NCBI GenBank assembly: GCA_021399345.1
Contig: JAAFKI010000170.1
Coordinates: 1 to 44,304, forward strand
Reading direction: 5' to 3'
Length of the DNA stretch: 44,304 nt
From: Candidatus Heimdallarchaeota archaeon
GTDB lineage: Archaea; Asgardarchaeota; Heimdallarchaeia; Heimdallarchaeales; Heimdallarchaeaceae
Part shown: positions 1-44,304 of the stretch, piece by piece
Layout of the letters: each line of letters begins with the position of its first letter
Position numbering within the stretch: position 1 is the first letter of the stretch
Made by a program: the position numbers and the translations under genes
The notes under the pieces: generated by a model
What the model was told of the DNA's origin: nothing
The model's input: the letters and a program-made list of their open reading frames with translations, nothing else
Databases searched by the model: none

Positions 1-1242
1 AGGAAAAAAATCTACATTATTGGAACAATAATTTTTACTTCAGCAACTTTAGTCTTAGGGTTTATGAACAGTGAAACAACGTTAGTAATTTTTCGGTTCG
101 TTCAAGGAGCTGGATCAGCTTTAATATTTGCTACTGGAACAGCAATTCTTACATCTATTTACCCACAGGAAGAAAGAGGAAAAGCATTTGGAATTAGCAT
201 AGGTTCAGTTTATCTAGGTTTAACTGTCGGTCCTTCACTAGGAGGGGTTATTGTTGAACACTTAGGGTGGAGAAGTGTTTTCTTTAGTGTTGTTCCATTT
301 GGTGTCATCATCGCTTTCCTTATGGCATTTGTTTTGAAAGGAGAATGGAAAAATGAAGAAAAGGAGAAGATAGATTTTGTAGGAGCTGTTATCTTTATCA
401 TAACCTTGTTTCTTCTTTTATACGGTTTCAGGTCTATTAATACAAGTTATGGGTATTATTTGATTGGTGCTTCAGTTTTAACTCTGATTGTTTTCATATT
501 CTGGGAGAGAAAAGTAGAAGTACCTATATTGGAGCTAAAACTGTTCAAGAAGAACAGGTTTTTCACGTTTGCTAATTTAACAGCTTTTCTTTTTTACACG
601 GCTACATCCTCAACATCACTTTTACTGAATTATTATCTACAAGATGTGCTTTATTTTTCAGTATCCCTGGCAGGTGTGATACTTTTAGCTAGACCAATTG
701 CACAAGCTATTTTATCTCCAATAGGTGGAAGACTTTCTGACAAAATAGAACATAGAACTATAACAACAATAGGTGTAGCAACAGGATTAGTCGGACTAGT
801 TATGCTTGCTTTTGTTAATCAGAAAACACACATAGTTTTAGTGATTTTTGGTCTACTTCTTGGTGGAATAGGGTTTGGCTTATTCTCTTCCCCTAATGCG
901 AATTCTATTATGAGTTCTGTTCCAAAGAAAATGTATGGTGTTACTTCAGCTTTAATAGGGACAATGCGAACAATTGGACAATCTATTAGTTTAGGTTTTG
1001 CAACTTTACTGTTTTCAGTATTTCTTGGTCCTAATATTTCATCCTCTGCTTTTCAATTTAAAACAGAATTTCTACTACCTGTAATTCCATCGAACTTATC
1101 AATCTCACAACATAGTCCTCTTCTATTGATGAGCATCAAAATAGCGTTCTTCGTAGCTGTTGGGTTAGGTGTTTTAGCTGTTATTTCCTCTTACTTAAGA
1201 GGAAAAATTAACTTTAGAAACAACAATTCATTAAATCAATAA
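1..1242 (+). CDS. MFS transporter, DHA2 (EmrB/QacA-like); 5'-truncated by window edge
   Basis: The frame is open from base 1 (RKKIYIIG...). Motifs FRFVQGAG, ERGKAFG, LGWRSVFF, GRLSDKIEHR and FSSPNANSIM; many TM segments. Confidence 0.9.
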   Translation, partial: RKKIYIIGTIIFTSATLVLGFMNSETTLVIFRFVQGAGSALIFATGTAILTSIYPQEERGKAFGISIGSVYLGLTVGPSLGGVIVEHLGWRSVFFSVVPFGVIIAFLMAFVLKGEWKNEEKEKIDFVGAVIFIITLFLLLYGFRSINTSYGYYLIGASVLTLIVFIFWERKVEVPILELKLFKKNRFFTFANLTAFLFYTATSSTSLLLNYYLQDVLYFSVSLAGVILLARPIAQAILSPIGGRLSDKIEHRTITTIGVATGLVGLVMLAFVNQKTHIVLVIFGLLLGGIGFGLFSSPNANSIMSSVPKKMYGVTSALIGTMRTIGQSISLGFATLLFSVFLGPNISSSAFQFKTEFLLPVIPSNLSISQHSPLLLMSIKIAFFVAVGLGVLAVISSYLRGKINFRNNNSLNQ

Positions 1243-1385
1243 AATGAAATTACCAATAACTAAATTGGTGATTCTATTATAATATTAAGTTAACTTTGCT
1301 TGATATCTCGATTTTCATTTTAGCTAGAATAACCTTCTCAGATATATCTAAGACTCAAGATGAAATTAAATTGAAAAACTTTCTA

Positions 1386-2273
1386 TTAAAAGGTGGTCTG
1401 TAAAATCTCTCTTATTTCTTCATCCCTCTCGTTTTTGAACAATTTTTCTAGAGAATACTTGACATCCTCATTTTCAAGTATAACAAGTTTTTTTACAATT
1501 TCCTTGCGAATATCTCGATTAGCTTCTTTCAACACATAACGAGACAATTCATAAGCTATATTCTCTTCGTTTGCTTTTTGAAGAAGATAGAAAAGTAGAA
1601 GTTTTCTAGTCTCATTATCTGGTTTCGATTTAAGCAAAAGCAGAAAAGTATCTTGTATTTTATTATCATTGATTCGATCACTTAAAGCCCGAATCAGCCA
1701 AAGTTTAACTCGTTTTGATTTCTCAAAATATTTAGCTTTATTAATAAAAACTTCTTGAATTTCAGTATCATCGATAATGGGTCTTAATCCCCATACAGAC
1801 CACAATCTTACTTTTGGAGAACTATCGTCTAATTTCCTAATTAATAATCTCTTAACTTCAGATTTATCATTAAGATCGGCTAGCAAGGAAACAGCTTTTA
1901 CTCTACAGAGAGAATAAGAATCTTTGAAAGCTATCTCTTTGAGAAGTTCCTCTAAATCACTGTTTGGGAGGAGTTCAGCTATTTTATCAATTATCAGGAC
2001 TCTATCTTTGTTCTTTCTTGTTTTTTCATACTCATTAAGAATCTCTTGAATTTCCTCTGATGATGTTATTATTCTTTTTTCAGCTTGAATTTCTTCAATA
2101 TGGGAATCTAGAACTTCTTCTGATTCATAAGTATCGATAATATTTGTATCCTTGATTTCTAGGTTTTTTTTCTTATACTCACTTGATTTGACAAACTCTT
2201 CAGAATCTTCTTCTAATTCTTCCAAAAAAATCTCCACTTCATCTTCCTCTGAATTTAGAGTATGGTAAGTCAA
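1386..2273 (-). CDS. HEAT-repeat (PBS-lyase-like) protein with acidic N-terminus
   Basis: Repeated ~32-aa helical units (DSYSLCRVKAVSLL, DSSPKVRLWSVWGL, EKSKRVKLWLIRAL, EANRDIRKEIVKKL). Confidence 0.75.
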   Translation of the reverse strand: MTYHTLNSEEDEVEIFLEELEEDSEEFVKSSEYKKKNLEIKDTNIIDTYESEEVLDSHIEEIQAEKRIITSSEEIQEILNEYEKTRKNKDRVLIIDKIAELLPNSDLEELLKEIAFKDSYSLCRVKAVSLLADLNDKSEVKRLLIRKLDDSSPKVRLWSVWGLRPIIDDTEIQEVFINKAKYFEKSKRVKLWLIRALSDRINDNKIQDTFLLLLKSKPDNETRKLLLFYLLQKANEENIAYELSRYVLKEANRDIRKEIVKKLVILENEDVKYSLEKLFKNERDEEIREILQTTF

Positions 2274-2361
2274 TTTCTCTCACGTTCTTTATAACTTGGT
2301 GATTAAAAAAGCTATCATTTCATTGCGAAGAGCTTAAAAAAGAGAGATAAAATAGCTGTTC

Positions 2362-3003
2362 ATGAGCAAAATAGAAATTGTAAAAGAAGAAACAGGTCCA
2401 ATAAAGACTAACTGTTACCTTCTCTATGATGAAGTTAAGAAAGAAGCTGCTCTATTTGATGTAGGTGGGGAGATAAACCAAATTTTATCAATTATTGAAG
2501 GCGAACAATTGACTGTGAAGTATTTGTTCTGTACTCATCTACATTTTGATCATGTGCTAGGTTTAGAGGACATAAGACGGTTATTCCCTGAAGCTAAACT
2601 AGTATATAATGAAAGAGAAGAAGAAGTTCTCAAAAGTCTAGGTCCCTATGCTAGAATGTTTGGATTCAAATCAAAATCAATTGGAAAATGTGATATTTTT
2701 GTTGAAGATGAAGATACATTCAAAGTTGGAGATATAGAGATTAAAGCAATTTTATCTCCTGGGCATACTCCAGGAAGTATCTGTTACTATTTCGATGAAC
2801 ACTTGATTTCAGGTGATGTACTATTTAACAAGGGTATTGGAAGAACTGATTTACCTGGTGGAGATTATGATACATTGTTTCAATCAGTTATGGGTTTATA
2901 TGATCTCCCTGATGAAACGAAAGTTTATCCAGGTCATGGACCAACCACTTATATTGGCAATGAAAAACTAGAAAATCCTTTCATTTCAATAGATGATATG
3001 TGA
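2362..3003 (+). CDS. MBL-fold metallo-hydrolase (glyoxalase II-like)
   Basis: THLHFDH, SPGHTPGS, SGDVLF, GRTDLPGG and YPGHGP motifs. Confidence 0.92.
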   Translation: MSKIEIVKEETGPIKTNCYLLYDEVKKEAALFDVGGEINQILSIIEGEQLTVKYLFCTHLHFDHVLGLEDIRRLFPEAKLVYNEREEEVLKSLGPYARMFGFKSKSIGKCDIFVEDEDTFKVGDIEIKAILSPGHTPGSICYYFDEHLISGDVLFNKGIGRTDLPGGDYDTLFQSVMGLYDLPDETKVYPGHGPTTYIGNEKLENPFISIDDM

Positions 3004-3009
3004 TATAAA

Positions 3010-3681
3010 TTAACCATCCAGTATTTTTTCTAGAAAGTTCTGAATATCCTTAAAATTAGAAAATTCTACTAATCTTGGATCTTTATGGAGTTTTTTGGCT
3101 AAGTCTTCATTTCTTTTAGCAATAATATGATCAGCTAACTTCTCCGATGGAAGGATGTCAGAAAGTCCATCACCAATGTAAACCACTTTATCATGTTCTT
3201 CTTTGATTCTCAATACTTGCGAATATTTACAGTTTGCACAATCATGTTCACAATTATCAGTTAGAAATTTTAGATGAATTTTATTATCAACTAATTCCAT
3301 GTCATTAGCTTTTATTTCCAGCTTCTTACTATCAATTCCATGATTCTCAAGAATTCTGGTAATATAGGTATGAAAACCATCTGAGAGAATGATAAAAAAG
3401 ATTCCATTTTCTTTAATCCAGTTGTAAAAATCTAAAAATGTGGGATCTATCTTTATTCTATCAACGATTTCGTATATTTCATCCATCGTTGTATGCTCAA
3501 TCATACCCCATTGCTTGATTAAGGCTGCTCTGGTACCAATTTCACCATTTATTACTAATTTGTCATAATATTGCCAGTCTTTAGTTGTTAAAGAAGTTAA
3601 CATTTCTTTTCCTGTATCTGTTAAAGTTATAGTTCCATCAAAATCACAGCAAATAGCAATGTTCATTACACTAGTCTTCAA
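3010..3681 (-). CDS. HAD-IB phosphatase, MtnX-like
   Basis: DFDGTIT motif I, LSDG motif II, CxxxCANCK, YIGDGLSD motif IV. True start may be the ATG at 3666. Confidence 0.8.
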   Translation of the reverse strand: MKTSVMNIAICCDFDGTITLTDTGKEMLTSLTTKDWQYYDKLVINGEIGTRAALIKQWGMIEHTTMDEIYEIVDRIKIDPTFLDFYNWIKENGIFFIILSDGFHTYITRILENHGIDSKKLEIKANDMELVDNKIHLKFLTDNCEHDCANCKYSQVLRIKEEHDKVVYIGDGLSDILPSEKLADHIIAKRNEDLAKKLHKDPRLVEFSNFKDIQNFLEKILDG

Positions 3682-3741
3682 TTAGGATAAGAAAAGCTTT
3701 CCTATATACCTTCAAAATATGCCATTTGGTTACTTATTTAT

Positions 3742-5145
3742 ATGTTAAAGTTATGTAATGCCATTAGGGTGCAATTTATCGAAACCTTAGATTCATTGAT
3801 TGAAACTTCTATAAAACAAGGAACATCCTATACAGATGTACGTCATGGTAGAGTAGTTACCAAGAATATTATTGCTCAAAATGGTAAAATTGTAGATGAA
3901 AGAAATTGTATTAATTCTGGGTATGGGATTCGAATGCTCTCAGAAGGTATTGTGACCTTTACTTCAACTCCAAGAATTAGATTTGCAGAGAAAGAGATAA
4001 AGAAAGCAATTAGTGTTTCTAAATTGCTAACAAATTGGAAAAAAGGAATATCTGAACTAGCAGATGCCCCAGTAGCTGATTCATCAGCTGTTAAGAAACC
4101 TAAAATTAATTGGGTAGATTTAGGAAATGAGGAATTTGAGGAGAAAATTAGAGATTTAGATTCTTTTATCAATGAGTTTTTGAGAGTGGATTGCAGTATA
4201 GAGACTGATATTCAGTTAATTAATTGGTCAGAAAAATTTAGAAATTCTGAGGGTACAAGAGTTTATCAAGAATATCCTTATGTGATCCTCACTTTAACAG
4301 GTAGATTATCTAAAAATGGGAACCAACTAAAATATTACAAATCCTATGGTGGAATGGGTGGATTAGAAATACTTCCATTTGATAAAATGGAAGAAACATT
4401 AGTTTTTATTGAAACAATTAATAATATACAAAAAGCTAAAAACGTTGAACAAGGATTGCATAACTCTGTTCTAAGTGAGGATATGGCATGGACATTGAAC
4501 CACGAAGTTTTTGGACACTCATTAGAAGCTGATAACGTTCTTTCAGGTCGTTCTTTTAGTAGCGGTCTTCTAGGAATGAAAATAGCTCCATCTGTTGTAA
4601 GTGTTATAGATGACCCATATATAGAATCTTTAGGTTATTACGAATTTGATTCTGAAGGTGTTAAAGGAAGAGGAAATTTGTTAGTTGATGAAGGAATTTT
4701 AACTGATTTCTTACATAGTAGATTATCAGCAGCAGCTATGGGGACTGAATCTTCTTCTAATTACAGAGCTAGTGATTTCGAATTTTTACCACAGGTAAGA
4801 ATGAGTAATTTCTTCTTTGAGCCAAAAGATTATTCTGAAGAAGAGCTCTTTGAGCACGTGAAAAATGGTTTGTATATCGGTGATGGACTTGGGGGTTCTT
4901 CAGAACCTCAAACAGGGGAATACAACCTTGATGCTCAATTTGGTAGAGAAATAAAAAATGGGGAATTAGGTGATTATATACTTCAATTCCAAATCAGTGG
5001 CACTATGATGGATACTCTTTCCAAGATTGAACTAATAGGAGACAAGATTATTGCTCAACCAGGCAGTTGTGTTAAAAATAACCAACGTGTGTTTGTTGGT
5101 TCTATTGGACCGAAAATTACTATATCTGAGGTGAGGGTTAGCTAA
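3742..5145 (+). CDS. tldD: TldD family metalloprotease
   Basis: HEVFGHSLEAD (HExxGH), DDP, FDSEG, RMSN and C-terminal GSCVK. Start may be the GTG at 3769. Confidence 0.88.
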   Translation: MLKLCNAIRVQFIETLDSLIETSIKQGTSYTDVRHGRVVTKNIIAQNGKIVDERNCINSGYGIRMLSEGIVTFTSTPRIRFAEKEIKKAISVSKLLTNWKKGISELADAPVADSSAVKKPKINWVDLGNEEFEEKIRDLDSFINEFLRVDCSIETDIQLINWSEKFRNSEGTRVYQEYPYVILTLTGRLSKNGNQLKYYKSYGGMGGLEILPFDKMEETLVFIETINNIQKAKNVEQGLHNSVLSEDMAWTLNHEVFGHSLEADNVLSGRSFSSGLLGMKIAPSVVSVIDDPYIESLGYYEFDSEGVKGRGNLLVDEGILTDFLHSRLSAAAMGTESSSNYRASDFEFLPQVRMSNFFFEPKDYSEEELFEHVKNGLYIGDGLGGSSEPQTGEYNLDAQFGREIKNGELGDYILQFQISGTMMDTLSKIELIGDKIIAQPGSCVKNNQRVFVGSIGPKITISEVRVS

Positions 5146-6500
5146 TGTATACTGATGAAGAATTAAAAGATTTAAGCATCAGAGTACTGCATAAACTTGA
5201 TCAAAAATTTGGTTTTAAGGAGGCAGAAGTATATTTACAATCACTTTCACATATGATGGGTGGAACTGAATATAGAACTCCTAAAGTTTTTCAATCCATC
5301 AATAGAGAAGGTTGTGCTATTAGATTCTTTAAAGATGGTAGACTCTATTTTGCATGTTTTCCTCTCAAATCTGTTTTATCTGATATAGATAAAATAAATA
5401 CAATTGTATCTTTTCCAATTGATTCTCCTAAATTTGAGTTTCCTGAAATTAAGATATCTCAGGATGAGATTGATAATATTTATGACAAAAGAATAGCAGC
5501 TATGAATGAAGAAGAAATATATTCATTGTCATATTCCTTGAATGATTTAGAAGATAAAATGAAGGATATTATTCTAGATGGATCTATTCGATTCTCCTTA
5601 GAAAGAAAGATAATTGCTAATTCTACACAATCAATAGCTTTTGAAAAAAGTACTTGGAATGATATCAATCTTCGAGCTCTCTATAGGGGATTTGACCTGA
5701 TTTCAAGTTCAGAAAAACATCTAACTAGTCGTCAAATACTTAGTTCAGTATCTAGCATCGTTGAAGATTTAGTACAAGAAGCTATCCAAAGGTCTACCAT
5801 GGATGAAAACACAATAGACACTGATGTTCCAGTGATTTTCTCACCAATGGCTCTATCACAGATCTTTTCATTTACAATTATACCTCATCTGAAACTGGGT
5901 CATGCAGGAAAATTAGCTGAGCAAGATTTTTCATCAGATTTTAATTTAATTGATGATGGAACCGTTCCAGGGCTTCCCAATTCCACAGCTTTTGATGATG
6001 AAGGAATAAGTCAATCAAGAACTATAATCATCAGAAACGGCTCTTTCCAAACAGCATTAAATAACTGTCAAAATGAGGTTGAACCAGTTGAAAGAACTGG
6101 AAATTCCTTCAGAGTAAAAATGTTTGAAGTTTTCCCAAGAAACTTTCAAGCTTATCCCGAAATCTATCCATCTAATTTAATAATTGGTGAAGGAGAAACA
6201 TCTTTAGAACAAATGTACGATGATACAAAAGAGTGCATCTTAATTAATTCCACACAAGGTTACATGACAGCAGATCATCACTCTGGTACATTTAAAGTAT
6301 CTGCAAATGATGCATATAGAATCGAAAATGGTTCAATTAGTGGAGCATTACCTACTTTTGATTTAATTGGAAATATGTTTGAAGTTTTATCTGAAGAACC
6401 GCTTTTTCTAAAAGATCGAAAGGTTGTTAGGCCAATTAATACTCCATATAGTGTTCTAGCCCCATATCTTTCTACAAAAAGGGTAGAACTATTTCCTTGA
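5145..6500 (+). CDS. pmbA: TldE/PmbA family protein (non-catalytic partner)
   Basis: TAATG coupling to tldD; IDDGT...FDDEG, TGNSFR and PSNL motifs; lacks HExxH. Confidence 0.82.
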   Translation: MYTDEELKDLSIRVLHKLDQKFGFKEAEVYLQSLSHMMGGTEYRTPKVFQSINREGCAIRFFKDGRLYFACFPLKSVLSDIDKINTIVSFPIDSPKFEFPEIKISQDEIDNIYDKRIAAMNEEEIYSLSYSLNDLEDKMKDIILDGSIRFSLERKIIANSTQSIAFEKSTWNDINLRALYRGFDLISSSEKHLTSRQILSSVSSIVEDLVQEAIQRSTMDENTIDTDVPVIFSPMALSQIFSFTIIPHLKLGHAGKLAEQDFSSDFNLIDDGTVPGLPNSTAFDDEGISQSRTIIIRNGSFQTALNNCQNEVEPVERTGNSFRVKMFEVFPRNFQAYPEIYPSNLIIGEGETSLEQMYDDTKECILINSTQGYMTADHHSGTFKVSANDAYRIENGSISGALPTFDLIGNMFEVLSEEPLFLKDRKVVRPINTPYSVLAPYLSTKRVELFP

Positions 6501-6605
6501 ATAGTTTTTCTAAAAAATCTGAAAAATCAAGTTCGAAAAAGTTTAAAAATGCGGATGATTTCCGAAACCTAATAAGAACAGCCTAGCTATTCGGTGAATT
6601 CATTG

Positions 6606-8087
6606 ATGAAAAAACGTACTTTCATACCTTTGGTACTTCTAGCTCTTGTATTTAGTATGAGTCTAACCACTATTACTAAAAGTGAACAGAATGATCCTCA
6701 AAACTCTCTCCCCACATTAGATGCAACTATTAAACCCATTTTTAGAGGAACAGATGGTAATGCTACTTTGTTAGAATCGCAAAGTATCATATTGCGTCGT
6801 GGAGCAATTTACACAACAGAACCCTATAAGAATATAACAATTTGGTATTCTTTTGCAGGTGGAGATAATCTATCAGCTCCAATTTTATTTGGTGATGATG
6901 GTGTAGGGAATCTTTCTTGGACTATTGGGATTTTGATGAACTATGATTATGAAAGAACTGAATTAGAATCAGATGGTTCTGCTTATTATAATCATACATT
7001 TTTCATGACTTCAAATTTCATATCATTTATAGTCAGATATGGGGTATATGAAAATGATTTTCGTATTCCACATTTAATAACAATTTCACCCAGAGTAATA
7101 TCTACTCTTATCCCAGATTTTTACACACAACTCAATGATATTAAGTATAATTTGACATTGTATGAGTACAATATTACAGGATATGGGCTGAGTTACCGTG
7201 AAGTAACTCCTGAACATGATACTGATTTCCAAAATGTTACAGCTTCTCTTGTTAGTTCAAGTACATTTCTGAATGTTAGTTTATCCTTTAATCACTCATT
7301 TGAAGTAGGAACAGAAGTAGAAGTAAGAGGTTTCATTGTACAAAATGATAATATGACACTTCAAAGTAGAATTCTACATGAGAATAGGGCTCATGTAATA
7401 ACAATAGTTGACACTACTCCCGAAATAGAATTAACGGGAGAAAGATATACTAATTCTCTAAATTACAGCTTATTGTATGTAGCTTCAGCACCTCATTCAA
7501 ATGTAACACTTGTGGAAATTGATTGGGATGATTTGTCAGGAATACAATCAATTGTAAATATATCGTATGATACTATATATCATCTTTATTCAAGTGTAGG
7601 TGAGTATAACATTACAGTTACAGCGTATTCCGAAACTCTTTCAGTAACTGAATATGTGATAACTTTAATAGAACAAATAGACCCAACAGGAATAGTAAAA
7701 GTACTAGTTGGAGGAGTTTTAAAAGAGCCTTCAGCTGGAGAAACAATTTCTATTGAAGTTGAAATTAAGAGCGCTACATTTCAAGTCTCAGCTAATGATA
7801 CTGGAGGTAGTGGAGTATGGAAAATATCTTTAGAAACAGATGAAGGTAATCTAGTAACTGTTGAAGGAGATTCGGGTGAAATTGATTTACCATTCTTAGA
7901 ATATGGTGAACATGACATCTTAATGACAGTTTATGATAAATCTGGTAACCTTTACATATTTACTTTCTCTGTAGACTTAATTCCTGTCGAAACTCGTGGC
8001 GATTTCCCTGTACCTTTCCCATTTGGTCTGACTACTTTAGCTGGTTTAATCGCATTAGTTGCAATCTACTCAAAAAAGAAGAAATAG
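6606..8087 (+). CDS. Secreted, probably N-glycosylated surface protein with PKD/Ig-like domains and C-terminal membrane anchor/sorting signal
   Basis: Signal peptide MKKRTFIPLVLLALVF after GGTGA (6593-6597). PKD-like IDWDD...HLYSSVGEYNITVTA; Ig-like DTGGSGV...VYDKSGN; many NxS/T sequons; C-terminus PVPFPF-TM-KKKK. Confidence 0.75.
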   Translation: MKKRTFIPLVLLALVFSMSLTTITKSEQNDPQNSLPTLDATIKPIFRGTDGNATLLESQSIILRRGAIYTTEPYKNITIWYSFAGGDNLSAPILFGDDGVGNLSWTIGILMNYDYERTELESDGSAYYNHTFFMTSNFISFIVRYGVYENDFRIPHLITISPRVISTLIPDFYTQLNDIKYNLTLYEYNITGYGLSYREVTPEHDTDFQNVTASLVSSSTFLNVSLSFNHSFEVGTEVEVRGFIVQNDNMTLQSRILHENRAHVITIVDTTPEIELTGERYTNSLNYSLLYVASAPHSNVTLVEIDWDDLSGIQSIVNISYDTIYHLYSSVGEYNITVTAYSETLSVTEYVITLIEQIDPTGIVKVLVGGVLKEPSAGETISIEVEIKSATFQVSANDTGGSGVWKISLETDEGNLVTVEGDSGEIDLPFLEYGEHDILMTVYDKSGNLYIFTFSVDLIPVETRGDFPVPFPFGLTTLAGLIALVAIYSKKKK

Positions 8088-8198
8088 AATACATTTCTTC
8101 TTAAATTTTTCATTTTCTTTTCTTCAATTTGAAAATCTATGTTTAATCTATCAAAAGATTATATGAAATGTGATGAGAAAAAAATACAAAATGTAAGA

Positions 8199-8585
8199 TC
8201 ACCCTTTCCATGCAGTTGCAGATATTTCCACATCTACATCCTTTGGTAACCTTTTCGCTTCAATAGCTACTCTAGCAGGAGGGCTCTCTCCAAAATATTG
8301 AGCAAAAATTTCATTCATATTTGAGAATTGTTCCATATCTTTTAGATATACTCTACATCTTACAACATCTTGTAGTGTGTAACCTGCTTCTTCTACAATT
8401 GCTTTGATGTTTTCACATACTTGTTTTGTAGCTATTTTCACATCACCATAGTAAATCTCTCCAGTTGCTGGATTTGCTGGGATTTGACCCGCTACATAAA
8501 GTGTATTTCCAGCCTTGATTGCTTGGGAATAAGGTCCTACAGGAGCTGGAGCTTTATCTGTTAAAATAATTTTTTTGGGAGACAT
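8199..8585 (-). CDS. ridA: RidA/YjgF family reactive intermediate deaminase
   Basis: [24 protein letters not shown] and VEI motifs. Confidence 0.93.
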
Positions 8586-8629
8586 AACCTAGATTTGTGA
8601 TATATAAAAATAAAGTTTCTTCTCTAACG

Positions 8630-9511
8630 TTATTTTTCCCATAATTCAAGTATCTTGAAAATCAAACCAACACCAAAATTTAATGCTGTTCTATTGAGTA
8701 ATGAATGTCTGAATTCTACTATGTCAACGTATTTAGTTTTAGGTAAAATAATTTCTAGCATTTCTACAACTAACTGAGGAGTCAATCCAAAAGGTTCCAT
8801 AGTAGCAAGAGTGGGGACATATGCTTGATCAAATGCATCTGCATCAATACTCACATAGATTCTGTCAAAATTGGAAACAAATTCAGAGATAACCTTTAGC
8901 GAATCATCCTTATTTGAAAATATCTTCTGAGTTGGTAAATGAATTACTTCTTTCTGATTTTGAATCTTCAAATATTCTGTAGTGGTTTGAGTATAGGCAT
9001 GACCACCTATAAACAACATCTGATTTTTTTTCAGTTCCAATTTGTCTTTCAGATTAGCGAAAACAGTACCATGAGATTGAAAGATTCCAGGTGGATATTC
9101 ATCTGCTAGGTCTGAATGTGCATCGAACCAAATTATGGCGGTTTTTTCATCCCATGGTGCAAGAGAAAGTGTATCGAAAGTTATACTATGGTCTCCTCCT
9201 AAAACTAAAATTCTAGAACTTAAATCTAAAGCCTTATCCCATAGTTTTTGGATTTTCTTCTTTTCCTTAACTGGATGAAAATTTCCAATATCATAGTAGT
9301 TTGTTTTATTCTGATAAATGTTAAAAGTAGTTGAAACTGCACTAAACTCAAGAGATTTCTTCCTAAGGGCATTGGGAGCTTTTCTAGACCCCTTCTTGTT
9401 ATCTTTTGTTCTTTCGAATGGAATGCCGAAAAGAAAGAGTGCATTTTTTTCTTTAAGTTTATCTAATGATTCATAAGATTGGTCAAAGAAACCTAGAAAT
9501 GTGTTTTTCAT
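8630..9511 (-). CDS. Ureohydrolase (agmatinase/arginase family)
   Basis: GIPFE, GGDHS, DAHSD, SHGT, SIDADAFD and EPFGL; Mn ligands intact. Confidence 0.85.
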   Translation of the reverse strand: MKNTFLGFFDQSYESLDKLKEKNALFLFGIPFERTKDNKKGSRKAPNALRKKSLEFSAVSTTFNIYQNKTNYYDIGNFHPVKEKKKIQKLWDKALDLSSRILVLGGDHSITFDTLSLAPWDEKTAIIWFDAHSDLADEYPPGIFQSHGTVFANLKDKLELKKNQMLFIGGHAYTQTTTEYLKIQNQKEVIHLPTQKIFSNKDDSLKVISEFVSNFDRIYVSIDADAFDQAYVPTLATMEPFGLTPQLVVEMLEIILPKTKYVDIVEFRHSLLNRTALNFGVGLIFKILELWEK

Positions 9512-9555
9512 TGTCTTGAATTATATTATCTCAATAGAATAAAATTATTTTGATA

Positions 9556-12150
9556 TCATTGTTCCTTTAAGTAATAATCAGGAGAAGTTACAAATCTATT
9601 CTCATCATCAGCATCTCCTACTTCAAAATCAGTGTAAATTTCTTCCATAATTTCCTTATCACTTATGTCCGCTAATATTTTACGCTTATCAACTGAAATG
9701 ATTCTGCTTAATTCTATGGTTTTCGGATTGAATTTTTCCATTGTTTCTTCCATTTGAGTGAGGTTTCCGATTTTGCCTATGAGATTCATAAAGGTCATCA
9801 CAATGTCAGGTCTGAGTGCAACTTGTGGAGCAATACTCAGTTGTTTGCCTATAGAAATAGCTAAGTTGTCGATGAAATTCTGATCTTTCTCAAACAGAGA
9901 AGCTGGACGATCGCTGATGAAGGATGCAATTAATAATAAATCAATTGATGTCCATAAATAGAGGAAGGGTTTTTCCATTAGTTGTAAATTATATACAATG
10001 CCAATTTCTGTGCCTTTGACGTTTTCAACTACTTTACCTTCTAAATCAAATATTTCATTTAACTCAAATGATGGAGCACCGTAACTAACCTGAATCATAT
10101 TACCAATCTGCCTAACATTGCCCATCGAATATAGTGAGAATTTAGAATTTTCTACTTTTTCAGGGAGAATTCCTGAGTTTTTCTCAATTAAAATACTTTT
10201 CAACATTTCAATGTTATCTATTTCATCTTCAGTTCTGCCGTATTCTTGTGCAAAATCTTCTAGAATCTTTTTCTTTTTATCTCGGAGAGATAATTTAGTT
10301 CGAGAAATGAGAGGTTGGTTGTAAACATCATAAAAGAAATCATAAATTATTCCGAAAAGATCAGCAGATACTTTCTTCTTCTCTACGACAAGGAAGTATC
10401 CTTTCATAGGATGATATATGACAGAATGAGCCTTACCAATTGCTTTTCCAAAAACATTTCTTGCAGCAATATCTTTGTTTTCAGTAATTTTATCATTAAT
10501 CATATTGCTCTCTGCTGGATTGAAATAAGGAAGTAAATCACCTTTTTGGATAATGTCTTGACTTTTTATTCTCATTTCTCTTGCTGTTTTCTCTGTCTTC
10601 TCAATTGGAACAAATAGATAATTTTGAGGTTGAAGAATTATATCAATTATCTCATCAGTTAATACTGAACCCTTAATCTTACAATATTCGATAATCGCTT
10701 CTGGTATTAAATATGTAAAAGGCATTTGTGGTATATTTTTAGGTAGCTCATTTAACAGAAATTCCTTTTTCTCTTTTTCATTTTCTAGTTCAGCTTCTCC
10801 ACTGATTGGTAAAACTATATTATCGTAAATCCTTCTGACCATAGAGAGTGATAACTCTTGTTGTTGCCTTAGAATTATACCAAATTTCTCATTTAGTTGT
10901 CCTGGACCGACCACAAAACCAACTAAATCCTTTTGTTCATCAATAACAGGTTTACCAGAATATCTCCAAAGAGCTTTAAGTTCTGATAACAGCTGATAAT
11001 CTATTTCCCTACTTGAAGCACTAGTTGCAACTGTTAATTGATTGCGAAATTGTAGGGCACTAATAATTTCACTATATTTTTGAATACGATTTTCTGTTTC
11101 AAGTGTTAGATCTTTGAAGTATGGAGTTATTATTTCTTGATACTGTAGATGCTCTCCATAAATTACATCCAGAGCATCCAAATCTTTAGCATAATCGTTA
11201 ATATCTTCATCTAATAGCTCTTCATAAATTTCGAGTTGTTTGATTTTTCTTGTTAATTCATTAATTTGAGCTTCAGAAATTTCATCTATGTTGTTCTCCT
11301 TGAAAAGTCTGAAATTTTCTCTTTCCTGTTGAATAATAACCTTCCATCTTAGAGTATCTTGAGCGGCTTTTCGGAGAATAGGTCTATGTCTTAACACTCT
11401 TTCATTAATATCATAGATTATTCCCTTCAATTCTTTTTTATCAGTAACTAAACGTCTTAACCTATTGATGTTTTCACTCAATTCATTGTTAAAAAGGAGA
11501 AAATTATTGTGAGTGTTTTTGTATAAATGTTCTGTGCTAACAGAAAATAATAACTCAGATAATTTGTAAAAGTGTTGAAAGATTTTATGTTGCTTGGCTT
11601 CAACTTCATTCTTCTTCAACATATATTCCTGGTCATCAAGTTTACCAGACACATATTCTTGCTCCCAAGCCATCTCCTCTTCAAATGTCTTTGTAGCTGC
11701 TTTTATAGCCATATTCATAACATATCTTACTTTTAATTCTTCAATTTCAATGGGAGGAATTTCTTCAAGCTCAATAATAGGAATTTCAGTTGCTTTAACG
11801 ATTTCGACTTCAGTTGGTACAAACACTTCTTCTGTTTTAATTTGAGGTTCACCAGTTTCAGTTTCGGTTTCGGTTTCGATTTCGGTTTTTGCTGGTATTA
11901 ATATTTCTCCTCTATGAATTTGATGTATGTCCTGTTCAACTTCAGGTAATTTTTGTTTAGTTTCTTCTAGTTCTTTCTTTTCCTCATCTGCAGTAATAGT
12001 TTTTGGAAGATTTGCTAGAAGTTCCTTATATTTGTTTTTTAAAGTTTGATAGGTTCTTCTATCAATTGAACCACGGATGTAACGTAAATCTAAATCTCTA
12101 ATAAATCGGAGAATACGTCTTCTCTTAACGTTTACTTCATCGTCTAACAT
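9556..12150 (-). CDS. Large protein with CdvA/SHOCT-like helical motifs, coiled coil and three PRC-barrel-like repeats
   Basis: Helical motifs LRYIRGSIDRRTY and EYVSGKLDDQEY. Three motifs of the GxxVxD/NxxGxx(I/V)GxV type, each closed by a downstream beta-strand pair. Confidence 0.6.
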   Translation of the reverse strand: MLDDEVNVKRRRILRFIRDLDLRYIRGSIDRRTYQTLKNKYKELLANLPKTITADEEKKELEETKQKLPEVEQDIHQIHRGEILIPAKTEIETETETETGEPQIKTEEVFVPTEVEIVKATEIPIIELEEIPPIEIEELKVRYVMNMAIKAATKTFEEEMAWEQEYVSGKLDDQEYMLKKNEVEAKQHKIFQHFYKLSELLFSVSTEHLYKNTHNNFLLFNNELSENINRLRRLVTDKKELKGIIYDINERVLRHRPILRKAAQDTLRWKVIIQQERENFRLFKENNIDEISEAQINELTRKIKQLEIYEELLDEDINDYAKDLDALDVIYGEHLQYQEIITPYFKDLTLETENRIQKYSEIISALQFRNQLTVATSASSREIDYQLLSELKALWRYSGKPVIDEQKDLVGFVVGPGQLNEKFGIILRQQQELSLSMVRRIYDNIVLPISGEAELENEKEKKEFLLNELPKNIPQMPFTYLIPEAIIEYCKIKGSVLTDEIIDIILQPQNYLFVPIEKTEKTAREMRIKSQDIIQKGDLLPYFNPAESNMINDKITENKDIAARNVFGKAIGKAHSVIYHPMKGYFLVVEKKKVSADLFGIIYDFFYDVYNQPLISRTKLSLRDKKKKILEDFAQEYGRTEDEIDNIEMLKSILIEKNSGILPEKVENSKFSLYSMGNVRQIGNMIQVSYGAPSFELNEIFDLEGKVVENVKGTEIGIVYNLQLMEKPFLYLWTSIDLLLIASFISDRPASLFEKDQNFIDNLAISIGKQLSIAPQVALRPDIVMTFMNLIGKIGNLTQMEETMEKFNPKTIELSRIISVDKRKILADISDKEIMEEIYTDFEVGDADDENRFVTSPDYYLKEQ
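11855..11888. repeat. Imperfect hexanucleotide repeat (GTTTCR) encoding a Glu-Thr low-complexity tract
   Basis: gtttca gtttcg gtttcg gtttcg atttcg within the CDS, giving TEIETETETET. Confidence 0.6.
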
Positions 12151-12290
12151 TCTTAATAGAATTAAAGATTGTACGTATTCAAATATGTTCCTAAATTACC
12201 CAATTGAAAAATATCTAGAACGATAGGTATAAACTAATCTACCCGTAAGAAAAATATTTAATACTATAAGGAATAAATTAATTTAGAAAT

Positions 12291-12295
12291 GGTGA
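12291..12295 (+). promoter_or_regulatory. Archaeal Shine-Dalgarno GGTGA of the profilin gene
   Basis: GGTGA 7 nt before ATG 12303; the same motif precedes the genes at 6606 and 16968. Confidence 0.6.
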
Positions 12296-12302
12296 AAGAA
12301 TC

Positions 12303-12662
12303 ATGAGTTTTCAAGACGATGTTGTAGTAGCTGCACAGGAAGGAACCGTTGGAGTGGTTTGGTTAATTGGGGATGATTTGAAATGTTATTATCAATATGG
12401 TGACTGGGCTGTTGATCCTACAATACCTTTCGATTCGTGGAAAAATCAAAAACCAAGCGTTGATTTTGGCGGAGGTTTAAAATTTACAGTGATCACAATG
12501 TCTCCTGAGAGATTGATCTCAACCAATATGGGAGGTCAAGGACATTTAATTGTTGCCCGTTGTCCAAAATGGGCAGGTTGTGTAATTTCTTGGTGTCCAG
12601 CCACTATTCAAAAAGACATAGCTTATGCTACTACAGCAAGACTCGCGGCCAAAGTAGCTTAA
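12303..12662 (+). CDS. Asgard-type profilin (actin regulator)
   Basis: 119 aa. GLKFTVITMSPERLISTNMGGQGHLIVARCP resembles the Asgard profilin core as I recall it (GIKYxVVxxxxERxIxTNxxGxGHxxxxP); QxGDW in the N-terminal half. Confidence 0.8.
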   Translation: MSFQDDVVVAAQEGTVGVVWLIGDDLKCYYQYGDWAVDPTIPFDSWKNQKPSVDFGGGLKFTVITMSPERLISTNMGGQGHLIVARCPKWAGCVISWCPATIQKDIAYATTARLAAKVA

Positions 12663-12684
12663 TTGGGATTCAATTGGTGTTTTT

Positions 12685-12987
12685 TTGATTTCACATCCGT
12701 CTATTGAAATTAGGAATGAAGAAATTTTTTTATCAATTAGAGTTCATCCAAAATCTTCAGTAAATAGGATTGATGTTACTGATTTTTCGATAGATATCTA
12801 TGTTAAGGAGCCAGCAGATAAAGGAAAAGCAAATAGATCAGTATTAAGTTGCTTAGCTAAAACATACAAAATTCCCTCCTCTTCTCTTTCTATTTCTCGA
12901 GGGTTAAAGTCCAGAAATAAAATAATTGTAATAAAGGATCAAAATAATGATTTACTTTTTAAGAAAATAATTGGAAAGCGTTTTTAG
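12685..12987 (+). CDS. DUF167/YggU family protein
   Basis: IRVHPKS, EPADKGKAN and GLKSRNK motifs. Confidence 0.9.
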   Translation: MISHPSIEIRNEEIFLSIRVHPKSSVNRIDVTDFSIDIYVKEPADKGKANRSVLSCLAKTYKIPSSSLSISRGLKSRNKIIVIKDQNNDLLFKKIIGKRF

Positions 12988-13550
12988 AGTTTCATCTTTT
13001 CAAATGCTCGGAGCAACTCATTTCTTTCATTAAACCGATTTTGTACGCTGCTACTCAGATTCATCAGAGATGCGATATTACCCTCTACTGTATCTAACAT
13101 CATCTCTTCCAGTTTGATTTTTACATCTACTATTTTATCTTTAAATTCTTCAGCGTTATCCAAAATATCTATTTCTAGTAAGTAGAGGATAGACAAATCT
13201 ATTCCATGCTCACCTTCAACTTCTTTTACATCAAAAAAAGTGCTGTATTTATAATCTGTGCTTGCTGTCTCTTTTCTCATATCTGAAACGATTTTCATGA
13301 CTATTCCTGCTGGACCCCAGCTTGTTAATAGTTGTGAATGGATTAGAAGTTCATGCACTTGACTCATCATGTCTCCAGTTTCCCTCATTATTGTAAGTAA
13401 TTTTGTTCTGAAAGCTACATCAGAATCTCTTCTTAGCTCTAATTCTTTGTATCCGTGATAGTTTTCAATATTCGTCCTAAGAATTTTCAGGGCCTCACTG
13501 GGTTTCTTTGAAATTTCTTCTTCAGACAAATTCTTTTTCTTACCGAACAT
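12984..13550 (-). CDS. Conserved hypothetical alpha-helical protein
   Basis: IENYHGYKELELRRDSD and YSTFFDVKEV...LYLLE resemble a widespread uncharacterised family (IPGyxGYxExExRRxxD), from memory. Confidence 0.6.
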   Translation of the reverse strand: MFGKKKNLSEEEISKKPSEALKILRTNIENYHGYKELELRRDSDVAFRTKLLTIMRETGDMMSQVHELLIHSQLLTSWGPAGIVMKIVSDMRKETASTDYKYSTFFDVKEVEGEHGIDLSILYLLEIDILDNAEEFKDKIVDVKIKLEEMMLDTVEGNIASLMNLSSSVQNRFNERNELLRAFEKMKL

Positions 13551-13572
13551 ATACTTTCACATGTAGTTTATC

Positions 13573-15336
13573 TTATTGCTTTAAATATATTGTGCGTATT
13601 TCATCATTTGTAGTGGCTTGTTCTGGAGCTTTGTCCTGTACAATCCTACCTGTAAATCTAGGAAATCTTAAAGCCAAACCGTCCATGTCGTTTTCTAATA
13701 AACCTCTTGAACAGGTGTGCATTTGACTTCTGGTTATTTCATCTCCTGTAACCTCAATGACTATCTTAGGGTAAAACCAGATACTGCTTTCAACATCACT
13801 TTGATATTCTTTAGGTTTCTCACTTTCAAGAGGTTTGAGTTCTTGAAAGAAAAATGCAAGATCTTCATCAGAGAATCCTGTTCCAATTCTAGTAAAGGTT
13901 TGATATACGCCCTCAATCTGATCATAACATCCTAGTAGGAATGTTCCATATTTTCCTGCACGTTTTCCTTTTCCATGTTCTGCCCCAAGTATCACTAAAT
14001 CAAAAGAATCAGACAATTTTGTATTGTATCCTGCCTTATATTTTACCCAATTCCACCCCCGTGCTCCAGCTTGATACACCGAATCTTTTCCAATACTTTT
14101 CCCCATAATTCCTTCACAATTATCTTGGAGTGCTTGATGGAAGAAAGCATCTATTTTATCAGAGTTGTCAGCAATTGCTTGATGGGAAAGCTTGATGTTA
14201 TTAGTTTCTCTAACTATTTTCTGTAGATTCTCTCTCCTGTCAAGATAGCTAAGGTCTAATCTGGAAGTACTATTGCTGAAAAGAACATCAAAAAGAAAAA
14301 CTCTAACAGGAATTTCTCGTATCTTTTGATCTATATCATGTTTTCTTTTTCTCTGGGAAACATGCTGAAAAGGCAAAATTACTTCTTTTTCGTGATCGAA
14401 TGCAACTATTTCTCCTTCTATAATAAACTCATTTTCTAGAGCAGCATTGTTAATGAAATCGATAACATCAGGAAATTGCTTAGTTATATTTTCAGTACTT
14501 CTTGAAAATAATTTCACTTTATTCTCTTTTTTGTGAATTTGAACTCTTAAGCCATCATATTTATACTCTAGAGAGCATTTTCCATTGAACCTTTCAAGTA
14601 ATTCTTCTGAGTTTGATACTCTTTGTGCTAGCATTACTTTAATGGGACTGAATACCTTTACTTCAATTTCCTTGACAGCCTCAAGACCTTCTTTATACAG
14701 AACTGATGAAACATAATCTAAATCTGAACATCTGTTGTAAGCTCTTTCCAAAAATTGCTTATTTTCTCTCGATCCAGTTTTTGCTTTAGAAAGCGCTTCA
14801 AGCAATAATTGTACTGCAACACCCGTTCTCAAATTTCCTGCAATCAATCTAGAGATATATCTTGCTTCCAGAGGTGTAACTTTAGATAATAAACCAGATA
14901 GGATTCTTATTTTCTTATCTGCTGATCCTTCACCAGAAGTTTGAGAAATTATATCAAGAATTTTCCAGACATCTACAACATCATATTTTTCAGTCTCTTG
15001 TTGATTTGTGAAATCTAATAGTGTCGATTGTGATTTATTATCTAGAAGTTTATGTGCTGTTTTTCCTAAATCTCCTATTTCATCTAAGAAGCTTAGAATA
15101 TTTTTCTCACTCTTACCAGTTGCTAAAGCTAGAGCTTTGATTGCCATTTTTTCTGCAAGCATTAATTCGATTCCAACAAAATCTGGATAAAGCTTACCCA
15201 AAGTTAATAGTACAATTTTACCTATTTCGCTCCCATCTGATTTGGTTAAGGTATTAGCTAAGATATCAACCATTTCTAGTTTCTTTTGTGTATTCTCTAA
15301 TTTAAAATAACATTCACATAAATCTTTGAACCTCAC
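13573..15336 (-). CDS. lig: ATP-dependent DNA ligase
   Basis: EYKYDGLRVQIH (motif I), IIEGEI, FLFDVL, EGIMGK, WVKYK, DLVILGA and LRFPRF. Confidence 0.97.
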   Translation of the reverse strand: MRFKDLCECYFKLENTQKKLEMVDILANTLTKSDGSEIGKIVLLTLGKLYPDFVGIELMLAEKMAIKALALATGKSEKNILSFLDEIGDLGKTAHKLLDNKSQSTLLDFTNQQETEKYDVVDVWKILDIISQTSGEGSADKKIRILSGLLSKVTPLEARYISRLIAGNLRTGVAVQLLLEALSKAKTGSRENKQFLERAYNRCSDLDYVSSVLYKEGLEAVKEIEVKVFSPIKVMLAQRVSNSEELLERFNGKCSLEYKYDGLRVQIHKKENKVKLFSRSTENITKQFPDVIDFINNAALENEFIIEGEIVAFDHEKEVILPFQHVSQRKRKHDIDQKIREIPVRVFLFDVLFSNSTSRLDLSYLDRRENLQKIVRETNNIKLSHQAIADNSDKIDAFFHQALQDNCEGIMGKSIGKDSVYQAGARGWNWVKYKAGYNTKLSDSFDLVILGAEHGKGKRAGKYGTFLLGCYDQIEGVYQTFTRIGTGFSDEDLAFFFQELKPLESEKPKEYQSDVESSIWFYPKIVIEVTGDEITRSQMHTCSRGLLENDMDGLALRFPRFTGRIVQDKAPEQATTNDEIRTIYLKQ

Positions 15337-15352
15337 CTTTATCAGACCTAGG

Positions 15353-16765
15353 TTATCTTTTCTTGCCTTTTTGATCTTTCATTTCCAGAACAATTTCACT
15401 AATCAGATGAATAAGATTTGCACTTAAAACATCAAGACTATTTTTAAGTTCTCGAACAGCTTGAGTAAGATCATCAATCTTTTGCATTTGTTCTGCAGGT
15501 TGAACTTTCTGCACTTCTGTATCTACTTGTAACTCCTGATCAAAAACAATGAGATCTTTCTCAAATTGATCCATTTCAGGAGTTCTAGGTTCTGGTATAG
15601 AAGTAATGTCACCTTTAATTACAGATTTTGCAGCTTTTTTGCGTTTTTCCTTCTTACTTTTATCGCGTTCTTCTTTTTCACGAATTCTTTCCAAATAAGG
15701 TAGGATTTGTGCGTAATCTATTCCTTCTCTGCGAGCCATATCTGTCAGGAGAATGTCACGATATCCAGGATCTTCGATTTTCAATTCATCTATATCTTTC
15801 TCTAATTCCTGAATTACTGCAATTGATTCGTAAACATTTTTGATAGGAGCTTTTATTTCTGGTTCCCTTTCAACAGTTTTTGTAGCTTTGACTTCTTCTT
15901 TCAATGATTTCATGGCTTTTATAACTTCAGCCTTGACTGTATCGGTTTCTCCTTTAGAAAGAGCTTCCTTAACCATATCAAGTTTACTCACAGATTCAAA
16001 AGGTTCTTTTTTGGCTTTTTCTTTGATATCTATTTTTTGTTCAGTTTCTTCTATATCTTCTTCAGTTTCTTCTGCAGACTCTTCATCTTGTTTTGTAAAT
16101 GTTGGCGGAACTGATATATATTTGAAAAGGTTTTTAGCAAAATTAGAATTATCTTTTAATTCAATTCCTGATTTGGAATCTGATAACAATTGGTATGAAC
16201 CACATACAAAAACTGTTCCTAAACCATAAGACGAAATACACATAACAGCAGAACTTGGAGGATCGCTTGTTTTTTTTGTTCTAGCTAGTTCCTCTACTCC
16301 TTCTTTGAAATGCAGGGAGCAACTGGAAACCACTGTTATCTCACTAAGACCTTCGGTAATTGGGTGCTTATAGAATTTTGAAACAATTACATTACTTTCT
16401 AATTCTAAATCAAAGTTTTGGTAATCAAAAATTTGATTAGCTACGATTTCCACATTAAAATGTTTGAGTAGTGTGTTTAGATTAGTATTTAATCCCTTAT
16501 CTCCTCCTGCATTAGTGAAAACTGCTAATGCTCCTCCCTCATCAACAAATCTTAACAATGCTTTAACTTCATGACCCATAATCTTTGAACCATCAGGACA
16601 TAAGAAAACAAATATATCAAATTTGGAAATGTTTGAATATTTTATCGGATATGAATCATGTTTACTTATTTCATGTCCTTCATCTTCGAGTATGTTTGAT
16701 AGCTTCTGAAAATTCTCAAAAATTTTTCCTCTCTCTTTTTGAGTTTCATCGAAAAGTATTTTCAT
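15353..16765 (-). CDS. GIFT-domain (IFT52/GldG/DUF4350-like, class I GATase-like fold) protein with C-terminal charged/coiled-coil region
   Basis: KILFDETQKE, FVDEGG, GGDKGLNTNLNTLL, HPITEG, GTVFVCGSYQLLSD and DNSNFAKNLF; no signal peptide. Confidence 0.7.
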   Translation of the reverse strand: MKILFDETQKERGKIFENFQKLSNILEDEGHEISKHDSYPIKYSNISKFDIFVFLCPDGSKIMGHEVKALLRFVDEGGALAVFTNAGGDKGLNTNLNTLLKHFNVEIVANQIFDYQNFDLELESNVIVSKFYKHPITEGLSEITVVSSCSLHFKEGVEELARTKKTSDPPSSAVMCISSYGLGTVFVCGSYQLLSDSKSGIELKDNSNFAKNLFKYISVPPTFTKQDEESAEETEEDIEETEQKIDIKEKAKKEPFESVSKLDMVKEALSKGETDTVKAEVIKAMKSLKEEVKATKTVEREPEIKAPIKNVYESIAVIQELEKDIDELKIEDPGYRDILLTDMARREGIDYAQILPYLERIREKEERDKSKKEKRKKAAKSVIKGDITSIPEPRTPEMDQFEKDLIVFDQELQVDTEVQKVQPAEQMQKIDDLTQAVRELKNSLDVLSANLIHLISEIVLEMKDQKGKKR

Positions 16766-16967
16766 TTATTCACCCAATTTATTATTATTGCTTTAGAGAC
16801 GTATCCCCGAGTACATTAACCTTATTTAACTATACTAACTGCTTAATAAATAAAAGGTTGCTGTTGGTATTTTTATACGAAAAAAACCTATTAATTCTAT
16901 GAAAAATATGTTTTCATGCAGTAAAGGATAAAAAGGACTAGAAAAATAGTATTTATCCGGTGATTTA

Positions 16968-17822
16968 ATGTCTAGTATTGATTTTGGAAAACTAAAGGAA
17001 ATGGCTTCAACTAGATTGGATATAATAATTCTTCATTCTCAAAAAGGTGGGCCAGGTAAAACAACTCTATCATGTAACATAGCTCATGAACTTGCTAGAA
17101 GAGGGAATAAAACCATTTTAATTGACTTAGATATAGCACAGCCAACAATTCAGCACATCTTTAAAATTCCAGATAAGAAGATTAAACATACAATAAATGA
17201 TATTCTTATGGGAAAAAAGAAAGTCAGTGAAGATGTAGTTCTTGAGACAAAGAATCCTAATTTGCATCTAATTGTAGCAAAGGAAAATGTCGAATATGGT
17301 GAAGGCTTGCTTTCACTTCTTGAAGACATTCAACAGTATTCTTTCTTTGCTCTACATGAAATGACAAAATTTCTTAAAAGAATGGGATTTAGATACGTTG
17401 TTTATGATTTAGCCCCTGGTTACAGAATGGAGTCAGTTAATGCTGCAGCCATAGCAGATGCTCGAATTTTTGTAATCAGACCTTCCACTTTCAGCTTTGA
17501 AGGAGCAAAACAGATGTTAAGAGACATTTACAAAAAATTAGATATAAGATCTCTTAGCTTCTTTATATTTAATCAATTACCCCCAAAATTAAAAGCTGAA
17601 AATCAGAAATTATTGGAAGAATGGAAAGACGAACTTATAAAAATCTATAAACCAGATAAAATCACCTTTCTAGATTTCTTGCCAATATCATTCGATGTCA
17701 TGGAATTGGGGATAAAAGGAGAGTATATCTTTCCTGAAGATTCATTTCTTTATGAAAAACTATCTGAAATGGTAGACAAAGTAATTCAAGATATTGACGA
17801 AATGAAGAAAAACAAGGTTTAA
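16968..17822 (+). CDS. MinD/ParA family P-loop ATPase
   Basis: Deviant Walker A KGGPGKTT, LIDLD and YDLAPG. Confidence 0.88.
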   Translation: MSSIDFGKLKEMASTRLDIIILHSQKGGPGKTTLSCNIAHELARRGNKTILIDLDIAQPTIQHIFKIPDKKIKHTINDILMGKKKVSEDVVLETKNPNLHLIVAKENVEYGEGLLSLLEDIQQYSFFALHEMTKFLKRMGFRYVVYDLAPGYRMESVNAAAIADARIFVIRPSTFSFEGAKQMLRDIYKKLDIRSLSFFIFNQLPPKLKAENQKLLEEWKDELIKIYKPDKITFLDFLPISFDVMELGIKGEYIFPEDSFLYEKLSEMVDKVIQDIDEMKKNKV

Positions 17823-17894
17823 TTTTGCTAAAACATTTGAAATTTCGCGATTCTTATATGAAATTTTATAATAGCTAAAGTAAACTGTAGTATT

Positions 17895-18878
17895 ATGAGC
17901 CTAATCAAGAAATTTCAATGTCCCCATTGCAATGCTCCAATGGATGTTAATCCTGAGGACGCAATTTTTAACTGTGTATCTTGTGGACAAGCAGTTCTAG
18001 CGGATGGATCTAAATTTGATAATCATTACATCCTAAGGAATACGCTCAATCAGAAAAAGATACATGATATTGTGAAGGAGTTAATTAGGAAAAAAGGGTT
18101 CATGAGGGGAATTAAAGGTTACAAGATTACAAACATTACCCCAACATTGATGCCTTTTTGGGTCGTAACTTCTGATGCATATACCCATTTTGTGGGATAT
18201 CTCAGATATACAGAAACAAGAACTAGAACAGTTGGTACTGGGAAAAATAGACGTACAGTAACTGAAAGCGTTACAGTCTACCGACCAATCGATAGAGAAA
18301 TAAGAGAAAAACGTGCAGATGTTTTACTTGGGAGGAGAGGAAGTTCAATTTATGGATATGATAGAGTAAAAAATATCATTAGAGCAGAGTTTTCAAATGC
18401 AGTTCAATTTAACCATGATCATTTACTGGCCGATGAGAAAGAATTCAACTATCTTTCATCAGAAATAGATTTAGATGCAGCAAATCAACTAGGTAAAACT
18501 ATTGTTTTTGATAATCATAGAGCTCAAGCAGAGAGAGCTTGCACTAAAGTTTTCGATTGCGCTACACAATTAACCTACTCTGGTACTTATTTCTTACATG
18601 CTCCAGTTTGGCAAGTAGAATATGAGTTCAAGGGAGAAACCTACAGAATAGCTATTTTAGGTAGTTCTGGGAAAATAATAATAGGAGAAATTCCCGTTAC
18701 AACAATTTTTAGAATTATTTTTCTCTCGCTAACAGTACTAATTCTAGGCGGAGCTGGAGTTTTGAGTTACTTCTCCCAGACTTTAGTTTATGTGCCTATA
18801 ATAGCAGGAATTGTTGCGGCAGCGATAGGATTCTTTACGCTTAAGAATACTTTCAAACCTAAATCGGTGGTGGACTAA
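17895..18878 (+). CDS. Zn-ribbon membrane protein (YdjG-like), paralog 1
   Basis: CPHC...CVSC, LMPFW, LHAPVW, GxxGKIIIGEIP and two C-terminal TM helices. Confidence 0.7.
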   Translation: MSLIKKFQCPHCNAPMDVNPEDAIFNCVSCGQAVLADGSKFDNHYILRNTLNQKKIHDIVKELIRKKGFMRGIKGYKITNITPTLMPFWVVTSDAYTHFVGYLRYTETRTRTVGTGKNRRTVTESVTVYRPIDREIREKRADVLLGRRGSSIYGYDRVKNIIRAEFSNAVQFNHDHLLADEKEFNYLSSEIDLDAANQLGKTIVFDNHRAQAERACTKVFDCATQLTYSGTYFLHAPVWQVEYEFKGETYRIAILGSSGKIIIGEIPVTTIFRIIFLSLTVLILGGAGVLSYFSQTLVYVPIIAGIVAAAIGFFTLKNTFKPKSVVD

Positions 18879-18879
18879 A

Positions 18880-19866
18880 ATGAATGTAAGATCAATAATG
18901 TGCCCAAATTGTGCCGCACCTTTAGAATTAGAATCTACACAATCGCATGTTACATGTCCATATTGTTCTGTAACAAGTGAATTAAAGAAAGTAACCGATT
19001 TGATTGAGCATTATATGTTACCAGTTGTTTATGATGTTGATCAAATTAGAACTGAACTTGTAGGTGACATACTTAAATATCCAGGTGCTCCTGAAGACTT
19101 GCATAAATCTTTAAAAATTACTAAATTAGACCTTAAATTCTACCCCTATTTCATTGTAACTGTTCACCTCCGAACAGAATACACGGGAAATGGTGAATAT
19201 GCTACATTTAGCAATCGATACAAATCTGGATATAGACATATCAGTACTCATCTTAAACCTGAACAAGGAGTATTTGATGATACTAGAGAGTTCATAATTT
19301 ATGCCGCTGAAGAAGCAAATCATGACTTAATCAACTTTGAAATATCCACCAGAGGTAAAAGGTACTTCCAAGCACTCGAGGCAGAGAAAGTTAAAGCAGA
19401 TGTAGTTCCTAGTATTTTCGATTTAGATCAAGCTAAAAATGAAGCTACACACTCAATGAGAGAGATCCATAAAGGACTGATGCTCAAAGAATTAGCTCAA
19501 ATTCTTGAAGTTAGAGATCAACCAGAAATAAAAGGTGTTTATTTATTACACATTCCATTCTATTTCATTGAATTTGAAGCAGCTGGAAAGAAACACAATG
19601 CTACATTAGATGGGGCAACTGGTAGGACCGTCCTAACCGATGTTCCCCGAGAAACATCCTATTGGATACAAGTTGGAGTTCTAACTACTATTTTCGCAGC
19701 TGTAGGATTAGCTGGTATTTATCTAGCTGTTCAGAGTATTCTAATTTATTTTGGGATTTTCGGTGCAATTGCCGGTCTCATTCTTGCTGGCAGAACGTTA
19801 CAACTTGGACTTAAATCTAGACATAGAGAAACACAAAGGTCAAGGAAAGGGAGATTCAAGAGATAG
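18880..19866 (+). CDS. Zn-ribbon membrane protein (YdjG-like), paralog 2
   Basis: CPNC...CPYC, FYPYF, LHIPFY, DGATGR, two TM helices and a basic tail. Confidence 0.7.
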   Translation: MNVRSIMCPNCAAPLELESTQSHVTCPYCSVTSELKKVTDLIEHYMLPVVYDVDQIRTELVGDILKYPGAPEDLHKSLKITKLDLKFYPYFIVTVHLRTEYTGNGEYATFSNRYKSGYRHISTHLKPEQGVFDDTREFIIYAAEEANHDLINFEISTRGKRYFQALEAEKVKADVVPSIFDLDQAKNEATHSMREIHKGLMLKELAQILEVRDQPEIKGVYLLHIPFYFIEFEAAGKKHNATLDGATGRTVLTDVPRETSYWIQVGVLTTIFAAVGLAGIYLAVQSILIYFGIFGAIAGLILAGRTLQLGLKSRHRETQRSRKGRFKR

Positions 19867-19917
19867 ATTTTTCTCTTTTACCTTTTTATTTAAAAAGCGA
19901 TAGTAAATTTAAAGACC

Positions 19918-20658
19918 ATGAGCGATTCTATTCCTATTTTTTTCGATTTTGGAGGAACTTTAGTTGATACTTTAGAAGTCACTCGTCAAGTTTTCAAAGA
20001 AGCTTTAGGAAAAGATTTCCCGAGCACCAAAATTAAACAGATGTACAAAGATGCATCCAGAAAAGGACAAAGTATGTCAATGTTTTTCAAATATCCAGTA
20101 AACCCTGTTAAACTCTTGATTAAGAAAAACAAAATGGCCTCTCTTCAGAAAAAAAAATTTATGGAAATAGTTGAATTATATCCTGAAATACAAGAAACTT
20201 TGTTAAAGATCAAAGAATTAGATGAAAATATCTCACTCATTTTGGTTACACAGAATCCACTTATGGAGGATGAAACTGCTGCTAATATTTTGATGGAGAA
20301 ACTTTTTGGTGAAGATAATCCTTTTGACCAGCTCTTAGCTGGAGATGACAAATTTGAGTTAATTGTTCACAATTTCGATCCAGATGCAATCGCTAGAGGG
20401 ATTTTTGTTGGTGATTTGCCAAATGATGTTTATGTTTCAGAGATGTTAAAAATTCCTTGTTATGGAGTAACTTGGGGCTATTCAGATGAAGGAGAGTTAA
20501 GCACTCCATTTATTGTGGATGAAATATCAGAACTCATAGAAATGGTAGAAGATCACCTAGAAGATTTAAAGGGTGAATCGTTAGAAGAGATAGAAGAGAT
20601 TGAATTTGAAGAAATAGAATTTGATGAGACTGATGATTTTGAACTAGTTGATGAATAA
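19918..20658 (+). CDS. HAD-superfamily hydrolase-like protein with acidic tail
   Basis: FFDFGGTLVDT, LVTQN, FVGDLPND, GVTWGY; E/D-rich C-terminus. Confidence 0.75.
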   Translation: MSDSIPIFFDFGGTLVDTLEVTRQVFKEALGKDFPSTKIKQMYKDASRKGQSMSMFFKYPVNPVKLLIKKNKMASLQKKKFMEIVELYPEIQETLLKIKELDENISLILVTQNPLMEDETAANILMEKLFGEDNPFDQLLAGDDKFELIVHNFDPDAIARGIFVGDLPNDVYVSEMLKIPCYGVTWGYSDEGELSTPFIVDEISELIEMVEDHLEDLKGESLEEIEEIEFEEIEFDETDDFELVDE

Positions 20659-20665
20659 AGAGAAG

Positions 20666-20989
20666 TTATGAATTGATGTCAAGTATGAATTCTGCAACTT
20701 CTTTAGCTACTCTTGAAATTTTATCCTTATTAGTATCGATTAATTCTGCTGATTCTTTTTCAGCTTTAATTATTAACTGTTCGAACTGCTTTGTATCTCT
20801 CGCTTCCTCGATTTTCTTTTTGAGTATCTCTCTCGCTTCATGTTTTGCCTGTTCCAACCTTCTTACTCTATCACTTTGAGCTTTTTCAATTAGAAAAGAT
20901 GCTTCAGTATTAGCTTCTGATACAATTTGATCTGCTTGTCGTTCAGCAATCTTTATTTGTTCTATAATCTCTTGTTCTTTTGATGGCAA
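20666..20989 (-). CDS. A/V-type ATPase peripheral stalk subunit H (G)
   Basis: About 107 aa, all-helical EAE/KA pattern (IEQIKIAERQADQIVSEA). TTG start at 20989 preceded by GGTGAG; alternative GTG at 20998. Confidence 0.75.
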   Translation of the reverse strand: MPSKEQEIIEQIKIAERQADQIVSEANTEASFLIEKAQSDRVRRLEQAKHEAREILKKKIEEARDTKQFEQLIIKAEKESAELIDTNKDKISRVAKEVAEFILDINS

Positions 20990-22038
20990 ATATCTCACCG
21001 GACATATCTTTTCTCACTAGTTATGTAAGAGGGCAACATGCTAAACTTCTTTCTAATGAAGACTTTGAAAACTTAATAAATAAACCTTATGAAGCCTTCA
21101 TAAATCATCTGACTTCTTTTGAAATTGGTGAGATTCTTAGGTTAGAGCCATCTTATCAATCCCATGAGATAGAGCGTATTCTAACAAGACAATTGTTAGA
21201 TCAGTATGACTTCATACTTCAAAACATGCCTAAATGGGGAAAAGAATTTCTTGAAGCATATATGATAAAATTTGAAGTAATGAATCTTCAGAGGATTATT
21301 AGATACCTCTACTCAAAAGCTCAAGTCAATTTAAGAGATGTAATTAATTTGCGAGCTCAAGAGATGCTTGGGAGAACTTCCTTTATAGCAAAACTTCTCC
21401 AGAGTGAAGATTTAGGCGTTTTTCTTGAGAGAATAAAACAAACAGAGTATAAGAAGGTAATCGAAATATCTGAAAAACTTTATAGTAAAGTGGGAGATAT
21501 CTGGCCACTTGAGTTTGCTTTAAATGTCCACTATTTGAATTTAATGTTAGAAAAAGCTCAAAAACTTCCTAGAAATCAAAGAAGCGGTGCATTAAGTTTT
21601 GTCTATCAAGAGCTGATTACAAGTGTTCTCCTCGTTATATTAAAAGCTGATTTTGTAAATGTTGATGTAAAGGATGCTTTAGAGTTAATCACATTGCCAA
21701 AAGATATACCATTCAGACGACAGATTGTATCCCTTGCTGATGAACGAAGTTTAAACATTGACTTAGAAATTCTCAAATCCTTAAATCAAGCTAAACTAAC
21801 TGAAGGTATAGAGCGATATGAGAAAGATAAAATGTTTTTACACATAGAGATTGCTTTGAGAGCGAGAGAATTAGAATTTATAAGAAAGGTTTACTATAGT
21901 GACTTTGGACTTTTAAGTATCCTCTGTTATCTTAAACAATACGAAGCTCAGATTCAGGATTTGAACAAATTGTTATATCTCAAGGAGTATAAGTTCCCTG
22001 TTGAAAAAACCAGGGAATTAATTGTAAGCCTTGTTTAG
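20983..22038 (+). CDS. atpC: A/V-type ATPase subunit C (d/AC39 family)
   Basis: YVRGQHAKLLSNEDFENL, KFEVMNLQRIIR, IKQTEY, LEFALNVHY and ILCYLKQYEAQIQDL; about 350 aa; ATPase locus context. Confidence 0.8.
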   Translation: MANISPDISFLTSYVRGQHAKLLSNEDFENLINKPYEAFINHLTSFEIGEILRLEPSYQSHEIERILTRQLLDQYDFILQNMPKWGKEFLEAYMIKFEVMNLQRIIRYLYSKAQVNLRDVINLRAQEMLGRTSFIAKLLQSEDLGVFLERIKQTEYKKVIEISEKLYSKVGDIWPLEFALNVHYLNLMLEKAQKLPRNQRSGALSFVYQELITSVLLVILKADFVNVDVKDALELITLPKDIPFRRQIVSLADERSLNIDLEILKSLNQAKLTEGIERYEKDKMFLHIEIALRARELEFIRKVYYSDFGLLSILCYLKQYEAQIQDLNKLLYLKEYKFPVEKTRELIVSLV

Positions 22039-22048
22039 ATGAACATCG

Positions 22049-22528
22049 TCAAACAACGATATTTAGGAGTATGAATGCAATTAGCAGACCATAAATTGCT
22101 AACGCCTCACCAAGACCTAGATAAATCAGATTTGGTGTGAACACTTCTGAATTTGCTGTTATTGAACCAATAGCTGCTGGCTCTCCTTTTGCAAGTGTAA
22201 TTGCTGCTCCTAGATTAGATACAACCATAATGAACATAGCTGCAATGTAAATCCAACCGTAAGTTAGACTAAAATCTGCTAATTGCAAAGTACCATCAAG
22301 ATAAGGTTGAATCTTCGTATACATTACAAATGCTATTAAGAGCCCATATATAGCTAAGGCCTCCGCTAAAGCTAAATAGATTAATATGAAAATATTTAAT
22401 CTCTGCTTTTCTGCAACAGCTGCAGCAGCTGCTTGAACTCCTTTTGCTAGCGGAATACCAGCTCCCAAAATTGTTAGCATAGTTCCTGCGATTCCAATTA
22501 TTCCTAATACATATCCTTCAATTGCCAT
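22049..22528 (-). CDS. atpK: A/V-type ATPase proteolipid subunit K (c), two-hairpin 16-kDa form
   Basis: Two repeats, LALAEALAIYGLLIAF and LGLGEALAIYGLLIAF. Confidence 0.92.
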   Translation of the reverse strand: MAIEGYVLGIIGIAGTMLTILGAGIPLAKGVQAAAAAVAEKQRLNIFILIYLALAEALAIYGLLIAFVMYTKIQPYLDGTLQLADFSLTYGWIYIAAMFIMVVSNLGAAITLAKGEPAAIGSITANSEVFTPNLIYLGLGEALAIYGLLIAFILLNIVV

Positions 22529-24572
22529 ATTTACTCAAATCCATTTCTTTATTGAAAACAAAAACTGGTTTATGTTGAATTCCACTTCCTTCATAGAATT
22601 TACTGAAGAATTCATAAAAATGTAATCTTAAAGTTTGAACAAAAACTAATAAACCTTCAAGAACTAGTACAAAGATATTACCAATTACTAAAATTAGTAT
22701 TTTAAAGAGAATAAACCCAACTTGTTCAGCTAATGCATTAATAACACTCAGGAAAACCGCATGAGCAATGAGCATTGCAAGCATTCTTCCATAAGAAATA
22801 GTGTTACTTATGAAAGAGCTGAATGATTCTAGAAGGTGAATTAACCCCATCCCCATTCCACTAAGAAAACTACGAAATATATTTTTTCTCTTCTTTTTGA
22901 ACAAGATAGCCACAATCCCATGACCAAAAAGCGTTAATCCTACTCCAATAATGACAGAAACAAGCCCAACTAAAAGAAAGCCTCTACCTGCTGGATCAAT
23001 TCCAATGTTTAGAATTCCAAGGCTGGAAAGAAAATATATAATTGCAGCATAAAGAAAAACTTGAGGAGTTGTTTGTTCTAATATTTCTGAATACTCCTTA
23101 TGTCTTATTTGATTTATTGTTCTAAGAATTATTCCTAAAATGACATGAAGAGCTCCTATTATCAAAGTTAAGTTGAAAATTTCTACTAAATCCTTAATTG
23201 GACTTATAAAGGGATATTCTAATCCAAATAGATATACTGGGTTAGTATACCCATGTTCTCTAATCCCTAATATCTCAACAATATGAAAACCAAAGGCTTC
23301 ACCAAAAATGAATCCCATGATTGACGAAGTTATACCCATTACTAGTACAAGTAAAAACATTTGCCTAATACTCTTTTTCAACCCCCTAGCCAATACTCCA
23401 GTTAAACCAATTACAAGAAAAATTAGACCGTGACCTACATCACCAAACATAATTCCAAAGAAAATACTAAATGTAAAAATTAAGAAAATCGTTGGATCGA
23501 CCTCGTTAGATGCAGGTAGTCCATAAAGAGCTACAATATTCTGAAATGCGCTCTTAATAGGATTCTTTGCAGTAGCTACAGGGATATTTTTCATCTCTTC
23601 TGGAGGTTCATCATATTCCAGTATTACTTCTGGAAACTCACCTATAGTTTCCTCAATTATCCCAATTTCCTTTTCTGATACCCATCCTTGAAAAACTACT
23701 ATTTTCTTGGTTTGCTTTGCGGAAACGTATATGTTTAAGAAGTGACTATAGCTTTCGATTGACAATTTTATTGCAACAATGTCTTCTTTGTGTTTTATTG
23801 CAAATTGATTTAGGTCATTTTCGATTTTAGATACTTCTTCACTTAAGTTATTAAATTCATTTAGAATTTCTTCCTCAAGTTCAGTTTTGTTTAAATGAAT
23901 CGGACCTTGATAGTTGTATTTATACCATCTTACAATAGATAGTTCTTTGATAAGTTTGGATATTTCTCCTTTTTTTCCTCTAACGTAAACAAAATGTCTA
24001 TCTTTAACTAAGGAAATTACTTCTTGTTTCTTAAAATGGGAAACAAAGTTTTCCGCATCTTCTATTCTAGATGTTGTTAATACACCTATTAATGCACTCT
24101 CATCAGAATCTACGTTATACGGCTGTTCTTCTTCTATAAGTCTAAAACCTTTAGCAATTAGTTGGTCATTTTCTTTTAATTCAGTAAGTTCTTCCAACTT
24201 ATTCTTTAAATTCTTAAGTTCACTGTTAAAGTTACTAATCTGATTTTCTAGTTTTGTTTCTATATCTTCTAAATTATCCCAGTTCTCAAAAATAGGTGAT
24301 ATCGTTTTCTGTTTTTTATAAGCTCTAGCTATTTTTTGTCTAAATTTCTCTTTAGGCTCAGGAATTTGAACTATAAGATCTTTATAAGCTGATTCTAATT
24401 GTCTAATTGTTTCCATTTTGGATGATGGATAAAAGTCTTCCAATCCGTCTATCGATATACTGTGCTTTACCATCAAACTTTCTGTTTCAGCTATTCTAAT
24501 AACTACTTGAGGAAACACATCTTTTGGTGTTATTATCGTTGCTTCTAACATTTTATCTGGAAATAAACCCAT
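22518..24572 (-). CDS. atpI: A/V-type ATPase subunit I (a)
   Basis: FQGWV, YGLP...EVDPT, FFGIMFGDVGHG, SNTISYGRMLA (essential Arg), LRLHFYEFFSKFY. ATG 24572 follows an AGGTGA SD; alternative GTG at 24581. Confidence 0.95.
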   Translation of the reverse strand: MGLFPDKMLEATIITPKDVFPQVVIRIAETESLMVKHSISIDGLEDFYPSSKMETIRQLESAYKDLIVQIPEPKEKFRQKIARAYKKQKTISPIFENWDNLEDIETKLENQISNFNSELKNLKNKLEELTELKENDQLIAKGFRLIEEEQPYNVDSDESALIGVLTTSRIEDAENFVSHFKKQEVISLVKDRHFVYVRGKKGEISKLIKELSIVRWYKYNYQGPIHLNKTELEEEILNEFNNLSEEVSKIENDLNQFAIKHKEDIVAIKLSIESYSHFLNIYVSAKQTKKIVVFQGWVSEKEIGIIEETIGEFPEVILEYDEPPEEMKNIPVATAKNPIKSAFQNIVALYGLPASNEVDPTIFLIFTFSIFFGIMFGDVGHGLIFLVIGLTGVLARGLKKSIRQMFLLVLVMGITSSIMGFIFGEAFGFHIVEILGIREHGYTNPVYLFGLEYPFISPIKDLVEIFNLTLIIGALHVILGIILRTINQIRHKEYSEILEQTTPQVFLYAAIIYFLSSLGILNIGIDPAGRGFLLVGLVSVIIGVGLTLFGHGIVAILFKKKRKNIFRSFLSGMGMGLIHLLESFSSFISNTISYGRMLAMLIAHAVFLSVINALAEQVGFILFKILILVIGNIFVLVLEGLLVFVQTLRLHFYEFFSKFYEGSGIQHKPVFVFNKEMDLSKYGN

Positions 24573-24581
24573 TTTCTTCAC

Positions 24582-25226
24582 CTATGCAAACAGAATCTCA
24601 TTTATTTTAGTTCTAATTTTATCTCTACTGGATTTCAATGTGTTTTCAATTGTATAATCAATCCTAATTCTCCCATAATCATCTGTGAGAATGAACCCAC
24701 CTTGTGTCTTCAAAGTCGAGACATCTACTTTGAAGTTTACCTTTTCCTTTTGAGCAATATTTGATGTGATTTTATTTAATATTTCCTTATCCTTTTTATC
24801 TGCAATAATTTTCATACTTTGTGCAGTGATGTTCCTTATTGTATAAATGAGAAGATTTTCTAAATATTTTGAATATCCTTTATTATCTCTCAATAATAGC
24901 ATTTCCTTTTTTACATGCTCGAAGACCTGATCAATCATACCTTCTCTAGCTTGAATAACTATTTTCTTTGCTTTTTGTTCAAATTCAGTCTCTGTTCTTT
25001 TTTTAATAAAATCCAATCTAGAGGTTTCTTTTTCCAACTCTTGTTTTTTAACTTCATCAACTTGTTTTTTAGTTCCCTTTTCTATCTCTTCCAATTTTTG
25101 TTTAGCTTCCCTATTTAGAATTTTAGCTTCTTCTTCCGCAGCATTCTTGATTTTGATAATCAGTCTTGTTAATGGACTGCTTTCAGTGTCTTCTTCGGGG
25201 AGCTCTTCATTTTTCATTTTCATCAC
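24582..25226 (-). CDS. atpE: A/V-type ATPase subunit E
   Basis: N-terminal coiled coil, GGFIL...IRIDYTIE, ILF end. Confidence 0.88.
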   Translation of the reverse strand: MMKMKNEELPEEDTESSPLTRLIIKIKNAAEEEAKILNREAKQKLEEIEKGTKKQVDEVKKQELEKETSRLDFIKKRTETEFEQKAKKIVIQAREGMIDQVFEHVKKEMLLLRDNKGYSKYLENLLIYTIRNITAQSMKIIADKKDKEILNKITSNIAQKEKVNFKVDVSTLKTQGGFILTDDYGRIRIDYTIENTLKSSRDKIRTKINEILFA

Positions 25227-25227
25227 T

Positions 25228-25656
25228 TTATACTGGAAAAAGTAAGACAGGTGTTTCTGACAATTCGACTACATACCTAACATAGTTTTTCAATAGTCTT
25301 TTTGTATAACTTTCCTTCCTTGTTCCCATAACTATGAAATCAACCTTTTCAGTTTTAGAGGTTTCAATTATTCTTTCAGCAACTAATCCTTGATCTAGTT
25401 CAGAAGTCATTAACAAATGAGTATCTGAAAAAGCAAGCTTGAGTTTTTCAAGAATGTTAGCATACTGAATGTGATATTCTTCTAGAATATGTTCAATAGT
25501 TGTGTTTCTATAACTAGCTAGAAGTTCTACATTTTCTCTATCAATTACATACAACAAATGTATTTCTGTAACCCAATCAAAGAAGAAATCAAGAATTTGA
25601 GAGATTAGATTTTTACCGCTTTCAAAATCTCCTATTGCAATAAGTGCTTTTTTCAT
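25228..25656 (-). CDS. Universal stress protein (UspA family)
   Basis: KKALIAI, IHLLYVID, GLVAERIIE, DFIVMG and TPVLLFP. Confidence 0.85.
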   Translation of the reverse strand: MKKALIAIGDFESGKNLISQILDFFFDWVTEIHLLYVIDRENVELLASYRNTTIEHILEEYHIQYANILEKLKLAFSDTHLLMTSELDQGLVAERIIETSKTEKVDFIVMGTRKESYTKRLLKNYVRYVVELSETPVLLFPV

Positions 25657-26300
25657 TAATTTCTCCTCTTTATTTTATTTTTTAACTCTATTTTTTGTTT
25701 GAGTTTTTTGATAGTATAGATACTCTCCAATTCATATGATTCTAACGCTTCCTCAATATATTTGACTATATTCCCAAATCTCACTCGGTATACTTTATCC
25801 AAAGCATTAAGACTTAATTGTGTAGATTGAAGATTACGAATTACTTTGTATGCAAAATTCTCAACTTCTGCTAATTCAACAATTAAATCAAATAAATCAC
25901 GAAATCTTTTTGCAGTTATCCACAGTGAACTAGATATTCCGAAGAATCCATATGATGGATCAGGGAGATTGGCTAACTGTAAATCAGAGTAAGACACGCC
26001 CATATATTCAAGAGGAATAGAATCTACCAAGACCTCTTTAGGGATTGTTTCACTAAAAACATTAATCATATCTTTTCCTAATTCTGATTCAGTTTTGATA
26101 TATTCATAATAAGCATCACTAAGATTTTCCTCCATTTTCTCTCTCATCAAAATTGCTTGTGATGAGATGATATGTAATTTCATTAATAATGCTTCATATT
26201 TCTCTCTTAGTAAATCGTATGCTCTTTCAACTAATTGGAGCTTTTTCTTGTATTTTAACAAGTTATCCTTTGTTGGAGGAACATTAATTACTTCTCTCAA
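25656..26300 (-). CDS. atpD: A/V-type ATPase subunit D
   Basis: PPTKDNLL, LLREKYEAL, MGV, LAEVE and NAL motifs; TTGA overlap with the atpB stop. Confidence 0.92.
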   Translation of the reverse strand: MREVINVPPTKDNLLKYKKKLQLVERAYDLLREKYEALLMKLHIISSQAILMREKMEENLSDAYYEYIKTESELGKDMINVFSETIPKEVLVDSIPLEYMGVSYSDLQLANLPDPSYGFFGISSSLWITAKRFRDLFDLIVELAEVENFAYKVIRNLQSTQLSLNALDKVYRVRFGNIVKYIEEALESYELESIYTIKKLKQKIELKNKIKRRN

Positions 26301-27691
26301 TCTGAATCAGCTCCTTTATTATGGATATGTTCCCGAATTAGATCTTCAGATACTTTGGTTAATTCAGTTTCTGGAAGATTGGATAATAACGACCATCCAA
26401 GATTTAAAGAATCTTCATTTGATCGGTAGACATCCCCTTGGTTCACAAAATTATCTTCAAATTTATCTGCAAACTCATACAAAATCTGATCTCGACGGTT
26501 TAGCTCCTTTTTTCCAATTACTTCTGCAAGTCTTCTCTTATCTAATCCTTCAGCATAAGACGCATAAAGTTGATTGCTTAAAGAAGGATGGTCCTTTCTT
26601 GTATAACCTTCTCCAATTCCGTCTTTCATTAAACGAGAAAGCGACCCCAAAACATCAATTGGCGGATAAATTCCTCTATTATGTAAAGAACGATCGAGGA
26701 TAATTTGACCTTCTGTAATATAGCCTGTCAAGTCAGGAATAGGGTGAGTAATATCATCATTTGGCATTGTCAAATTTGCAATTAGAGTAATGCTTCCTTG
26801 TGAATCTTCTATTATTCCTGCTCTTTCGTATATTGAGGCTAAATCCGAATACATGTAACCAGGAAAACCCTTTCTAGATGGTACAGTTTCTAGAGCAACT
26901 GAAATTTCTCTTAAAGCCTGACAATAATTAGTTATATCAGATAATATTGCTAGAACATGGTAGCCCTTATCAAAAGCTAGATACTCAGCAGTTGTTAATG
27001 CAACTCGAGGAGTTATAAGTCTCTCAGCAGCTGAATCACTTGCCAAATTAGTATACATTACAACTTTGTTTAGAGTACCTGTTTCTTCAAATAGGCGCTG
27101 GAAATAGATGTAATCATCCATTGTCAAACCCATGGCACCAAAAACAATAGCAAATTTATCTTCACTATCTGCTCCTACAATTCTTGCTTGTTTCACTATC
27201 TGGCCTATCAGCTGATTGTTTGGTAACCCAGCTCCAGTAAAGATAGGTAATTTTTGACCTCTTACTAATGTGTTCATTGAATCTATTGAAGAAATTCCTG
27301 TTTCGATGTAATCCCTTGGATAAATTCTAGATGTTGGGTTGATTGGGGATCCATTAATATCCCTGTATTCATCTGAATAGATGCTGGGTAATCCATCCAA
27401 CGGCTCTCCTTGAGAGTTAAATACTCTACCAATCATATCTTCAGCTACAAAAAGCTGCATAGTTCTTCCAAAAAATTCAGTTTCAATTTCATCCTTTTCT
27501 AGTTCATATGTACCTTGGTAAAGCAGAATGATGACTCTTTCCTCTTCAATTGCTAAAACTCTACCTTTTCTAGAAGGTTTGTTTGGCAGATTAACTTCTA
27601 AATATTCTCCCATACGGATACCTGTAACACCTTCTATGATAATGATTGGTCCTCGAATTTCTGATACTCCACTAACTGTTATACGAGCCAT
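26297..27691 (-). CDS. atpB: A/V-type ATPase subunit B
   Basis: RGQKLPIF, PGYMYSDL, DDITHPIPDLTGYITEGQI and SLSRLM. Confidence 0.97.
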   Translation of the reverse strand: MARITVSGVSEIRGPIIIIEGVTGIRMGEYLEVNLPNKPSRKGRVLAIEEERVIILLYQGTYELEKDEIETEFFGRTMQLFVAEDMIGRVFNSQGEPLDGLPSIYSDEYRDINGSPINPTSRIYPRDYIETGISSIDSMNTLVRGQKLPIFTGAGLPNNQLIGQIVKQARIVGADSEDKFAIVFGAMGLTMDDYIYFQRLFEETGTLNKVVMYTNLASDSAAERLITPRVALTTAEYLAFDKGYHVLAILSDITNYCQALREISVALETVPSRKGFPGYMYSDLASIYERAGIIEDSQGSITLIANLTMPNDDITHPIPDLTGYITEGQIILDRSLHNRGIYPPIDVLGSLSRLMKDGIGEGYTRKDHPSLSNQLYASYAEGLDKRRLAEVIGKKELNRRDQILYEFADKFEDNFVNQGDVYRSNEDSLNLGWSLLSNLPETELTKVSEDLIREHIHNKGADSD

Positions 27692-27694
27692 TCA

Positions 27695-29497
27695 TCACAC
27701 CTTATATCCGTATTTAGAACCTAGTTCCTCCATATCTGTATGGATGTAATCTTCTATTTTGTTCATTTTGATTATATTGTCATTTTGGATGTCTTCTTTC
27801 ATTCGTTTTAATATCTGAACTGTTTTTAAACTAATAATTAAAGAGATTGGGCACCCATTCTTAATTAGAACCTCAGCTCTATTATAAAATAGAAGCATAA
27901 GTTTCATCATTTTCATTTGTTTTTCAATAGGACAGAAAGAATCAATCTTATCAAAGGCATTTTGCTGGAGAAATCCTTCTTTAATTATTTCTGCTACTAA
28001 TATGATTAACTGTTCATCAGCAGGTAATGCCTTTGAACCAATTAGCTCAGCAATATGTTGAAGCTCATCATCTTTTTGTAAAATTGTAAACATCTCTTGC
28101 CGATAACGACCCCAATCCTCCAAATTGGCCTCTAAAGCCCATTCTTCTATTATTTTTATATATCCTGAATAACTGTTTAGCCAGTTAATTGAAGGGAAGT
28201 GCTTTCTGTTTGCTAAATTGGAATCTAGACCCCAAAAAGTCTTTACAAAACGTTTTGTATTTGCAGTAACTGGTTCACTAAAATCACCACCGGGAGGAGA
28301 AACAGCAGCAGTAATGTTAATTGACCCCTCTCTATATGGAGCGCCTAATGTAACAACTTGACCCGCTCTTTCATAGAAGTTAGCTAACCTAGCCCCTAAA
28401 TATGCAGGATATCCTTCTTCTACTGGCATCTCTTCTAATTGTCCGGCTATTTCTCTCAAAGCTTCTGCCCAACGACTTGTACTATCTGCAGTAAGTAAAA
28501 CGCTGTATCCCTGGTCTCTATAGAATTCAGCCATAGTTATTCCCATGTAAATTGAGGCTTCTCTAGCTGCAACAGGCATATTAGAAACATTAGCGATTAA
28601 CAATGTTCTATCCATGAGTGGGTTTTGAGTGTGTGGATCTACAAGTTTAGGAAATTCTCTCAAAACCTCAGTCATTTCATTTCCTCTCTCTCCACAACCA
28701 ATGTATACAACAACATCAGCATTACTCCATTTAGATAATTGATGCTGAAGGATAGTCTTACCTGTTCCAAATCCTCCTGGAATTGCAGCAGTTCCACCTT
28801 TGGTAATCGGGAAGAACATATCTATTATTCTTTGACCCGTTACAAGAGGTTCAGACACAGGTAATTTTTTTAAGAATGGTCTGGCAACTCTTACAGGCCA
28901 TTCGTGCATTAAAGTTAATTCTTTCTTCTTTTTATCTGATCCTTCTAACTCAGCTATAGGATCTGTGATCTTAAATTCTCCTTTATCTTGAATGGATAGT
29001 AATTCCCCATTTGTATTAGGAGGAACAAGAATATTACACTTTATTGTTTCTGTCTCTTGAACAAAGCCTAATACATCACCTCCTTTCACCAAATTACCTT
29101 TTGTTAAATCTTTACTTGGTTCGAACTGCCATTTTTTGTGTCTATCTAAGGCATTGATATGAATTCCTCTTTGGATAAATGATGAAGATGTTGCTTTCTT
29201 TATTTGCTCTAATGGCCTTTGAATTCCATCAAAAATATTAGATAATAATCCTGGACCAAGTTCAGCTGAAAGAGATTTTCCTGTAAGGTGAACCGGATCA
29301 TTTATCTTCAATCCCTCAAGTGGTTCATAAACCTGAACTGTAGCAAAATCTCGTTCAATTTCGATAATTTCACCTATGAGTCTTTCTTCTCCAACATAGG
29401 TTATTTCTCCCATCCTATACGATGAAAGACCTCTAACTTCAACAGTAGAACCTTTTATTGTTACAATTCTGGCTCTTTCTTTAGTTGACTGAGGCAT
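27695..29497 (-). CDS. atpA: A/V-type ATPase catalytic subunit A (no intein)
   Basis: ELGPGL, GGFGTGKT, GCGERGNE, NMPVAAREAS, DSTSRWAEALRE and SPPGGDFSEPVT. Confidence 0.98.
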   Translation of the reverse strand: MPQSTKERARIVTIKGSTVEVRGLSSYRMGEITYVGEERLIGEIIEIERDFATVQVYEPLEGLKINDPVHLTGKSLSAELGPGLLSNIFDGIQRPLEQIKKATSSSFIQRGIHINALDRHKKWQFEPSKDLTKGNLVKGGDVLGFVQETETIKCNILVPPNTNGELLSIQDKGEFKITDPIAELEGSDKKKKELTLMHEWPVRVARPFLKKLPVSEPLVTGQRIIDMFFPITKGGTAAIPGGFGTGKTILQHQLSKWSNADVVVYIGCGERGNEMTEVLREFPKLVDPHTQNPLMDRTLLIANVSNMPVAAREASIYMGITMAEFYRDQGYSVLLTADSTSRWAEALREIAGQLEEMPVEEGYPAYLGARLANFYERAGQVVTLGAPYREGSINITAAVSPPGGDFSEPVTANTKRFVKTFWGLDSNLANRKHFPSINWLNSYSGYIKIIEEWALEANLEDWGRYRQEMFTILQKDDELQHIAELIGSKALPADEQLIILVAEIIKEGFLQQNAFDKIDSFCPIEKQMKMMKLMLLFYNRAEVLIKNGCPISLIISLKTVQILKRMKEDIQNDNIIKMNKIEDYIHTDMEELGSKYGYKV

Positions 29498-29589
29498 TTT
29501 GTGCAGTTGAATTTCATATAATAAATAGTTTACTCACTGACCATATTTATAGCACAAAGCTTTAAACAAACAAATAGCTTGTATTTTCA
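29498..29589. promoter_or_regulatory. Probable bidirectional promoter between atpA and atpF
   Basis: 92-bp divergent gap. TTTAAA at 29561-29566 lies about 25 bp upstream of the atpF ATG. Minus-strand TATAAATA (29551-29544) and TTTATTATA (29525-29517) lie upstream of atpA. Confidence 0.5.
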
Positions 29590-29901
29590 ATGTCAAATCT
29601 GGAGTCATCAAAGAAAGCTTTTGTTATTGGAGCTAGAGAAACTGTGAGAGGTTTTAATTTAATAGGTGTTCCAGGTCAGGAAGTATTCACACCTGAAGAA
29701 ACGCTTAAAAAACTGGAAGAAACTTTGCAAAAAGACTATTCTTTGATTATTCTTTCTGCTTCTTCGATAATTGGAATCGAGGATACTCTTGAACACATTA
29801 GATTAGAAAATGCAACACCAATAATTGTTCTTTCGGATGTTAATACCAAAAACGATCCTAGAGAGTTAGAAACAAAATTTAGAAAGTTTATAGGTTATTA
29901 G
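29590..29901 (+). CDS. atpF: A/V-type ATPase subunit F
   Basis: FVIGARETVRGFNLIGV, YSLIIL, PIIV and RKFIG end; 103 aa. Confidence 0.88.
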   Translation: MSNLESSKKAFVIGARETVRGFNLIGVPGQEVFTPEETLKKLEETLQKDYSLIILSASSIIGIEDTLEHIRLENATPIIVLSDVNTKNDPRELETKFRKFIGY

Positions 29902-29911
29902 AACTTATTTC

Positions 29912-30643
29912 TCACTTTTTCACGCAGTCTACTCCGTGCACTTTTTCAACTATTTTGAATCGAAGTTTCTCATAGATTCGTACTGCTGGTAAATTTGTTT
30001 CCTCAACCCAAAGAGTTATTTTTTCAATGCCTTTATCAAAAACAACTTCACACATTTTTGAGCTTAAATCATAGCCCATACCTCTGTTACGATTTTGGTG
30101 ACTGACCCAAACTCCTCTTATTATTGCAAAAGAGAATCGATCATTTTGTACATAATGCGGAGTGAAAGCGCATCCAATTAATTCATTGTTTTCTATTATT
30201 CCAACTCCTCCTAATCCTTGGGAAAAGAGAATTCTATGTTTTAATCCAAGAAGTTTGGCATCTTCTAGGAGCAATTTTCTAGAATGATATACCTTTTGTG
30301 GAATGAAATTTTCTCTATTTAGTTCCATGCAAACAAATGTATTAATATTTTTATTTTGTACAGATTTATCCATGGGGATGAACTCTGTGAAATAGTCTTC
30401 AATGAGTTCCCTCCATTCTATATCAAAAGAAAGACTAAAATGTCCCTTTGGGTTGAAATTTTCTAGTATTTCTTTATTAGGGGGTCCAAAAACTGTTGTA
30501 TGCAAGTCATAAGAACATCTGAAGGAAGCACCAAGGTTGTCTATGATCATTATTTCTGGACAAGTATAAATGTCCCATATCATATATCCTAATCTAGCGA
30601 TTCTAGTTTCAGATGCCTTAAAGAAATTCTCAAACTCTTCCAT
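29912..30643 (-). CDS. GNAT family N-acetyltransferase
   Basis: GVWVSHQNRNRGMG (motif A) and NLPAVRIYEKL (motif B). Confidence 0.85.
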   Translation of the reverse strand: MEEFENFFKASETRIARLGYMIWDIYTCPEIMIIDNLGASFRCSYDLHTTVFGPPNKEILENFNPKGHFSLSFDIEWRELIEDYFTEFIPMDKSVQNKNINTFVCMELNRENFIPQKVYHSRKLLLEDAKLLGLKHRILFSQGLGGVGIIENNELIGCAFTPHYVQNDRFSFAIIRGVWVSHQNRNRGMGYDLSSKMCEVVFDKGIEKITLWVEETNLPAVRIYEKLRFKIVEKVHGVDCVKK

Positions 30644-30692
30644 TATTGTCTAGATATTTGAAGGGGTATAAATCTTCTTCTAAAAATTTGTA

Positions 30693-31604
30693 TTAAACAT
30701 ATTTGGGACCATACAGTTCTTCATCAAGTTTGTTTAGATAATCCTTGTATTCTTGATTATTGGAGATCTCAAAGGCTTTCTTTACTCTAACAGTTCCCTC
30801 ATATTTTTGACCCATTTTGATTAGAGCTTGACCAGAAATAAATAATGCTTCATCATTTTCTTTTGACAAAGTTAATAACTCATTGCAGAGATTGAATGCT
30901 TTTTGTATGTTTCCTTCAACTAGATATAGTTTTGATAATTTATTATAGATTGACGCGTTCACAGGTCGTGTTTTTTCTTCTACTTGTAATGCTTGGAGAT
31001 ATTTCTCCTTAGCTATATCATAATGTCCCATGAAGTGATAGAGATCACCTAGTTCTTCATAAAGATCCTGATTAGTAGGTTCAAGCTCAATAGCTTCATT
31101 GTAAGCATCAGTTGCGGAAACGAAATTTTCAAGCTCCTTATAGCTTCTTCCTAATAAACTCCAAACCATAATGTCTTCTCTCTTGGTTCTCAAATATGTT
31201 TCAAAACTTAGTACAGCTACTTGATACTCTCCCCGAGCCATTGCCAGTTTTCCTCTTCCAAGCCAAGATTGTGTTGCTCTCGAGTTCAGAGATGTAGACT
31301 TAAAGTAATAATTTTCAGCAATCTCAGTTTGATTACGAATTCTATAAATCTCTCCTAGAAGTTCATAAGCTTCCCAGTAATCAGAATCTTCAGCGATAAC
31401 ACTGGACAATTCAGTGATTGAATCATCGAATTTACCCATTAAATAATAGACTTTTCCTTTAAGATATTTTAAACTAACATCGTCATATTTTGTGATTGCT
31501 CTAGTTATATAGGATAGAGCTTCCTCATATAGACTATTATCAATTAAGCTTTCGAGTAACTCAATCTCGTACTTTTTTTTGTCCTCCCCTGTTTCCAACC
31601 CCAA
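30693..31604 (-). CDS. Tetratricopeptide repeat protein
   Basis: Tandem 34-aa repeats (AYELLGEIY, SWLGRG, VWSLLGRSY, LYEELGDLY). Confidence 0.9.
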   Translation of the reverse strand: MGLETGEDKKKYEIELLESLIDNSLYEEALSYITRAITKYDDVSLKYLKGKVYYLMGKFDDSITELSSVIAEDSDYWEAYELLGEIYRIRNQTEIAENYYFKSTSLNSRATQSWLGRGKLAMARGEYQVAVLSFETYLRTKREDIMVWSLLGRSYKELENFVSATDAYNEAIELEPTNQDLYEELGDLYHFMGHYDIAKEKYLQALQVEEKTRPVNASIYNKLSKLYLVEGNIQKAFNLCNELLTLSKENDEALFISGQALIKMGQKYEGTVRVKKAFEISNNQEYKDYLNKLDEELYGPKYV

Positions 31605-31682
31605 GAAACCACCTTGATTGTATTAATATCTCGATTTAAAAAACTTTTTAATGAATTTTAAGAAAAATCAGATGTAAGATGG

Positions 31683-33290
31683 CTATTTAGATTCTCTTTT
31701 GATTAATTCTCTTTTAAGAACTTTACCTGCTGCGCTTAATGGTAAAGAATCGACAAATTCGAAAGTTTTTGGAATTTTGTACTTAGTTATGGATCGATTG
31801 ATACAGAATTCTCTCATTTCATCTTCAGTGATTTTCTGGCCTTCTTTTGCAACAATAAAAGCTTTCCCTACTTCACCAAAGTAATCATCGGGAACAGGTA
31901 TAACAGTTGCAAGTGAAACTCCTGGGTGTTTGTAGAGTTCTTCTTCTACTTCTCTGGGATAAACCTTAAGTCCTCCAGAATTGATAACATCTTTGGATCT
32001 GTCAACAATAAAGAAATATCCCTCAGAATCTATTCGAGCTAAGTCACCAGTTTTTAACCATCCATCTGAAGTAAAAACATTGGAAGATTCTAAACCTTTA
32101 CCAAAATATCCTTTCATAACTTGAGGGCCTAAAATGACAATCTCACCAATTTCTCCCTCTTCTACTTCATCAAGAGTTTCAGAATCAACCAATCGGGCTA
32201 AGGTGTCAGTGAGAGGTTTACCTATGGAATTGACAATCGCTTTACCATAAGGATTGATATGGGTAACAGGACTACATTCAGTTAATCCATAACCTTCTGT
32301 AATCTCAATTGATGTCTTTTGTCTGAATTCTTCGTGAACTTCTTTGGGTAATGCTGATCCCCCAGAAATGCAAACTTTGAGACTATCTAAGTCATAACCC
32401 TTTATTTTTGACCGAAGAAGAGCTATGTACATTGTTGGAACACCGTAAAAAGATGTTGCCTTCTCCTCTACCATTAATTTGAGCAAGCTCTTTGGATCAA
32501 ATTTTGGGATTATGACAATCATTTCACCCCTAAAAAGTGGTGCTAGAAAACTGCATTGCAAACCAAAACTGTGACACATTGGTAGAGCAGAAACTACGCA
32601 ACCGGTAAATTCCTGTGGTATTTCCTTTGCCCATTCATTAAATTGAAGAGCATTTGCGAGAACGTTAGAGTGAGTTAGCATTACAGCCTTAGCTTTTCCT
32701 GAAGTGCCGCCTGTATAGAGAAGAAATGCTAGGTCTGACGCTTTACTTCTTATTTCTGTTAATTTTCCCCTTTTACTAAGAATGCTTGATAATAATACTA
32801 AATCAGAATCTTGACTTGGAGTAATGTCTTTTTCTGTTTCTTCAGGATCACTGACAAGAATCTTTGCTTTAAATTGATATTGACTAACTATTTCAGAAAC
32901 TTTATCACAAAAAGAAAAATCTGTTATTAAAACCTTTGATTCAGAATCTATTAATTGAAAAACAATCTCTCTTTGAGACAATCGAGTATTAATTAGAGTA
33001 ACTTTAGCTCCTACTTGAAAAGATGCAAAAATCGAGATAACCATACCAATTGAATTAGGTAACAAAATAGCCACTGTTTCGTCTTTTTCTATAGAACTTG
33101 CATCTAAAAAATAGGCTAATTTGTTGGTCTTTTCAATTATCTCTTTAGCTGTATAAACCTTTGATCCCTCTTTGAAAAGGATCTTATTTTCGTCATAACC
33201 TTTTGAAATTTCCACGAAATATTCGAATACTGATTTATCTGGATAGTTTATTTTCAAAGGCATTCTTTCTCTCCAGCTTGATTCATTCAT
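31683..33290 (-). CDS. Long-chain-fatty-acid--CoA ligase (AMP-binding)
   Basis: YTGGTSGKAK, EGYGLTE, WLKTGD, DRSKDVI and AGKVLKREL. Confidence 0.93.
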   Translation of the reverse strand: MNESSWRERMPLKINYPDKSVFEYFVEISKGYDENKILFKEGSKVYTAKEIIEKTNKLAYFLDASSIEKDETVAILLPNSIGMVISIFASFQVGAKVTLINTRLSQREIVFQLIDSESKVLITDFSFCDKVSEIVSQYQFKAKILVSDPEETEKDITPSQDSDLVLLSSILSKRGKLTEIRSKASDLAFLLYTGGTSGKAKAVMLTHSNVLANALQFNEWAKEIPQEFTGCVVSALPMCHSFGLQCSFLAPLFRGEMIVIIPKFDPKSLLKLMVEEKATSFYGVPTMYIALLRSKIKGYDLDSLKVCISGGSALPKEVHEEFRQKTSIEITEGYGLTECSPVTHINPYGKAIVNSIGKPLTDTLARLVDSETLDEVEEGEIGEIVILGPQVMKGYFGKGLESSNVFTSDGWLKTGDLARIDSEGYFFIVDRSKDVINSGGLKVYPREVEEELYKHPGVSLATVIPVPDDYFGEVGKAFIVAKEGQKITEDEMREFCINRSITKYKIPKTFEFVDSLPLSAAGKVLKRELIKRESK

Positions 33291-33335
33291 TCTGAACCAC
33301 TAATCTTTTTTTGTTTGGTACATTAATGAACTTTA

Positions 33336-36176
33336 TTGCGTGTAACCTTTTTGTTACCAATTTTGTTGAAAGAAAACGTTGATAAACTTTCACTGAAAAC
33401 TCATTTATTGGAAGGTTATAGTGAATTGTCACCAGAAGAGAGTAGGCACAAAGATAGCAAGAAATTAGAGGAAGACTATGATGAAGAGCTTTCTCAAATT
33501 GCTACTAGATATAATATTGAGTTTGATAATAATAAAGAAACTCTTTCTATTAATCTAGCTCTAAAAGGACAAGAAGCTTTAACCAAAGGTCAAATCGAAT
33601 CAGCAGAAGAAATTTGTGATGTGCTCTATAGTCTTGCAAGTAAGTGGAAAGATGACTTCACAAAAATGAAAACACTATTACTGAATGCTCAGATTGCAAA
33701 TTACAAAGGAGAATCGCAGTTAGAATATCTTGAAAACGCTCTTTCCTTAGCTAAAAAAATCAAAATTCTTGATATTGAAATTGGAATAAGGGTTCAACTA
33801 GCTTTTGATTATTACAAAAGACGAAACTACAAGAAAGTCCTCAAAGAGATTAAGAAAATCCAAAAACATCCCGAGTTTTTCTCTGAAAATGCAACAATAG
33901 TACTTGAGCTCCAATCTAGAACCTATTGGGAAATAGATGAATATGTCAAAGGATTTGACTCTACTCTTAAATGGTTTGACGTTCTAAAAAGCTCTCTAAA
34001 TGATGTATATTCTATTTTTCTTGTTATTGTTTATCTTCTGACAGTAATGAATTCTTTAGATCTCCCATATGCTAAAGAAAAGCTTGATGAGATTAAAAAT
34101 AGCATTTATGGCTTTTTAACACAGTTGGGTTCAGCTTCCCATGTATTTTCAGAAATACTGAATAATATTGATGTTTTGTTTGCCAAATCCCTTATGCTTG
34201 TAGAACCCGAAATTTTGTATCAATTTGCAGATTTACTTCTACAATCTTCCAGATGGAATGATGAGGAAAAGTACTTATTTTTGTGTCAAAAACTGTCAGA
34301 TGCTTTTTATAATATTGACGACTTCAAGAAAGCTCAAAGTTTAATGGAAAAAGCATATCAGTTCGCTAAAGAGAAGAAATATTCTGAAATTGAATCTCTT
34401 ATAAAACATAAACTGACAGAGATTTCTAGTTTGATATTCTATTTTATGTCTTTTAATCCTCTATTTGATCCATTTAGTGCAAAATCTATTACTATAAACA
34501 CTGATGATCTCAAGAAACAGTTATATCTACAAGTCATGAGCCCTATTACCAATAATTTTCCAACAACTTCTTATTCACAGTTTCTAAGAATTATCGAAAA
34601 AGCATCATATAGTTACATACATGAAAAATCGCTGAAAATAGACGGGTTTACTGTTGAAGAAGAACGGTGTTTTTTCGTTCTTGATTTAGAGATAGAAAAT
34701 GAAAGAATAATGCTTCTTATGAAAGAAGATTTCAAAGTAGATCCTGCAGAATATCAGACATTACACTCAACCTTATCTCCTTATTATTCAGTTATTGGTT
34801 TATTATCAGATGAAAGAAAAAGTACAATGAATGAAATTGATGATATTGAAGAAGTTTTACTAAAAGTTCAAAGAGCTATCAATTGTCCTGCTTCTAAAGC
34901 AATTATTTACTTGCCAGAGAAAAATCCTCAATTAAATCTATTCCGATTCTATCTCCAAGAAGGTGGTTTTAGAGATCTTAAAGTTAAAATCTTAGATTCA
35001 GTCTTGAAACTAAAGACTTCATTTGATTTCCTGAAAATTCCAGATATTTTGCAAATTTTTCAAGCAGATCCTATAACCATCTTTGATCTCTCTCTGAGAG
35101 ATGTTGATAATCTGAATCCATTATCGAAATTAATTACTAATGCTTATGGAGTTAATGTATCATCTGAAACAATGCACGATTTCTTCCAAGCTTTAATTGA
35201 AGATTTCCAGAAAAGAAGTGATACAAGATTCTGGAAAGATTTTTACTATCAATATGCTTGGTTGCAAACAAAGGGGATCTATCTATCTATATCAAATGAG
35301 TTCCACGAGAAGAAAAAAGCTTTAAACGATAAATTGGTTGAAATTGCAAATAAACTAGGTGAGGGGGAGAAAATTTTGGAGAGCCTATATTATCGAACTT
35401 TTATGGGAATTGTTACTAAGAGTGACAACTTCATGCAAGATTTTGAGGTTCTTAAAGCTAAATCAAAAAGTCATAAAAGCAGGAAATTCGGTGTTATATC
35501 TAAACTTATCCAGCTTTTTATAGATGAAAATTTAGATGAGGAGTACAATTTGGTTGAAACTCTCAATTTACTCTGTGAATTATGTGAATTCAAAGATTGG
35601 GACATTTTATTGGAATTATTTATCTATCTTCTTGGTGAGTTACATGAGATTAAACCTCTTTTTGAAATATGTAAAGAGCGAGATGTTAAAGACAGCGGAA
35701 TATATCTATATCTGCACCTAATTAAACATTTAATCAAAATCGAGAGACATAATTCAGCTAGTGAACTGCTAAGCTGGGTTCTTAATACAATAAATAGTCG
35801 GAAAGAGAATTTTCACTTCTCTGAACACATTTGGGATTATCTATTTGTTACAGCAAATACATACATGTATTCCCTTACTAGTGAAGTTCCTGATGAAACC
35901 TTAAAGAAATTTGGTGTGGATAAAAATGACGTTATTCGAAGCTTATTAGATAAAAAAGAATGGATTACCGATCCCTTATTCCTTGTTGAACTTCTTAACG
36001 ATTATATCTTAACATTACTTGATAATTCGAACTTCTCTGAGGCTGAAAAACACTATCGCTGGGTTGAGCAATTAATGTTCTATTACTGGGATATATTCAC
36101 CAACGAAAATAACAAAGATTTACTGAAAAACGTTAACGAAATTAAAAAGAGAATCGAAAGTCAACACTTCATATAA
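33336..36176 (+). CDS. Large alpha-helical (TPR-like) hypothetical protein
   Basis: Long ORF with TPR/SNAP-like segments (YLENALSLAKK, LSDAFYNIDDFKKAQSLMEKAY). True start may be the TTG at 33426. Confidence 0.65.
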   Translation: MRVTFLLPILLKENVDKLSLKTHLLEGYSELSPEESRHKDSKKLEEDYDEELSQIATRYNIEFDNNKETLSINLALKGQEALTKGQIESAEEICDVLYSLASKWKDDFTKMKTLLLNAQIANYKGESQLEYLENALSLAKKIKILDIEIGIRVQLAFDYYKRRNYKKVLKEIKKIQKHPEFFSENATIVLELQSRTYWEIDEYVKGFDSTLKWFDVLKSSLNDVYSIFLVIVYLLTVMNSLDLPYAKEKLDEIKNSIYGFLTQLGSASHVFSEILNNIDVLFAKSLMLVEPEILYQFADLLLQSSRWNDEEKYLFLCQKLSDAFYNIDDFKKAQSLMEKAYQFAKEKKYSEIESLIKHKLTEISSLIFYFMSFNPLFDPFSAKSITINTDDLKKQLYLQVMSPITNNFPTTSYSQFLRIIEKASYSYIHEKSLKIDGFTVEEERCFFVLDLEIENERIMLLMKEDFKVDPAEYQTLHSTLSPYYSVIGLLSDERKSTMNEIDDIEEVLLKVQRAINCPASKAIIYLPEKNPQLNLFRFYLQEGGFRDLKVKILDSVLKLKTSFDFLKIPDILQIFQADPITIFDLSLRDVDNLNPLSKLITNAYGVNVSSETMHDFFQALIEDFQKRSDTRFWKDFYYQYAWLQTKGIYLSISNEFHEKKKALNDKLVEIANKLGEGEKILESLYYRTFMGIVTKSDNFMQDFEVLKAKSKSHKSRKFGVISKLIQLFIDENLDEEYNLVETLNLLCELCEFKDWDILLELFIYLLGELHEIKPLFEICKERDVKDSGIYLYLHLIKHLIKIERHNSASELLSWVLNTINSRKENFHFSEHIWDYLFVTANTYMYSLTSEVPDETLKKFGVDKNDVIRSLLDKKEWITDPLFLVELLNDYILTLLDNSNFSEAEKHYRWVEQLMFYYWDIFTNENNKDLLKNVNEIKKRIESQHFI

Positions 36177-36434
36177 TAAGTGTGCTTTTAAACAATTAAC
36201 AATTTACGTTATCTATTTTGTAAGGGTGTAACTAAATCGGCCTTACTTGGATATTCTTGTTTATTTCACTTTATAAACAGTTTTGGTATTATTGTTCTAC
36301 AATGCGTCTAATTATAATTATGTTAAGGTTATGTCACTGTAATCCATAATAATCTTTATGAATGATGGTACGATTGAAAATGTGTAAAATAAATATTCCA
36401 ATGATAGTTCATATCCATAATTGGTGTCAAATTC

Positions 36435-39050
36435 ATGTCTTCTGAACACGATATAGCTATAATCTGTGTGGGGTATAGGGACAGTCCTTTCACAAAAGAA
36501 ATAATTCAAAATGACATAATCCCTTATTCTATAATAGCTAATAACTCAAGTGATTTCCAAATCCATCACGCCGATCCCTCAAAGATACTTTTTTACAGCC
36601 TTGAATTCACCAAAATAATTGAAATTATTGCTAAGAAAAGTATGGATTCATTAGCAGTTTTTGAAACCTTAGGACAATTTTTTGAATTTTACAATCCCTT
36701 ACATCTTTCAACTCTTAATTACTTAATATCAAAGTATGCTACTAGTATAAAACCTAAAAATAAAGAATACATGCAGGCATGGAAAAACATCACTACTACC
36801 ATATTTGACCGTGAATTTATTTACCCACTATTTGAAGAGAGTAGAATTTTCCATATTAAAGAAGGAGAAGTGGAAATTCCAGTACGTCAATTCCTTATTT
36901 CGTCTGAATTAGAAAAGAAAAAAGATAACTCAAAGAATAACAATAAAGCTCTAGATCAAGTTCTTGAAGGTATTACAGGTATAATAGATCTTGAAGAAAA
37001 TAGTAAAATGAAAATAAGCTCTAGTGCTGTAAGAAAAATCACCTCAGCATCAGCCGTTATCATAATTCCTACAGATATAGTTTCTTTATTCATTTTGTTC
37101 AATTCCAATCACTTCAAAGAAACTTTACAAAAATCTCATGGAGAAATAGCGATTATTTCCCCATTCTGGCCTGGTAATGAGATTAGTAAAATTGAAAAAG
37201 AAATACTTCAAAAAACAAATTTTGATGCAAATCTTGTTAATGTTGCAAAATTGGTTAAAGACTGTGTGGATGCAGTAATAATTGATACAAAGGACACTGA
37301 TCTAGTTCCTTCTCTCAGAGAAGAAGGGGTTACCGTTTTAGTGGAAGATTTATCTCCAGAAAACCAATCAACACAAGAATTTCTGGATACAGTTCTGAAA
37401 AGTATTGAAATTTCATTAGATACAATCGCTGTTGAACCTCAAGGTTTGATTGAAGGTTTAGGAGAAAAACTTGTCAGTTTATTTAGAGTTCGAGAACCTA
37501 AACAAGAAAAAGAAGAAGCTAAAGCTAAGACACTTGAAATCTCAGTTAAAGAGGAAGATCTAGAACTTATAGAATCAATATTTGAGGAAGGGATTTCAGT
37601 AGATGAACCAAAGAAAATGGAAACTGAAATATCAGAAGATTTCTCAGAATCTGATACTCTTACAGACGAGTTTGAAATGGAAGTAATTGAAACTGAAGAA
37701 ACTATTCAATCAATACCTACTCCACCTCCAAAAGATGCGAGTATGGATAGTGGATATTACCAACCAAAAGCTGAAGGTCAGTTTGTACTACCAGGTATTG
37801 AGCAAATTGCACAATTTGAATTGGAAGAATTAGATTCTTTAGATGTTGATGAACACATCATAACTTCTTTTATTGAAAGAGCAATGACAAGCAATGCAAC
37901 AGGAGTGGAAGTTGTCTTTTCTGATTTATTATCTTTACAAAACAATCCTCTATTAATAGATAAAATCTTTCAAACAATACTTAAGCGATTGATAAAAGTA
38001 AGAGAGCTAAATCCAGAAGAGAAAATTGCTGATATGATCACCTACTTATCTGCCCACAAGCCTGAGTATTATCACGAAAAGCTGAACACTTTGCTTGAAG
38101 ATACTCTTAACTCTGAAGAAGAAAAAGGATTTTATCAGAATCTAAAAACAACTTCTTTAGTTGTTAGAAGTTCTTTACTTATTGCAGGGGATGTAATTGA
38201 GAAATTCTTGCAAAAGAATATTGTTATTGCAGATGCTTATGTTGAAGATAGATTGAAACGCATGGTTAACGCTTTTGGAGTTGCTAGTATTGATTTATTA
38301 CAATTAATATGCAGAATTCTTGTGAATATATACAAGCAAGAATTGGAAAAGGAAGAATTAGATGAAACTATAACTCGAAGAATTATTACATTTTTAACTA
38401 TGTTTGATGGACTTAGTGTAGCTATAGCTCTGGTAACATTAGGGTCAGAAGTAGCATTAGAATCTATTACAAATGCTATTAAGGAGATGGCTTTGAATAA
38501 CTCCTTTAAGAAGATAATTACAGATGTTTTAACTGTCTTTAATGAAGGTTCTTATGAAGATTTGGTGAAAACTTTTCAAGGACGTATTTTGCCCGAAAAC
38601 GTCGAATTTGAGATGATGAAAAAGAAATACATCACCAGTCTTTCTAAAGTGGGTTCAATACCGTTAGAAATATTCGCTGAAAGAATTGGATTATCAGTTG
38701 ATAAAGCAGAAAAAATGATTTATGATATGATTTTGCAAGAAGAAATTCCAGCAAGAATTGAATTAGTTAGCGGAAGACTCTACATCGTTCAAGATATTGA
38801 TGAAACTGAGGTTATAACGGAAGAATCAACTGAAGAGATAACAGGAGAGACAAAGGAAACCCATGAAAAAACTGATGAAAAAGTAGAACAACTTGATCAG
38901 AAAGAAGTTTCAGAGGCACTCGAAGAGCATCCTGAGCAAATGCTAACTGAAGAGATTTTAGAGAAAGAATTTGCTTGTACTCAATGTCAGAAATCTTTCA
39001 AAACAGAAAGAGGTTTAAAAATACATGTAAGCAGGGTTCATAAAGAATAA
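36435..39050 (+). CDS. Multidomain protein: degenerate CofD/YvcK-like domain, acidic linker, helical repeats + PCI winged helix, C-terminal C2H2 zinc finger
   Basis: ASAVIIIP...IAIISP...VAKLVKDCVDAVIID (CofD-like); SIPLEIFAERIGLSVDKAEKMIYDMILQEEIPARI (PCI WH); CTQCQKSFKTERGLKIHVSRVH (C2H2). Confidence 0.7.
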   Translation: MSSEHDIAIICVGYRDSPFTKEIIQNDIIPYSIIANNSSDFQIHHADPSKILFYSLEFTKIIEIIAKKSMDSLAVFETLGQFFEFYNPLHLSTLNYLISKYATSIKPKNKEYMQAWKNITTTIFDREFIYPLFEESRIFHIKEGEVEIPVRQFLISSELEKKKDNSKNNNKALDQVLEGITGIIDLEENSKMKISSSAVRKITSASAVIIIPTDIVSLFILFNSNHFKETLQKSHGEIAIISPFWPGNEISKIEKEILQKTNFDANLVNVAKLVKDCVDAVIIDTKDTDLVPSLREEGVTVLVEDLSPENQSTQEFLDTVLKSIEISLDTIAVEPQGLIEGLGEKLVSLFRVREPKQEKEEAKAKTLEISVKEEDLELIESIFEEGISVDEPKKMETEISEDFSESDTLTDEFEMEVIETEETIQSIPTPPPKDASMDSGYYQPKAEGQFVLPGIEQIAQFELEELDSLDVDEHIITSFIERAMTSNATGVEVVFSDLLSLQNNPLLIDKIFQTILKRLIKVRELNPEEKIADMITYLSAHKPEYYHEKLNTLLEDTLNSEEEKGFYQNLKTTSLVVRSSLLIAGDVIEKFLQKNIVIADAYVEDRLKRMVNAFGVASIDLLQLICRILVNIYKQELEKEELDETITRRIITFLTMFDGLSVAIALVTLGSEVALESITNAIKEMALNNSFKKIITDVLTVFNEGSYEDLVKTFQGRILPENVEFEMMKKKYITSLSKVGSIPLEIFAERIGLSVDKAEKMIYDMILQEEIPARIELVSGRLYIVQDIDETEVITEESTEEITGETKETHEKTDEKVEQLDQKEVSEALEEHPEQMLTEEILEKEFACTQCQKSFKTERGLKIHVSRVHKE

Positions 39051-39166
39051 TCTGATCATGAATAACCTTCTACTCAACTATAAGTTTCATTTTTAAAATA
39101 AATCTTTTCGACCAAAGATGTCAATGTTATCAATAGACTTTAAAGACTAAGTATGAGTGTAATTTT

Positions 39167-40168
39167 ATGCTAATTTGTTTGTTCAGGTTAGAGGATGTTG
39201 GTCCAAACTTAGTTGAAATGGTATTAGACAGAAATGTTGAATTTGATCAGGATACAATAGATAAATTCACATTCTCAGGGTCAGTTACTTATTCTCTAGT
39301 TTTTCAAGGAATGGTTACTCTTGAAGATATGTCTTCAGAACTTTATGGTCCTTTTCCATTTGCTTTTTCTTCAGGGTTCGTTCAATATGCTTTTTCATTT
39401 ATTGCTGCCGATAAGACAATGAAAGACAAAAGGATGAAAGAAAAAACCCTTGGTTTAATTATTATGCTTGTACCAGAGATGGTTTCAAAGATAGATACCT
39501 TTAGGGAAGAATTGGCTAAGGTTCTATTATACAAGTTTCATAAAGTTTACAAAATTAATCAAGTTAATACAGTTTTTCTAAAAGATATCATTAGCTCCTA
39601 TAATAAAATATTACAGGATCTCCTAAGTTTTAAGCAAGCAGATTTATTATCTGAACAAATACTAGCGTTTCTACAAGTGAAGGAAAGACCTAGAAAGAAA
39701 GAAACTATTATTGATATTGGAATTATCTATCCTAAAGAATACACTAGTTTTATTAAGAAATATTATGCTTCCCTATTAGGTTCCTTACCTTATACCGAAA
39801 CCGCTTATTCAGAAGACAAAGCAGTTATCAAAACTCAAACACATGCGTTTAGTTTTGTAATGGATTCGAAAGTTGAGGACAATTTTTTGAATAAACAAAG
39901 TGCATTAATTCTTTTAGCAAATGTTAAAGGAAAGAAATTCTCAACTCTTTATCAAGTATTAAAAAAACTCAAGTCTAAACCTAAGATAGCATTAGTCGTT
40001 TCCCTTCCAGACAATATTGAAAAAGCAAGTGGTGAGTATGCAAAATTCTTTACAGGTCTTCAAAGATACATTGGAGATTTACCATTCTTTTCTGCAAGTT
40101 TTAATACAAATTATGAATTTAAAACAAAAATGTTAGAAGCTCTTTTTTGGACACTTTCACCAGATTAA
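39167..40168 (+). CDS. Longin/uDENN-like N-terminal domain plus degenerate small-GTPase-like C-terminal domain
   Basis: CLFRLEDVGP, LYGPFP and DKRM motifs; the C-terminal half has Ras-like beta/alpha order ending LPFFSAS. Confidence 0.5.
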   Translation: MLICLFRLEDVGPNLVEMVLDRNVEFDQDTIDKFTFSGSVTYSLVFQGMVTLEDMSSELYGPFPFAFSSGFVQYAFSFIAADKTMKDKRMKEKTLGLIIMLVPEMVSKIDTFREELAKVLLYKFHKVYKINQVNTVFLKDIISSYNKILQDLLSFKQADLLSEQILAFLQVKERPRKKETIIDIGIIYPKEYTSFIKKYYASLLGSLPYTETAYSEDKAVIKTQTHAFSFVMDSKVEDNFLNKQSALILLANVKGKKFSTLYQVLKKLKSKPKIALVVSLPDNIEKASGEYAKFFTGLQRYIGDLPFFSASFNTNYEFKTKMLEALFWTLSPD

Positions 40169-40180
40169 TTTGTGCTAAAT

Positions 40181-41278
40181 TTACATTATTTTACTTGATT
40201 TCTGTTTAATAATTTCTTCTTGTATATCAACACCAATTCCAAATCCTTGAGGAACGGATATTGTTCCATCATCATTCAATTCGAAGATTGGATCTATAAT
40301 GTAGTCAGAATAATATCTTGCACTTTCGCTAATATCGTTTGGTAATGAAAAAGTGTTCAGACTTGCAACTGCAACGTTCTTAGCCCTTCCTATTCCTGTC
40401 TCTAACATTCCCCCACACCATAAAGGAACTTTAACTAATTCTGATAATTCGTGAATTAGTAGAGTTTCAGTTATTCCCCCCACTCTTGCAGGTTTTACAT
40501 TAATGATTTTGCAAGCATCTATTTCAACAGCAACTCTTGCATCATCAACACTTTTTATCGATTCATCCAAGCATATTGGAGTAGCTAGTTCCTTCTGAAG
40601 TGAAGCATGGTCAATAATATCAAAATACTGTAATGGTTGCTCGATCATCATTAGATTATATCTATCTAAGTTAACGAAAATATCCTTATCTTTTAGCCTA
40701 TAGGCACTGTTAGCATCTACCATTAAAGGTAAATTTGGATACTGATCTCGTATTCGTTTAATTATTTCAACATCCCAACCTGGTTCAATTTTAATCTTAA
40801 TTCTTTGATAATTTTTTTCTAGAGCTGCCTTAATCTTATCTAGAAGAATATCGGGATTTTGTTGAATTCCTAATGAAATTCCTGAAGGTATTTTTTCTTT
40901 TGTCCCTCCAATTAATTTTTGTAAAGATTTCTTATTTAATCTGCCGAAAAGGTCCCAAATAGCATCTTCAACACATGCTTTTGCCATTTGATTACCTTTT
41001 ATACTTTTACAGATATCCTTGAATTCTTTAGGATGATGTAGTTCTTTTTCTTTAATCCAAGGTATGATGAATTTTGAAATTATGTTGGTGCAAGAACTAA
41101 TGGTTTCTCCAGAGTACCAAGGACCGTTCTCTGATACACACTCTCCCCAACCTTGTTCTCCTTCAGACTCTAAACAGACAAGTAGCATTTCACGCTCTTT
41201 TGTTTCTCCAAAACTTGTTCTGAATGGATGTCGTAAGTTCATTTTAATTAGGTAAAGACCAGCTTCTTCTATTTTCAT
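40181..41278 (-). CDS. menC: o-Succinylbenzoate synthase / N-succinylamino acid racemase (NSAR/OSBS, enolase superfamily)
   Basis: FRTSFG, RIKIKI, VDANSAY, IEQP, LDES, NVKPARVGG, WCGGMLETG and DIS. Confidence 0.9.
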   Translation of the reverse strand: MKIEEAGLYLIKMNLRHPFRTSFGETKEREMLLVCLESEGEQGWGECVSENGPWYSGETISSCTNIISKFIIPWIKEKELHHPKEFKDICKSIKGNQMAKACVEDAIWDLFGRLNKKSLQKLIGGTKEKIPSGISLGIQQNPDILLDKIKAALEKNYQRIKIKIEPGWDVEIIKRIRDQYPNLPLMVDANSAYRLKDKDIFVNLDRYNLMMIEQPLQYFDIIDHASLQKELATPICLDESIKSVDDARVAVEIDACKIINVKPARVGGITETLLIHELSELVKVPLWCGGMLETGIGRAKNVAVASLNTFSLPNDISESARYYSDYIIDPIFELNDDGTISVPQGFGIGVDIQEEIIKQKSSKIM

Positions 41279-41333
41279 ATTAACAACCTAGCTATGAAAT
41301 TCATTTATAGTTTCTCTATAAAATATTATCTCT

Positions 41334-42167
41334 TCACTTTTTAAGGATATGAAAGCATCTCATAGATTTATTTTCTTTCATTATTACAAAATCAATTATT
41401 TTATAGCCTTTACTGAAATAATTTTTAAAACTGTCTCTAGTTTTGTTTCTCCATTCTATTGCAAGAGTTTTATTTTTAGCTAAATAATCAATAATGTTAC
41501 TTGGGATTTCGATAGCTAAAAGAGAATTTGGGTTTGTTAAATTCATTTCAGTAATTTCTAGAAATATTCCTTTTCTTATTGTTTTTAAAACTGAATGATT
41601 CTCATTTGATACAATTTCAGTGAAATCTCGATGTTTGTGAGCCAGATATTCTTTTACATGGTCAGAATTAAGATACCAATTACAATATAATCGATCTGTC
41701 TCCAGTCCTACATTGAGTGCATCTTTCATCTCCCCCCAATAATTTACATTATACGATGCGCAAGTAGCACCAAGCTTATGTAAATTTAAATAACAATTTT
41801 TTGATTGTAATGGATCAAAAGTCCAGTTGATAAGCTTATATCCATTTTTCAATGCCCAATTTCTTTGTTCTAATTTGAGCTGAAGTCCAATCCCTTGATT
41901 TTGATATTTCTCTCTAACAGCGTTGTGATGGGAATAAATGAAAACCCCATATGGATCCTTATTTCCTATCCAACCCCAAGCATAACCAAGAAGTTCTTCT
42001 TTTAGGTATGCACCAATAACTACACCTCCACTCTTCAGAGTTGCGTAGATTAGTCTCTTTGGAACTAGCTCAACCTCTGGCATTTTCCAAGCATCGCGTT
42101 GAACATCTTCTAAATCAGGATATTCGACGAAATTTAATAGTTCTCTATATTGAATTGCTTCTTTCAT
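41334..42167 (-). CDS. GNAT acyltransferase, D-amino acid N-succinyltransferase-like
   Basis: YSHHNAV, YQNQGIG, LKLEQR, WTFDPL, NLHKLG, TDRL, EIP and WR motifs; adjacent to NSAR/OSBS. Confidence 0.82.
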   Translation of the reverse strand: MKEAIQYRELLNFVEYPDLEDVQRDAWKMPEVELVPKRLIYATLKSGGVVIGAYLKEELLGYAWGWIGNKDPYGVFIYSHHNAVREKYQNQGIGLQLKLEQRNWALKNGYKLINWTFDPLQSKNCYLNLHKLGATCASYNVNYWGEMKDALNVGLETDRLYCNWYLNSDHVKEYLAHKHRDFTEIVSNENHSVLKTIRKGIFLEITEMNLTNPNSLLAIEIPSNIIDYLAKNKTLAIEWRNKTRDSFKNYFSKGYKIIDFVIMKENKSMRCFHILKK

Positions 42168-42177
42168 TTCTTACTAC

Positions 42178-43470
42178 CTATTTCTTATCGAAGGACAGTG
42201 ATTGAACCGTAGGATTAGAAAGAGATTCGAATAAGATTATTGCAAAAGCATTGCCTAGATTACTTGGAGTGAATCTTTCTCCTTTGGTTAATCTACGTAT
42301 TTTGAATTTTAATTGCTGAATGATTGTTTCCTTATTTTCTTCAATATATACGTGAGGATCAGAAACGAATTTCGCATATTGACGAATGTCTATAATTGGT
42401 AAAGCCATTTGAGGATATTCTTCAAAAATACTGAACCACGTTTCAAGTAAATACTGCATATATTTCTGTTGATCTGCTATATCTTGAACTCCAAATTCTT
42501 CAATTGCTAATCTCTTCAGAACTCTCTCTATGTTTTTCTCGAGATTTTGACGCTTTATTTCTGTCAATTCTCTCTGAAGTTTTAAAGTTTCAAATAATGT
42601 TTGTTCAATAGCTGCTAGTATCTGTTCAATTCTTCCTTGGTCAATTTTTATTTGATCAAGTTTTTGATACTCTTTTTTTACAATTGCATATTTCTCTTCA
42701 AGTTCTCTCTTTCTCTTTATTATCAGTTTTTCAAAAGTATCCTTCAAATCTTGATAGTAAGGTTGAATCAGGTTCATCTGAATCAAATCAAAGAGAACTT
42801 CTTCTTTATCCCCTATAGGATAGTTTGTAATAATCTTTTGATAGATTTTTCCTATAGATTTTGGTATTCTCTCGAAATCTTCTTCTTGAATTATTCTTTC
42901 TAAAGCATGAGCGAATATTGACGCAATAAAGCGTAGATCAATTGAAAATTCCCCAACTTCAAAATATAGATATGCTTCAGTAAGAGCATCAACAAAGTTA
43001 CGCAAAATCAGAATAGATTGAACTATGCTATCTTCAATATTCAAACTGCTCAGTTCAATAAAGTGGTGAGTAATGTGTTTAGAGGAATTCATCACAGCTT
43101 TAATGCAATTTACAAATGAAGCCAATAGACCCACAAATTCATCATCAGTGCAACTCATTTTCTTATCAGTTGCTTCAAGTAGAGCTGAAATATCTTCAGC
43201 ATAAGACAGAGGTTCATATTTTTTGATTAAATCCTCTGTAATTATAATCCCATAAATAGCTAAAGCCATATCTTTTTTCTGTGGAGATAAAAAACCAATT
43301 TCAGTTTTTAGCTCTTTCCGAAGTTCACTTAGAAACGTAGGTTGTGTTAAGATGAAATGACGCATTTTTGATTCAAGATTTGAATAAAGAGTGCTGAAAT
43401 CATTTACTATCTCAACAACGTCTTTAGAGATATATCTTAGCTCTTCTGTATTGAAAATATCCTCACTCAT
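42178..43470 (-). CDS. Hypothetical alpha-helical/coiled-coil protein
   Basis: 430-aa ORF abutting its upstream gene, preceded by GGAGG; no recognised motif. Confidence 0.7.
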   Translation of the reverse strand: MSEDIFNTEELRYISKDVVEIVNDFSTLYSNLESKMRHFILTQPTFLSELRKELKTEIGFLSPQKKDMALAIYGIIITEDLIKKYEPLSYAEDISALLEATDKKMSCTDDEFVGLLASFVNCIKAVMNSSKHITHHFIELSSLNIEDSIVQSILILRNFVDALTEAYLYFEVGEFSIDLRFIASIFAHALERIIQEEDFERIPKSIGKIYQKIITNYPIGDKEEVLFDLIQMNLIQPYYQDLKDTFEKLIIKRKRELEEKYAIVKKEYQKLDQIKIDQGRIEQILAAIEQTLFETLKLQRELTEIKRQNLEKNIERVLKRLAIEEFGVQDIADQQKYMQYLLETWFSIFEEYPQMALPIIDIRQYAKFVSDPHVYIEENKETIIQQLKFKIRRLTKGERFTPSNLGNAFAIILFESLSNPTVQSLSFDKK

Positions 43471-44304
43471 TTAAACCATACCTCCAAAAATGGAAAAAAC
43501 CCTCTCAAGATTCTCAATATTCTTTAGCTCTCGAGCTTTAACAAAAGGAGTTACTTTCCAATCCCTTAATTCTGTTTTTTGAATAACCTTAATTGGGTCA
43601 AAATCGCCAGAAATACCATTCTTTACATCTCTCAGGATAATTGGAAGAGATACTGCAGATATAAGATTTGAGGATTTATATCGAGTATCGGTTATACATG
43701 CAAATATAGTTATTTCATTTTCGGATTTGTATTCATATTCAAAGAAAACTCTAACAATATCATTAGTATCTTTTATCCTATAATGTGCAACTGAAGGAAT
43801 TGTTATTTTTTTATTAAGTTCAAGTTCAGAAAGTTGATTTAATAGGAGAATAATTCTATTTGGTACAAATGAATTTTGGATGAGTTCAAAAATTCTTTTG
43901 GGTGAAACTTCATCTTTTGATACTACAATCTGATCAAGTTGTTCAGGATAAACAAAAGAAATATTTTCTATTTTGAGCATTGGTGGTGCAAGTACTATCT
44001 CTCCACCACAATCACATCTTATGAGAGTTTCTTCTTTATTACCAGAATATATCTTACCACATTTCCCGTTGCATAGTTCTAAATCTTTCAGAATAAATGT
44101 TTTCATAAACAAAGCAGAGGTTATAACTGGAGTAATACTAGATTGTTCTATTCCTCCTCTAAGACTTGTTTCTTGACATATTTGCCAATGATAGAACCTT
44201 CCTAGCCTTTCAAGGTTTTTTTCCATTTCATCTAAGGAACTATTTTGAGTTAGTATCCCTTCCTCAATTTGGTGTTCAACTCTCTTAGAAACTCCCTGTA
44301 ATGC
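43471..44304 (-). CDS. Hypothetical protein with Zn-ribbon (CxxxC...CxC); 5'-truncated by window edge
   Basis: The frame stays open from 44304 (ALQGVSKR...DEMEK); CNGKC...RCDCGG. Confidence 0.7.
   Translation of the reverse strand, partial: ALQGVSKRVEHQIEEGILTQNSSLDEMEKNLERLGRFYHWQICQETSLRGGIEQSSITPVITSALFMKTFILKDLELCNGKCGKIYSGNKEETLIRCDCGGEIVLAPPMLKIENISFVYPEQLDQIVVSKDEVSPKRIFELIQNSFVPNRIILLLNQLSELELNKKITIPSVAHYRIKDTNDIVRVFFEYEYKSENEITIFACITDTRYKSSNLISAVSLPIILRDVKNGISGDFDPIKVIQKTELRDWKVTPFVKARELKNIENLERVFSIFGGMV

Follow-up and report, generated by a model that had tools for sequence, protein, structure and literature searches.

The window, that is, the whole stretch of 44,304 nucleotides analysed here, contains a large reading frame on the reverse strand at positions 9556-12150 that, according to the list of open reading frames and its translation, is open for 864 codons plus a stop and encodes an 864-residue protein, P0001. 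Divergent to it lies a gene for an Asgard profilin on the forward strand (12303-12662; 119 residues), whose product matched 5zza_P (E 2.9e-11) as well as 7pbh and 6yrr, both deposited as 'Profilin', among the PDB sequences. Profilin is single copy across the class and a conserved neighbour of the P0001 gene, the two being separated by an intergenic region of 152 bp (12151-12302) that measures ~140-180 bp within the genus. The reading frame and all the sequence elements quoted in a preliminary description of this DNA were recovered in place.

We found P0001 to be the product of a real gene that is conserved in Heimdall-group Asgard archaea, because ~40 full-length homologues exist and because, in a survey of 301 Asgard genomes, the gene was present as a single copy in 27 of the 28 other genomes of the window's family, Heimdallarchaeaceae. 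Outside that family, the survey returned weak matches in one other family of the same class, the sister family f6, and none in the 28 remaining families. A word-seeded search of 5.8 billion proteins yielded 42 relatives, nearly all of them full length, every one from Heimdall-group Asgard archaea and none with a precomputed Pfam domain, and an exhaustive HMMER scan of 1.84 billion representatives gave 13 matches only. Two distant matches of the exhaustive search, P0050 and P0052, were treated as spurious, being TPR/STAND proteins in which one helix pair was matched repeatedly. That the protein belongs to no described family, as the preliminary description had held, was borne out: P0001 matched nothing at threshold in Pfam, NCBIfam or the PDB sequences, and the literature on PRC-barrel, Asgard and CdvA proteins and on Heimdall profilin gave no description of it, and we regard the family as new. 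Names attached to related loci include Candidatus Heimdallarchaeota archaeon AB_125 and Ca. Heimdallarchaeum. Short, near-identical contigs of the P0001 and profilin genes occurred in one RNA-Seq sample, which is a weak hint of expression; no ranking by habitat or expression could be obtained from the DNA-like 'metatranscriptomic WGS' runs and the small-share RNA runs.

Using AlphaFold2 with the family alignment (mean pLDDT 78.6, pTM 0.60), we obtained a model of P0001 that runs from a basic hairpin through an acidic disordered linker, a helical bundle and three repeats to an acidic tail with a C-terminal peptide, and conservation was read from an alignment of 18 homologues at 40-85% identity. 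All of the following features lie on the reverse strand. The N-terminal helical hairpin (residues 3-46, with helices at 3-26 and 31-46; 12013-12144) has a net charge of +6 and a mean identity of 75%, and it contains motif 1, RYIRGSIDRRTY, with the pattern Y24-x2-G27-x-I29-x4-Y34 (12049-12081). The variable linker that follows (residues 47-125; 11776-12012) has a net charge of -12, a mean identity of 23% and a length that differs among homologues, and its pLDDT falls below 50 at residues 84-119. In the central bundle (residues 126-370; 11041-11775), five long helices span residues 133 to 366; its first part shows 75% mean identity, and it includes motif 2, EYVSGKLDDQEY, with the pattern Y166-x2-G169-x-L171-x4-Y176 (11623-11655). 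Both Y-x2-G-x-[IL]-x4-Y helices announced in the preliminary description are present and conserved among the 18 homologues, with Y24, G27 and Y34 invariant and Y166 and Y176 nearly so, except for G169, which shows no conservation across them.

The protein ends in an acidic disordered tail (residues 838-851) and the conserved peptide FVTSPDYYL[KR]EQ (residues 852-864; together 9559-9639), in which the mean identity reaches 79% and V854, P857 and L861 are invariant. This peptide is probably a short docking motif. The idea that it mimics the C-terminal peptide of FtsZ found no support, as the FtsZ of this genome has a dissimilar end, EDISIEALWRD. Overall, the hairpin, the first part of the bundle, repeat 3 and the C-terminal motif are the best conserved parts of P0001 and the linker is the least conserved. 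No transmembrane segment was apparent in the protein, and protein-atlas look-ups with residues 1-82 and 126-372 returned no usable match.

The three repeats start at YSGKPVIDEQ (residue 397, ~10962), DIAARNVFGK (residue 560, ~10473) and LEGKVVENVK (residue 703, ~10044), and these starts are conserved in the 18-homologue alignment; in the model, they also close with the strands that had been quoted for them. Every repeat is predicted to consist of three strands (of ~3, 10 and 7 residues), four to six helices and three short strands, with an insert of 70-80 residues in the same loop of all three, between strands 3 and 4. Barrel 1 occupies residues 396-530 (10561-10965) with its helical insert at residues 433-508 (10627-10854), barrel 2 residues 557-690 (10081-10482) with its insert at 593-668 (10147-10374), and barrel 3 residues 702-829 (9664-10047) with its insert at 739-807 (9730-9936), the third being the most conserved repeat at 72-75% mean identity, insert included. 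Upon folding repeat 2 alone (pLDDT 86, pTM 0.73) and comparing it with 48,161 PDB representatives, we found PRC barrels in all of the top 10 places, and Foldseek and the ESM Atlas agreed on the same families for this barrel. A Foldseek search with the whole model of P0001 placed the CdpB1/CdpB2 complex of A. fulgidus first (8qzo, prob 0.97, E 0.027), followed by RimM. Hence, because structure prediction and three independent fold searches converge, all three repeats are, at the level of the models, PRC barrels with a helical insert, and each shows the hallmark of this fold superfamily, a small beta-barrel of ~70-80 residues that can be superposed on PRC barrels of solved structure. The preliminary description had placed three such insert-bearing barrels behind a helical region, and this part of it stands.

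The PRC identity of the repeats is clear from structure and barely visible in sequence. The PRC profile PF05239 (cut-off 21.2 bits) found nothing on P0001 at E<=10 and nothing in the window's genome at E<=1, and it gave sub-threshold matches of 11-16.5 bits in 4 of the 18 relatives, at the starts of repeats 2 and 3. Aligned by HHalign with canonical Asgard PRC proteins, the repeats fell in register, at P values of 0.006-0.06 only.

The weak match in the sister family, P0051, aligned with residues 384-826 of P0001 at 20% identity and belongs to a protein of 1,011-1,073 residues (~1,030), of which it is the C-terminal half and which is encoded in 11 of 12 f6 genomes. This protein is laid out like P0001, a hairpin at the N-terminus being followed by coils, a long disordered region and three repeats with inserts, and we take it to be the likely orthologue of P0001 on the strength of the ~20% identity and the common architecture. 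Shorter f6 paralogues of ~520-540 residues also have the hairpin of P0001 (36% identity over 39 residues) in addition to repeat 3 (E 1e-5).

The preliminary description had further seen a CdvA-type coil in P0001, and this part was not supported. PF18822, which models the helical hairpin of CdvA (PMC11188069), was the best Pfam match of residues 5-77, at 20.2-20.4 bits against a cut-off of 30; it scored 18.5 bits on a fragment of an orthologue, and 10 of 14 control genomes contained sub-threshold matches to it. A profile of the P0001 hairpin run against 5.8 billion proteins found, among longer proteins, only P0001's own family. Against the PDB sequences it gave nothing significant (the top match being a myosin single alpha-helix at E 0.027), although the missing CdvA match is uninformative here, since a canonical PRC profile also missed CdvA among the PDB sequences. 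The CdvA coil was likewise absent from the top fold matches of the full model. As to the SHOCT domain, for which the preliminary description had proposed a check, neither residues 1-130 nor residues 125-385 matched PF09851 or any of its relatives at E<=10 in HMMER, whose filters drop very weak matches.

One could still picture P0001 as a permuted CdvA-like protein, in which the coil and barrels template ESCRT-III and the C-terminal peptide serves as a CdvA-type ESCRT-III-binding tail. The order of its domains is indeed reversed relative to CdvA, as had been proposed. This reversal counts against the permuted-CdvA account, as do the score of PF18822 below its cut-off and the spread of such scores among control genomes, the failure of the hairpin profile and of the fold searches to reach CdvA or its coil, and the location of the ESCRT genes: two Snf7-family (ESCRT-III) genes and Vps4 cluster on one contig (C123), while the P0001 gene lies beside profilin on another (C108). 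In addition, CdvA has been reported absent from Asgard archaea, whose ESCRT proteins are assigned to sorting and not to division (PMC11188069). For the first four of these reasons we did not file P0001 as a CdvA relative, a placement that is not supported, and we consider an ESCRT-III-templating role very improbable. Of the preliminary reading as a whole, the insert-bearing triple PRC array in an undescribed family remains and the CdvA-type coil falls away.

A second possibility is suggested by the distribution of ordinary PRC proteins. Canonical PRC genes (PF05239), which in Asgard archaea encode plain CdpB1/B2 homologues (8qzo, E 1e-21), were found in 0 of 28 genomes of the window's family versus 10 of 11, 11 of 11, 64 of 76 and 6 of 6 genomes in other families. 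As the window's family has P0001 and lacks these genes, P0001 might be its stand-in for CdpB1/2/3, acting with SepF and FtsZ at the division ring, with the adjacency to profilin being incidental. Genes for SepF, FtsZ and a further tubulin-family protein are present in the window's genome. However, the scaffold is not simply a replacement, since the sister family combines it (11 of 12 genomes) with canonical PRC genes (11 of 11); several other Asgard families that largely lack PF05239 also lack the scaffold (for example f14, with PF05239 in 5 of 68 genomes); the P0001 gene is not near sepF or ftsZ; and the sequence similarity between P0001 and CdpB is not significant. A co-fold of P0001 residues 384-864 with the genome's SepF scored 0.00 in a run without controls and weighs neither way. 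We therefore regard a pure stand-in for CdpB as improbable, if considerably less so than the CdvA-like account.

The strongest functional clue, which had not been part of the preliminary finding, is its conserved pairing with the profilin gene. Within the family of the window, the two genes lie at most ~400 bp apart and divergent in 18 of the 23 genomes that have both, and in one subclade they are 1.8 kb apart or on different contigs. Most of the 20-kb block around P0001 is syntenic in this family, so that adjacency within it carries little weight by itself and the argument rests on the comparison between families. In f6, the scaffold gene adjoins profilin in 11 of 11 genomes, where it is convergent and sits on the other side of profilin, and the other neighbours of the pair, such as a subtilase gene, are unrelated to those in the window's family. 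A related family that lacks the scaffold (f2) retains next to profilin only the side of the block with DUF167, a 188-residue protein and a ligase. In another family (f5), a gene for a protein of ~1,060 residues beside profilin was rejected as a relative of P0001, as it encodes an Eco57I/MmeI-type restriction-modification enzyme. Since scaffold and profilin adjoin in both families while orientation and other neighbours have changed, we conclude that the pair was kept together through rearrangement as the scaffold diverged to ~20% identity.

Poly-proline is the classical profilin-docking motif, as known from formin FH1 regions, Ena/VASP and WASP. Tracts of four to eight prolines (P4-P8) occur in the f6 orthologues in 6 of 9 cases, in the linker just before the PRC array, and one orthologue has six such tracts. 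Stretches coding for hexa-proline are rare, being found at only ~5-9 loci per f6 genome, and the scaffold gene is among these loci in 4 of 5 genomes. By contrast with its orthologues, P0001 contains no tract of at least four prolines, nor do any of the 40 full-length members of its family, where the maximum is PPP; no hexa-proline tract was found in the window's genome, the sole match to the pattern encoding poly-glycine on the other strand. Any profilin contact in the P0001 family must hence use another surface. Some Asgard profilins show weak binding to poly-proline, and what they bind natively is not known (PMC8410842). For the VASP peptide, a Kd of 0.3-3 mM has been reported.

These observations also bear on the view that P0001 is a PRC protein unrelated to the cytoskeleton, for instance one that, like RimM, helps ribosomes or another large complex to assemble or mature, and that its link to profilin is leftover gene order. 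Against it stand the lack of a RimM N-terminal domain and of any match to an RNA-binding family, and the fact that it is profilin, and not the metabolic neighbours, that has stayed adjacent through the rearrangement between families; such a role would also hardly explain why the orthologues have poly-proline tracts. We judge a non-cytoskeletal role unlikely, with roughly one chance in its favour for every three against.

We tentatively suggest instead that P0001 is a lineage-specific PRC-barrel scaffold of Heimdallarchaeia that is tied to profilin and actin and possibly to division or membrane remodelling as well, a reading whose chances we put a little short of even. In this proposal P0001 would be a soluble scaffold protein and a candidate adaptor of the archaeal actin or division cytoskeleton. 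In archaeal division, PRC barrels recruit other components or make polymer contacts (10.1101/2023.03.28.534520; PMC12818579), and those of P0001 may likewise serve as modules for protein-protein docking or self-association, as in CdpB1/B2 and CdvA, while the tethered basic hairpin and the C-terminal peptide would recruit partners. The main partner system would be profilin and actin, and P0001 could gather profilin, alone or together with actin, on a larger assembly or fix its place there; this assembly may sit at the membrane or the division site. In the window's family, where CdpB-type PRC proteins were lost, P0001 may have assumed part of their role, and a function as a division or membrane-remodelling scaffold, which the preliminary description had envisaged, is possible.

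A more specific and more speculative version, which we hold to be rather unlikely as it stands, is that P0001 and its f6 orthologues form a native docking platform for Asgard profilin, a PRC assembly that recruits profilin or profilin-actin and positions actin assembly at the membrane or division site. Profilin would then be recruited via the poly-proline tracts in one family and via another surface in the other.

Of the archaea known so far, Heimdallarchaeia rank with those closest to eukaryotes, and the regulation of their actin is an open question. Asgard profilins, gelsolins and actins have been characterised, with no native profilin-recruiting partner known (PMC8410842). PRC-barrel proteins, for their part, have lately been emerging as a common element of archaeal division, in FtsZ and Cdv systems both. 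The large conserved PRC scaffold described here has a genetic tie to profilin and occurs in a family from which the ordinary CdpB-type PRC proteins have been lost. Should P0001 bind profilin, it would connect the actin system to division-type machinery in a concrete way that can be tested; otherwise, it would still define an undescribed protein family and a new form of insert-bearing PRC barrel.

Compared with known systems, the repeats of P0001 represent a new version of a known fold, triplicated and insert-bearing, and their functional neighbourhood, the archaeal cytoskeleton, is also a known one. CdvA (PDB 9s9g, 9s9i; PF18822), which is found in TACK archaea, consists of one barrel, then a coiled coil and then an ESCRT-III-binding peptide, whereas P0001, in Asgard archaea, has a hairpin, linker, bundle, three barrels and tail peptide. 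The two have in common the PRC fold and a general logic of barrel plus helices plus tail peptide, and we found no evidence for common descent beyond the barrel fold. CdpB1, CdpB2 and CdpB3 (PDB 8qzo, 8onw) of FtsZ-using archaea are small proteins (~70-250 residues) that match PF05239 and have one or two uninterrupted barrels. P0001 differs from this type in its 864 residues, in scoring below the PF05239 cut-off, in the helical sub-domain of 70-80 residues within each of its three barrels, and in its additional hairpin, helical bundle and tail motif. With the C-terminal PRC domain of RimM (PDB 2f1l, 3h9n, 3a1p) the likeness is one of fold only, as P0001 has neither the N-terminal domain of RimM nor a ribosomal context. 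Formins, Ena/VASP and WASP differ from the scaffold in that it has no FH2, EVH1/EVH2 or WH2 domain, so that there is no homology, and P0001 itself lacks poly-proline. The f6 orthologues nevertheless resemble formin FH1, Ena/VASP and WASP in carrying their proline tracts in a disordered linker beside a structured assembly module, encoded by a gene adjoining profilin, and by analogy this linker layout may work like a profilin-recruiting region. Should the docking-platform reading be true, the scaffold would do in a prokaryote what formin-FH1 or Ena/VASP-type factors do in eukaryotes, and would do so with division-type parts of archaea.

The immediate surroundings of the profilin gene hold two further proteins with a conserved position. 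A 188-aa helical protein (window 12984-13550, minus strand), which showed no sequence match in Pfam or the PDB, adjoins profilin and a DUF167 gene, and it keeps this place both in the window's own family and in the related family f2, where the scaffold is absent. The f2 homologues measure 184-187 aa and start with MFK[KR]FKS. The 188-aa protein may represent a profilin-block partner of wider conservation. Further along, a 470-aa soluble protein (15353-16765, minus strand) matched the GIFT domain of IFT52 at its N-terminus (PF23355, E 2.9e-10) and related genomes keep it at this place within their syntenic block.

One subclade of the genus has scaffold and profilin 1.8 kb apart, with a pair of small hydrophobic ORFs (232 and 186 aa) inserted between them (G154, L108:3600-4987), and in three related assemblies the genes lie on separate contigs. 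In family f5 (L103-L106), a ~1,060-aa restriction-modification enzyme of the Eco57I/MmeI type (PF07669, E 2e-26) follows profilin at four of the five loci.

Upon searching the window's genome for hexa-proline-type DNA patterns, we obtained a single one (contig C5, L138:216-1301, minus strand), and it codes for a GGGGGGG run inside a 361-aa membrane protein. Hence, this assembly, which is 88.6% complete, has no P6 tract. Genomes of the sister family f6 carry about 5-9 hexa-proline-type loci each.

The ESCRT-III/Vps4 genes of the window's genome form a compact cluster on contig C123 (L044:819-3380), where Vps4 (384 aa) comes immediately after a pair of Snf7/ESCRT-III genes of 204 and 217 aa; the cluster has no linkage to the scaffold gene. 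FtsZ (387 aa; L046:1009-2172, minus strand) ends in EDISIEALWRD, a likely anchor-binding C-terminal peptide, and SepF (119 aa; L043:1441-1800, minus strand) begins with the amphipathic MGIKKKILK. Contig C52 carries another, divergent gene of the tubulin family, which encodes 379 aa (L047:1459-2598).

Family f6 also possesses shorter paralogues (~520-540 aa), which have the N-terminal hairpin and the insert-bearing repeats in common with the scaffold. Two of these (L049:4990-6603 and L050:100-1683, both minus strand) are transcribed divergently from a Maf-family gene, the latter with its frame broken into ORFs of 88 and 436 aa; another lies at L051:10-1575 (plus strand). A precedent for multiple barrels per chain comes from the canonical PRC proteins of Asgard archaea: many of those with 220-250 aa have a tandem pair of PF05239 domains within a single frame, for example in family f11 (G269:C74:11566-12096 and G191:C239:16-534).

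Follow-up and report, generated by a model that had tools for sequence, protein, structure and literature searches.

The genes for subunits C and H of an A/V-ATPase cluster in Candidatus Heimdallarchaeota archaeon start within each other on opposite strands, and this head-to-head layout is real and conserved. We consider it probable from sequence comparison that atpC and atpH are separate divergent units, which would be transcribed from face-to-face promoters embedded in each other's coding sequence. The embedded promoters are favoured because synonymous-site conservation in H and in C is highest at TATA/BRE-like elements of the opposite strand, which are plausibly spaced from the start of the partner gene, and because T-runs follow K in a sister genus (g11). 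The window, which is the whole stretch of 44,304 nt that was analysed, is the entire contig of a MAG that is 88.6% complete.

The overlap between the starts of C and H occupies 7 nt at positions 20983–20989 on both strands, as read from the ORF listing and the raw sequence, and its sequence is ATGGCAA here and ATGTCAT in distant relatives. The atpC gene (A/V-ATPase subunit C/d, 351 aa) lies at 20983–22038 on the plus strand and begins with ATG. The atpH gene (a subunit H/G-like protein of the peripheral stalk, 107 aa) lies at 20666–20989 on the minus strand and begins with TTG at 20989–20987; upstream of this TTG, its reading frame contains an in-frame GTG at 20998 and a TGA stop at 21014–21016. 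The 7-nt overlap and both starts are as the original prediction had placed them, and the two short gaps between convergent stops that it had described were likewise found in the sequence. The gap between C and K is 10 bp (22039–22048) and has no space for a terminator, and that between H and the HAD-family hydrolase gene (19918–20658, plus strand; Pfam-confirmed) is 7 bp (20659–20665). The atpK gene (22049–22528, minus strand; PF00137) encodes a two-hairpin proteolipid and ends the A-B-D-usp-E-I-K run, with I, E, the Usp gene, D, B, and A lying upstream of it on the minus strand. The atpF gene is on the plus strand and diverges from A, with a normal gap of 92 bp between the two. The cluster order is F(+) / A-B-D-usp-E-I-K(−) / C(+) / H(−).

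The product of atpC matched PF01992 over its full length (residues 13–345; 1.1e-28, 101 bits against a cut-off of 29), and its cluster neighbours are K, I, E, D, B, A, and F. The K, I, E, Usp, D, B, A, F, and HAD products matched their respective Pfam families. The product of atpH did not reach the curated cut-offs (23.4 bits against 48.5 for AhaH TIGR02926, and 21 against 28 for PF16999). Its best sub-threshold matches were consistently AhaH TIGR02926, V-type subunit H, and V-ATPase G, and a profile search of the PDB gave V-ATPase G with E = 0.015. We accept the small minus-strand ORF as the likely atpH, with the caveat of these low scores, because the weak matches are consistent, because the protein has the size and the coiled-coil character of this subunit, and because H is the sole subunit otherwise missing from the cluster. 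The cluster contains the same nine subunit families as the canonical archaeal A1Ao operon.

Gene orientation in related genomes, which the original prediction had proposed as a check, was the same across the genus, g11, and the distant contig L086, and so was the overlap. The order HAD(+)/H(−)/C(+)/K(−)/I(−) together with the exact 7-nt overlap was found in whole genomes at 20 of the 20 loci from other species of the genus. Position 1 of H lies exactly 6 nt beyond position 1 of C at all 20 loci, across which the identity of C falls to 61% and that of H to 52%. The same junction is present in 20 named GenBank MAG contigs of 'Candidatus Heimdallarchaeota', including AB_125. The overlap is also kept in the second genus, g11 (genome G043), where the junction reads ATGTCAT and both C and H start with ATG. 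The most distant case is the ENA contig L086, in which the identity of C is down to 46%; it keeps the overlap with the same ATGTCAT junction and an ATG start for H. Since the exact overlap recurs in the genus loci, the MAG contigs, g11, and L086, chance and misassembly are excluded.

The genomes of the genus and G043 each contain two C genes and two A/B pairs. In the present genome the other ATPase set is dispersed, with A-B on one contig (C115) and a pair formed by a long I (1067 aa) and C adjoining an actin gene on another (C123). Two closed genomes of another genus in the family have the dispersed set only. A search of 5.8 billion proteins gave no homologue of the second-cluster C with E below 1e-10 except within the small clade, and the other C genes within the class match it at only 20–26% identity. 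The identity of the second-cluster I falls from at least 49% inside the clade to at most 33% outside. Because there are two sets per genome, no C homologue outside the clade, and this drop in the identity of I, the C/H pair belongs to an additional, divergent, and clade-specific second A/V-ATPase cluster of Heimdallarchaeaceae. No relative with atpC in the operon orientation was found among the 5.8 billion proteins or among the C genes of the class, and the ancestral gene order was not recovered from them. A single ancient inversion of atpC within a K-C-H run could have produced the layout, which would later have been fixed in the second cluster of Heimdallarchaeaceae. No inverted repeats that could be the trace of an inversion or of an invertible switch were found where atpC begins or ends, and all assemblies have atpC in a single orientation.

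We prepared codon alignments of H and C from 17 non-redundant species (<93% nucleotide identity) and determined the third-position identity in windows of 6 codons. The peak of H is at codons 11–16 (CAA ATA AAG nTT GCT GAA), where the identity is 1.00 compared with a gene mean of 0.66; this value was reached in 0 of 5000 permutations. The peak of C is at codons 32–37 (ATA AAT AAA CCT TAT GAA), where the identity is 0.98, the mean for the gene being 0.65 (permutation P = 0.0002); no stretch of invariant nucleotides in C is longer than the one within these codons. The control genes K and HAD peaked at 0.83 and 0.79, respectively. Subunit I reached 0.97 only in its 3′ end, where I overlaps the start of K, and 0.95 approximately 30 codons upstream of that overlap, at the conserved VQTLRLHFY motif. 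Read on the opposite strand, H codons 11–16 give TTCAGCAAnCTTTATTTG (+), upstream of C, and C codons 32–37 give TTCATAAGGTTTATTTAT (−), upstream of H. The two patches are alike: on the opposite gene's strand, both consist of an A-rich BRE-like stretch and then a TTTATTT TATA box.

A genome-wide profile was obtained from the 1,432 ATG-initiated ORFs of at least 150 aa in this genome. TATA-like heptamers gave a sharp peak with the first base at −30/−29 from the ATG, which suggests that leaderless mRNAs are common in this genome. GGTGA peaked at −9 to −12 from the ATG, and SD-led genes also occur. The putative BRE/TATA of atpC, TTCAGCAATCTTTATTTG, lies at 20942–20959 on the plus strand within H codons 11–16 and has its TATA core at 20952–20958. 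Its TTTATTT occupies −31 to −25 of the ATG, AA stands at BRE positions −4/−3, and no purine-rich SD was found before C. With this TATA position, an A-rich BRE, and no SD, the predicted site agrees with a leaderless archaeal promoter, in which the TATA box is centred approximately 26–28 nt before the start codon. Because the box is at −31 and no SD precedes the gene, the C mRNA is predicted to be leaderless and to start at 20982/20983. The box is retained in G043 and L086. By eye, TATA-like boxes were also read in the sequence approximately 26 nt 5′ of the ATGs of the A and F genes.

The putative BRE/TATA of atpH, TTCATAAGGTTTATTTAT, lies at 21076–21093 on the minus strand within C codons 32–37; its TATA core is at 21084–21076, and the box starts 95 nt upstream of the TTG. 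The TTATTTA of this box is invariant in the 18 aligned sequences, G043 included, and L086 has a T/A-rich box at the corresponding place upstream of H. From the position of the box, the H transcript is predicted to start at approximately 21054/21053, where a conserved purine pair 'aG' is found, and to have a leader of approximately 65 nt. The genome profile is dominated by genes with no leader or a short one, and the predicted leader of H is longer than these. The original prediction had placed the SD of H within the coding sequence of C, and GGTGA(G) is indeed present at 20999–20994 on the minus strand, in C codons 5–6. The GGTGA itself (20995–20999, minus strand; TCA CCn in C) begins at −10, within the SD window of the genome. 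TCACC is kept in 17 of the 18 aligned sequences, and the C Ser5 codon is TCA in 16 of the 17 species. L079 and L086 carry GGAGA instead, which we read as SD-like.

The two boxes were also scored with a promoter PWM trained on leaderless promoters from other contigs. The atpC box is the best site on the plus strand between 20700 and 21000, and the atpH box is the best on the minus strand between 21400 and 20980. In the 44-kb window, whose DNA has 33% G+C, the PWM gave 40 sites of at least 8 bits over both strands, and many were intragenic. The PWM was therefore rejected as stand-alone promoter evidence because it is unspecific, and given the 40 similar-scoring sites its score was used only jointly with conservation and position.

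In the preferred model, atpC would be read on the plus strand from the BRE/TATA in H codons 11–16 and would give a leaderless mRNA whose first nucleotide is that of the ATG at 20983 or the one preceding it. The atpH gene would be read on the minus strand from the BRE/TATA in C codons 32–37 with a leader of about 65 nt, its GGTGA and TTG start falling within the first six codons of C. The face-to-face promoters would be approximately 125 bp apart, and a polymerase from either promoter would have to cross the other. From the two predicted starts, the C mRNA and the H leader would overlap at their 5′ ends over 20982–21054 and be complementary for approximately 70 nt. The first 17 nt of the predicted leaderless C mRNA would be perfectly complementary to the H start codon and ribosome-binding site. 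Overlap at the ribosome-binding site and start of H (20989–20999) is forced, provided that C is transcribed from any point 5′ of its ATG. Because polymerases would cross the opposing promoter and the 5′ end of C would complement the ribosome-binding site and start of H, some reciprocal interference is expected. We infer from the sequence that the conservation peaks are promoters, as we infer the transcript ends and any interference.

The original prediction had left two possibilities, either promoters inside each other's gene or an antisense transcript that runs from K to H, and its title favoured an interleaved, non-contiguous operon. In the latter case atpH would have no promoter of its own, or a minor one, and would be expressed mainly by read-through from A-B-D-usp-E-I-K over approximately 1 kb antisense to atpC; the read-through transcript would in addition serve as antisense RNA against atpC. 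Such an organization is established in bacteria (PMC7154746), and the gene order agrees with it, since K and H are separated by a gene, C, of the opposite strand. The spacing in this genus also agrees with it: the gaps are 1–18 bp between C and K and 2–19 bp between H and HAD across the genus, and no conserved T-run was found after K in this genus. A T6 run at 22004–22009 (minus strand) is not conserved, Glu342 being GAG in most species, and it was rejected as a conserved K terminator for this reason. The antisense strand of C contains 1–7 runs of T5 or longer in every species, approximately twice as many as the sense strand, which argues against read-through; their positions vary, and the evidence is weak. 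Since T5 runs are also found within genes of the operon that are read in the sense direction, a run of this kind does not by itself stop transcription efficiently. More telling against read-through is genus g11, where the K-C gap is 80 nt and contains T5 and T7 runs on the K strand, directly past K and before antisense C, and a T7 run on the C strand. Several T-runs also follow H in g11, where neither the promoter-like boxes nor the SD have been lost, and K, C, and H there resemble three units that end separately. Moreover, synonymous sites of C contain a conserved TATA-like element approximately 95 nt before H, and H keeps its own SD. We therefore regard expression of atpH mainly by read-through as unlikely. 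Of the two possibilities, promoters inside each other's gene are favoured by the conservation peaks, their TATA/BRE-like form, and their distances, and the antisense K-to-H transcript is disfavoured by the g11 T-runs; on the same grounds, the opposite-strand promoter-like peaks and the T-runs after K in g11, a non-contiguous operon is not the best-supported description of the locus.

A further explanation is that the conserved patches are not promoters. They could be regulator sites, features of the mRNA 5′ end or of translation, or the result of protein or codon constraint, with transcription starting elsewhere. Both patches do encode conserved amino-acid motifs (QIKxAE in H and INKPYE in C), so part of their nucleotide conservation is due to the protein, and TATA-like PWM matches are frequent in AT-rich coding DNA. 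However, third positions that include a four-fold Ala codon and a three-fold Ile codon are invariant in the 17 species, and Lys is AAG in all 17 (17/17). AAA is expected to be commoner than AAG in such an AT-rich genome, which is our own expectation and not a tabulated codon usage. In addition, both patches share the BRE+TTTATTT form on the opposite strand, and the C box stands at the exact leaderless distance. Conserved RNA structure was sought in the H leader and over the initial 130 nt of the C mRNA and was not found in either; RNAalifold gave −0.94 and −0.36 kcal/mol, respectively, with no covariation, and RNA structure was rejected as the cause of the conserved patches. Taken with the opposite-strand form and the distances of the boxes, an origin of the patches other than promoters appears improbable.

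The explanation that survives least well is an artefact, either a misassembly or true starts further downstream that leave an ordinary divergent promoter gap, both of which had been named as refuting the original prediction; it is hardly credible, since more than 40 independent assemblies share the junction and no in-frame alternative start preserves the conserved N-termini. Automatic annotation does speak for it, in that public annotations often shorten the second-cluster C to 270–341 aa and the gene caller of L086 put the C start 63 nt downstream, but other pipelines annotate the 7-nt overlap as such. The H start position in the 21 genus loci is TTG in 19, GTG in 1, and ATG in 1, and we take this start as real because the variation at this one position is confined to start codons. 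GTG 20998 was rejected as the H start, as it belongs to the conserved GGTGA and the TTG/GTG/ATG variation falls at 20989. The next in-frame start of H is at approximately codon 45, and its use would remove the conserved N-terminus. The ATG of C is invariant in all loci, a TAG stop lies immediately 5′ of it in several relatives, and no alternative in-frame ATG, GTG, or TTG was found between 20983 and the SYVRG motif. The family models begin 8–12 residues past the proposed starts of C and H.

If the promoters are embedded as we propose, the overlap might constitute a conserved archaeal 'mini-excludon' within the gene set of one enzyme, in which the firing of the C and H promoters would interfere mutually and pairing of the 5′ ends would itself act. 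The 5′ end of the C mRNA would pair with the ribosome-binding site of H, which might block the translation of both or lead to RNase III-like cleavage. A gene with an RNase III domain is present in 27 of the 31 genomes of the family, including both closed ones, and in none (0/4) of the archaeal control genomes. We regard this reading as doubtful on the sequence comparisons. A selected regulatory role of the overlap is similarly unlikely; the alternative is that it has merely been tolerated since an ancient inversion of atpC. Subunit C is the rotor socket and is present in one copy, and H forms stator stalks and is present in two or more copies. It had been suggested that the overlap tunes the C:H stoichiometry or the A1-Ao coupling, which we can only offer as speculation.

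The arrangement was compared with known systems. In coliphage 186, the face-to-face promoters pR and pL interfere transcriptionally in the lysis-lysogeny switch; these are sigma-70 promoters in non-coding DNA. The present locus likewise would have two promoters firing toward each other across a short distance (a few tens of bp in the phage), whereas here the putative elements are archaeal TATA/BRE boxes inside two structural genes. The canonical archaeal A1Ao ATP synthase operon has the order atpHIKECFABD (e.g. in Methanosarcina and Methanocaldococcus). In contrast, the present cluster has C and F on the other strand, contains an additional Usp gene, shows the head-to-head overlap of C and H, and is a second, clade-specific set alongside a dispersed housekeeping set.

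Divergent excludons with 5′ overlaps are known from Listeria, S. aureus, and E. coli (reviewed in PMC7154746 and PMC12288877). As in these, the neighbours are divergent, their transcripts are predicted to overlap at the 5′ ends so that each mRNA would be antisense to the other, and polymerase collision or cleavage of dsRNA would be expected in a lineage with an RNase III-domain gene. Unlike in these, the coding sequences themselves overlap, both predicted promoters are intragenic, and the inferred overlap is only approximately 70 nt. The two products belong to one enzyme instead of opposing each other in function, and the locus is that of an archaeon and has one predicted leaderless mRNA. Staphylococcus aureus has the non-contiguous operon menE-menC-MW1733-ytkD-MW1731 (Saenz-Lahoya et al. 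2019, summarised in PMC7154746; atlas, PMC11034616), in which a gene on the opposite strand lies among genes of one functional set, as here. Such an operon is defined by an mRNA that carries the flanking genes together and spans the antisense of the gene between them; this co-transcription is disfavoured here by the g11 T-runs and the promoter-like element before H. The bidirectional promoters of Pyrococcus furiosus have one TATA box and two diverging starts approximately 50 bp apart (PMC6640164). They share with the present locus the archaeal TATA/BRE logic and near starts on opposite strands that yield antisense RNA (PMC6640164), but here two putative boxes are approximately 125 bp apart and the overlapping transcripts would converge. 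Compared with known excludons and face-to-face promoters, the arrangement differs in having overlapping coding sequences, embedded archaeal signals, a predicted leaderless mRNA, and partners from the same enzyme.

To our knowledge, no other kind of gene overlap is as rare as the head-to-head coding overlap, and such overlaps are mostly taken for errors of annotation. The C/H overlap is demonstrably real and old, being kept down to 46% identity of C, and it has a dual-coding signature, in which promoter-like and ribosome-binding signals of one gene occupy synonymous sites of its partner. Gene callers often truncate the second-cluster atpC, and the annotations of the second ATPase of Heimdallarchaeaceae need to be corrected. 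From the predicted transcription units, C, F, and H of the second ATPase would be expressed apart from the A–K core. If the mutual interference of the C and H promoters and the pairing of the 5′ ends are real, the C:H ratio would be fixed or switched at the overlap, which would provide a means of controlling the assembly of the second ATPase in this family.

The divergent atpA (minus strand) and atpF (plus strand) genes are separated by a gap of 92 bp (window positions 29498–29589), which contains a pair of TATA-like boxes with the sequences TTTATTAT and TTTAAA, both located approximately 26 nt from the ATG of the respective gene. Given this spacing, atpA and atpF also look leaderless. The strand opposite the core holds atpF, as it does atpC. 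The run of subunits A, B, D, E, I, and K also includes a universal stress protein gene (25228–25656).

A second peak of synonymous conservation in atpI lies inside the 3' end of the gene (22600–22640, minus strand) and corresponds to alignment columns 677–683, at the motif VQTLRLHFY. Within this peak, TTTAAGA precedes the ATG of atpK by approximately 104 nt, a layout that resembles that of the putative atpH promoter. The peak could be an internal promoter boosting the proteolipid; alternatively, it could reflect protein constraint alone.

Many public calls of the window-type atpC are truncated at the N-terminus, with 270–341 aa versus 351 (P0004, P0015, and P0017–P0028; L086, an ENA contig, 713). 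Gene finders apparently shun the head-to-head overlap.

Besides the window cluster, the same genome (G000) carries another, dispersed A/V-ATPase gene set. Its A–B pair lies alone on a contig (C115, 2399–5631; locus L063), and a long subunit I (1067 aa) and C pair is found on contig C123 (9071–13267; L045), where the actin and prefoldin genes directly adjoin it. The dispersed set is the only A/V-ATPase set in the two closed sister-genus genomes, G045 and G046. In both, the housekeeping atpA lies in an open frame of 1096 aa (L054/L058, G045:C1:1845132–1848329; L055/L059, G046), within which the subunit A match is broken into two blocks, a pattern that looks like an intein-type insertion.

G000 also encodes an RNase III-domain gene (C180, 31818–32189; L089), which matched PF14622/PF00636 above the cut-offs. 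Of the 31 Heimdallarchaeaceae genomes, 27 have this gene, the two closed genomes among them, whereas it is absent from all four archaeal genomes used as controls; it bears on dsRNA processing in the Heimdallarchaeaceae lineage.

Follow-up and report, generated by a model that had tools for sequence, protein, structure and literature searches.

Does a universal stress protein (USP) whose gene lies among the subunit genes of an archaeal A-type ATPase work for that enzyme, or is it only expressed together with it? This question is raised by a contig of Candidatus Heimdallarchaeota archaeon (JAAFKI010000170.1), all 44,304 nucleotides of which were analysed (hereafter the window; GC content 32%) and on which the gene usp is found between atpD and atpE. 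F-type and eukaryotic V-type ATPases have several protein regulators, and we know of no dedicated protein regulator for prokaryotic A/V-type ATPases. USPs, for their part, are a family whose molecular functions are mostly unknown.

An ORF scan of the window returned minus-strand usp as the sole long open reading frame at 25228-25656. The gene and the ribosome-binding signal in front of it are as follows.

25228-25656, minus strand: usp, 142 aa, starting with ATG; match to PF00582 and model with the USP fold
25663-25668, minus strand: Shine-Dalgarno-like GAGGAG, 6 nt upstream of the usp ATG and within the 3' end of atpD

The stop codon of atpD (TAA, 25658-25656) and the start codon of usp (ATG, 25656-25654) have one base in common, which gives the sequence TAATG. 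This overlap, together with its GAGGAG, had been pointed out in the original prediction and was recovered both by the ORF scan and by reading of the sequence. In orthologous loci the reading frames of D and usp likewise overlap or nearly abut, the junction being a TAATG, ATGA or ATTAA overlap, and GAGGAG or GAGGTG precedes usp at equal spacing in 18 orthologous loci. Scans for bacterial-type promoters and terminators inside the operon gave nothing above shuffled background. As judged from the sequence, usp is co-transcribed and translationally coupled with atpD.

On the other side, usp had been described as ending 1 bp before atpE. This stands for the longest atpE frame, which opens with GTG 25226 one base after the usp stop codon (TAA, 25230-25228). 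However, among 15 orthologues compared, this GTG is unconserved, Gly or Ser codons being found there in some of them, and an (A)GGTGAT-like ribosome-binding site overlaps it. Since the conserved start of atpE is the fourth codon, ATG 25217-25215, and not the GTG, the true spacer between usp and atpE is probably about 10 nt, which is still tight.

Start codons vary in some related loci. ATT or ATC replaces ATG at the conserved usp start in L014-L021 (about positions 1498-1503), 6-7 nt past GAGGTG or AGGTGAT, and downstream of usp the atpE start is likewise ATT or ATC instead of ATG in L010-L012. In such loci, either the ATT and ATC starts are used or translation begins at the GTG inside the ribosome-binding site, as in the annotators' 145-aa versions.

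The encoded protein matches the Pfam Usp family (PF00582) with 48 bits for a cut-off of 24 (E 2.4e-12), residues 1-140 aligning on model positions 1-140. When Pfam and NCBIfam were searched for homology to A/V-ATPase subunits, USP matches only were obtained, and all nine subunit genes (A, B, C, D, E, F, H, I and K) are present separately in the surrounding module. The AlphaFold2 model (pLDDT 88.4, pTM 0.82) has the predicted five-stranded parallel fold of USPs, in the order beta-alpha-beta-alpha-alpha-beta-alpha-beta-alpha-beta. A Foldseek search with this model gave 60 PDB matches at E<=0.001 and, among the matches listed, all are USPs or USP-like, with MJ0577, PH0823 and YnaF in the lead and TeaD at rank 10.

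MJ0577 of Methanocaldococcus jannaschii (1mjh), the archetypal ATP-binding USP, is the best match in sequence and fold among solved structures (Foldseek E 1e-7). To our knowledge, its gene is not linked to an ATPase. While MJ0577 has the motif G127-SH-G130-9x-G140-S, the corresponding region of the window USP reads G111-TR-K114-...-K123-N124-Y125, in a loop one residue shorter than in MJ0577 and typical USPs. The signature G-2x-G-9x-G(S/T) is lacking, the second and third glycines and the S/T all being replaced, and the degenerate nucleotide-binding signature reported earlier is thus confirmed. Position 114 is K or R in 14 of the 15 orthologues and Q in the remaining one (L031); K123-N124-Y/H125 stand in the orthologues where G-S/T is expected, with S-T in L031. 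Residues 115-122 of this loop, rich in Lys and Arg, are the sole low-confidence part of the model.

The adenine and ribose side of the site has fared differently from the phosphate side. Most orthologues retain D10, V37 and G111, each invariant or conserved to at least 90%, whereas the glycines that bind phosphate have gone; in an alignment of 19 sequences D10 and V37 do not vary, and they are still at least 90% conserved once L031 is added. These two residues correspond to the ATP-related D13 and V41 of MJ0577 (table in PMC3673472). The window USP has likely lost ATP binding, a reading that goes no further than likely because AF0826 of Archaeoglobus fulgidus (G-IR-K-9x-GSV), which carries a lysine, binds dAMP, and because a degenerate motif alone does not exclude nucleotide binding (PMC3673472). 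AF0826 has this lysine in place of the second glycine, as does the window USP with K114, but it keeps the final G-S that the window USP has lost, and it has no ATPase context.

The operon that hosts usp encodes a second, divergent A-type ATPase, gathered in a compact ten-gene module with the layout F / A-B-D-USP-E-I-K / C / H; that the genome has another ATPase besides this one had escaped the original prediction. The nine subunit genes are the following.

29590-29901, plus strand: atpF, subunit F (PF01990, 41 bits), divergent from atpA, position conserved
27695-29497, minus strand: atpA, catalytic subunit A (Pfam match; best solved relative the A subunit of Pyrococcus horikoshii, 697 bits)
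26297-27691, minus strand: atpB, non-catalytic subunit B (PF00006, PF22919)
25656-26300, minus strand: atpD, central stalk subunit D (PF01813, 102 bits)
24582-25226, minus strand: atpE, peripheral stalk subunit E (PF01991, 75 bits), likely start ATG 25217
22518-24581, minus strand: atpI, stator subunit I/a (PF01496)
22049-22528, minus strand: atpK, proteolipid c with two hairpins (PF00137, two stretches)
20980-22038, plus strand: atpC, subunit C/d (PF01992, 101 bits), position and strand constant in loci long enough
20666-20998, minus strand: atpH, peripheral stalk subunit H (weak NCBIfam match to AhaH/subunit H, 23-24 bits, below cut-off), position conserved

In the genome as a whole (G000, 88.6% complete) PF00006 is matched by four genes, and D, E, I and C are each present twice. 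The genes of the ordinary ATPase are scattered over four other contigs.

G000 C115:105-5631 (locus L035): ordinary ATPase F, A and B
G000 C89:9239-9889 (locus L023): ordinary ATPase D
G000 C53:4337-4903: ordinary ATPase E
G000 C123:53097-56066: ordinary ATPase I and C

The two A subunits of this genome are 52% identical. Against the Pfam models, A, B, E, I and C of the window score like their paralogues, and D and F alone are far from the models (D 102 vs 183 bits, F 41 vs 76 bits). The ordinary D type is present in nearly all relatives of the class and is the best match other than the window type in all 55 relatives with a D match. The window D type was recovered only from 20 of the 24 genomes of its own GTDB genus and from a single genome of a second genus, whose contig ends inside D.

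The presence of two full ATPase sets in one genome, with D and F as the selectively divergent subunits and usp coupled to D, is what an assembly factor specific to one paralogue would lead one to expect. Such a USP would act as a chaperone that brings the divergent shaft of D and F together with the A3B3 head of its own set, so that mixed complexes are avoided, and would be absent from the finished enzyme. Against this, we know of no USP that acts as an assembly chaperone of a rotary ATPase, and we hold this explanation to be quite unlikely.

Recent transfer was also considered as the origin of the operon and was rejected: the nearest A subunits outside the clade, from mixed archaea and Anaerolineae, are only 54-58% identical, the window D is an isolated long branch on the D tree, and no donor can be named.

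The original prediction had named, as an outcome that would speak against it, an insertion unique to this genome. This is not what is found: USP stands at the D-E junction in all the Heimdallarchaeaceae copies that were inspected, which come from more than 20 loci and include USPs of as little as 37% identity, and since it is present in every related operon examined the arrangement is far beyond chance. A protein search of whole genomes recovered USP in 19 of 24 genomes of the same genus and, in one more, a fragment of it at the end of a contig; the order B-D-USP-E-I is present in all 19 genomes with a match. The same-genus genomes without USP (five of the 24) are also without the window D type; these absences were given no weight, because assembly gaps may explain both. 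In other genera the USP clade was not found, and two closed genomes of a sister genus (G027 and G030) have neither USP nor the window D type. Genome G000 itself has one other USP only.

When 19 loci were inspected with flanks of 8 kb, the full module was found wherever the contig is long enough. The most divergent lineages (L031-L034) also have B-D-USP-E-I. Identity of L031 and L034 to the window is 70-71% for A, 58% for D, 45-46% for I, 38-40% for E and 37-38% for USP. A profile search of 1.84 billion representative proteins returned the clade and two distant full-length members, followed by generic USPs at 72 bits or less. The two distant relatives also match PF00582 (P0124 with 56.6 bits, P0125 with 38.1 bits) and both are encoded directly after atpD, P0124 in the order D-Usp-E and P0125 overlapping D. 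In the genome, flank and 1.84-billion-representative searches, no member of the Heimdall USP clade was seen away from atpD.

Selection on usp is of the same order as on the subunit genes. Pairwise dN/dS between the closer genomes is 0.16 for USP (range 0.08-0.31), 0.14 for D, 0.19 for F, 0.21 for H, 0.30 for E and 0.04 for K, and the total length of the USP tree with fixed topology (4.33) is similar to those of E, F and H. An alignment of 15 orthologues, the most distant at 39% identity, has 19 invariant columns. By these sequence comparisons, USP evolves as a peripheral ATPase subunit would, unlike a decaying insert, and usp is a real gene under purifying selection that is inseparable from the operon of the second ATPase. 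A neutral passenger or decaying insertion devoid of function, which the degenerate ATP-binding motif might have suggested, is difficult to reconcile with a frame that is intact at every locus, with the dN/dS values and invariant columns, and with a confidently predicted fold. It is effectively refuted by the conservation data, and we give it next to no credence.

The pairing of atpD with usp extends beyond Heimdall archaea. It had been assumed that standard A-ATPase operons have no USP; this held for four of the five operons reached through relatives of subunit A (Thermoplasmata, Methanomethylicota and two others, all without USP) but failed for the fifth, from Anaerolineae (L055), which has the order C-I-K-F-E-A-B-D-Usp and a USP with a near-canonical G-2x-G-10x-G-S motif. 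It failed as well in metagenomes. A scan with a subunit D alignment collected 80 atpD loci, 69 of them with enough downstream sequence, and USPs were called with a model made from a diverse set of 20 USPs. Of the 69 informative loci, 32 have a USP gene immediately 3' of atpD and on the same strand, a proportion (46%) that overstates the general frequency because the loci were ranked by similarity to a query D whose operon has a USP. Elsewhere in the 69 loci, no USP was found. Other Asgard genomes with two ATPases (G055, G231, G083, G148 and G253) have no USP beside either operon.

When D sequences were clustered at 70% identity or more, 11 clusters had USP throughout, 13 had none and 2 were mixed, and the USP-bearing lineages form several separate clades on the D tree. 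The recurrence of the pairing in D lineages only about 35-40% identical to the query is real. Of three single-domain USPs taken from the search of representatives, two were picked for a motif similar to that of the window USP and are linked to atpD: P0141 comes from the order A-B-D-Usp, where the overlap is 4 nt, and P0243 from B-D-Usp-x-K. The third, P0143, is not linked to atpD. With P0243, Heimdall archaea are not alone in having a USP gene inside the operon.

The USPs linked to atpD elsewhere (L055; L060-L136; L140, L141) are of the same family and strand and lie directly 3' of atpD, often overlapping it or within 20-200 nt. They are usually encoded by the last gene of the operon and often have a near-canonical ATP motif, unlike the Heimdall usp, which is internal, with E-I-K behind it, and degenerate in its motif. 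They form a heterogeneous group, in which the ATP motif is retained by many and has been lost in several, not always in the same way. The Heimdall profile gives them 14-41 bits, below unlinked USPs such as P0143, and one common origin for all of them, which was considered, is unsupported by these scores. The pairing is either ancient or has repeatedly arisen, and in both cases it argues for a functional link of USP with the A-B-D part of the enzyme. Since the atpD-linked USPs may be of more than one family, the chance capture, several times over, of a gene from an abundant family at an operon end may account for some lineages. This wider and unstudied pairing includes the Heimdall USP, which is unusual for its internal position and has a degenerate motif. 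In the literature searched, among it a 2026 preprint on the comparison of operon structures of A-ATPases, no report was met of a USP encoded in the operon of a rotary ATPase.

Three neighbourhoods met in these surveys are worth recording. In L055 (546-2594) a gene for a membrane pyrophosphatase (H_PPase) lies on the other strand about 1.5 kb away from the atpD-usp operon, and there are sensor kinases downstream. In L141 (2595-3168) the atpD-linked USP is followed by an ORF of 66 residues and a c-subunit gene. G231 has a 42-residue Usp-like fragment (C204:117245-117370, 24 bits) about 7 kb from the A and B genes of its second ATPase, which is probably incidental.

The patchiness of the pairing on the D tree, its absence from four of the five operons sampled through subunit A and the heterogeneity of the atpD-linked USPs in sequence and motif would also be consistent with a general stress protein, co-expressed with the ATPase under the same condition (energy or ion stress) and acting elsewhere, with no contact with the enzyme. 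Most USPs are indeed without a known specific partner. A free-standing function would however be expected to survive elsewhere in the genome, and the Heimdall USP clade is never seen apart from atpD nor found in relatives without the operon; furthermore, USP was kept with D when E-I-K were placed behind it, and the overlapping frames are conserved. We thus regard a general stress protein as possible but rather unlikely.

The explanation that we favour, and judge somewhat probable, is that the USP is an accessory protein, regulatory or for assembly, dedicated to the soluble A3B3D motor of the second ATPase. The original prediction of a dedicated accessory protein agrees with it: usp is a real gene, purifying selection acts on it, and its link to the operon is strict. 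The USP would be made together with the subunits of the second ATPase by translational coupling to atpD, the gene of the rotor shaft, and would associate physically with the enzyme. Its likeliest target would be the soluble A3B3D(F) motor, because USP stayed with A-B-D through the rearrangement that brought E-I-K behind it and because D and F have diverged. There it may act as a regulator or as an assembly aid, a brake on ATP hydrolysis being no more than one option and a role in assembly the other.

Two computations addressed contacts between USP and the subunits. A complex prediction of USP with D, F and C (alignments of 15 rows each) scored 0.00 against a mark of 0.32, a result that counts neither in favour of binding nor against it. 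Rate covariation on a fixed tree of 15 taxa gave no significant correlation between USP and any subunit, the best values being those for C (r=0.31) and D (r=0.29); the method is powerless here because the known partners E-H (r=0.00) and D-F (r=0.12) also show none.

A precedent for an operon-encoded USP with a partner is TeaD of Halomonas elongata, which is encoded in the teaABCD operon of a TRAP transporter and has been reported to regulate this transporter (Schweikhard 2010, as cited in PMC12159084 and PMC3673472). Like TeaD (3hgm; Foldseek E 3.5e-6, TM 0.69), the Heimdall USP is a single-domain protein encoded in the operon of a membrane transport machine; its operon position is conserved in all Heimdall loci examined and recurs after atpD in other lineages. 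The two proteins differ in that TeaD, according to the accounts available in these sources, binds ATP and changes its oligomeric state with it, whereas the Heimdall USP is without the phosphate-binding glycines, and in that the partner of TeaD is a TRAP transporter while the candidate partner here is a rotary ATPase. The Heimdall case is best placed, as a variant, within this known theme, in which a USP is encoded by the operon of the transport machine that it serves.

By analogy with TeaD, those atpD-linked USPs that keep the motif could couple ATPase activity to the adenylate level. The Heimdall USP would now probably be a nucleotide-independent or differently liganded partner: since its phosphate loop has been rebuilt into a basic, flexible segment, it may be a constitutive partner or bind another ligand. 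A broader and more speculative proposal, which we consider unlikely, is that atpD-linked USPs are widespread but overlooked regulatory subunits of the V/A-type ATPases of prokaryotes that bind A3B3D(F) and gate ATP hydrolysis or synthesis by adenylate state, the Heimdall one having turned into a fixed tenth subunit, devoid of nucleotide sensing, of a specialised second ATPase. If this were true, USP would fill the role held in other rotary ATPases by IF1, epsilon, zeta or the eukaryotic subunit H. With IF1, the C-terminal domain of epsilon, zeta and subunit H of eukaryotic V-ATPases, USP would share this hypothetical role only, the curbing of wasteful ATP hydrolysis; they have no relation to it in sequence or fold, Pfam giving Usp alone.

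Were the favoured explanation borne out, a member of the USP family would gain a specific partner. The gene can be cloned, and its product is a good candidate, open to direct test, for what would be the first protein partner dedicated to an A/V-type ATPase of a prokaryote; the gene comes from Heimdall archaea, close relatives of eukaryotes, which keep two distinct rotary ATPases.

Further features of the module concern its outer genes. atpC and atpH lie head to head on opposite strands, with starts that overlap in the window (20980-20998) and in L031-L033 (7 nt in the called genes, L031:13309-13315), and in all loci of sufficient length they keep this position and opposite orientation. In the most divergent lineage, a response-regulator/PAS gene is found between atpF and atpA, on the same strand as atpA and directly upstream of it (L031:3204-4691, L032:566-2053), a neighbour that hints at signal-dependent control of the second ATPase.

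What the first reader, a model, noticed from the sequence alone, without database searches (positions are those of the whole stretch)
36435..39050. Novel fusion: inactivated CofD-like enzyme domain + PCI domain + C2H2 zinc finger
Seen: residues ~1-325 follow the CofD/YvcK pattern (IYPLFEE..., ASAVIIIPTD, IAIISP, VAKLVKDCVDAVIIDTKD, GVTVLVED). The N-terminal GG loop (here CVGY) and the PDLD motif (here ADPS) are lost. A ~130-aa acidic linker and a helical solenoid lead into a textbook PCI winged helix (~38500-38790), then a second acidic linker and a C-x2-C-x12-H-x4-H finger (38976-39041). Known: CofD binds GDP/Fo in F420 synthesis and YvcK binds UDP-sugars; PCI domains build the proteasome lid, COP9 signalosome and eIF3. 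Inference: a metabolic enzyme repurposed as a ligand sensor on a PCI scaffold. I know of no described protein with this architecture.
Basis: partly seen in the sequence, partly recalled or inferred. Interest (0 to 1): 0.8.

Follow-up and report, generated by a model that had tools for sequence, protein, structure and literature searches.

The report
CofD-fold head on PCI scaffold
An 871-residue protein conserved in Heimdall-group Asgard archaea joins a remodelled copy of the F420-synthesis enzyme CofD to a eukaryote-style PCI scaffold and a swappable nucleic-acid-binding tail; the architecture is real and I found no paper describing it, but its function is only inferred.

Summary
ORF 36435..39050 (+) encodes 871 aa in six parts:
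- 1-345: a CofD-fold domain (VIA Z 23.0 to CofD 3c3e; profile-profile 99.7 %, E 3e-25 against true CofDs).
- 346-459: an acidic linker.
- 460-715: a helical solenoid.
- 716-790: a PCI winged helix (Pfam 29 bits, cut-off 22; best fold matches are proteasome, COP9 signalosome and eIF3 entries).
- 791-844: a second acidic linker.
- 848-869: a C-x2-C-x12-H-x4-H finger.

The architecture is conserved throughout the window's class and in one other Asgard family. The genome also keeps a genuine CofD elsewhere.

"Inactivated" is only half right. The Gly-rich loop, GDxD and PSNP motifs are replaced, but by residues that are themselves invariant. E57, invariant in the whole superfamily, sits where FbiA's metal ligand D57 sits.

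The tail is swappable: C2H2, helix-hairpin-helix or Lys/Pro repeats. A model supports, but does not show, a symmetric homodimer through the solenoid.

Best reading: a dimeric, nucleic-acid-tethered scaffold or regulator with a neofunctionalised ligand-binding head.

This scan has already found and followed up the same family in other genomes (e1-5645863).

The parts
36435..39050 (+). Whole gene, 871 aa (P0001), stop codon included
   Evidence: ORF list and translation. 69 homologs, most of them full length, all from Asgard archaea.
36435..37469 (+). Residues 1-345: CofD-fold head, remodelled. Residues conserved across the whole superfamily: G13, D40, E57, P131, R151, D214, D279, G298.
   Evidence: AF2 pLDDT 82.9. 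Foldseek 3c3d E 4.9e-12. VIA Z 23.0, rmsd 3.2 A, 277 aligned. hhalign against true CofDs 99.66 %, E 3e-25. TIGR01819 E 1.1e-6 but only 27.9 bits against a cut-off of 257. Conservation.
37470..37811 (+). Residues 346-459: acidic, poorly conserved linker with one conserved island, T-D-E-F-E-M-E (410-416; window 37662-37682), followed by PTPPPK (428-433)
   Evidence: 27 % D+E, pI 4.1, identity falls to 13-15 % in distant homologs. The motif [DEQ][EQ]F[ED]M[ED] is present in 46 of 67 long homologs. No Pfam family.
37812..38579 (+). Residues 460-715: helical-repeat solenoid, the helical part of the PCI module. The predicted symmetric homodimer interface spans residues 480-718.
   Evidence: AF2 model of 455-800: pLDDT 79, about 14 helices. 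Foldseek and VIA matches to proteasome, COP9 signalosome and eIF3 entries cover helices plus winged helix. Dimer model.
38580..38804 (+). Residues 716-790: PCI winged helix (H-E-H-H-E-E)
   Evidence: Pfam PCI 29 bits, cut-off 22, residues 726-784. 31.7 bits in the genome scan. Secondary structure. Invariant K729, Y732, K738, G740, S741, F747, A748, E759, K760, Y783.
38805..38966 (+). Residues 791-844: second acidic linker, not conserved
   Evidence: 37 % D+E; identity 29 % falling to 0 % across homologs.
38967..39047 (+). Residues 845-871: single classical C2H2 zinc finger (C848, C851, H864, H869; F846, F855, L861 as core), basic (pI 9.3)
   Evidence: Regex hit at 848-869. zf-C2H2 22.2 bits on the isolated tail and 18.5 on the whole protein, both below the cut-off of 25.2. 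The same finger is kept in 36 of 69 homologs.

Best explanation
Shown: the gene encodes a conserved, Asgard-specific multidomain protein.
- Its head descends from the F420-biosynthesis transferase CofD, not from YvcK. It has lost CofD's signature motifs, while a genuine CofD is kept elsewhere in the genome.
- Its body is a true PCI module: a helical solenoid followed by a winged helix.
- Its tail is an interchangeable nucleic-acid-binding element, here one C2H2 finger.

Inferred: the head no longer makes F420-0. It has been refitted, under strong purifying selection, to bind a different small ligand, probably phosphorylated or nucleotide-like, possibly through a retained acidic metal site (D40/E57). 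A further possibility is that it also dimerises as CofD and FbiA do.

Inferred: the PCI solenoid forms a two-fold symmetric homodimer. The flexible acidic linkers let the tail, and perhaps the winged helix, hold the dimer on DNA or RNA.

The protein would then act as a ligand-responsive, nucleic-acid-tethered scaffold or regulator, not as a metabolic enzyme. The ligand, the nucleic-acid target and any partners are unknown.
For: Fold and homology of the head.

The head is closer to CofD/FbiA than to YvcK:
- VIA Z is 22-23 for CofD/FbiA and 13.6-18.8 for UPF0052 structures.
- P0001 hits TIGR01819 and not TIGR01826.
- A profile search of 1.84 billion proteins reaches about 300-aa proteins at E 5e-11 to 1e-3. 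One of them is named LPPG:FO transferase of Heimdallarchaeota.

A genuine CofD (302.5 bits, cut-off 257) lies on another contig. The fusion is therefore not needed for F420 synthesis.

Remodelling, not decay:
- Head identity to five homologs is 71/54/52/46/42 %. That matches the winged helix and exceeds the solenoid's 61/41/35/20/25 %.
- E57, R151 and D214 are invariant, and G13, D40, P131, D279 and G298 nearly so, across 34 members down to 16-27 % identity.
- E57 aligns with CofD D47, which is FbiA D57, the bidentate metal ligand. D40 lies at or one residue from FbiA D45 (PMC7253369).

PCI module.

Tail swapping among 69 homologs: 36 C2H2, 7 helix-hairpin-helix, about 14 Lys/Pro/Thr repeats.

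Homodimer model of residues 455-800:
- ipSAE 0.76 against a best control of 0.00.
- In the calibration, 20 of 30 proteins solved as homo-pairs and 1 of 23 solved as single chains reached the mark.
- The three runs share at least 88 % of contacts, and the partner's pLDDT is at least 78.
- This supports binding but does not show it.

Only this protein and one small UFL1/DDRGK-like protein score as PCI in the genome. That fits self-association better than a six-PCI horseshoe.

CofD and FbiA are themselves dimers (PMC7253369).
Against: - No ligand, nucleic acid or partner has been shown; every functional step is inferred.
- The retained acidic pair and the many invariant polar residues would equally fit a still-active enzyme.
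- The predicted dimer interface is not significantly better conserved than the rest of the solenoid (entropy 1.61 against 1.80, p = 0.09).
- The predicted interface does not use the winged-helix edge that solved PCI complexes use, as far as I recall them. The dimer score is the model's own confidence only.
- Members from the Loki- and Sigyn-labelled clade have no nucleic-acid-binding tail, so tethering cannot be the core function.
- Gene neighbourhood is not conserved across the family and gives no functional hint.
- The D40 mapping is uncertain by one residue, and I could not superpose coordinates.
Confidence: 0.45

Rival explanations
1. The head is still an enzyme. It would be a neofunctionalised metal-dependent phosphotransferase or hydrolase acting on a substrate other than LPPG/Fo, brought to its site of action by the PCI module and tail.
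For: - Acidic residues lie at or next to both FbiA metal-ligand positions (D40, E57). R151, D214 and D279 are invariant or nearly so.
- There are about 19 invariant polar or charged residues in the near subfamily.
- The head is as conserved as any other part of the protein.
- In the Sigyn- and Loki-labelled clade a stand-alone 366-aa paralog of the head lies two genes downstream, next to an NAD(P)-dependent dehydrogenase. That is a metabolic-looking context.
Against: - Of the Gly-rich loop, which I recall as lying at the diphosphate, only G13 remains.
- The GDxD, PSNP and GP motifs, nearly invariant in 27 CofDs, are all changed.
- No enzyme family model scores above its cut-off.
- I know of no enzyme fused to a PCI scaffold.
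Confidence: 0.2
2. It is one subunit of a hetero-oligomeric PCI/MPN complex, an Asgard forerunner of the proteasome lid, COP9 signalosome or eIF3. It would assemble with the genome's MPN/JAB proteins through the winged-helix edge.
For: - It has a true PCI module, and its best fold matches are chains from proteasome, COP9 signalosome and eIF3 entries.
- The genome has two JAB/MPN proteins above the Pfam cut-off.
Against: - Only one other, small, PCI-scoring protein exists in the genome, and it looks UFL1/DDRGK-like. Lid, signalosome and eIF3 use six PCI subunits (PMC1274264).
- No MPN gene is adjacent in any locus examined.
- There is no specific orthology to any one lid, signalosome or eIF3 subunit. 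Sequence-level hits are marginal (eIF3e, E 0.23).
Confidence: 0.1
3. It is a conventional ligand-gated transcription factor. The winged helix itself would be the DNA-reading head, as in wHTH regulators, with the finger, helix-hairpin-helix or Lys-rich tail adding affinity. The solenoid would be only a dimerisation and sensor-coupling device.
For: - A winged helix is combined with three alternative DNA-binding tail types.
- A symmetric homodimer is predicted, which is typical of operator-binding regulators.
- The Pfam PCI model also hits in four control prokaryote genomes, which shows how close PCI and wHTH domains are.
Against: - The winged helix is acidic (pI 4.8) and matches the PCI consensus, not a DNA-reading wHTH family.
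- Tail-less members exist.
- An 870-aa protein with 170 aa of acidic linker is unlike known archaeal regulators.
Confidence: 0.12
4. It is an artefact: a mis-called or chimeric ORF joining separate genes.
For: None found.
Against: The same uninterrupted ORF, 730-1000 aa, is found in many independent assemblies, including closed chromosomes, with no internal stops.
Confidence: 0.01

Closest known systems
CofD / FbiA (2-phospho-L-lactate or enolpyruvyl transferase of F420 biosynthesis; PF01933, TIGR01819; PDB 3c3d/3c3e, 6uvx-6uw7)
   Same: - The whole fold is shared: Z 22-23, about 280 of 305 residues aligned.
- Homology is detectable at profile level (E 3e-25).
- Kept positions: G13 = CofD G8, P131 = P129, P212 = P193, S242-P243 = S224-P225, the D...ID block near D279/D284, and G298.
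- An acidic residue sits at the FbiA D57 position (E57) and another next to D45 (D40).
   Different: - It scores far below both curated cut-offs.
- The GGxG loop, GDxD, PSNP and GP motifs are replaced.
- A longer hairpin turn (ADPSK) and a Lys-rich insert (about 158-178) are present.
- It is fused to about 520 further residues.
- The genome has a separate real CofD.
PCI-domain subunits of the 26S proteasome lid, COP9 signalosome and eIF3 (PF01399)
   Same: - It has the bipartite helical solenoid plus C-terminal winged helix.
- Pfam scores above the cut-off.
- Foldseek E values from 2.7e-5, all ten top hits from proteasome, COP9 signalosome and eIF3 entries.
- VIA Z 11-12, covering helices and winged helix together.
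   Different: - It is prokaryotic and has an enzyme-derived head.
- It is essentially the only large PCI protein in its genome.
- The predicted self-association runs along the solenoid, not edge-to-edge through winged helices.
- No orthology to a particular subunit is detectable.
YvcK / UPF0052 (CofD-related UDP-GlcNAc-binding proteins; TIGR01826)
   Same: It belongs to the same superfamily fold (Z 13.6-18.8). YvcK is a precedent for a CofD-fold protein that works by binding a nucleotide-sugar and is not an F420 enzyme (my own knowledge, together with the NCBIfam name).
   Different: P0001 has no TIGR01826 hit. The structural match is weaker than to CofD/FbiA. The family is bacterial, and I know of no PCI fusion in it.

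Membership tests
CofD/FbiA (PF01933, TIGR01819) | CofD fold over the whole domain | tested here: met
   VIA Z 23.0, rmsd 3.2 A, 277 aligned of 305. Foldseek E 4.9e-12.
CofD/FbiA (PF01933, TIGR01819) | Score above the curated family cut-off | tested here: not met
   TIGR01819 27.9 bits against 257.45. P0001 has no PF01933 hit at E <= 1. Only 3 of 20 close members hit it, best E 3.6e-4.
CofD/FbiA (PF01933, TIGR01819) | N-terminal Gly-rich loop (G7-G8-x-G10 in the genome's own CofD) | tested here: not met
   C11-V12-G13-Y14-R15; only G13 (= G8) is kept.
CofD/FbiA (PF01933, TIGR01819) | Two Asp metal ligands (FbiA D45 and D57, equal to own CofD D35 and D47) | tested here: inconclusive
   E57, invariant in 34 members, aligns with D47/D57. 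D40 aligns one column after D35/D45 (PMC7253369). No coordinates were available for a superposition.
CofD/FbiA (PF01933, TIGR01819) | Nearly invariant G90-D91-x-D93, P-S-N-P (193-196) and G234-P235 | tested here: not met
   S92-T93-x-N95; P212-T213-D214 with no second Pro; no Gly-Pro pair.
CofD/FbiA (PF01933, TIGR01819) | Transfer of 2-phospholactate or enolpyruvyl phosphate to Fo | not testable with these tools
   Needs an enzyme assay.
PCI domain (PF01399) | Score above the Pfam gathering cut-off | tested here: met
   29 bits against 22; 31.7 bits in the genome scan.
PCI domain (PF01399) | Winged helix preceded by a helical-repeat bundle | tested here: met
   AF2 model: about 14 helices followed by H-E-H-H-E-E. 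VIA alignments such as model 107-336 to 9efq_B 190-415, Z 11.4, cover both parts.
PCI domain (PF01399) | Member of a multi-subunit PCI/MPN assembly | tested here: inconclusive
   One other small PCI-scoring protein and two JAB proteins are in the genome, none adjacent. A homodimer model passes.
Classical C2H2 zinc finger (PF00096) | C-x2-C-x12-H-x3-5-H spacing with hydrophobic core (F/Y-x-C ... F ... L) | tested here: met
   EFACTQCQKSFKTERGLKIHVSRVH, residues 846-869. Kept in 36 homologs.
Classical C2H2 zinc finger (PF00096) | Score above the Pfam cut-off | tested here: not met
   18.5 bits on the whole protein and 22.2 on the isolated tail, against 25.2. Orthologs P0019, P0031 and P0033 carry a precomputed PF00096 hit.
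YvcK / UPF0052 (TIGR01826) | Family model hit | tested here: not met
   P0001 has no TIGR01826 hit at E <= 0.01. The fold match is weaker than to CofD.

The most novel reading that the evidence does not exclude
The PCI scaffold fold existed in Asgard archaea before the eukaryotic lid, signalosome and eIF3 complexes. There it would work as a self-sufficient homodimer coupled to a cofactor- or nucleotide-sensing head recruited from F420 metabolism. This protein would then be a living example of a pre-eukaryotic, metabolite-gated PCI machine acting on DNA or RNA.
Probability: 0.15. Interest if true: 0.85.

Novelty: new variant of a known kind. Interest (0 to 1): 0.6.

Why it matters
PCI scaffolds organise three core eukaryotic machines: the proteasome lid, the COP9 signalosome and eIF3. 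Their prokaryotic prehistory is obscure.

This is a full PCI module, solenoid plus winged helix, that is universal in the Heimdall-group class, the Asgard lineage often placed closest to eukaryotes. It is welded to a refitted cofactor-biosynthesis enzyme and to interchangeable DNA- or RNA-binding tails.

It gives a concrete, expressible protein with which to ask two questions: what a lone PCI module does, and how an enzyme fold is recruited as a regulatory head.

Public annotation calls these proteins only 'PCI domain-containing', 'C2H2-type zinc finger' or 'helix-hairpin-helix domain-containing' protein. I found no paper that mentions a CofD-PCI combination.

Tried and rejected
- Single-sequence phmmer of 1-345 against PDB sequences found nothing. 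Only the family profile reached CofD (E 0.0039).
- Pfam on P0001 alone gives no CofD hit.
- The profile of 455-800 against PDB sequences gave only marginal eIF3e winged-helix hits (E 0.23).
- Gene neighbourhood as a functional clue was rejected:
  - The upstream 946-aa helical gene, with the AMP-binding and TPR genes, is kept only in the H. aukensis-type genus.
  - The downstream 333-aa and MenC-like genes are kept only in another genus.
  - Nothing is shared with more distant families.
- Conservation of the predicted dimer interface against the rest of the solenoid was not significant (p = 0.09).
- Literature searches gave no description of the fusion: 'PCI domain' with Asgard; CofD with PCI; Asgard with COP9, lid or eIF3. 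The only Asgard PCI mentions concern ESCRT-linked kinases (PMC10936438).
- The Forouhar 2008 CofD structure paper is not held. Ligand-contact residues other than the two FbiA aspartates could therefore not be mapped.
- I could not obtain model coordinates, so no residue-level superposition on 3c3e or 6uw3 was made.
- No phylogeny of head domains against CofD and YvcK was built. I held no named outgroup sequences and divergence is extreme.
- The linker (346-470) has no Pfam family.
Full report
**The gene.** Window 36435..39050 (+) is one uninterrupted ORF of 871 aa. It lies in AT-rich DNA (about 31 % G+C). It is separated from its co-oriented neighbours by 258 bp upstream and 116 bp downstream of AT-rich spacer. 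The N-terminal Met is invariant in 21 aligned homologs, so the start is sound.

**Relatives.** A word-indexed search found 69 proteins, most of them full length. All named ones are labelled as Asgard archaea:
- Heimdallarchaeaceae or Heimdallarchaeota
- Hermodarchaeota
- Promethearchaeota
- one Thorarchaeota
- one Lokiarchaeota
- Sigynarchaeota

They are annotated only as 'PCI domain-containing', 'C2H2-type zinc finger', 'helix-hairpin-helix domain-containing' or hypothetical proteins.

An exhaustive profile search of 1.84 billion representatives with the head domain found 152 proteins:
- The close family.
- About 25 further long proteins, mostly 700-900 aa, at 16-27 % identity. I took 26 distant hits (22 long proteins and 4 of 337-464 aa): 14 hit Pfam PCI and 8 hit Pfam CofD on their own.
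- About 300-aa proteins matched over the C-terminal half. One of these is named LPPG:FO 2-phospho-L-lactate transferase of Heimdallarchaeota.

In 400 genomes of the phylum, strong matches lying in long ORFs (730-1000 aa where the contig allows) occur in:
- 28 of 30 genomes of the window's family; the other two are fragmentary
- all 16 genomes of three sister families of the order
- most of a fifth family of the class
- all 4 genomes of one family outside the class

Elsewhere only CofD-sized matches appear.

**The head (1-345).**
- The AF2 model from a 20-sequence alignment has pLDDT 82.9 and pTM 0.86.
- All 19 Foldseek hits with E <= 0.001 are CofD, FbiA or UPF0052 structures.
- VIA-align gives Z 23.0 (rmsd 3.2 A, 277 aligned) to CofD 3c3e and Z 22.6 to FbiA. 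UPF0052 proteins score 13.6-18.8, and unrelated folds score 9 or less.
- At sequence level the family profile reaches 3c3d (E 0.0039).
- P0001 alone reaches TIGR01819 (E 1.1e-6).
- A 34-member profile aligns with a 27-member CofD profile at 99.66 % probability, E 3e-25, over 301 columns.

The head is homologous to CofD.

**Is it 'inactivated'?** The genome carries a genuine CofD on another contig: 145 bits with Pfam and 302.5 bits with TIGR01819, whose cut-off is 257. The fusion protein scores 27.9 bits, so it is not a CofD equivalog.

Positions nearly invariant in 27 CofDs map through the profile alignment as follows:

| CofD position | This protein |
|---|---|
| G7-G8 | V12-G13 |
| G90-D91-x-D93 | S92-T93-x-N95 |
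| P193-S-N-P | P212-T-D214 |
| S224-P225 | S242-P243 (kept) |
| G234-P235 | lost |
| P129 | P131 (kept) |

FbiA binds its catalytic metal through D45 and D57 (PMC7253369). By direct alignment these equal D35 and D47 of the genome's own CofD.

In the fusion family, CofD D47 aligns with E57. E57 is invariant in all 34 members, including those at 16-27 % identity. D40, conserved in at least 90 % of members, aligns one column after D35.

D47 of that turn is conserved only in the close subfamily.

The head (71/54/52/46/42 % identity to five homologs) is as well conserved as the winged helix and better conserved than the solenoid. It carries about 19 invariant polar or charged residues in the close subfamily.

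I therefore read it as refitted, not decayed. CofD chemistry is very unlikely. Binding of some ligand, possibly with a metal, is likely. Residual or new catalysis cannot be excluded.

**The body (460-790).**
- Pfam PCI matches residues 726-784 at 29 bits, cut-off 22.
- The AF2 model of 455-800 (pLDDT 79) is a run of about 14 helices ending in an H-E-H-H-E-E winged helix.
- Foldseek's ten best hits (E 2.7e-5 to 4.4e-4) are chains of 26S proteasome, COP9 signalosome and 43S/eIF3 entries.
- VIA gives Z 11-12, with alignments that span both helices and winged helix, for example model 107-336 on 9efq_B 190-415.

Z values of this size are common for helical repeats. The argument therefore rests on the combination of a Pfam hit above cut-off, consistent top hits and joint coverage. 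The second refutation criterion, a winged helix without a preceding bundle, is also not met. No orthology to a particular lid, signalosome or eIF3 subunit is detectable.

**Linkers and tail.** Residues 346-459 (27 % D+E) and 791-844 (37 % D+E) are poorly conserved. The exception is an island, T-D-E-F-E-M-E at 410-416, kept in 46 of 67 long homologs.

The finger C848-x2-C851-x12-H864-x4-H869, with F846, F855 and L861, is a textbook C2H2. It scores just under the Pfam cut-off.

Across the 69 homologs the tail varies:
- 36 have a C2H2 finger.
- 7 have a helix-hairpin-helix (PF14520).
- About 14 have Lys/Pro/Thr-rich repeats.
- One has a hydrophobic tail.
- It is absent or very short in the clade labelled Loki or Sigyn.

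Three unrelated nucleic-acid-binding solutions at the same position argue that many members work on DNA or RNA. They also show that the finger is an accessory, not the core.

**Assembly.** Only one other ORF in the genome scores as PCI. It is a 255-aa protein that looks like UFL1/DDRGK1. Two JAB/MPN proteins exist, on other contigs.

I tested two copies of residues 455-800 with complex prediction:
- ipSAE was 0.76, 0.75 and 0.76, against a best control of 0.00.
- In the tool's calibration, 20 of 30 proteins solved as homo-pairs and 1 of 23 solved as single chains reached the mark.
- The runs share at least 88 % of contacts, and the partner's pLDDT is at least 78.
- The interface is two-fold symmetric and runs along the solenoid (P0001 480-718), not along the winged-helix edge.

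This supports, but does not show, a homodimer. Interface columns are not significantly better conserved than the rest of the solenoid (p = 0.09). CofD and FbiA are dimers too (PMC7253369), so the head may add a second dimer contact. That was not tested.

**Context.**
- In the H. aukensis-type genomes the upstream 946-aa helical protein (29 % identity, E 9e-115), the AMP-binding enzyme and a TPR protein are syntenic.
- In another genus the downstream 333-aa and MenC-like genes are kept instead.
- In more distant families nothing is shared.
- In the Sigyn- and Loki-labelled clade the fusion gene is followed by a roughly 505-aa NAD(P)-dependent dehydrogenase. In the Sigyn loci a 366-aa stand-alone paralog of the head comes next (hhalign probability 100 %, E 1.2e-53). 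Two genomes of the f21 family carry a 374-aa head-like ORF about 3 kb from the fusion gene.

The head is thus an autonomous module.

The most likely working model is a dimeric, nucleic-acid-tethered PCI scaffold or regulator with a neofunctionalised ligand-binding head. Its rivals are an active new enzyme, a subunit of a lid-like complex, and a plain transcription factor.

I found no description of the architecture in the searchable literature. The same family has already been flagged, and once followed up, by this scan in other genomes. My independent tests agree with that follow-up.
- the metal-ligand mapping
- the homodimer model
- the stand-alone paralog
- the tail census

Noticed in passing
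own genome, contig C194, about 11926-12693 (L007:1054-1821, +): A 255-aa protein of tandem winged helices. It hits E3_UFM1_ligase (27.6 bits, cut-off 23.2), PCI (26.3 bits, cut-off 22) and DDRGK (24.3 bits, below 27.8). It could be a UFL1/DDRGK1-like component of a UFMylation-type system in an Asgard archaeon.
   Followed up: partly
L003:10310-12961; the same layout in L004: In Sigyn-labelled genomes the fusion gene is followed by a 508-aa NAD(P)-dependent dehydrogenase (NAD_Gly3P_dh_N, ApbA, Octopine_DH, weak F420_oxidored hits) and then a 366-aa stand-alone paralog of the CofD-like head. The paralog matches at hhalign E 1.2e-53 and is 76 % identical to P0074. L005, a Loki-labelled genome, has the 505-aa dehydrogenase followed by a 322-aa ORF that I did not test. 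Two genomes of the f21 family have a 374-aa head-like ORF about 3 kb from the fusion gene.
   Followed up: partly
window 33336-36176 (+): The upstream 946-aa helical protein has no Pfam or NCBIfam family. It is syntenic with the fusion gene in H. aukensis-type genomes (29 % identity over 911 residues, E 9e-115), together with an AMP-binding enzyme and a TPR protein. It is not adjacent in other genera.
   Followed up: partly
window 39167-41278: The downstream 333-aa protein of no known family and the MenC/MR-MLE enolase-superfamily gene stay next to the fusion gene in one other genus: G011, at 58 % and 66 % identity. An earlier first-reader note calls the 333-aa protein longin-like; I did not test that.
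   Followed up: no
window 37662-37682 (residues 410-416): A conserved island, T-D-E-F-E-M-E, sits inside an otherwise variable acidic linker. It is present in 46 of 67 long homologs and is a candidate short linear binding motif.
   Followed up: partly
P0038 (homolog, 830 aa): One family member ends in a hydrophobic stretch (…VIIAVILIIIGFIIF…) instead of a nucleic-acid-binding tail. This may be a membrane anchor.
   Followed up: no
L001:586-1464 (+), next to the genome's real cofD: A 292-aa protein with a C-terminal Lys-rich repeat (…PSKTA-KTKKVPSKTA…), of the same style as the Lys/Pro tails seen on some fusion-family members. Such tails seem to be a common accessory in this lineage.
   Followed up: no
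window 22518-29497 (-): An A/V-type ATPase operon (subunits I, E, D, B, A) has a universal stress protein gene embedded between D and E.
   Followed up: no
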